From positions 1 to 24,822 of IMG/VR virus record IMGVR_UViG_3300025103_000148: a stretch of DNA of 24,822 nt. The stretch is one strand, 5' to 3'. Shown in pieces: positions 1 to 24,822 of this stretch. The DNA is from a virus. Its lineage: Duplodnaviria; Caudoviricetes. Position 1 is the first letter of the stretch; every line of letters begins with the position of its first letter. The notes beneath the pieces are model-generated. The model did no database searches. It was not told the DNA's origin and saw nothing but the letters and a program-made list of their open reading frames with translations. Made by a program: the position numbers and the translations under genes.

Positions 1-2076
1 ATCACTATATTCAGTCACAAGGTGATAACCAGTAATACCCGCCTGATATTCATTTCCCATAAAAGAATTAGTTTCAGATAAAACATCTAAATGGGCCGTT
101 GGTTTCACTTGTGTAACACCATCCGTCCCAGTTACTCTAACAGTGGTATCATCGGGATATGTTTGCAAATCATAAACAATGCCAAATTCTGCTTCGCTTT
201 GCTGATGTAAAAATGGCCGCAAATCACTACCAGTTACTTGGTCATAATCTATTGATTCTTCTTTTCTGTTTTGGCTAATTCTTTCGTGGATTTCTATTTT
301 ATTAATAGCCAATCTGGGGTCATGTCCTTCATCATTAACAACATTACCATCAGTATGCAACCATAAACGCTTAATATCTACTGTAGGTGGAATATAAGAT
401 ATTCCTCTACTATTTGGATGTGGATAAATAATCCAATAATCTGTATCAGTGCAACAACCATAATTTCCACCAGAAATACCATCTGCATTTAATGCACCAT
501 CTGCAACTGCAAATGGTGTGAACTCACACGGTGTCCAACCACCCGAACATCCTTCATATCCCAATTCATTATTATTTAAATCAAAGTCAGGGCAATGGGC
601 ATTATGACCATTTATGTCTGTAATGTTTGTACTTAACGGACCAACAAATTGAGTTTGACCACTTGGAATATCATATGGATTATGGGCAGTTACGCCCCAT
701 TCGGGAACTGTTCCTCTACCGTCACCACCCGATACAGAACACGCAAAAGGATTATATCCTTGTGGGTATAAATCAATCCCTGCGGAGTTGTTTCGTAAGT
801 TTTCGTATGTTTGGAAACGATATGGTGTATAATGTCCGATGAGTGTATTTTCATATACTCTAAATTCATTATGTTGACCATCAACTGTATCGATTCTTCT
901 TCTGTAAAGGAGAACTTCGCCAAATACTTCCATTCCGGCCGGGTGAATGATTTTCTTAATGACATCAATCCATTTTTCAAATGACGATTCTACTCGTAAG
1001 ACATATGAAAATTGTTGGAAGTAATGACTATCTTGAATCTTTTTGTTGGATGATAATTGCCCATCCGTACCTTCGTAGTAGCCAGGATAATCAGAAACTC
1101 CACCAAGGTTAATATCTAATACTGCATCCGTGCCGAACGGGCTGTCCACAACCACTGTCCATTCAGAAATATCTTGATAGTTAAAACCAAAATCAATAAT
1201 TCTAAGTTTTTTAATAGAACCCAGTTGAATCTCTTCGTCCGTTTTATACAAACTATTTTGAGTATCAACTTCATCTACTCTTGCTAAAAATCCAGAACCA
1301 ACTGGATTCTTTGTTGGGTCTGAACTTTTTAAACGAATAGTTTCGCCTGGTTGATAATCTTTACCACCTTCCGTTATGGTAACCGATTCAATAACAGGAA
1401 AAACAAATTCTTTTAAGAGGTTTCCATCTCCGTCTAATCCTTCAATATTTCTTGAAGGATTAAATGTACCAAATGCTCCTGCTAGGAAAAATTCTGCAAT
1501 CTGTACACCATCAACTGGATATAATTGTAAATCTGAAACTCTTGCGTATGCAATAATTTCACCTGAATCATTTCGTTGTTTGATTTCTTGTTGAAGTAAA
1601 CCGAAAAGATTAACATCGTTGTTGGATGTAGTTTTGATTGATTTTCTTTGTACCCATTTACCATCTGACAAACGAAGAACATCTTCTTTGGGGTAATAGA
1701 ATTCAATCGATGAATTATAGAGAACACGAAAAAGAAATTCAAAAGATTTCTCAGAACCTTTGGCTCTAAAAAACTGTCTAATATTTTTAATAAGATTTTT
1801 TTGATTAAGTGGATTGCCATTAGAATCAACGGCAAGTTTCTCTGGGAAATGTAATAGATATTCCTTTCTGAAATATTCAACAAACGAATCAAATGTACTG
1901 TCTATGTCTCTTTGAGATAATAAATCTAATCCACCATCAAACGCCCCAACATCACCAGTAGTTTCCAACCACTCATAATATGCTTCCAAAAAGGAAACAA
2001 ACATGGGGTGGTCTGCCTTAACAAATCTAGGCAGTTGAGATGAAACCTCTTGGGATAGTAGGGGGTGGTTGTTCAT
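1..2076 (-). CDS. gp7: T4-like baseplate wedge subunit, gp7-like (runs off the left edge, 3' partial)
   Basis: ATG at 2076, 5 nt after the gp6 stop. Partial manual translation gives MNNHPLLSQEVSSQLPRFVKADHPMFVSFLEAYYEWLE...IKNIRQFFRAKGSEKSFEFLFRVLY... and GQLSSNKKIQDSHYFQQFSYVL...KKIIHPAGMEVFGEV, motifs typical of the wedge protein that follows gp6 in marine T4-like phages. Its absence from the ORF track is consistent with no stop in the window. Confidence 0.8.
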   Translation of the reverse strand, partial: MNNHPLLSQEVSSQLPRFVKADHPMFVSFLEAYYEWLETTGDVGAFDGGLDLLSQRDIDSTFDSFVEYFRKEYLLHFPEKLAVDSNGNPLNQKNLIKNIRQFFRAKGSEKSFEFLFRVLYNSSIEFYYPKEDVLRLSDGKWVQRKSIKTTSNNDVNLFGLLQQEIKQRNDSGEIIAYARVSDLQLYPVDGVQIAEFFLAGAFGTFNPSRNIEGLDGDGNLLKEFVFPVIESVTITEGGKDYQPGETIRLKSSDPTKNPVGSGFLARVDEVDTQNSLYKTDEEIQLGSIKKLRIIDFGFNYQDISEWTVVVDSPFGTDAVLDINLGGVSDYPGYYEGTDGQLSSNKKIQDSHYFQQFSYVLRVESSFEKWIDVIKKIIHPAGMEVFGEVLLYRRRIDTVDGQHNEFRVYENTLIGHYTPYRFQTYENLRNNSAGIDLYPQGYNPFACSVSGGDGRGTVPEWGVTAHNPYDIPSGQTQFVGPLSTNITDINGHNAHCPDFDLNNNELGYEGCSGGWTPCEFTPFAVADGALNADGISGGNYGCCTDTDYWIIYPHPNSRGISYIPPTVDIKRLWLHTDGNVVNDEGHDPRLAINKIEIHERISQNRKEESIDYDQVTGSDLRPFLHQQSEAEFGIVYDLQTYPDDTTVRVTGTDGVTQVKPTAHLDVLSETNSFMGNEYQAGITGYHLVTEYSD

Positions 2077-2081
2077 TTATT

Positions 2082-4055
2082 TTATCCGCTACCAGTCGAA
2101 GTTGCAGCCCACAAGTTAATTCCACTTGTTGCTTCGGATGATGTTCCGCTATCAACGCAGAATCTAGTTTCAATTGGGCTATTCACATTTGTTACTTGAG
2201 TGACTGATGTAATTCTTGCATCTGTATCATTTTCATCAACCAATAAAATCATATCTCTTCGAACAGACATTTCACCTGCTCGTTCAGCAGGAACTACAGT
2301 TATTTTCAAATAAACACCACTGATGAGTGCATGTGGATTGAAGGATTTTAATTCTACAATACCGTTGCAATAATCAACTGTACCTGCGGTGGTATTAATA
2401 TATCGTTTTTTATTGTCGTCTATTACATAAATTCTTACATTACCCATACCATCGTCATCAATGTAACCTGTAGAATATGGGTCAGCATCTGACGCCTTCT
2501 CTGGGTCAAAGATGGAAAAACCATTACTAGTAAGAACAGAACCACACCCTGCACCAACTGGATGCCAAATGGCATTGTAGAAATTAATCTTATATGAAAT
2601 GGAAACATCAAAAGTCGGTTCGAATCTTTTTTGCATTCGAATATCTGTTGCTGTTCCCATGATAGAAACATCCAACGAATCCAAATATGCTGAGAAATTT
2701 GAATAACGGAAGTGATTGTCGAATTTTTCTAACGATGATGTTGCATATGTTGACATCCCCGTTTCAATTAAACTTTGAATTTGACTTGCTGATTTATTGG
2801 TCTTGGCTGGTACATAATGAACAACCGAGTTGAAAAGAATATACACATAATCTGGGTCAACAATTTCTGGTTGAATACCAACTAGGTTTCTTTCTTTAAG
2901 AATAGTATTCCGCAAAGAAATCTTTTCTAGGTCACTGAGAACGGTGCCATTTTTTGGTTTAACTGCAACAAAAACTTTTCCATAGGTAGGTGGGTCATTA
3001 TCCTCACCACCCCAAACACGAACAGAATCTGCGAATGGGTAATCTCTACCAATTAAGAATTCATAATCACCAACAGTTACTGCTCTTTCTTGTGCTTGAT
3101 AACTTCTTGGTGCATAATATCTAATAGATTCATCTGATTCTCTGTCAGCACCACCTTGTGCATGGTCAACAACAGTAATGTCGTATCCATCTGGCATAGT
3201 AAATGTTGGTGTTCCTTCGACTTCATTGTATCCGATACCATTAGAATCTTCACCATTCGATGCCATATATTCAACGATAATTACATTATTGTTTTCGACT
3301 GCTTGACCTGCAATGTCATCACCAAAGAAAATTTCATATAGACCATCATTAGTTTCTTGTAGAAAATAAACTTTTGAAGTTGGTGTTAATAGGTTTGTGT
3401 CCAATCCTCTGTCCCAAGGAATATCATACCCCTCAATATCTTCTGTTGATTTTTGAACCCGTACAATTAGAGTGGATGTGTCGATTTTATCAGATGTAAT
3501 AATAAACTTTTGATTTTCATTATTTGAATCTACAATAAATGATTCGGTTTTAAATTCACCTTCAACGACTTCTACATTTTCGATAGTCCATTCAATTGTT
3601 GCACCATCACTACTACTGAATCTGGTAGGAATATATTTTAATGGTGTTTGATTTCTGAATGTATATGACGAACCGTCTGATGCGATTGCAACAAAGGGAG
3701 TGTTTCTTTCTAGGTATCCTAAAGAGCCAGGAGTATCGGCACTTTCAGCAATAATTTTTAAATTTGTTCTAGAAGAAGTAATAGACCGTGGTGTATATCC
3801 CAACTGCTTTGCATGAGAAACAATAGAATCTCTAATGGTTGCAGTATCCAAAAACATTTCATTAGCAACCATGTTGGTATAGAAGCCAGTATAGTGAGTG
3901 TTATACGCAAGAATATCTAACAGAACATTTAGTCCTGACCCTGTAAAATTGTAATCTTTGAATTTGTCTTGACTTGCTAAGAAAGTAGAAAAACTTTTCT
4001 TCAGGTCATCGAAATCTAAGTTCAATACTTTCAAAGAAGATTTATTGGTAGTCAT
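2082..4055 (-). CDS. gp6: baseplate wedge subunit gp6
   Basis: 657 aa with LDFDDLK..., DYNFTGSGLNVLLDILAYNTHY, EMFLDTA..R.SIVSHAKQLGYTPRS, YEIFFGD and QERAVTVGDY motifs; follows gp25. Confidence 0.95.
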   Translation of the reverse strand: MTTNKSSLKVLNLDFDDLKKSFSTFLASQDKFKDYNFTGSGLNVLLDILAYNTHYTGFYTNMVANEMFLDTATIRDSIVSHAKQLGYTPRSITSSRTNLKIIAESADTPGSLGYLERNTPFVAIASDGSSYTFRNQTPLKYIPTRFSSSDGATIEWTIENVEVVEGEFKTESFIVDSNNENQKFIITSDKIDTSTLIVRVQKSTEDIEGYDIPWDRGLDTNLLTPTSKVYFLQETNDGLYEIFFGDDIAGQAVENNNVIIVEYMASNGEDSNGIGYNEVEGTPTFTMPDGYDITVVDHAQGGADRESDESIRYYAPRSYQAQERAVTVGDYEFLIGRDYPFADSVRVWGGEDNDPPTYGKVFVAVKPKNGTVLSDLEKISLRNTILKERNLVGIQPEIVDPDYVYILFNSVVHYVPAKTNKSASQIQSLIETGMSTYATSSLEKFDNHFRYSNFSAYLDSLDVSIMGTATDIRMQKRFEPTFDVSISYKINFYNAIWHPVGAGCGSVLTSNGFSIFDPEKASDADPYSTGYIDDDGMGNVRIYVIDDNKKRYINTTAGTVDYCNGIVELKSFNPHALISGVYLKITVVPAERAGEMSVRRDMILLVDENDTDARITSVTQVTNVNSPIETRFCVDSGTSSEATSGINLWAATSTGSG

Positions 4056-4444
4056 TATCGTATCCTCTCTAATCTAACGGGTACTTCAATTATTTGTTCA
4101 GTGTTTCTGATACGAAATGCAACAGTAACATCAAGGCGGTTCTTGTCATTGTCAGAATTTATCAATATATCAATAACCTCAATTCGTTTTTCATATATGT
4201 CTAGTGTATGACGAATTGCTTGTTCTACTCTAACTTCGGTGAGTGGTGAGGGGTTTTCAAATAGTTGGTCAGAAATTCGGCATTCCACATCAGGTTGCAT
4301 CAACCTTTCAAATCTCGATGTTAAGACCAAATTCCGAACAGACCGTTTTATCGCAATATCGTCTGTTAAAATATTAACATCACCGCTAATAGGATTGCGG
4401 GTAAAGTCTAGGTCTATATCAGAAAATCTGTTAGTTTTTGCCAT
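4055..4444 (-). CDS. gp25: baseplate wedge subunit gp25 (sheath initiator, GPW/gp25 family)
   Basis: 129 aa: FSDIDLDF..NP.SGD, AIKRSVRNLVLT..FER, YEKRIEV, ending LERIR; TAATG coupling to gp6. Confidence 0.93.
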   Translation of the reverse strand: MAKTNRFSDIDLDFTRNPISGDVNILTDDIAIKRSVRNLVLTSRFERLMQPDVECRISDQLFENPSPLTEVRVEQAIRHTLDIYEKRIEVIDILINSDNDKNRLDVTVAFRIRNTEQIIEVPVRLERIR

Positions 4445-4445
4445 G

Positions 4446-5165
4446 TTATTTAATTTTCATCTTTTTCATTTGTTCTCTGTCCAATTCAATTTGAAGTTTA
4501 TTTCTGGCAGCAATCAATAGGTCTGGAATATTAGATTCCACTATTTCATCAACCTTACTCCATGAACACCATTGACACATAACAAAACCACTAAAATAGT
4601 TATTCTTATATAGCGGAATAATAGAATATGCCAACACATTGGCAGCCATTAATTGTTGTTTTGAGTAATTATCACCATCTTCGATTGGAAGATTAAATGT
4701 ACACTTTCCATCTTTAGTTTTTTCTAAAAGATGATGCATTGTGGACATTTGTAAGTCTCTCCAATTTGGAGATTCGGGAGATACACCAGTTCTTACAGAT
4801 TCGTGGGTCATTGTTAATTTTGCCATAGAATTTCCGTCAAAGAAACTACCACCATTATGGAATTGAACAACTTGTGTTCTAGCACAATCTAATTCAACTC
4901 GAAGTTCAGTTAAAATTTCATGAACTCTACTATTACATCTCCAATAGTTGTTGGGGAGATATGTTTTTTTCTTTTTTTTCCTAGTTTCTATTGCTTTATA
5001 TAAAACAGGTAATGCAAAAAATACACCGGCAACCAATGCAACTGCAACTAAACCCACTTCCATCCAAGAACCAACTATATCAACGCCTCCGACTTCATTG
5101 TCAGTTAATTGAGTATCATACTGGGCTTGAATGTTATTTAATATTGATGTGATATAATATATCAT
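4446..5165 (-). CDS. single-pass membrane protein with GAF-like C-terminal domain; candidate T4 gp t-like holin
   Basis: One hydrophobic helix (VGLVAVALVAGVFFALPVLY) followed by RKKKKK, then an alpha/beta domain with RTQVVQFHNGG and YSIIPLYKNNYFSGFVMCQW. GGAG SD upstream. Confidence 0.5.
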   Translation of the reverse strand: MIYYITSILNNIQAQYDTQLTDNEVGGVDIVGSWMEVGLVAVALVAGVFFALPVLYKAIETRKKKKKTYLPNNYWRCNSRVHEILTELRVELDCARTQVVQFHNGGSFFDGNSMAKLTMTHESVRTGVSPESPNWRDLQMSTMHHLLEKTKDGKCTFNLPIEDGDNYSKQQLMAANVLAYSIIPLYKNNYFSGFVMCQWCSWSKVDEIVESNIPDLLIAARNKLQIELDREQMKKMKIK

Positions 5166-5198
5166 TATTTCTCCGAATAGTATAGTATTTCTTCATTT

Positions 5199-5205
5199 TA
5201 TGTAT
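5199..5205 (-). promoter_or_regulatory. ATACATA, candidate late-promoter box
   Basis: Intergenic, 34 nt upstream of the ATG at 5165. The same heptamer recurs upstream of other genes and resembles the T4 late box TATAAATA. Confidence 0.4.
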
Positions 5206-5213
5206 GAATCAAT

Positions 5214-6131
5214 TTAAATAACAATACCATATGAACCACCATCAATTTTAATTAGATGGTCATGTGTCACATCAGAAGTTAACCCCAATGAGGACTCTAT
5301 TGTTTTAAATCTTGTTTCGATAGCGGCCGCTGCCCCTTGAGCCGCTTCAGCGTGGGCCGCACCTTGTGTTCCATCACCAGTTACTCCCTCCATGATTTGG
5401 TCCATGTCAACATCAATCACATCAGGAAGTTTATCATGTATTTTTTGTGGAAGATTTTGAGTGTTTATTGCTTTCTTTAGTGCAGGGCTTGCAATATTAT
5501 TTTCAATAAATGTTTTTGCAAAACAATCACCATCTGGACTTGTCATGGATGATACTCCAGAACCAAGGCCCTTCTTTACAACATAACTAAATGCTTTGTC
5601 GAAATTTGCATTGTCACTATTCCTAATATTATTAAGATTGGTTGCGGTCTGCTGTGCTTGGTTAATCAAATTACCAAGATTTCCAGCCTGGTCACCATTG
5701 TTGATAGCAGTCGTAATCTGTGACATCAAACCTTTTGCTGTTGTTAAATCATCTTTACTTTTTGTGATTCCTTCAAACATCTGTGAGAAATTATCTTGCT
5801 TTTTGTTTTGCATGGATTCTTTATCACTATTGAACGCTCCTGCAATCCCTATGATTTTTGAAAATTCAGCAACATCACCCTTTCCTGAAAGTTTATTAGA
5901 GTGACTTTGGAAATCACCTAACATTGCATTGATACCCTGTAAGGTTTCTGTCATACTTCCAGTTGGGTCAATATCATCAGGTACAGAACTTGGCATTCCA
6001 CCAACCAAATCACCAATATCTCCACCCACAGGATTTTTAAATGCTTTCCCGTTCATCACTGCATCCATGACTTGTCGGGTGCCTTTTTCAATGTCGATTC
6101 CTTTTGGAGTACAATCGCCTATTAAACCCAT
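5214..6131 (-). CDS. hypothetical protein, probably virion/baseplate associated
   Basis: 305 aa, helical and N/Q/A-rich, AGGAG SD, TGATG coupling. Ends in IKIDGGSY, a DGGxY-type motif common near the C-termini of phage fibre/virion proteins. Lies between PAAR and gp25. Confidence 0.7.
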   Translation of the reverse strand: MGLIGDCTPKGIDIEKGTRQVMDAVMNGKAFKNPVGGDIGDLVGGMPSSVPDDIDPTGSMTETLQGINAMLGDFQSHSNKLSGKGDVAEFSKIIGIAGAFNSDKESMQNKKQDNFSQMFEGITKSKDDLTTAKGLMSQITTAINNGDQAGNLGNLINQAQQTATNLNNIRNSDNANFDKAFSYVVKKGLGSGVSSMTSPDGDCFAKTFIENNIASPALKKAINTQNLPQKIHDKLPDVIDVDMDQIMEGVTGDGTQGAAHAEAAQGAAAAIETRFKTIESSLGLTSDVTHDHLIKIDGGSYGIVI

Positions 6132-6376
6132 CAGTTATCCTCCTTGTCTATGAATATTTCTTTACCAAGAACAGGACTACTCTTCCACGGTTGACCTTTT
6201 GGTTGACCAATCATTGAAGGACACCAATCTCCACCGAAATGACCTTTGGATTTCATGTCCTTCAGCCAATCTTCTCCAAAATTAGCAATTAAAAAATCAT
6301 CACGCTTTTCACTGTGAGTGTTGTGATAGTATCTGCTTTGGTATACTACCTGTTCGAATGGTACAAATTGTTTCAC
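6131..6376 (-). CDS. hypothetical protein (81 aa; start reassigned to GTG 6376)
   Basis: GGAGG lies 5 nt before GTG at 6376, just after the PAAR stop. This avoids the 95-nt overlap implied by the track start at 6472. Confidence 0.6.
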   Translation of the reverse strand: MKQFVPFEQVVYQSRYYHNTHSEKRDDFLIANFGEDWLKDMKSKGHFGGDWCPSMIGQPKGQPWKSSPVLGKEIFIDKEDN

Positions 6377-6377
6377 A

Positions 6378-6665
6378 TCAACCTCCCGCAAAAACATTTC
6401 CAGACCCACTCGCACATGCAGAACCACATGCAACGGGGTCACCAATTCTTGCGAGTTGTAAACTATTAACAAATACCGTACTAGAACCTGCGGCTAGTGT
6501 ACTACCATGACACGGAGGTCCACAACAATGACTTGACCAACTATCTCCCTGCCTGTGAGCAGGAATTCCATTGATAAAAACATTTGGTGAGGCCTGATTG
6601 TTGGGTCTTGAACCAAAACATCCATGACCTGTACAAACATCTCCTAATCTGTGTACTGCTGGCAT
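6378..6665 (-). CDS. gp5.4: PAAR-repeat tail spike tip protein (gp5.4-like)
   Basis: 95 aa: MPAVHRLGD.CTGH, VFING.PAHRQGD, GSSTVFVN...ARIGD.V.CG; directly after gp5; AGGAG SD. Confidence 0.95.
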   Translation of the reverse strand: MPAVHRLGDVCTGHGCFGSRPNNQASPNVFINGIPAHRQGDSWSSHCCGPPCHGSTLAAGSSTVFVNSLQLARIGDPVACGSACASGSGNVFAGG

Positions 6666-6674
6666 TACTTTCTC

Positions 6675-8039
6675 CTAGTTAATGTGAACCGTGCTACCCT
6701 GAATGACTGTTCTAGAATTACTCTTAAAGAGGTGGGTGGTTTGTGAAAGCATATTAGTATGCAATTTAACATTCGAAGTTCTGAATCCTGTCGTAGTAGA
6801 TTCAATAATATTTTTCCAAGCCTCTTTCTTGTAAGTCATATCTGTTTTAACATGTGTGTCTTTACCACTATGGGAAAACCGTCTCTTCCCGACCCGTTCT
6901 GTCATATTGCCTGTAATATCTAGGGTATAATTTCCGTTCACATACCCATTCACATTACCTTTATGTAATGTATAATTCAAATCACCCTTATCAATCTCAA
7001 GGTTTACATTAGAATTAGCACCAAGTTGAATGTCAATATTATTGTCCGACTCAGAATCTGAATTGACTAAAATTTTAAGACCTTTGTCAATCGTAGTTGT
7101 TTCCTTACCATCGATATGAGTGTATTTGTCTTTTAGGATAATTTCATAATCATCCAATACAACCTTTGTTACCCTAGTTCCATTCGGATGAATTTCTTCA
7201 AATGTTCCACTTCGATGATATTGATGAAGTCTTTCTGCTCCAGGCGTATCATCTACCTCAAAAGTGTGTCCTGATTCAGATTCATATACATGGTTGTGTG
7301 GGTATTGTGTTGCATATGGTGTATTGGGTTCTGTCCACTTCTCTTTGTATGTTCCATCCGTTCTAGGATTTCCACCTACTGCAACAACTCCTAGATGAGA
7401 TTTACCAGGCGGAACAGAGTTTTTCTTTTTGAATGCTTTTGGAACATCTTTATCCTGTTCATCTTTTTTCAGTTGAACTATAGTCTCATCTATTGTTTCG
7501 TTTCGTGCAAGTCTGTTTGTATCTGGTTCATCGAGAGCCGCTCTGTGCGGGCCACCTCCTGTATGTTTAGGATAGTTCTTGCCCTTCTTTTCGTTTTCAA
7601 GTTCTGCACCTTTACCATCTCTGTGATAAATTTGCTTTTTGAATTCGTCTTTGGGCGCCCCCTCTAATTCGTCACTTGTTCGTGGGTCATTGAAGCCGGT
7701 TTTAATATCGGCCTTCTCTTCTGGAATACCACCAATCGAACCCATAATAACGGGTTCTTGTGAAGATGCACCATCACGGAAAAAACCAACAACCCAAGAG
7801 CCAGGAATTAAACCAGTTGGTGAATTACCAATACCACTAATAGCGGCACTAGTAATTGGTTGAACAGGATAAGCCCAAGGAAGATGTTCGGTTTTAATGT
7901 TTTTCTTATCATCAATATGATAACCAAGAATTCGAACACGACAACGACCCAACATTAATGGGTCATCAATGTCTTCTACAACTCCTTGCCACCAAATAAA
8001 CGAGTGACCAACAAAATCTCTAGGGGTTTCATTAGGCAT
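6675..8039 (-). CDS. gp5: baseplate hub / tail spike gp5 (OB-fold plus beta-helix, no lysozyme domain apparent)
   Basis: WWQGVVEDIDDPLMLGRCRVRILGYH...LPWA...GSWVVGFFRDG..QEPVIMG (OB-fold) and YPHNHVYESESGHTFEVDDTPGAERLHQYHRSGTFEEIHPNG. Confidence 0.95.
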   Translation of the reverse strand: MPNETPRDFVGHSFIWWQGVVEDIDDPLMLGRCRVRILGYHIDDKKNIKTEHLPWAYPVQPITSAAISGIGNSPTGLIPGSWVVGFFRDGASSQEPVIMGSIGGIPEEKADIKTGFNDPRTSDELEGAPKDEFKKQIYHRDGKGAELENEKKGKNYPKHTGGGPHRAALDEPDTNRLARNETIDETIVQLKKDEQDKDVPKAFKKKNSVPPGKSHLGVVAVGGNPRTDGTYKEKWTEPNTPYATQYPHNHVYESESGHTFEVDDTPGAERLHQYHRSGTFEEIHPNGTRVTKVVLDDYEIILKDKYTHIDGKETTTIDKGLKILVNSDSESDNNIDIQLGANSNVNLEIDKGDLNYTLHKGNVNGYVNGNYTLDITGNMTERVGKRRFSHSGKDTHVKTDMTYKKEAWKNIIESTTTGFRTSNVKLHTNMLSQTTHLFKSNSRTVIQGSTVHIN

Positions 8040-8961
8040 CTGATTTCTTCTTTGTCTTTCCTAAGTTTTTAAAACCATTCTTAATCTTAATCTGCGATAT
8101 AATTCTCTTAGTCATTGGACTTGTTAATTCACTAGCAAATCCGTTTCTTCCAAAGATTTCTTTTCGTTCTTCTGTATCTAGATGCTCTTTCATCTCTTCG
8201 ATAAGTTCTACGATTTCTTCAATTGCAGTCTCATATCGTTTACCATTTATCAACATCCATCCAACAACACCAATGGTGGCTAAGAAGCCCACAATTAAAA
8301 CAATTAAACCAACCATAGCAATTTCTTCGAGATAGTATTGTGATGCGGCCGCAAAACCAACAGTAAGCATACCAACGGCTAAAACAATTGCACCAAGCCT
8401 ACCATTCACCCAAAAGGCAATGAAGGCACCACCCACTAACATTCCAAACCCTATTACAAAGAATAGAGTTATGAAACTATGTAAATTTTCAAGTGCTTCT
8501 TTCCGAACTTCCCTATCGGACTGTTCGTACTCTGCGACCAAATCCTCTAGTTGTTCTATCTGACCCACAGCGGCTGCAACTCTGTTGTTTGCCGCTTCTA
8601 AATCTTCTAGAGATTCGTCTATCCGAATTTGTTCTTTCTGTGCATCGTCTACCGTTTCTTTGATTTCCTCTGCGGAATTCTCGATACTGTCGAGAGTCGG
8701 GTCGATGTTGTAATTTCTGTCCTCTGGAACGAGAGCGATATCGTTCAGAATTGCATCTGCTTTCTGGTCTATCGTTTCCAAGTCGTTCCCGATGACTTCT
8801 GATGCGTTCGTTATCTCGTCCGTCTGTTCTCTCTGCTCCCTCACGCTGTCCACCACGGTTGAAGCGGTGTTCTCTGGATGGCCGTTCATGTCTTGCAGTG
8901 CTTCGCAACTGAGTAAAGTCAAACTGCATAGTGCGATTATTGTTAATGTTTTCTTCATCAT
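8032..8961 (-). CDS. lipoprotein with acidic coiled coil and three C-terminal TM helices; candidate spanin-like envelope protein
   Basis: GAGGTG SD; MMKKTLTIIALCSLTLLS-C lipobox-like signal; ~130 aa D/E-rich helical region; three hydrophobic segments (FITLFFVIGFGMLVGGAFIAFWV, LGAIVLAVGMLTVGFAAA, IAMVGLIVLIVGFLATIGVVGWMLI). Confidence 0.75.
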   Translation of the reverse strand: MMKKTLTIIALCSLTLLSCEALQDMNGHPENTASTVVDSVREQREQTDEITNASEVIGNDLETIDQKADAILNDIALVPEDRNYNIDPTLDSIENSAEEIKETVDDAQKEQIRIDESLEDLEAANNRVAAAVGQIEQLEDLVAEYEQSDREVRKEALENLHSFITLFFVIGFGMLVGGAFIAFWVNGRLGAIVLAVGMLTVGFAAASQYYLEEIAMVGLIVLIVGFLATIGVVGWMLINGKRYETAIEEIVELIEEMKEHLDTEERKEIFGRNGFASELTSPMTKRIISQIKIKNGFKNLGKTKKKSDA

Positions 8962-9025
8962 GTCTCACCTCATTCTGTGGTGGAGCAACACTAACCACCA
9001 TTCCCAATATTAATGCCTTTAACAT
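8513..9025 (-). CDS. probable overprinted Arg-rich protein with hydrophobic N-terminus (170 aa)
   Basis: Starts 7 nt after the previous stop, at an ATACATA box. N-terminus is MLKALILGMVVSVAPP. The frame stays open for ~149 codons inside the lipoprotein gene, where stops would be expected frequently. Confidence 0.55.
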   Translation of the reverse strand: MLKALILGMVVSVAPPQNEVRHDEENINNNRTMQFDFTQLRSTARHERPSREHRFNRGGQREGAERTDGRDNERIRSHRERLGNDRPESRCNSERYRSRSRGQKLQHRPDSRQYREFRRGNQRNGRRCTERTNSDRRISRRFRSGKQQSCSRCGSDRTTRGFGRRVRTVR

Positions 9026-9031
9026 ATGTAT
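9025..9031 (-). promoter_or_regulatory. ATACATA, candidate late-promoter box
   Basis: Lies in the short gap between the stop at 9033 and the ATG at 9025, overlapping the A of the ATG. Confidence 0.35.
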
Positions 9032-9032
9032 C

Positions 9033-10961
9033 TCACTTTCTCTTATGTCGTAGGTAAACCATCTCTTGAGTTATCTTATTTTGTACAATAATGGCTTTTC
9101 TTGGGTATTTGTAAGCAAATTCATAAATTTCCGCACCTTCGCCGGACTCTCTATCAAAATATCTTTTCCAGTGTTCAAATTTCTTTTTACCCTGAACACA
9201 CTTATAGTATACATCAGGTGATACTTCAAACACATCACAGCCAGCAAATTTCTTTCTTTTCTTCTTTACTGGTGGGTCTTCGCCAGGAGCAATGCCTGCA
9301 ACTTCACCACCACCAACATTGTTGGCAGCGGCATCAACGGATTCTGTAACCTTTTCAATTTCGTTATAGGGATACCCACGAAGTGGATTGACTAATAAAC
9401 TCTTTTTATTCTTTCTACCACATCGTTTATGAATAGTACATGCATCATCATCTGATATTTCTTCTTCAATGGATTCTTTGATGCCTTTCTTCTTTCTCCA
9501 TCCAAGAACAGTATGAGCATCATTAACTTGGTCAGCCCAATTGCCTGGTCCAGTAGTTGCTTTTCTTGCTTTTGGATTTGCCTTCATTGCTTCGCCAGCA
9601 TCTTTTATGATATATTGCAATTCATCTTTTGATAAATCCCAAAATCTGATATTTTCTATACGAGCGGCACCTCTTGGTCTACCATCGCCCATTTTCCATT
9701 TTGTTGCTTCATCCATTTCAACGGATTCTGGGTACATAGGATTTGTAAGTGGTCTGGTCTTCCTTGCAAAAGTCTTTAGAACATCTCCAACCTTTGCATC
9801 TGGGTCAAGAACGATAGTGAATCCCTTTCTTTGACCACCACGATTGGATGATTCTTTTCCCGAATTATCTCTTGTGAGATTCGCCGCAACGACCTTGCCC
9901 TTTTTGTCTACGATTGCGTATACATCTTTTCTTCGTTCATCCAGTTCAACGGATTCTTTGATACCAAGAGTTTGGGTCTTGGTACTAAGACCATCCATTA
10001 TATCTTTGAGGGTCTTAGTGTCGTTGGAATTGAGTTTGAGTTTTTTAGCAATTTCATCAGAAGATTTACCTTCTTTATCCCACATTTTCATTATGGTATT
10101 GCCGTATTTTTTCAGTAACTCCAGTTGCTTCCCTTCATCCAGTTCAACGGATTCATTTTTTGCTTTTGTCAATGCCCAAACTTTAGATACGAATTGTGTG
10201 AACTCACCAATTTTTAATCTGCCAGATTTCTCAGAGGAGTTGATTTTTGCGTTTCCTGTATAACTATATTTCACTACATCTTTTGGTTCGATAGTAAAAA
10301 ACCACTCACCCCGACCACGGTTTTGGTGGTATGCCCATCCCGCATCAATACTAGTATCTACCTCATCCGGCATATCTTTAGTAACATAATTACCAAATGA
10401 ATCTGTCCATTTTGTTCTTCCAAATGTGAGGTCGATAGCCCATATAATCTTTATTGCTTCGGCATGTCTTTTCTCAAGTTCTCTCCTGAAATCTTTTGCT
10501 TCATCCAGTTCAACGGATTCTTTGATACCAAGAGTTTGATTAATGTGAAGGGCAACTGATTGGGGTGTACCTTCAAACTCACCTTTACCGTGGTCAAAAG
10601 TAACTCTGACATTTCCGTGTTTGCGAGTTGTCAGAAGCATATGTTTGAATGGGGTTTTGGTAACTCCACCAGTCTTTTTGATGTTGATACCATAACCTTT
10701 TTTAGAACCGATTTCGGCATTCTTAATCACACTGTCTGCTGTCCATGCTTCATCCAGTTCAACGGATTCTTTTAATTGTTTAGCAGCCTCTTTGGGGTCA
10801 ACACCATCGTAGTAAAGTTGTAACATGTCTGTTGGTTTAACTTTCGAATAAGAACCCCTTAATTTTTTGAGTTCTTTTTCAAACACATCAAACCACTTAA
10901 TCAGTGGTTTTTGGTCATCTTCAGATAGGGTTAGTAACTTTATGATATTTTCTTTTAACAT
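9033..10961 (-). CDS. modular polyprotein A (642 aa) with ESVELDE linkers; probable head-internal protein
   Basis: Four ESVELDE, one ESVEMDE, plus ESIEEE and ESVD separate mutually unrelated small domains. Confidence 0.85.
   Translation of the reverse strand: MLKENIIKLLTLSEDDQKPLIKWFDVFEKELKKLRGSYSKVKPTDMLQLYYDGVDPKEAAKQLKESVELDEAWTADSVIKNAEIGSKKGYGINIKKTGGVTKTPFKHMLLTTRKHGNVRVTFDHGKGEFEGTPQSVALHINQTLGIKESVELDEAKDFRRELEKRHAEAIKIIWAIDLTFGRTKWTDSFGNYVTKDMPDEVDTSIDAGWAYHQNRGRGEWFFTIEPKDVVKYSYTGNAKINSSEKSGRLKIGEFTQFVSKVWALTKAKNESVELDEGKQLELLKKYGNTIMKMWDKEGKSSDEIAKKLKLNSNDTKTLKDIMDGLSTKTQTLGIKESVELDERRKDVYAIVDKKGKVVAANLTRDNSGKESSNRGGQRKGFTIVLDPDAKVGDVLKTFARKTRPLTNPMYPESVEMDEATKWKMGDGRPRGAARIENIRFWDLSKDELQYIIKDAGEAMKANPKARKATTGPGNWADQVNDAHTVLGWRKKKGIKESIEEEISDDDACTIHKRCGRKNKKSLLVNPLRGYPYNEIEKVTESVDAAANNVGGGEVAGIAPGEDPPVKKKRKKFAGCDVFEVSPDVYYKCVQGKKKFEHWKRYFDRESGEGAEIYEFAYKYPRKAIIVQNKITQEMVYLRHKRK
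9708..10769 (-). repeat. dispersed in-frame 21-nt direct repeat GAATCCGTTGAACTGGATGAA (ESVELDE)
   Basis: Exact copies at 9936-9956, 10134-10154, 10500-10520 and 10749-10769, and a 1-mismatch copy at 9708-9728. The copies at 9936-9974 and 10500-10538 share 39 identical nt (QTLGIKESVELDE). Confidence 0.97.
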
Positions 10962-11512
10962 TAAACCTTCTCCACATTTGAATAAGAGATTACAATATTT
11001 GTACCATTAGCATTATGTATATGAAAAAGGGGCACACCGAGTTCAGAACCAAATGAATTAATATCTTCATCTAGTTTGATAATTTCATTAGTTTCAGATA
11101 TATCATCTGTCACATGATATGTCCCTCTTGGGATTGTGTTGTGGGTGACATCTTCCTTGATGTCTTCGATATTGAATTCGCCTTCAAACACTTGGTCGAT
11201 GAACATTTGTTCGATATCAACTTCAGTAGCCCCATCTTTCTTTGCTTCCTCTCTCAGAAGCCAAAGGGCAGCGGCAAAAGAGCCAATCCTTGAACGAACG
11301 AATGGTACTTTGTTGAACACCCGTTTTACACTAGCAATAAGCCTATTAAAAGCACCATAGGAATTCTTTTGCTTCCTAGTTCTATCTTCTGGTTCTACAA
11401 TTACCTTACCATTTTCGTCAATGACACCTTCTTTGTAGGCATCCCACGATTTCCATTTAATGGTTAGTCCTTTGATAAACCTGTATGCAACATAAATGTC
11501 AACTGCACCCAT
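10961..11512 (-). CDS. conserved T4-like hypothetical (virion-associated) protein
   Basis: 183 aa. The D.YVAYRFIK.L...W..WDAYK.GVIDENG...SY..F.RL...VKR pattern is recognisable from T4-like phages. TAATG coupling at both ends. Confidence 0.8.
   Translation of the reverse strand: MGAVDIYVAYRFIKGLTIKWKSWDAYKEGVIDENGKVIVEPEDRTRKQKNSYGAFNRLIASVKRVFNKVPFVRSRIGSFAAALWLLREEAKKDGATEVDIEQMFIDQVFEGEFNIEDIKEDVTHNTIPRGTYHVTDDISETNEIIKLDEDINSFGSELGVPLFHIHNANGTNIVISYSNVEKV
11014..11020 (-). promoter_or_regulatory. ATACATA, candidate late-promoter box upstream of polyprotein A
   Basis: 53 nt upstream of the ATG at 10961, inside the 3' end of the preceding gene. Confidence 0.3.
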
Positions 11513-11892
11513 TATAGATTCCTTAAAACATTAGCGATATGTTCATCTATAGTTATGTTTTCGAACAACTCACCGGCATCCATATGGGTTGGAACATATT
11601 CCAGATATATTAAGAAAGTCTTAAGATATTCGTGTAAGTCTCGTTCCATCTTGAAAAATAACATTCTAATTCCCGGCTGAACACCAAACACATTGCAAAA
11701 AATAATAATGTGATTCAGGATGAGTCTTTCCCGAAGCACATTATTTCGTTGATACTTTCTAAACAATCTTTTAATATACTTGGTTCGATTTAAATCTTCT
11801 TGAAATTCATCAACGCCCATGCAATGAGGGTTTTCGTAAGCCTTCATTGCGTATAATATATAATTGCTATCCGTTAATACACCGAATTCCAT
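11512..11892 (-). CDS. conserved T4-like/cyanophage hypothetical protein (DUF7207-like)
   Basis: 126 aa: NYILYAMKAYENP.C....F.EDL.R.KYIKRLF.KY.....L.ERLILNHIII..NVFG. Confidence 0.8.
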   Translation of the reverse strand: MEFGVLTDSNYILYAMKAYENPHCMGVDEFQEDLNRTKYIKRLFRKYQRNNVLRERLILNHIIIFCNVFGVQPGIRMLFFKMERDLHEYLKTFLIYLEYVPTHMDAGELFENITIDEHIANVLRNL

Positions 11893-11914
11893 ATCAAATA
11901 AAAGTCCTTAGTTA

Positions 11915-12262
11915 TTAACGGTATTTCTTAGGCAACAACTCGTCCCAATTTCCTTCAGCGGCCTCTGCTTCAAATTCATCTCGCAATCTCATTGCAACAT
12001 ATTCTCTAACATCTTTGGGGAACATTGTTCTTGCATCATTCCCTGTGGAGAATTCTTTTGAATAAAGTTTAGCGGCATCATCCACAGCATACATGAAAAG
12101 TTTAACAGCCTTTTTGCTATCATACTTGTCCTGTGCCATCTTGGTGATTGCATTCTTATAGATGGGTTGCAATCTTTGTCGATACAGTTGTGCATGATTC
12201 ACGGTGAACACATAAAGTTCATCACCTTCTATAGATTCTGAGAATTCCCTATAAGATTTCAT
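11915..12262 (-). CDS. small probable internal head protein with capsid-targeting-like N-terminus
   Basis: Begins MKSYREFSES (compare the T4 IP CTS MKTYQEFIAE); 115 aa, helical. Confidence 0.8.
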   Translation of the reverse strand: MKSYREFSESIEGDELYVFTVNHAQLYRQRLQPIYKNAITKMAQDKYDSKKAVKLFMYAVDDAAKLYSKEFSTGNDARTMFPKDVREYVAMRLRDEFEAEAAEGNWDELLPKKYR

Positions 12263-13107
12263 TATTCTGATTCCAATTCTTTGGATACCATGCCTTGAAA
12301 TTTATGAATTTCTGCATTAGAATAAATCTTATTGGTTGTCCTGAGTTTATCCATGATGTCTGCTCGTAAATTATTTTGACTAGTTTTATGAGTCTCTGCA
12401 ACATCTTTTGCTAATGAAGTGAACTCATCAGGTGTTATCTGATTATTAGTGACACTTCGGATGCTGGCTAAAATATCAGGCATTTCTTGTGTTAGTTTGT
12501 CTTGTTCGCCAAATGGATTTACATTAGTACGCTTTGGTTGTTCCATGTTATTGCTCTCCTCTAAATCGTTTTTGCTGTTGCCAACAATTTCTAAAGTTTT
12601 ATCTGCCTTCTTAGGCTTCTTACCTTTATATGTAGTGACTTGTTCTTCAGTCGAATCGTCTGAATCTTTCTTCTTTTTCTTCTCTTCATCTGGAGCAGGT
12701 GCGGCGTCACCACTAGCAGGTGCTTTTGCATCAGCGGCCACTTTAATTGCTTTGGCCTTTGCTTTATTGTAAAGTGCAACAGTTTTAGCATCTACATTAT
12801 CATAAATCTCAATGGTTTCTTTAAGAGCAAATTCACCCGCAGTGTTTTTATTTATCATTTTACCAAGCATCTCTTTCGCTCTATAATCTAAATCTCTCCA
12901 GTCATCTCTAGAAAAAGAAGATGGTAATCTTGCATCTTTTAAAAAGTCTACTCTTTCTTTACGAGAAAGTTGATTCCAGTGAAGTGTCTCTGCTTCGTTT
13001 ATATGAGTATTTTTATCAAAACACTCATGCACAATATCTCTAAAGGATTTTTCTTTATCAGAATTTAAATCAAACATCTTTTGTTCTCGCATCAAGTGTT
13101 CTCGCAT
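12262..13107 (-). CDS. hypothetical charged, low-complexity protein, probably head core/internal (start uncertain: 13107, 13092 or 13077)
   Basis: 281 aa ORF with K/A/D-rich disordered middle and INE, LKE and LEE sites; possible internal start at 12546 with AGGAG. Confidence 0.7.
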   Translation of the reverse strand: MREHLMREQKMFDLNSDKEKSFRDIVHECFDKNTHINEAETLHWNQLSRKERVDFLKDARLPSSFSRDDWRDLDYRAKEMLGKMINKNTAGEFALKETIEIYDNVDAKTVALYNKAKAKAIKVAADAKAPASGDAAPAPDEEKKKKKDSDDSTEEQVTTYKGKKPKKADKTLEIVGNSKNDLEESNNMEQPKRTNVNPFGEQDKLTQEMPDILASIRSVTNNQITPDEFTSLAKDVAETHKTSQNNLRADIMDKLRTTNKIYSNAEIHKFQGMVSKELESE

Positions 13108-14314
13108 CGAATGATAGACGAGCAGACTTATTTAATTGAGGGGTTGTGTCTTTAGAAAGATGTTTAACATATAAATCCATAACGGATTCATTTCTTCTCA
13201 TCATATCAAGGGATAACTTCATATATTCCTTGTGGTTTCTTCCGTATTTTGCAATGATGGCATCGGCAATATCCTTCGGGTCGGGGTCGCCACTATTGTA
13301 CAGTTGCTTGTGTGTATTACTGATAATATTATCTAATCCTTGGGCGCCATTTGAAGATTGCATTTCTCGATACCACTTTTTATCCATTGCTTTCTTGAGT
13401 TCATCGTGTATATCCATAAAGAATTCTTTCATCTTACCTTCATCCAGTTCAACGGATTCGTCCATAACAAATTGTGTTTGCTTGGAATCAATAAAATTCT
13501 TGTACTCTTTCTCGACATACTTTTTTACTTTCTCAAGTTCTTTCTTTGAACCATTGAAAGAAATATCCCAACCCGCACCACCAGAACCACTGCCACTATA
13601 ACTCTTGAATTTCTTATCGAGGTCTTTTTGAATTTGGCGACCTAGTGTACTAGTATACTCTGGTTTGTTGAATTCGAATGAAAGAACCCAATGTGATTCT
13701 TCGTCTAGTTCAACGGATTCACCTAAAAGACCGTGGCTTCGTGCATACTTACTGATTGCCCAATCCTTATGGGGATGTGAACCATAGTAAGCAAAAATCT
13801 TTACTTTGCCTCTCTTCGGGTCACTTGTAATTGCCATTACATATCCATCGACACCTGGCGAGCCTGGTTCTGGACCACCACCGGCAGCCTTACCAGTAAA
13901 TTGAAAAACACCAAACACCGAGTTACCACCAAGAACAGACAACTTAGAATTGACCATTGGGAACTTTCCGCTTTCGATACCCGCTTTGATTCTTGCCTCA
14001 GGTTCGTGGGCGTGTGGTAGTCGTTTCTCGTCTAGTTCAACGGATTCATCATACGGACCATATCCTTTGGGTGTTACTTCAGAAGTTGAATGAGAGAATT
14101 CACCTTTATTCTTGTGTGCATATTTCCCGATTGCTTTTTTGTGCATGTCCGTGGTCATACCAGTAATAACGACTCTATACTTGCCCTTGTATCTTTCGAC
14201 ACCAGAGTTTGCCAGCCCTACACCAGAATTCTCGACATCCTTTGCAAATTGTTTTGCATTTCTTTCGTTTTTAAAATCCCAAAATACTTTTGGTTCTTCT
14301 CTTCCTTCATTCAT
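13070..14314 (-). CDS. modular polyprotein B (414 aa) with ESVELDE linkers
   Basis: Three ESVELDE plus one ESVMD separate unrelated domains at 109, 87 and 90 aa spacing. Its start overlaps the upstream stop. Confidence 0.85.
   Translation of the reverse strand: MNEGREEPKVFWDFKNERNAKQFAKDVENSGVGLANSGVERYKGKYRVVITGMTTDMHKKAIGKYAHKNKGEFSHSTSEVTPKGYGPYDESVELDEKRLPHAHEPEARIKAGIESGKFPMVNSKLSVLGGNSVFGVFQFTGKAAGGGPEPGSPGVDGYVMAITSDPKRGKVKIFAYYGSHPHKDWAISKYARSHGLLGESVELDEESHWVLSFEFNKPEYTSTLGRQIQKDLDKKFKSYSGSGSGGAGWDISFNGSKKELEKVKKYVEKEYKNFIDSKQTQFVMDESVELDEGKMKEFFMDIHDELKKAMDKKWYREMQSSNGAQGLDNIISNTHKQLYNSGDPDPKDIADAIIAKYGRNHKEYMKLSLDMMRRNESVMDLYVKHLSKDTTPQLNKSARLSFDARTLDARTKDV
13082..13108 (-). repeat. 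tandem duplication with 15-nt period (DART-L-DART)
   Basis: tgttctcgcatc at 13082-13093 and 13097-13108. Confidence 0.9.
13175..14047 (-). repeat. ESVELDE-encoding repeat copies in polyprotein B
   Basis: 13439-13459 is identical to the 21-mer in polyprotein A. 13700-13720 has 2 mismatches, 14027-14047 has 3 mismatches, and 13175-13189 is a truncated copy (ESVMD). Confidence 0.95.
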
Positions 14315-15078
14315 TTAGTTTCACCCTTCCAATTTTTATCGACATAATTGAAGAACTCTTTCTTCTTGTCGTCTTCTAAATCATCGGGGGAACTGGCACC
14401 GAACTTCTTGAGTGCGGCTTTAAAGAACTTCTCGTACTCTTCATCTTTACCTTCTGTTGCACAATTACAACCTTCCCATTCTCCGCCTTCTTTTATATAC
14501 CAACGAGTTGCTAATGCAAGAGATGCAAGAGATGGATGGTCGGTAATATTTCTTTCTGCTTCCACCAATGAACTCTCCCACAAAGTAGAATTCGTGGGTT
14601 TGCATTGGTCAGCAACAGTGAATGCTTCATTAACTGCAAGGAAATAATAGAGAGAATCGGGGGTAGATTCTAGGTCATCATAACTTGCTTCTTTAAGTTT
14701 ATTAAATGCATCAATGTAACTACCTTCAACAATTAAAGAATGAATGTTTCGAAGGAATTCGTTTTCATCTAGTAAAGATTCACTGAGTGATTCTATTACT
14801 AGAGGATTCGCTTTTACATCTGCTGTAGTAGCAAAGTCGTAAAACATTTCAATAAGAGGTCTGTGTTCAAACATCCAATCATTAAACTCTCTAGAGTTCA
14901 TATTCAGAACATATCGTTTAGATACGCCCCCAAGCGATTCAGCAATTCCCATTCGAGTATCGTTTCCTGAAATAACAGACCACAAAACATCTAAATGAAT
15001 ATCTCTGATGTGCGTTCCCGCAACATCATTTTCTCTAAACTCTTGTACAGATTCAGCGATTTGTCTATACGATTTCAT
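14311..15078 (-). CDS. probable internal head protein, multi-module, CTS-like N-terminus
   Basis: Starts MKSYRQIAES, has several [IL]xE sites, and ends in a YEKFFKAALKKFGASSP.DL.DDKKKEFFNYVDKNW module. Confidence 0.8.
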   Translation of the reverse strand: MKSYRQIAESVQEFRENDVAGTHIRDIHLDVLWSVISGNDTRMGIAESLGGVSKRYVLNMNSREFNDWMFEHRPLIEMFYDFATTADVKANPLVIESLSESLLDENEFLRNIHSLIVEGSYIDAFNKLKEASYDDLESTPDSLYYFLAVNEAFTVADQCKPTNSTLWESSLVEAERNITDHPSLASLALATRWYIKEGGEWEGCNCATEGKDEEYEKFFKAALKKFGASSPDDLEDDKKKEFFNYVDKNWKGETK

Positions 15079-17180
15079 AACTTTAAACCCCTTTGATTAC
15101 TTAATGACCAACTTTCATTCTCCAATATGCTTTTCCATTTGGAATCTAATGTATTTAGTGTTATTCTTGCTTTCGGGAATTCGTTTTCATCTAAAGTAAA
15201 TTTCTTATTAACATTAACACTATAATTGAGGATTTCTAAGAATTTTTTACCCAATAAGACCTCATATACATTTTCATCTCGGTCTGCAAGACTGAACTCA
15301 ACATCAGTATATTTAGTACCATTAATAGTCATGTCCATTTTCACAACCTGTCTATCTCTTCTTTCCCCTGCACCAACATGAATATCAACAACTTCATGAA
15401 CTGGTTTTGTTATTCGTTTCTTTCCAAACAAATCAAATGATACCTTGTTGCCTTTTACTTCAATGTTTTCAGCATGAAGAGCGTTCCAAGAACCATTACC
15501 TGTATCTAGTTTGGCTTTTACCTTTTCACCACCAATTTCAACCCATTCAATATACCCCACATCTCTACTTGAAAACACCCAATTGTCTCTATCTGAAATG
15601 TAATCAATGATATGGTTAGTTAAATCTTGACCAGTCACCACGCCCTTTCGAACATAATAACTTTGGTATCCATCCATGCCTGAGCCAGGTGAACCATTAA
15701 TTTCTAATGCGTATAATTTTCCATTTACTGTGATGTGGTCAACACCACAAAGATAGCAACCAGACATCTTAGAAACCTTGTGTACGAAATCTTTTTCTTC
15801 TTGAGATAGTTTATGTGGTTTAGTTTCATTACCCAGAGACTTGTTTGTTCGGAAATCTTTTCCACCCTTCATTCGTTTTGCTGAAGCAATAATTTTGCCA
15901 TTTAAAACGAGGGTTCGAACATCGAACTTAATTTCCATATATTCCTGAATAATCAATTCAGCATCAAATTTCCAAAGAGACTGAAGAACTGATTTAAGTG
16001 ATTCATATGATTCGACTTTAGAAACACCGATGCCTTCAGCACCAGTTAAAGTCTTAACAATCATTGGGAATTTTCCACCAATCTTTTTAACAGCAAGGTC
16101 AATAGATTCTTCGTTGTTAACAAATGCTGTTCTTGGTGAGGGAATCCCATGTCGTTCAAACGAAAGAGCCGTTGCTAGTTTATTCTGGCAAAATCTCATT
16201 GCTTCTGCACTGTTGATAACAAATGCCCCTGCTTGTTCAAACACCTGAACCAATCCCAGACCACCATGTGTTACGATTGCAGAACCTCGGACAAACACAA
16301 CTGTGTTATCCACATTTAATTTAACTTTTCTCTTGTCTCCATCATAATTGTGGATGATAAGAGAATTATCTGTGGCGTCTTCATCCGCAACATATGCTTT
16401 ATCTACAAGAATAGGATAAAATGATATCCCTGAAGTCTTGCAGGCCTTCTCTAATTTCTCTGCTGTTCCTTTAAGTTCATCATCACCCTGTTTAGTAAGA
16501 ACAACAACAGTTAATTTGCCTGATTTCTTTCTAAGTTTACCAAAAGAAATGGGGTCATGTGCTTCTCGAACACCTGCTGATTTTCGAAGAGCATTATATA
16601 TTTTCTTTTTTTCGGCATTTGATGCTGAAGAAGGCATACTTTCTGAAAATGAATCCCAGTCACCATCAGCGGCAAATTGCCTCACCTTTGAACCAGATAC
16701 ACCACTAACATCTGTTGCATCGGGGTCACGATTCCCTGCACTTACAACTTCAAATTCAAAATTTAAGGCCGTCTTTGGGTCTTTACCATTGATATATGGT
16801 TTAACCATATTTTCAAATTCTCTCACTCGGTCTGAACCCACAACCATAATAACCTTTGCAACACCTCTATCACTCATCCACTTAAGAGCCGCAAAGGGAT
16901 TGTGTATTGAAGAATTATCAACAATCTCCACATTCCTGAAAGCCTTCTTCATAAATTTAACTTTATCTTTGTGCTTTATTGGGTTTTTTGCATCACCCTC
17001 TTTAGCACTAGGAAAAACCATAGCAGTTCCACGAACTCTTGAAGCAACACTTGCAACCTTATCAATGAGTAACTGATGCCCAGAGGTGGGGGGCTGGAAA
17101 CGACCAAAAGTGAAGACAATGGTATCACCTTTGGCTTCTACCATTTTCTTCTTCGTACTGTTTTGTTCGTTGTGTTTCAA
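15075..17180 (-). CDS. triple fusion: cytidylyltransferase-like NTase + RimK-type ATP-grasp ligase + retropepsin-like aspartic protease
   Basis: NTase: FTFGRFQPPTSGH...VVGSDR...SAGNRDPDA.DVSGVSGSK.R. RimK: NKL.T...F...GIPSPRT...FPMIVKTLTGAEGIGV...IIQEY...FDVR..V...DFRTN.SLG...GVD...LEINGSPG. Protease: KAKLDTGNG...LHA...RxxV...F.LADR...VLLG. GGAGGT SD favours TTG at 17180 over GTG at 17186. Confidence 0.9.
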   Translation of the reverse strand: MKHNEQNSTKKKMVEAKGDTIVFTFGRFQPPTSGHQLLIDKVASVASRVRGTAMVFPSAKEGDAKNPIKHKDKVKFMKKAFRNVEIVDNSSIHNPFAALKWMSDRGVAKVIMVVGSDRVREFENMVKPYINGKDPKTALNFEFEVVSAGNRDPDATDVSGVSGSKVRQFAADGDWDSFSESMPSSASNAEKKKIYNALRKSAGVREAHDPISFGKLRKKSGKLTVVVLTKQGDDELKGTAEKLEKACKTSGISFYPILVDKAYVADEDATDNSLIIHNYDGDKRKVKLNVDNTVVFVRGSAIVTHGGLGLVQVFEQAGAFVINSAEAMRFCQNKLATALSFERHGIPSPRTAFVNNEESIDLAVKKIGGKFPMIVKTLTGAEGIGVSKVESYESLKSVLQSLWKFDAELIIQEYMEIKFDVRTLVLNGKIIASAKRMKGGKDFRTNKSLGNETKPHKLSQEEKDFVHKVSKMSGCYLCGVDHITVNGKLYALEINGSPGSGMDGYQSYYVRKGVVTGQDLTNHIIDYISDRDNWVFSSRDVGYIEWVEIGGEKVKAKLDTGNGSWNALHAENIEVKGNKVSFDLFGKKRITKPVHEVVDIHVGAGERRDRQVVKMDMTINGTKYTDVEFSLADRDENVYEVLLGKKFLEILNYSVNVNKKFTLDENEFPKARITLNTLDSKWKSILENESWSLSNQRGLKL

Positions 17181-17195
17181 AATCACCTCCTAGTT

Positions 17196-17232
17196 AAAAC
17201 CACCAACTGAGCATCAAATTACTCAATTGTGG
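17196..17232 (-). terminator. hairpin with short U-tract, possible weak intrinsic terminator or attenuator
   Basis: Minus strand CCACAATTGAGTA-ATTTGA-TGCTCAGTTGGTGG-TTTT: ~13-bp stem with two G-U pairs and a bulge. Lies between a stop codon and the SD of the RimK fusion gene. Confidence 0.5.
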
Positions 17233-17233
17233 G

Positions 17234-17365
17234 TCACTTATTCCAAGGCGCTTTTGATTTAATCCAGTTCCACAGAGGAACGCCAACTAGGGCCCCACCG
17301 ACAAAGCATAAAATGCTCCACCAAACGGTCCCCAAACTTTCGCTAATAAATGCTAATGTGTTCAT
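17234..17365 (-). CDS. small single-pass membrane protein (43 aa), not in the ORF track
   Basis: MNTLAFISESLGTVWWSILCFVGGALVGVPLWNWIKSKAPWNK; AAGGAG SD; ATGA overlap with the FtsZ-like stop. Confidence 0.75.
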   Translation of the reverse strand: MNTLAFISESLGTVWWSILCFVGGALVGVPLWNWIKSKAPWNK

Positions 17366-18546
17366 AACTTTTCTCCTTTATTAAGTTGCTGAAGTCTCTT
17401 CAACGGCACACTCAAACCCGAAACTATAGTATACAGTCTCAGGCTATCTTTATTATCCTCATATATTCCACGATGCAACACTGCATTGGGACACAAAGAA
17501 GACAATGTATCAAAACCATAGGATAAACTATCCATCAATCCTGGCGTATTTTCCATAATATCTTTACTTCCAACTGCCACACATGCGGCAACCTTGGAAT
17601 CAGAAAGTTCTGCTTCACTGAGAAGTGTTTTCTCAATATTAGATTTAATTGCACTAGATACTTTCTGTTCATCTCCAAACTCTTTAAGTTTTGCAACGCC
17701 CATTACTAATACACCACCACATCTTAATACACCCGCATAATCTGTGGGGTCAAAGGATGTATATGGTGAAGCATTACTAGTAAGAACATTAAAGACATGG
17801 AACAAACCAGATATAGTATTGTTTACTGTAGGCCAGAATTGCTTAACAGTTAATCCACGGTACATTTTTTCAATTTTAGAATTGTCTATAATAAGAAGTG
17901 GTGAAATCGCACCAGTTTCTGCACACTCCCCAACAGTTTTTAAAACTTCGTGTGCATTTGAAGACACTTGTGGGGATGTCGCTTCGCCCCGTGTGGGTAA
18001 AGACATAACTACACCCACTCGTTTTTCTGCATCATCGTGACCAATGTATTCCATATACTTCTTTGCGGTTTCGATTAAGACAAGAACAGAACCACTTCCA
18101 CTCCCACCTCCTGCACCAACACAAACAAAAACATGGTCTACATTGTTGCCATAAATTCTTCGCATAAGGTCAAATACATTTTGTTTATATTTGTTTGCCG
18201 CATCGTGGCCTTTTTCCATATTCTTTCCTGCACCTTGTTCTCCAACATTAAGAAGAAACTTTTGGTTTGCTGGCAAATCAAGTGTGTCTAAGTCATGACT
18301 AGAAGTATTTACTGCGATACACTTTTTATATCCTCGGTCATAGAATGCCTTTGCAATTCTTCCACCGCCCTGCCCAGAGCCAATCCATGCAAAAGTTTGT
18401 GAACCTCCCGATTCATCTTCAATTGCAGTTTCTTCATCATCTGGAATTTCGTAGTCTTCCAAATCAATATCTGGAATTTCCAAATCTGGAATCTGAATAT
18501 CCAGTTCTTCTACTGGTTGTTCTTCTACTGGTTGTTCTTCTGTCAT
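17362..18546 (-). CDS. FtsZ/tubulin-superfamily GTPase (TubZ/CetZ/PhuZ-like) with acidic N-terminal extension
   Basis: IGSGQGGGRIA (T1 loop), AVNT, GAGKN, GAGGGSGSG (signature loop variant), IIDN and SFDPTDY (T7-like). Start placed at MTEEQ (18546) after AAGGA; the track start is 18600. Confidence 0.9.
   Translation of the reverse strand: MTEEQPVEEQPVEELDIQIPDLEIPDIDLEDYEIPDDEETAIEDESGGSQTFAWIGSGQGGGRIAKAFYDRGYKKCIAVNTSSHDLDTLDLPANQKFLLNVGEQGAGKNMEKGHDAANKYKQNVFDLMRRIYGNNVDHVFVCVGAGGGSGSGSVLVLIETAKKYMEYIGHDDAEKRVGVVMSLPTRGEATSPQVSSNAHEVLKTVGECAETGAISPLLIIDNSKIEKMYRGLTVKQFWPTVNNTISGLFHVFNVLTSNASPYTSFDPTDYAGVLRCGGVLVMGVAKLKEFGDEQKVSSAIKSNIEKTLLSEAELSDSKVAACVAVGSKDIMENTPGLMDSLSYGFDTLSSLCPNAVLHRGIYEDNKDSLRLYTIVSGLSVPLKRLQQLNKGEKL
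18505..18541 (-). repeat. 15-nt tandem repeat encoding EEQPVEEQPVEE
   Basis: ttcttctactggttg repeated about 2.5 times. Confidence 0.9.
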
Positions 18547-18601
18547 TTTTTTATTCCTTTTAGGGAAATATACCCTACCTGACCTTCTAGGAGCATACAT
18601 G

Positions 18602-19810
18602 TTATTCCCAGTTTTTTGCGGCAGTAAAATTGGCTCTAGAAAATTCTAATCTATCCACTAATTTTATTGCATTATTTGAGGTATGGTCTACTGCTACAAA
18701 TCCTTCAGGTGCAGTAGCCTCAAACCCATCTCCCTTTTTAATAAAAGTTCCGATGTTCTTTACAGTCTGTAATTTTGCAAGAATAACCAACTTAATTTCA
18801 TTGAGCAAACTGTACAACTCAAATGCTAAGATGATGTTTGTTTTATTTTTCTTTAAAAATGCCATAGTTTGTTTCATTTCATTCTTTTTTCGTGATTTAG
18901 CAGTTTCCTGACTCAGTGTGTCAATTGCCTTAGTGTATTCACCTTCTATGTAGTCAACTAAACCTTGGTAGGTGTTGTTCATAGTACCTGCTCTGACATT
19001 TCTGTTGGAGTAAACCTTAATATATGCAACCAATTTAGTATTAGACATAAGAGAATCTAAAAATTTCTTGATTTTACCTATGGCTCGGCCGCCATTTCCA
19101 ATCAGTGTGTCAAGGTCATCACTTTCAGTTTTTGTAAATGTTGCTGTTCCTGATGCATCTACAAAATTAGCATCCTGAAACCAAACTTTAGAAGTCTTTC
19201 TAAGAGAGGAAACATCAGGACTAAATGATGCCGACATGGAACTCATATCTGTTCCTGTATATTTTGTATGAAACACAATACCGATGTTTGCTCTTTTAAC
19301 TTCTTTAGCAGAACCAGAATTAGAAGGAATGGCATAAGTGATAGTATTGGGAGTAAAGGTGATGTGGGTTTGACCATCAATTTTTTGAGTGGAAGTTTTA
19401 CCTTTTGTGAACATGACATCACCCTGAAGAATGTCTTTGATACCTAAAAGTTTTAGATTTGCTAAGGCAACTTTAAGAGTATCAGATAATCCTTTTGAGT
19501 GTCCGTGATTCGCATCGATGTCAGCATTGGTATAATTAATCTTTGGAGTCTTGTTGAAAACACTTTTTGTTCCGACAAAGAACTTCTTATTTTCTGGATT
19601 GATACCACAGAAAACAGCAGGGGCACCATCCCATTTAACAGTAACATTGAAACTAGATGATGTGTTGCCACTTAACATGTCCAAAACAGACTCAGCAAAT
19701 TTTAATGCATTGATACCACCCGAAGACCCGTCATTAAATATAGAATCTTCAAGATGCTCCATGTGAAGATTCTTGGATTCGTTTAGTAAGAATGTATTGA
19801 ATGATTTCAT
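18602..19810 (-). CDS. DUF6267-like conserved T4-like phage protein with CTS-like N-terminus
   Basis: MKSFNTFLLNE, then KNLHMEHLED, TVKWDGAPAVFCG.NP...FFVGTKSVFNK, F.PNTITY, PEGFVA and KLVDRLEFSRANF. Confidence 0.85.
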   Translation of the reverse strand: MKSFNTFLLNESKNLHMEHLEDSIFNDGSSGGINALKFAESVLDMLSGNTSSSFNVTVKWDGAPAVFCGINPENKKFFVGTKSVFNKTPKINYTNADIDANHGHSKGLSDTLKVALANLKLLGIKDILQGDVMFTKGKTSTQKIDGQTHITFTPNTITYAIPSNSGSAKEVKRANIGIVFHTKYTGTDMSSMSASFSPDVSSLRKTSKVWFQDANFVDASGTATFTKTESDDLDTLIGNGGRAIGKIKKFLDSLMSNTKLVAYIKVYSNRNVRAGTMNNTYQGLVDYIEGEYTKAIDTLSQETAKSRKKNEMKQTMAFLKKNKTNIILAFELYSLLNEIKLVILAKLQTVKNIGTFIKKGDGFEATAPEGFVAVDHTSNNAIKLVDRLEFSRANFTAAKNWE

Positions 19811-20424
19811 TCAAAAATGTCCGTTGATTGTGTAACTTCTTTAATCTTTTCAATCTGTGAATCACACAATGCTGTTCTATCAGGCCAAAGGATATATTCC
19901 TTCTCTGGATTCTTCTTCAAATTATACAATAATGGAAGAGTTAACAATTCAAGTTCTTGCATCTTTTCTTTGTAGACTGCATTGAGTTGACATTTTCGTT
20001 CTTCTACTTCATCAATAACTGCACGAATGCTTGCACCTTGTTCTTGAATCGAAGCGAGAAGTTCAGTATTTTCCATTGCAAGAATCTGGTCTAACTTTTC
20101 TTCAATTCGACCATCGCCCGCTGTGCTAGTTCCTTCTGAACCTGCAACACCAGATAAAATCTGGTCTAATTTTTCTTCAAGTCGTTGAATGTCAAGACCA
20201 TCAGCAGGAAAATCTTGGCCTTCGGTAGTTAATTTATCAACAAGAATATTTACCTTCGCTTCAATCTTCTCAAGAGACTCTTCCATCTCTGCTGAAACCT
20301 GAGTAACAACTTGGTCGGCTACATCAACGGGGTCAACAGGTGGAGTGACATCCGTATGTTGTGCTAATTCATCTGCATCTACCGCAGTGAAACCAAAATC
20401 AAAATTATCATATTCATTTGTCAT
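19807..20424 (-). CDS. conserved acidic coiled-coil hypothetical protein
   Basis: 205 aa: FDFGFTAVDADEL N-terminus, LPLLYNLKKNPEKEYILWPDR near the C-terminus, and an internal duplication of R[LI]EEKLDQIL. AAGGA SD. Confidence 0.8.
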   Translation of the reverse strand: MTNEYDNFDFGFTAVDADELAQHTDVTPPVDPVDVADQVVTQVSAEMEESLEKIEAKVNILVDKLTTEGQDFPADGLDIQRLEEKLDQILSGVAGSEGTSTAGDGRIEEKLDQILAMENTELLASIQEQGASIRAVIDEVEERKCQLNAVYKEKMQELELLTLPLLYNLKKNPEKEYILWPDRTALCDSQIEKIKEVTQSTDIFE

Positions 20425-20436
20425 GTTTTATTCCTT

Positions 20437-22704
20437 TTATGTAATTTGGATTGATATTATATGACCAATTTCAAACATCCGCATGGCAGCCAATGTGCTA
20501 CTACCGAATGCTTTGTTGACCATAGTAACAACCTTACCTATTGACGAGGCCAACCACCTAAGAGCAGATTTAATCATCTCAGTAAAATCTGCTATTACTT
20601 GCTTACCCCAATCAACTGCTTTCTTTCCCATACTTCTAAGACCTTTACCTAAATCTCCTAGCCAATTTTCAAGAAGTTGCTCTTCTGTATGTTCTGCTAA
20701 GTAGGTTTTAATATATCCGTCAGCATACGCTTCACCGAAATCCTCACACCATTTATTTTCTTCTTCATTGAGGTTCACGAAATCGTTTCCGAATGCTTTT
20801 TCATTACAAGAAAGAACTTCTTCTTTAAAACAAGCCTTACCGATGCTCATTCTAATGGACCCCTTCTTAACTTTACCGAAGCCGGGAATTGGGTCAATTG
20901 GTCTACCACGGTCGCCGATTCTCCAAGATATACACTTTGCTAACTTCTTTGCATATGCACCATGTGGTCCACCAATAGGGTGGTATGTGCCCGTACCCTC
21001 TGTGGTCCAAGTTAACATATCGGTTGCACTCCCAAGTGTATTACGAAACTTATGAAATCCTGTGGCCATCTCCCACATCATATATTCGTGCAATGCAGGT
21101 TCATCAAGATAGTTCATAATCTTTTCATTAATTTCTGGCATAGGCATCAACCATACCGCTTTGACTGTTTCTATCTGGGCGTCAATGATTGGATTTTTAG
21201 CATTACCAGTTACCTTTTTCTTTATGGACTCTGGTGCTGTTGCAAAGAATTGAACGAATGCAGCCTTGGGGAGATTTCCAACCTTCGAATGGTTTTCTAT
21301 TGTCTTTTCTGATTTGTCATCATAGAATGTTGTTTTATTTTTAAGATAATTAAATATTGTATTATGAACTTCTTTATTATTATCATATTGGTCGTGGTTT
21401 TTTCCTTTTAACATCCATGCTTCGACAGTAGAACTTCTTAACCCTGACCTGAAATCCCCCTCCATAGAGGCAACTTCAGAAGCAATTTTTGATTGAAGTT
21501 CTGGACTAATCGCTTTCATTAAATTATCATTGCCCTTTTTAAGTTCCGCTAGTGTAATGTCACCATGAAGAACCTTTGTCATAAATTGGTCGAAGTTCGG
21601 GGCATCTAATTTTCCACCAAACTTAACTCTTGAAGATGAAAATCCTCTATTAGATAAAACCTTATACATCAAAGCACTAATTACTTCTGGATTAAAATTA
21701 TCACTTGGGGTTTTTTCACATGCATAATGAAAGATGGCGGCCGCCTCTCCCGATGTTGGTGTGGCAAGTTGAGCATTCTTTTGGTTCTTTATACTGACGG
21801 CTTTACCTCCAACGATAATATCAGTCTTCAATGTATCTGATATTGCACCGTACTTCGTATAAACTGTATCCAATCCATATTTCTTGGTTGGTAGGTTTGC
21901 TTTCTCTGCTATACCTAAATTCTTTGCAAGTTTATATCCTGCTTCCATGGCCGCAAGATTAAAATTAATTTGTTTTGTTTCAATTGTGGTGCCGTTGAAC
22001 GCTGCCTTTTCGTTTAATACTCTGAAGGCCTTATCGTGACCAGTTCCTTTATTTCCAACAAGAGGTTTAATGCCCCATTTGCCGTTTGCCTCTGCCCATC
22101 TTCGGGTACAACCATAACAAATGTTTGCTTCAAATTTTGTAGAATCAAACTTTCCTGTTGCAGGCATACCACCTTTTGTGTCAAGTTCAATAGCGGCCTT
22201 GGCGTGGGATTTTGCTATAACACCACCAAAGTCCCAATCAGTTTTAGTAAAATTACTCAACTTCATAGTCCATTGACTTAATGGTAATTCCCCGTTCTTT
22301 GTTTTTGTCATTAAATCATCAATGGAAACGAGTTTTCTGTTCTCTTTATATTCCAGAGGCACCAGATTAGTTCTTCCTCCATCTTCGAATCGTTTGAAAA
22401 TCGAAACCAATGATGACTTGTCACCCTTCTTAAATGCATCTTTTAAATCTTGTGCAAACTCTGGATGGACTACAACATCTCCAATCTTGGTCATGAATTT
22501 TTTCGAGAAACTACCCTGTGTGGAGGATGCTGTTGCCCTAGATTTCCAATCGCCCTTTTTATTTTCAATCTTTGCAATAAAGTTTAAGAGCCTTTGCTCT
22601 TTCTCTTTTCGTTGGTCTTCGCCTTTGCTATAAGACCAATAATTAAAAGTTGAGCCGACATCAATGCTTGTTTCGGTAAGATAATGTGTTTTAAATGATT
22701 TCAT
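20437..22704 (-). CDS. large hypothetical protein (755 aa) with CTS-like N-terminus; possible PD-(D/E)xK-like domain
   Basis: Starts MKSFKTHYLTE, GGAG SD; internal FEA...KTDIIVGGKAVSIK; E-rich sites near the C-terminus (LNE, LAE, LLE). Confidence 0.8.
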   Translation of the reverse strand: MKSFKTHYLTETSIDVGSTFNYWSYSKGEDQRKEKEQRLLNFIAKIENKKGDWKSRATASSTQGSFSKKFMTKIGDVVVHPEFAQDLKDAFKKGDKSSLVSIFKRFEDGGRTNLVPLEYKENRKLVSIDDLMTKTKNGELPLSQWTMKLSNFTKTDWDFGGVIAKSHAKAAIELDTKGGMPATGKFDSTKFEANICYGCTRRWAEANGKWGIKPLVGNKGTGHDKAFRVLNEKAAFNGTTIETKQINFNLAAMEAGYKLAKNLGIAEKANLPTKKYGLDTVYTKYGAISDTLKTDIIVGGKAVSIKNQKNAQLATPTSGEAAAIFHYACEKTPSDNFNPEVISALMYKVLSNRGFSSSRVKFGGKLDAPNFDQFMTKVLHGDITLAELKKGNDNLMKAISPELQSKIASEVASMEGDFRSGLRSSTVEAWMLKGKNHDQYDNNKEVHNTIFNYLKNKTTFYDDKSEKTIENHSKVGNLPKAAFVQFFATAPESIKKKVTGNAKNPIIDAQIETVKAVWLMPMPEINEKIMNYLDEPALHEYMMWEMATGFHKFRNTLGSATDMLTWTTEGTGTYHPIGGPHGAYAKKLAKCISWRIGDRGRPIDPIPGFGKVKKGSIRMSIGKACFKEEVLSCNEKAFGNDFVNLNEEENKWCEDFGEAYADGYIKTYLAEHTEEQLLENWLGDLGKGLRSMGKKAVDWGKQVIADFTEMIKSALRWLASSIGKVVTMVNKAFGSSTLAAMRMFEIGHIISIQIT

Positions 22705-22850
22705 AACCGTCTCTCCATTAGTTTATATAGCATTCTTCCAACCCAAATTAATAAACGAAAGGTATTATAGATGATTCCCATACCCAAAACACCAACCAAA
22801 AAATACCATATCATATCATTCGCAATTTCTCTTGGAAAATAAGGAAACAT
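22701..22850 (-). CDS. small membrane protein (49 aa), not in the ORF track
   Basis: MFPYFPREIANDMIWYFLVGVLGMGIIYNTFRLLIWVGRMLYKLMERRL. Fills the gap exactly, ends in an ATGA overlap with the 755-aa gene, and is preceded by ATACATA. Confidence 0.6.
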   Translation of the reverse strand: MFPYFPREIANDMIWYFLVGVLGMGIIYNTFRLLIWVGRMLYKLMERRL

Positions 22851-22854
22851 GTAA

Positions 22855-22861
22855 TATGTAT
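22855..22861 (-). promoter_or_regulatory. ATACATA, candidate late-promoter box
   Basis: Immediately downstream of an intrinsic terminator and 4 nt before an ATG, i.e. where a new promoter is needed. Confidence 0.45.
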
Positions 22862-22862
22862 G

Positions 22863-22889
22863 AAAAAATCCTTGGGGAAACCAAGGATT
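22863..22889 (-). terminator. rho-independent terminator
   Basis: Perfect 9-bp stem AATCCTTGG-TTTCC-CCAAGGATT running into a T-tract, 8 nt after the stop at 22898. Confidence 0.85.
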
Positions 22890-22897
22890 GATTCAAA

Positions 22898-23218
22898 TTA
22901 TCTACGAGGGCATCCGCCAGGGCCACATGGTGACCGTCTTTTCTCAGGAAACATCGGAGGCGGTAAATCCGCCGGTATAATAGGGAATGGTTCTGCTTCA
23001 TTCGGTATCACTGGTTGAACATTTGTTAAGTCAACATTAGCAGCCACTTCGGTTGAAGTGCTAGTTCTATAACTTGAACGCCTGCTCCGATTAGGTTTAG
23101 TTTCTTTCTTCACCACCGTCTGCGATGGTTTTGGTGTTTCTACTTTTGTTGAAGCATCCACAATAGCAACAACTGCCGTGACTCCAAGCAACAAAAACGC
23201 ACATGCTTTTACATTCAT
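22898..23218 (-). CDS. small exported or membrane-anchored Pro-rich protein
   Basis: Hydrophobic N-terminus (ACAFLLLGVTAVVAIV), disordered body, C-terminal CGPGGCP; AAGGA SD; followed by a terminator. Confidence 0.7.
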   Translation of the reverse strand: MNVKACAFLLLGVTAVVAIVDASTKVETPKPSQTVVKKETKPNRSRRSSYRTSTSTEVAANVDLTNVQPVIPNEAEPFPIIPADLPPPMFPEKRRSPCGPGGCPRR

Positions 23219-23261
23219 TTTAAAATCCTTTCACGATTAAATAAATCATATATTTCATCAA

Positions 23262-23334
23262 TACGGCCGGTGGGACTCGAACCCACACTGGATGGATTTT
23301 AAGTCCATTGCCTCTGCCATTGGGCTACGGCCGC
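23262..23334 (-). tRNA. trnL: tRNA-Leu(UAA), short variable loop, no encoded CCA
   Basis: GCGGCCG/CGGCCGT acceptor stem, ATGGA-CTTAAAA-TCCAT anticodon arm, GTGGG-TTCGAGT-CCCAC T arm, discriminator A. Confidence 0.93.
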
Positions 23335-23345
23335 TCCATACAAAA

Positions 23346-23419
23346 CACGCCTGGCAGGACTCGAACCTGCGACTTGCGGTTTAGAAGACCACTACTCTAT
23401 CCAACTGAGTTACAGGCGC
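23346..23419 (-). tRNA. trnR: tRNA-Arg(UCU), no encoded CCA
   Basis: GCGCCTG/CAGGCGT acceptor stem, ACTC/GAGT D stem, GTGGT-CTTCTAA-ACCGC anticodon arm, GCAGG-TTCGAGT-CCTGC T arm. Confidence 0.95.
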
Positions 23420-23425
23420 CTAGAT

Positions 23426-23566
23426 TCATCTAAGTCTTTTCCCGTTTCCTTTTTTGGAAGTTCTGGATGCAGAGTTTCCTTTTTTTCTAAAAATCTTTGA
23501 AGTTCTGGGTCTTCCTACTGAAATTCTATTTGAAATTGATGGGTCGTGTCCACTATTCTTTGCCAT
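23426..23566 (-). CDS. small very basic protein (46 aa), not in the ORF track
   Basis: MAKNSGHDPSISNRISVGRPRTSKIFRKKGNSASRTSKKGNGKRLR; AGGAG SD; TAATG coupling; stops 6 nt before tRNA-Arg. Confidence 0.65.
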   Translation of the reverse strand: MAKNSGHDPSISNRISVGRPRTSKIFRKKGNSASRTSKKGNGKRLR

Positions 23567-23916
23567 TACTTAATCTCCTGTGATGGGTCCCACGGTGCGG
23601 GTCCATTACCATCATGCCATTGTACATTGTTCGATTCTTCAATCCAACTGTCATCTTGTGTGTGCAGATGTGCAAATGCATCTGCTTCTTTTCTCTTATC
23701 ACCGAGAGTATATTTCTTATACTCTTCATATTCAATTTGATTCCACCTACCGAAGTTGAATTGGCCGGGCAGCCCACCCCTAGATAGACCAGAATAGAAA
23801 TCTTTATCGATTGCCTTTTTCATAATAGAATAAACATCATTGAATGATTTATCATCAATGGTCCAGAGCCAATATTTGAATCCGTACTCTTCTTCGACTA
23901 TAATTTTGAGTGACAT
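23566..23916 (-). CDS. hypothetical protein (116 aa), probably early
   Basis: ORF directly downstream of a sigma70-like promoter; AAGGA upstream. Confidence 0.7.
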   Translation of the reverse strand: MSLKIIVEEEYGFKYWLWTIDDKSFNDVYSIMKKAIDKDFYSGLSRGGLPGQFNFGRWNQIEYEEYKKYTLGDKRKEADAFAHLHTQDDSWIEESNNVQWHDGNGPAPWDPSQEIK

Positions 23917-23948
23917 AAACTAACAATATCCTTCGGTATTACCCGTAT

Positions 23949-23976
23949 ATTGTAACACATATCACAGGTGAGTCAA
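23949..23976 (-). promoter_or_regulatory. sigma70-type promoter
   Basis: TTGACT (23971-23976), a 16-nt spacer, then TACAAT (23949-23954) with an extended TGn -10. Confidence 0.65.
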
Positions 23977-24692
23977 GAAATCTTTAAGAGATTTCCAACC
24001 TTTTTTGCTATGTCGCCTGTGCGGTCTACTCTTTTGCCAGCATCTTTTACTTTAATAGCCGATGAACCACGATTGATAATGATGTGGTATTCGCCATTTG
24101 CCACGGCGCCCTTTTCTCTACTAAAAAACAAATCGGTAAATCTTTCCTTTGAACCTTTAGCACTTTTGATAATCACATCATCTGGCAAAGTTCTACTTCT
24201 GGTTCTATTTCTTTCAAGAGCAATTTCAACATCAGTGAATACAAATACCACATGGATATTTTCGGCTTTGTATCCTGCGTGAACAAGCCCCTGTGATATC
24301 TTTTTAAATTCACCGGCAAATGAGAAGGTTCTATCGTAGATAATATTTGGCAATTCTGCCCGATTTGTTTTTTGAGTTACCAGTCTCGCTCTCTTGGAAC
24401 TAATCTTTGTCTTAAGGATGTACTGATGCAACTTCTGAGAACCTTCTGGACTGTTGGGGTCGATGCCCTTTAAGTCCTTGAACGCTCCTAGGCCTTGCTG
24501 TGCCGCTCTTGAAATCAACTCTTTGGTGTCGTCAGGATTGAGAACTTTATAGGAAGAGGCATCAATGAACTTTTTAATTGCTGTAGATTTGCCAGAGGCA
24601 GCACCACCAACCAAGAATATAACTTGGCCATATTTGGCAGCATTGCTTGGGGCAATCCAAACCTCTTCAATATATTCTTTAAATGATTTCAT
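23973..24692 (-). CDS. P-loop kinase (AAA_33/zeta-toxin-like) with CTS-like N-terminus
   Basis: Starts MKSFKEYIEE; Walker A FLVGGAASGKST; LNPDD; IIYDRT; lid motif ALERNRTRSR. Confidence 0.85.
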   Translation of the reverse strand: MKSFKEYIEEVWIAPSNAAKYGQVIFLVGGAASGKSTAIKKFIDASSYKVLNPDDTKELISRAAQQGLGAFKDLKGIDPNSPEGSQKLHQYILKTKISSKRARLVTQKTNRAELPNIIYDRTFSFAGEFKKISQGLVHAGYKAENIHVVFVFTDVEIALERNRTRSRTLPDDVIIKSAKGSKERFTDLFFSREKGAVANGEYHIIINRGSSAIKVKDAGKRVDRTGDIAKKVGNLLKIS

Positions 24693-24822
24693 CTGCCCAT
24701 TTCAACCTTTTTAACTTTACCACCATTTGCAATAACATCCTTCTTGAACCTATCAACATATTTTTTTAATGTTCTTTTATCCTTCGCAGGCTTATATTGT
24801 ACAGGAGGAATCATTGATTGCC
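24689..24822 (-). CDS. 3' end of an upstream gene (partial)
   Basis: Open frame ...QSMIPPVQYKPAKDKRTLKKYVDRFKKDVIANGGKVKKVEMGR* ending in an ATGA overlap with the kinase gene. Confidence 0.6.
   Translation of the reverse strand, partial: QSMIPPVQYKPAKDKRTLKKYVDRFKKDVIANGGKVKKVEMGR

Follow-up and report, generated by a model that had tools for sequence, protein, structure and literature searches.

A word of 21 bases that is repeated in frame in two genes of a phage is probably a joint at which protein modules are gained, lost or swapped by ordinary homologous recombination, and the peptide that it encodes is a predicted head-protease site. The phage is an uncultured marine T4-like virus, and genes A and B are strings of small, unrelated modules separated by this word, here called the linker. 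It is close to certain that exchange happens at the linker and very likely that it is driven by homology rather than by a site-specific system. The best reading is that the linker is a lineage-homogenised, in-frame homology joint, comparable to the promoter early stem-loop (PeSL) cassettes of T4-type phages but moved inside the reading frame. The analysed window is the whole stretch of 24,822 nucleotides, and the source record is this window itself (24.8 kb).

The exact 21-mer occurs five times on the minus strand of the window, at 9936, 10134, 10500 and 10749 in gene A and at 13439 in gene B, with its 14-nt core in seven copies and GAATCCGTT in ten; a recount on the minus strand confirmed all of these copy numbers and coordinates as given in the first-pass annotation. 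With up to three mismatches allowed, there are eight copies in the window versus none across 100 shuffles. In frame, the 21-mer encodes the peptide ESVELDE. Gene A (9033..10961, minus strand, as are all features below) is an open reading frame of 642 aa in which modules M0 to M5 are followed by a short tail and a C-terminal host domain that is conserved. The N-terminal segment M0 (10770..10961, 64 aa), which in relatives also occurs as a module inside cytidyltransferase-like genes, is joined by an exact 21-mer (10749..10769) to M1 (10521..10748, 76 aa). Exact copies also separate M1 from M2 (10500..10520), M2 from M3 (10134..10154) and M3 from M4 (9936..9956), and the linker between M4 and M5 (9708..9728) has one mismatch and reads ESVEMDE. 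M2 (10155..10499, 115 aa) is matched from linker to linker in contig L230 at 94.9% at the DNA level, M3 (9957..10133) has 59 aa (47 aa in L004), and M4 (9729..9935) and M5 (9477..9707) have 69 and 77 aa, respectively. The right boundary of M5 is a decayed linker, ESIEEEI (9456..9476), and a second one, ESVDAAA (9324–9344), forms part of the segment 9033..9344 with the C-terminal host domain.

Gene B (13070..14314, 414 aa) consists of modules B0 to B3 and a short tail. B0 (14048..14314, 89 aa) is an internal module in P0066, P0068 and L268 at 95% identity; B1 (13721..14026, 102 aa) has a 73% identical copy inside the gene-A ortholog P0065, and the gene-A ortholog P0063 contains copies of both B2 (13460..13699, 80 aa, 95% identical) and B3 (13190..13438, 83 aa, 96% identical). 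The linkers B0/B1 (14027..14047) and B1/B2 (13700..13720) have three and two silent mismatches, respectively, the linker B2/B3 (13439..13459) is an exact 21-mer, and a decayed linker, ESVMDLY (13169..13189), marks the right boundary of B3.

No Pfam family exceeded the cut-off in gene A, gene B or their modules, and rows for helix-turn-helix, SPOR, RXLR and SpvB domains in the modules were weak, below the cut-off, and were discarded. The sole PHROG match in gene A is phrog_3286, of unknown function (aa 537–571), and the PHROG scan of gene B returned no family. No module matched a cultured phage; the C-terminal host domain is the only part of gene A that does so (Pelagibacter phage HTVC008M, 38%), and it stands alone as a 109-aa gene in L216, where gene order is kept (52% over 96 aa). 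For gene B, a search by peptide pattern gave no relatives among viral contigs and none among cultured phages. M1 is predicted to be a self-contained alpha/beta domain (mean pLDDT 83.8) and M5 a helical domain (mean pLDDT 76.0). M1 has no match in the ESM Atlas, and at E ≤ 0.001 Foldseek gave no match for M1 (BFVD, PDB) or M5 (PDB). The best Foldseek rows for M1 were uncharacterised phage proteins of 74–76 aa (E 0.017–0.07), and M3 has a weak helix-turn-helix likeness below the cut-off.

Comparison with relatives points to exchange at the linker, as the repeated word bounds units that are present in one phage and absent from a relative. For instance, L073 and L075 differ by a single 249-nt indel that corresponds to 76 aa plus a linker. 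L044 and L023 are identical at 1041 of 1047 positions from the linker onward, two bases directly after the linker being different, and are unrelated upstream of it. Similarly, L228 matches gene A at 99.3% over 428 nt, stops at the last base of the linker 10500..10520 and is unrelated beyond. Overall, DNA likeness to gene A stops within 5 nt of a linker at 72 of 84 informative ends (47 distinct matches; 11.5% expected) and elsewhere at the other 12, a count in which many of the matches are M5 alone in related contigs and not independent, two decayed linkers are included, and alignments extend into any linker that they reach. In addition, the same modules recur in many unrelated host genes: M1 and M5 lie in other host genes with 82–94% DNA identity, while just outside the linkers 7–17 of 45 bases match, and M1 is present in 62 longer proteins, where its neighbours form 27 clusters upstream and 29 downstream. 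From host to host, the modules differ in codon choice at same-residue positions (4 of 64 to 12 of 57), whereas linkers between unrelated modules are letter-identical. Orthologs with both ends of gene A carry other modules, those of gene B among them (P0063). The module shuffling proposed in the first-pass annotation, which predicted constant gene ends with a different number or order of modules and breakpoints at the 21-mer, is thus supported; neither identical module content with synonymous divergence nor codon bias, the outcomes that would have spoken against it, was found.

The spelling of the linker was the starting point of that proposal, and the identity of its silent sites does go far beyond codon bias in a genome that is moderately AT-rich (window GC 0.34–0.42). 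TCC and CTG have frequencies of 0.089 and 0.057 in 22 open reading frames of the window with the linkers left out; with window codon usage, the probability of exactly these codons in a single ESVELDE is 9.3e-4, and that of all codons being shared across the five copies is about 4e-9. Elsewhere in the window genes, six of seven ES[V/I] peptides are spelled with TCT. Among relatives found by protein search, 24 of 60 loci have linkers (n = 30), with TCC in 27 of 30 and CTG in 23 of 30, against backgrounds of 0.084 and 0.072; after removal of one ascertaining copy per ORF, TCC is used in 60 and CTG in 48 of 64 linkers. The idea that codon bias or mRNA structure fixes the silent positions with no role in shuffling deserves almost no credence and is largely refuted already: GAA, GTT and GAT are favoured codons in the window anyway, but TCC and CTG are rare (0.06–0.09), other lineages use different codons, folding is unremarkable and the breakpoints lie at the linker.

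A degenerate scan found at least 126 loci among about 330 stretches, with 78 distinct ESVELDE contexts, 11 of which were left out of the allele count because they lie in another conserved domain, recognised by IG[V/I][V/I] in front of the peptide, which we take to be an HK97-type protease. Among the non-TCC loci listed, TCT/CTT is the commonest allele (13 of 28), and TCA/CTT occurs in 7. In ten records chosen for another allele, none of 24 linker-like sites had TCC or CTG. The flanks of M5 are of the ESVELDE or the EEVELDE type according to lineage, with all 14 EE/ED-type right flanks using CTT and all 10 ES-type right flanks using TCC and never CTT. Linker spelling was shown to track the phage lineage and not the module. 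From a comparison of module sharing with the TCC set (4 of 54 non-TCC flanks versus 44 of 48, the latter figure being circular) nothing was concluded. These data also bear on a passive filter, in which illegitimate recombination occurs anywhere, selection keeps in-frame junctions at protease sites, and linker DNA hitchhikes with recently spread modules. Insertions where the site barely resembles the 21-mer (left flanks GEFRMDE, SANELNE and QYISMDE; some junctions retain 10–11 of 21 bases), the L011/L025 indel that lies about four codons off the linker, and the last Glu codon, which lacks excess conservation (GAA in 51 of 64, background 0.78), all agree with such a filter. It is nevertheless unlikely, as M5 adopts the resident spelling of each lineage and in L253 has a different spelling on each side, and hitchhiking alone is insufficient for linkers that stay letter-identical between unrelated modules while the modules diverge.

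A dedicated site-specific recombinase that recognises the inverted repeat or its GTTGAAC core, as in integrons, is very improbable. The integron core consensus is GTTRRRY, which the core fits, the most conserved bases cover the inverted repeat, and among the loci listed TCC is paired with a G-ending Leu codon at 21 of 24, a pairing that the TCA/CTT allele also retains. The inverted repeat described in the first-pass annotation does exist, but its folding is weak (−1.1 to −1.9 kcal/mol, z +0.5 to −1.6 over nine stretches, no better than shuffles) and is broken in two of the eight window copies, in the TCT/CTT allele and in the EEVELDE form; because lineages with TCT/CTT or EEVELDE spell the linker otherwise around the same modules, the repeat is dispensable. 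An attC-like inverse core, RYYYAAC, lies upstream of 10 of 113 linkers versus 86 of 1020 control sites, which is the chance level, and variable linker lengths are retained at the junctions. No tyrosine or serine recombinase exceeded the cut-off in five incomplete linker-bearing records (the best 75% and 87% complete), and no tyrosine recombinase was found in the window ORFs scanned. One recombinase match below the cut-off (E 5e-4) was seen in the same five records. Integron cassettes are similar in that interchangeable units form an array and have a junction word in common, but differ in that no attC-like inverse core or hairpin and no integrase were found here and the junction varies by lineage. 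A RecA-family gene is present in four of five linker-bearing records. Promoter- and terminator-like sites occur at the chance level, none being tied to linkers. T4 recombination has been reported at microhomologies of 6–10 bp (10.1101/2022.04.14.488369).

The first-pass annotation also noted that two copies share 39 nt. In the window, 9936–9974 and 10500–10538 are indeed identical over 39 nt, but the 18 bases beyond the linker are contradicted by five of seven sequencing runs: contigs of X1, X2, X6, X3 and X5 carry 12 other letters at 9957–9973. By visual comparison, 11 of these match the base that lies 36 nt ahead, which amounts to a short tandem duplication where M3 ends. Given the disagreement among runs, the extension probably represents an assembly chimera or else a minor form. 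X4 has one contig with the letters of the window, which ends at 9974, X7 is uninformative, and among the contigs listed none crosses 9974/9975 with the window's letters. In X4, two contig ends, one at 9974 and one at 10509, have 30 letters in common, and a direct M1-to-M4 join in this run, a deletion form of 564 nt, is possible. Among the assembled contigs listed, no back-joint that would mark an excised circle was seen. Contig joints at linkers, whose sides of 21–36 letters may stem from other organisms, and loose contig ends near linkers (20 of 24 among those listed), some of which are other linker copies of the same genome, were not accepted as support. The 39-nt extension suggests that assemblers can be misled by the linker repeat.

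At the protein level, the linker peptide is likely a prohead-protease site. The T4 protease gp21 follows the cutting rule L/I-X-E, with a Glu-Ala bond cut in gp22 (PMC9026906). ESVELDE ends in L-D-E and fits this rule, although L/I-X-E is a short and common motif. Because of this fit, release of the modules by cleavage in the head is likely, and the same fit likely explains why junctions are tolerated there, a point missed by the earlier reading. The residue after the linker is Ala or Gly in 60 of 118 cases, and L/I/V/M-X-E closes the left flank of M1 in 55 of 56 cases, including those in which the remainder of the linker is lost. A gp21-family protease exceeded the cut-off in three of five records with the same 21-mer; neither gp21 nor a recombinase was found in the 24.8-kb window record. 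In G003, the linker-bearing gene sits between the portal gene and the gene preceding gp21, which by T4 gene order we take to be the gp67 position. The word is limited to a few genes in each of two long records (seven copies in a 2-kb stretch of 135 kb, and three copies in 157 kb). It is quite improbable that the linker is a swap joint that stays uncut and serves as a flexible, acidic spacer between the domains of one protein. In favour of this, enzymes (cytidyltransferase-like) are among the hosts, and genes A and B have no T4-type capsid targeting start, their starts being unlike those of ipI–ipIII; such a start was found in 5 of 43 related linker ORFs versus 5 of 131 controls (p = 0.07), no clear enrichment. 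The kept L/I/V/M-X-E end, the Ala or Gly after half of the linkers, the host at the gp67 position and the restriction of the word to few genes speak against the uncut spacer.

Repoila et al. reportedly described in 1994 that internal-protein (IP) cassettes of T-even phages vary in number and order and proposed shuffling via conserved flanking DNA; those loci reportedly have promoter-bearing flanks and whole-gene cassettes, whereas the joint here is a coding linker. PeSL cassettes are described in the T4-type phages RB49 and phi1 (PMC2839356; see also PMC4122927), where recombination of two copies deletes a unit or yields a mini-circle that could re-enter elsewhere, such circles being detected by inverse PCR (PMC2839356). 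Both systems have a repeated word that flanks variable units in a T4-type genome and steers exchange to tolerated places, but PeSL is an intergenic promoter-terminator element of about 100 bp, with an early promoter and a stem-loop, that moves whole genes, while the linker is 21 bp, in frame and translated, has no associated promoter or terminator, and moves domains. T4 IPI–IPIII and Alt carry a capsid targeting sequence and are processed by gp21, and each of the three IPs blocks a distinct GmrSD restriction enzyme (PMC9026906, PMC12373910). The likeness lies in small head proteins that vary between phages and are cut after L/I-X-E, as is predicted for the modules here, and sizes are similar (modules 47–124 aa; T4 IPs 95, 100 and 193 aa); T4 IPs are separate genes, each with an N-terminal targeting peptide, whereas the modules are fused in one ORF or lie inside core genes. 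Polyvalent proteins of phages and conjugative elements likewise combine unrelated domains in one polypeptide, with predicted early delivery and proteolytic release (PMC5512222). Those proteins are described there as very large, bearing recognised catalytic domains and frequently a peptidase of their own, unlike genes A and B, in which no polyvalent-protein domains or embedded peptidase were found; the word "linker" does not occur in the main text of that paper. No published description of ESVELDE or EEVELDE joints was found in the main texts of papers, most of them freely accessible.

In the preferred homology-joint reading, a crossover between two linkers would delete, duplicate or excise one module together with one linker. 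The excised unit would always consist of complete codons and thus leave the reading frame intact. It could re-enter at a different linker or, given a few matching bases, at an L/I-X-E site that occurs naturally, and repeated exchange would maintain a single linker spelling per lineage. Cutting by gp21 after the last Glu would spare the host protein the effects of an insertion and release domains of 50–120 aa, which may be injected like T4 internal proteins. A bolder and more doubtful, though possible, reading is that one word serves two codes, as a universal in-frame landing site for circular units and as a protease site, for a shared pool of injected counter-defence proteins. Units of module plus linker would then travel from lineage to lineage and through many head genes, forming a fast-shuffling pool without its own integrase, promoter or targeting peptide.

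If the homology-joint reading is right, it would account for the renewal of protein cargo in the heads of T4-like phages while their core genes stay intact. It would also provide a rule for dividing long "hypothetical" marine phage proteins into small products that could be screened singly against bacterial defences, and PeSL-type shuffling, so far described between genes, would shift inside the reading frame.

The linker is present in the window as five copies of the exact 21-mer, seven of its 14-mer and ten of its 9-mer, a recount that agrees with the first-pass annotation; with up to three mismatches to the 21-mer, there are eight copies, compared with none in 100 shuffles. Every copy is in frame and translates as ESVELDE or a decayed form of it. 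Because TCC and CTG are infrequent in the 22 ORFs of the window (8.9% of Ser and 5.7% of Leu codons, respectively), the probability of identical codons throughout the five copies is about 4e-9, and the claim that silent positions are fixed beyond codon usage is further borne out by a lineage-wide TCC/CTG excess in relatives. An exact search of viral contigs yielded 66 loci, across many different host genes, and circularity was avoided by two separate codon counts: after one ascertaining copy per ORF was dropped, TCC was used in 60 of 64 linkers and CTG in 48 of 64 (background 0.085 and 0.064); at loci from the protein search only, where 24 of 60 had a linker of this kind, TCC was used in 27 of 30 linkers, CTG in 23 of 30, and the exact 21-mer was found in 14 of 30. 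Silent-site conservation of the linker is real and lineage-wide.

The linker had been proposed as a module-shuffling recombination site, with breakpoints at the 21-mer in related contigs, and both points are supported. In DNA matches to gene A (9033-10961, minus strand, an ORF of 642 aa), 72 of 84 informative ends are no more than 5 nt from a linker, compared with 11.5% expected (47 distinct matches of at least 100 nt and at least 80% identity; locus or gene ends were excluded, as were the record of the window itself and an identical fragment). For instance, the viral locus L228 is 99.3% identical to gene A over 428 nt and then carries a different module directly past the linker at 10500; L073 and L075 differ by a single 249-nt block, which is a 76-aa module plus a linker; and L044 and L023, which are unrelated upstream of a linker, agree from it onward at 1041 of 1047 bases, four of the six differences being located in or just past the linker. 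A 249-nt difference also separates L011 and L025, but it is offset by about four codons from the linker. In other hosts, the gene A modules M1 and M5 show 82-94% DNA identity, and beyond the linkers only 7-17 of 45 bases agree.

Modules have moved both within and between genes. Of 80 candidates, 62 are longer proteins that contain M1, and its neighbours there form 27 upstream clusters (55 flanks) and 29 downstream clusters (58 flanks); M1-bearing proteins fall into 21 N-terminal clusters among 55, and one protein (P0001) has two copies. The same gene ends with different modules, as sought in relatives, are seen in four distinct gene-A orthologs that retain both ends and differ in the interior. 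From gene B (13070-14314, minus strand, 414 aa), modules B3 and B2 are present in protein P0063 at 96% and 95%, and B0 is present in P0066 at 95%, placed behind M0, M2 and M3. In L216, the gene-A C-terminal domain is a separate 109-aa gene, with gene order unchanged. The two neighbouring ORFs at 10961-11512 and 12262-13107 have no linker in the window, but their homologs (P0013-P0018; P0003, P0007), judged by eye, contain M1; these would be empty and filled forms of the same hosts.

When the Ser and Leu codons were left free, 52 loci among the matches listed (11 contexts belonging to another domain removed) were mainly TCC/CTG (19), TCT/CTT (13) or TCA/CTT (7), and 10 records chosen for a non-TCC copy had TCC or CTG at 0 of 24 linker-like sites, ascertaining copies included. 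The same module takes the local spelling, since 14 of the 24 distinct right flanks of M5 begin EE or ED, all with CTT, and the other 10, which begin ES, use TCC throughout and never CTT; the loci counted are related, so these are not independent events. As judged from these alleles, linker spelling belongs to the phage lineage. The second spelling, EEVELDE with CTT, occurs around M5 in L239, L243, L245-L249, L251 and L253-L260, and in L253 the two sides of M5 differ in spelling.

A site-specific recombination enzyme at the linker is unlikely, since the imperfect inverted repeat claimed for it folds into a weak hairpin that other lineage spellings disrupt, no enrichment of an attC-like inverse core was found near linkers, and no tyrosine or serine recombinase was over the cut-off in five incomplete linker-bearing records. 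A RecA-family gene is present in four of these five. It has been reported that T4 recombines at 6-10 bp microhomologies (10.1101/2022.04.14.488369) and that promoter early stem-loop (PeSL) repeats in RB49 and phi1 yield deletions and mini-circles (PMC2839356). By analogy, the linker would use a homology route as in T4 or PeSL, the exchanged units being whole codons. Some junctions retain only part of the 21-base word, which suggests that first entry into new sites may occur through few shared bases; they also keep alive the rival explanation of a passive filter, with illegitimate recombination anywhere and survivors selected at protease sites.

The 39 nt described as common to two copies are present in the window, but the extension is doubtful, since contigs of five of seven sequencing runs (X1, possibly the run from which the window derives, and X2, X3, X5 and X6 from four other studies) differ from it at 9957-9973. 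Comparison by eye shows that, of the 12 differing letters, 11 equal the base 36 nt further on; the L004 copy of module M3 is 12 aa shorter, and three other DNA matches end 36 nt short of the linker. A short tandem duplication at the M3 end fits the offset, the shorter copy and the early match ends, and the stretch 9957-10019 likely holds a 36-nt tandem duplication closing M3 in the five runs. The window letters at 9957-9973 are a copy of the M1 end, unlike the five runs, and the 39-nt version probably represents a chimera of assembly or a minor recombinant.

On its sequence, the window is a piece of a T4-like phage genome, its genome record extends no further, and the runs containing it are mostly marine metagenomes. 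Genes for the baseplate wedge and hub are located at 2082-8039; next come DUF7207, DUF6267, the fusion of cytidyltransferase and RimK, and a tubulin-like gene. The fusion (15075-17186) joins a cytidyltransferase-like domain, a RimK-like ATP-grasp domain and a putative zinc protease, and cytidyltransferase-like genes often host linker modules in relatives; the Tubulin/FtsZ-family gene (17362-18600) has a C-terminal domain of the TubZ-like kind. The end of gene B and the start of the next ORF overlap by 38 nt (13070-13107), and a P-loop kinase-like ORF at 23973-24692 has Pfam AAA_33 and Zeta_toxin rows over the cut-off. In run X2, very-high-depth short pieces cover 8534-9067, and their loose ends lie close to 8845; the 309-aa gene there is evidently common in part to the window and more abundant sequences. 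By eye, the C-terminal portion (14311-14440) of the ORF of 255 aa (phrog_28651) reappears in the gene preceding gp21 in the linker-bearing phage record G003 (L210:9735-10184).

The linker is a candidate head-protease site. T4 gp21, the prohead protease, is reported to cleave after L/I-X-E, core proteins being cut into several pieces (PMC9026906). The linker peptide terminates in L-D-E, the next residue is Ala or Gly in 60 of 118 copies, and M1 is directly preceded by L/I/V/M-X-E in 55 of its 56 left flanks. A gp21-family gene is present in three of five records bearing the word, and in G003 the linker lies within the gene directly after the portal. Genes A and B are without a T4-type targeting start, which counts against a protease or head-protein role; among related linker ORFs such a start is present in 5 of 43, compared with 5 of 131 controls (p = 0.07). 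For two modules a self-contained fold is predicted (pLDDT 84 and 76), and a structure search with these folds gave no significant match.

The linker works like a PeSL cassette at the DNA level, and the modules are likely similar to T4 internal proteins at the protein level, but each departs from its class in a defining test, so the system is placed under neither; searches of the literature (main texts) found no description of such a linker system. Five ORFs (11915-12262, 14311-15078, 18602-19810, 20437-22704 and 23973-24692) start MKS(F/Y), resembling T4 ipI-ipIII, and may thus be additional head cargo encoded in this region. T4 internal proteins are reported to block GmrSD restriction enzymes (PMC12373910), and, purely by analogy, the modules may have a similar counter-restriction role.
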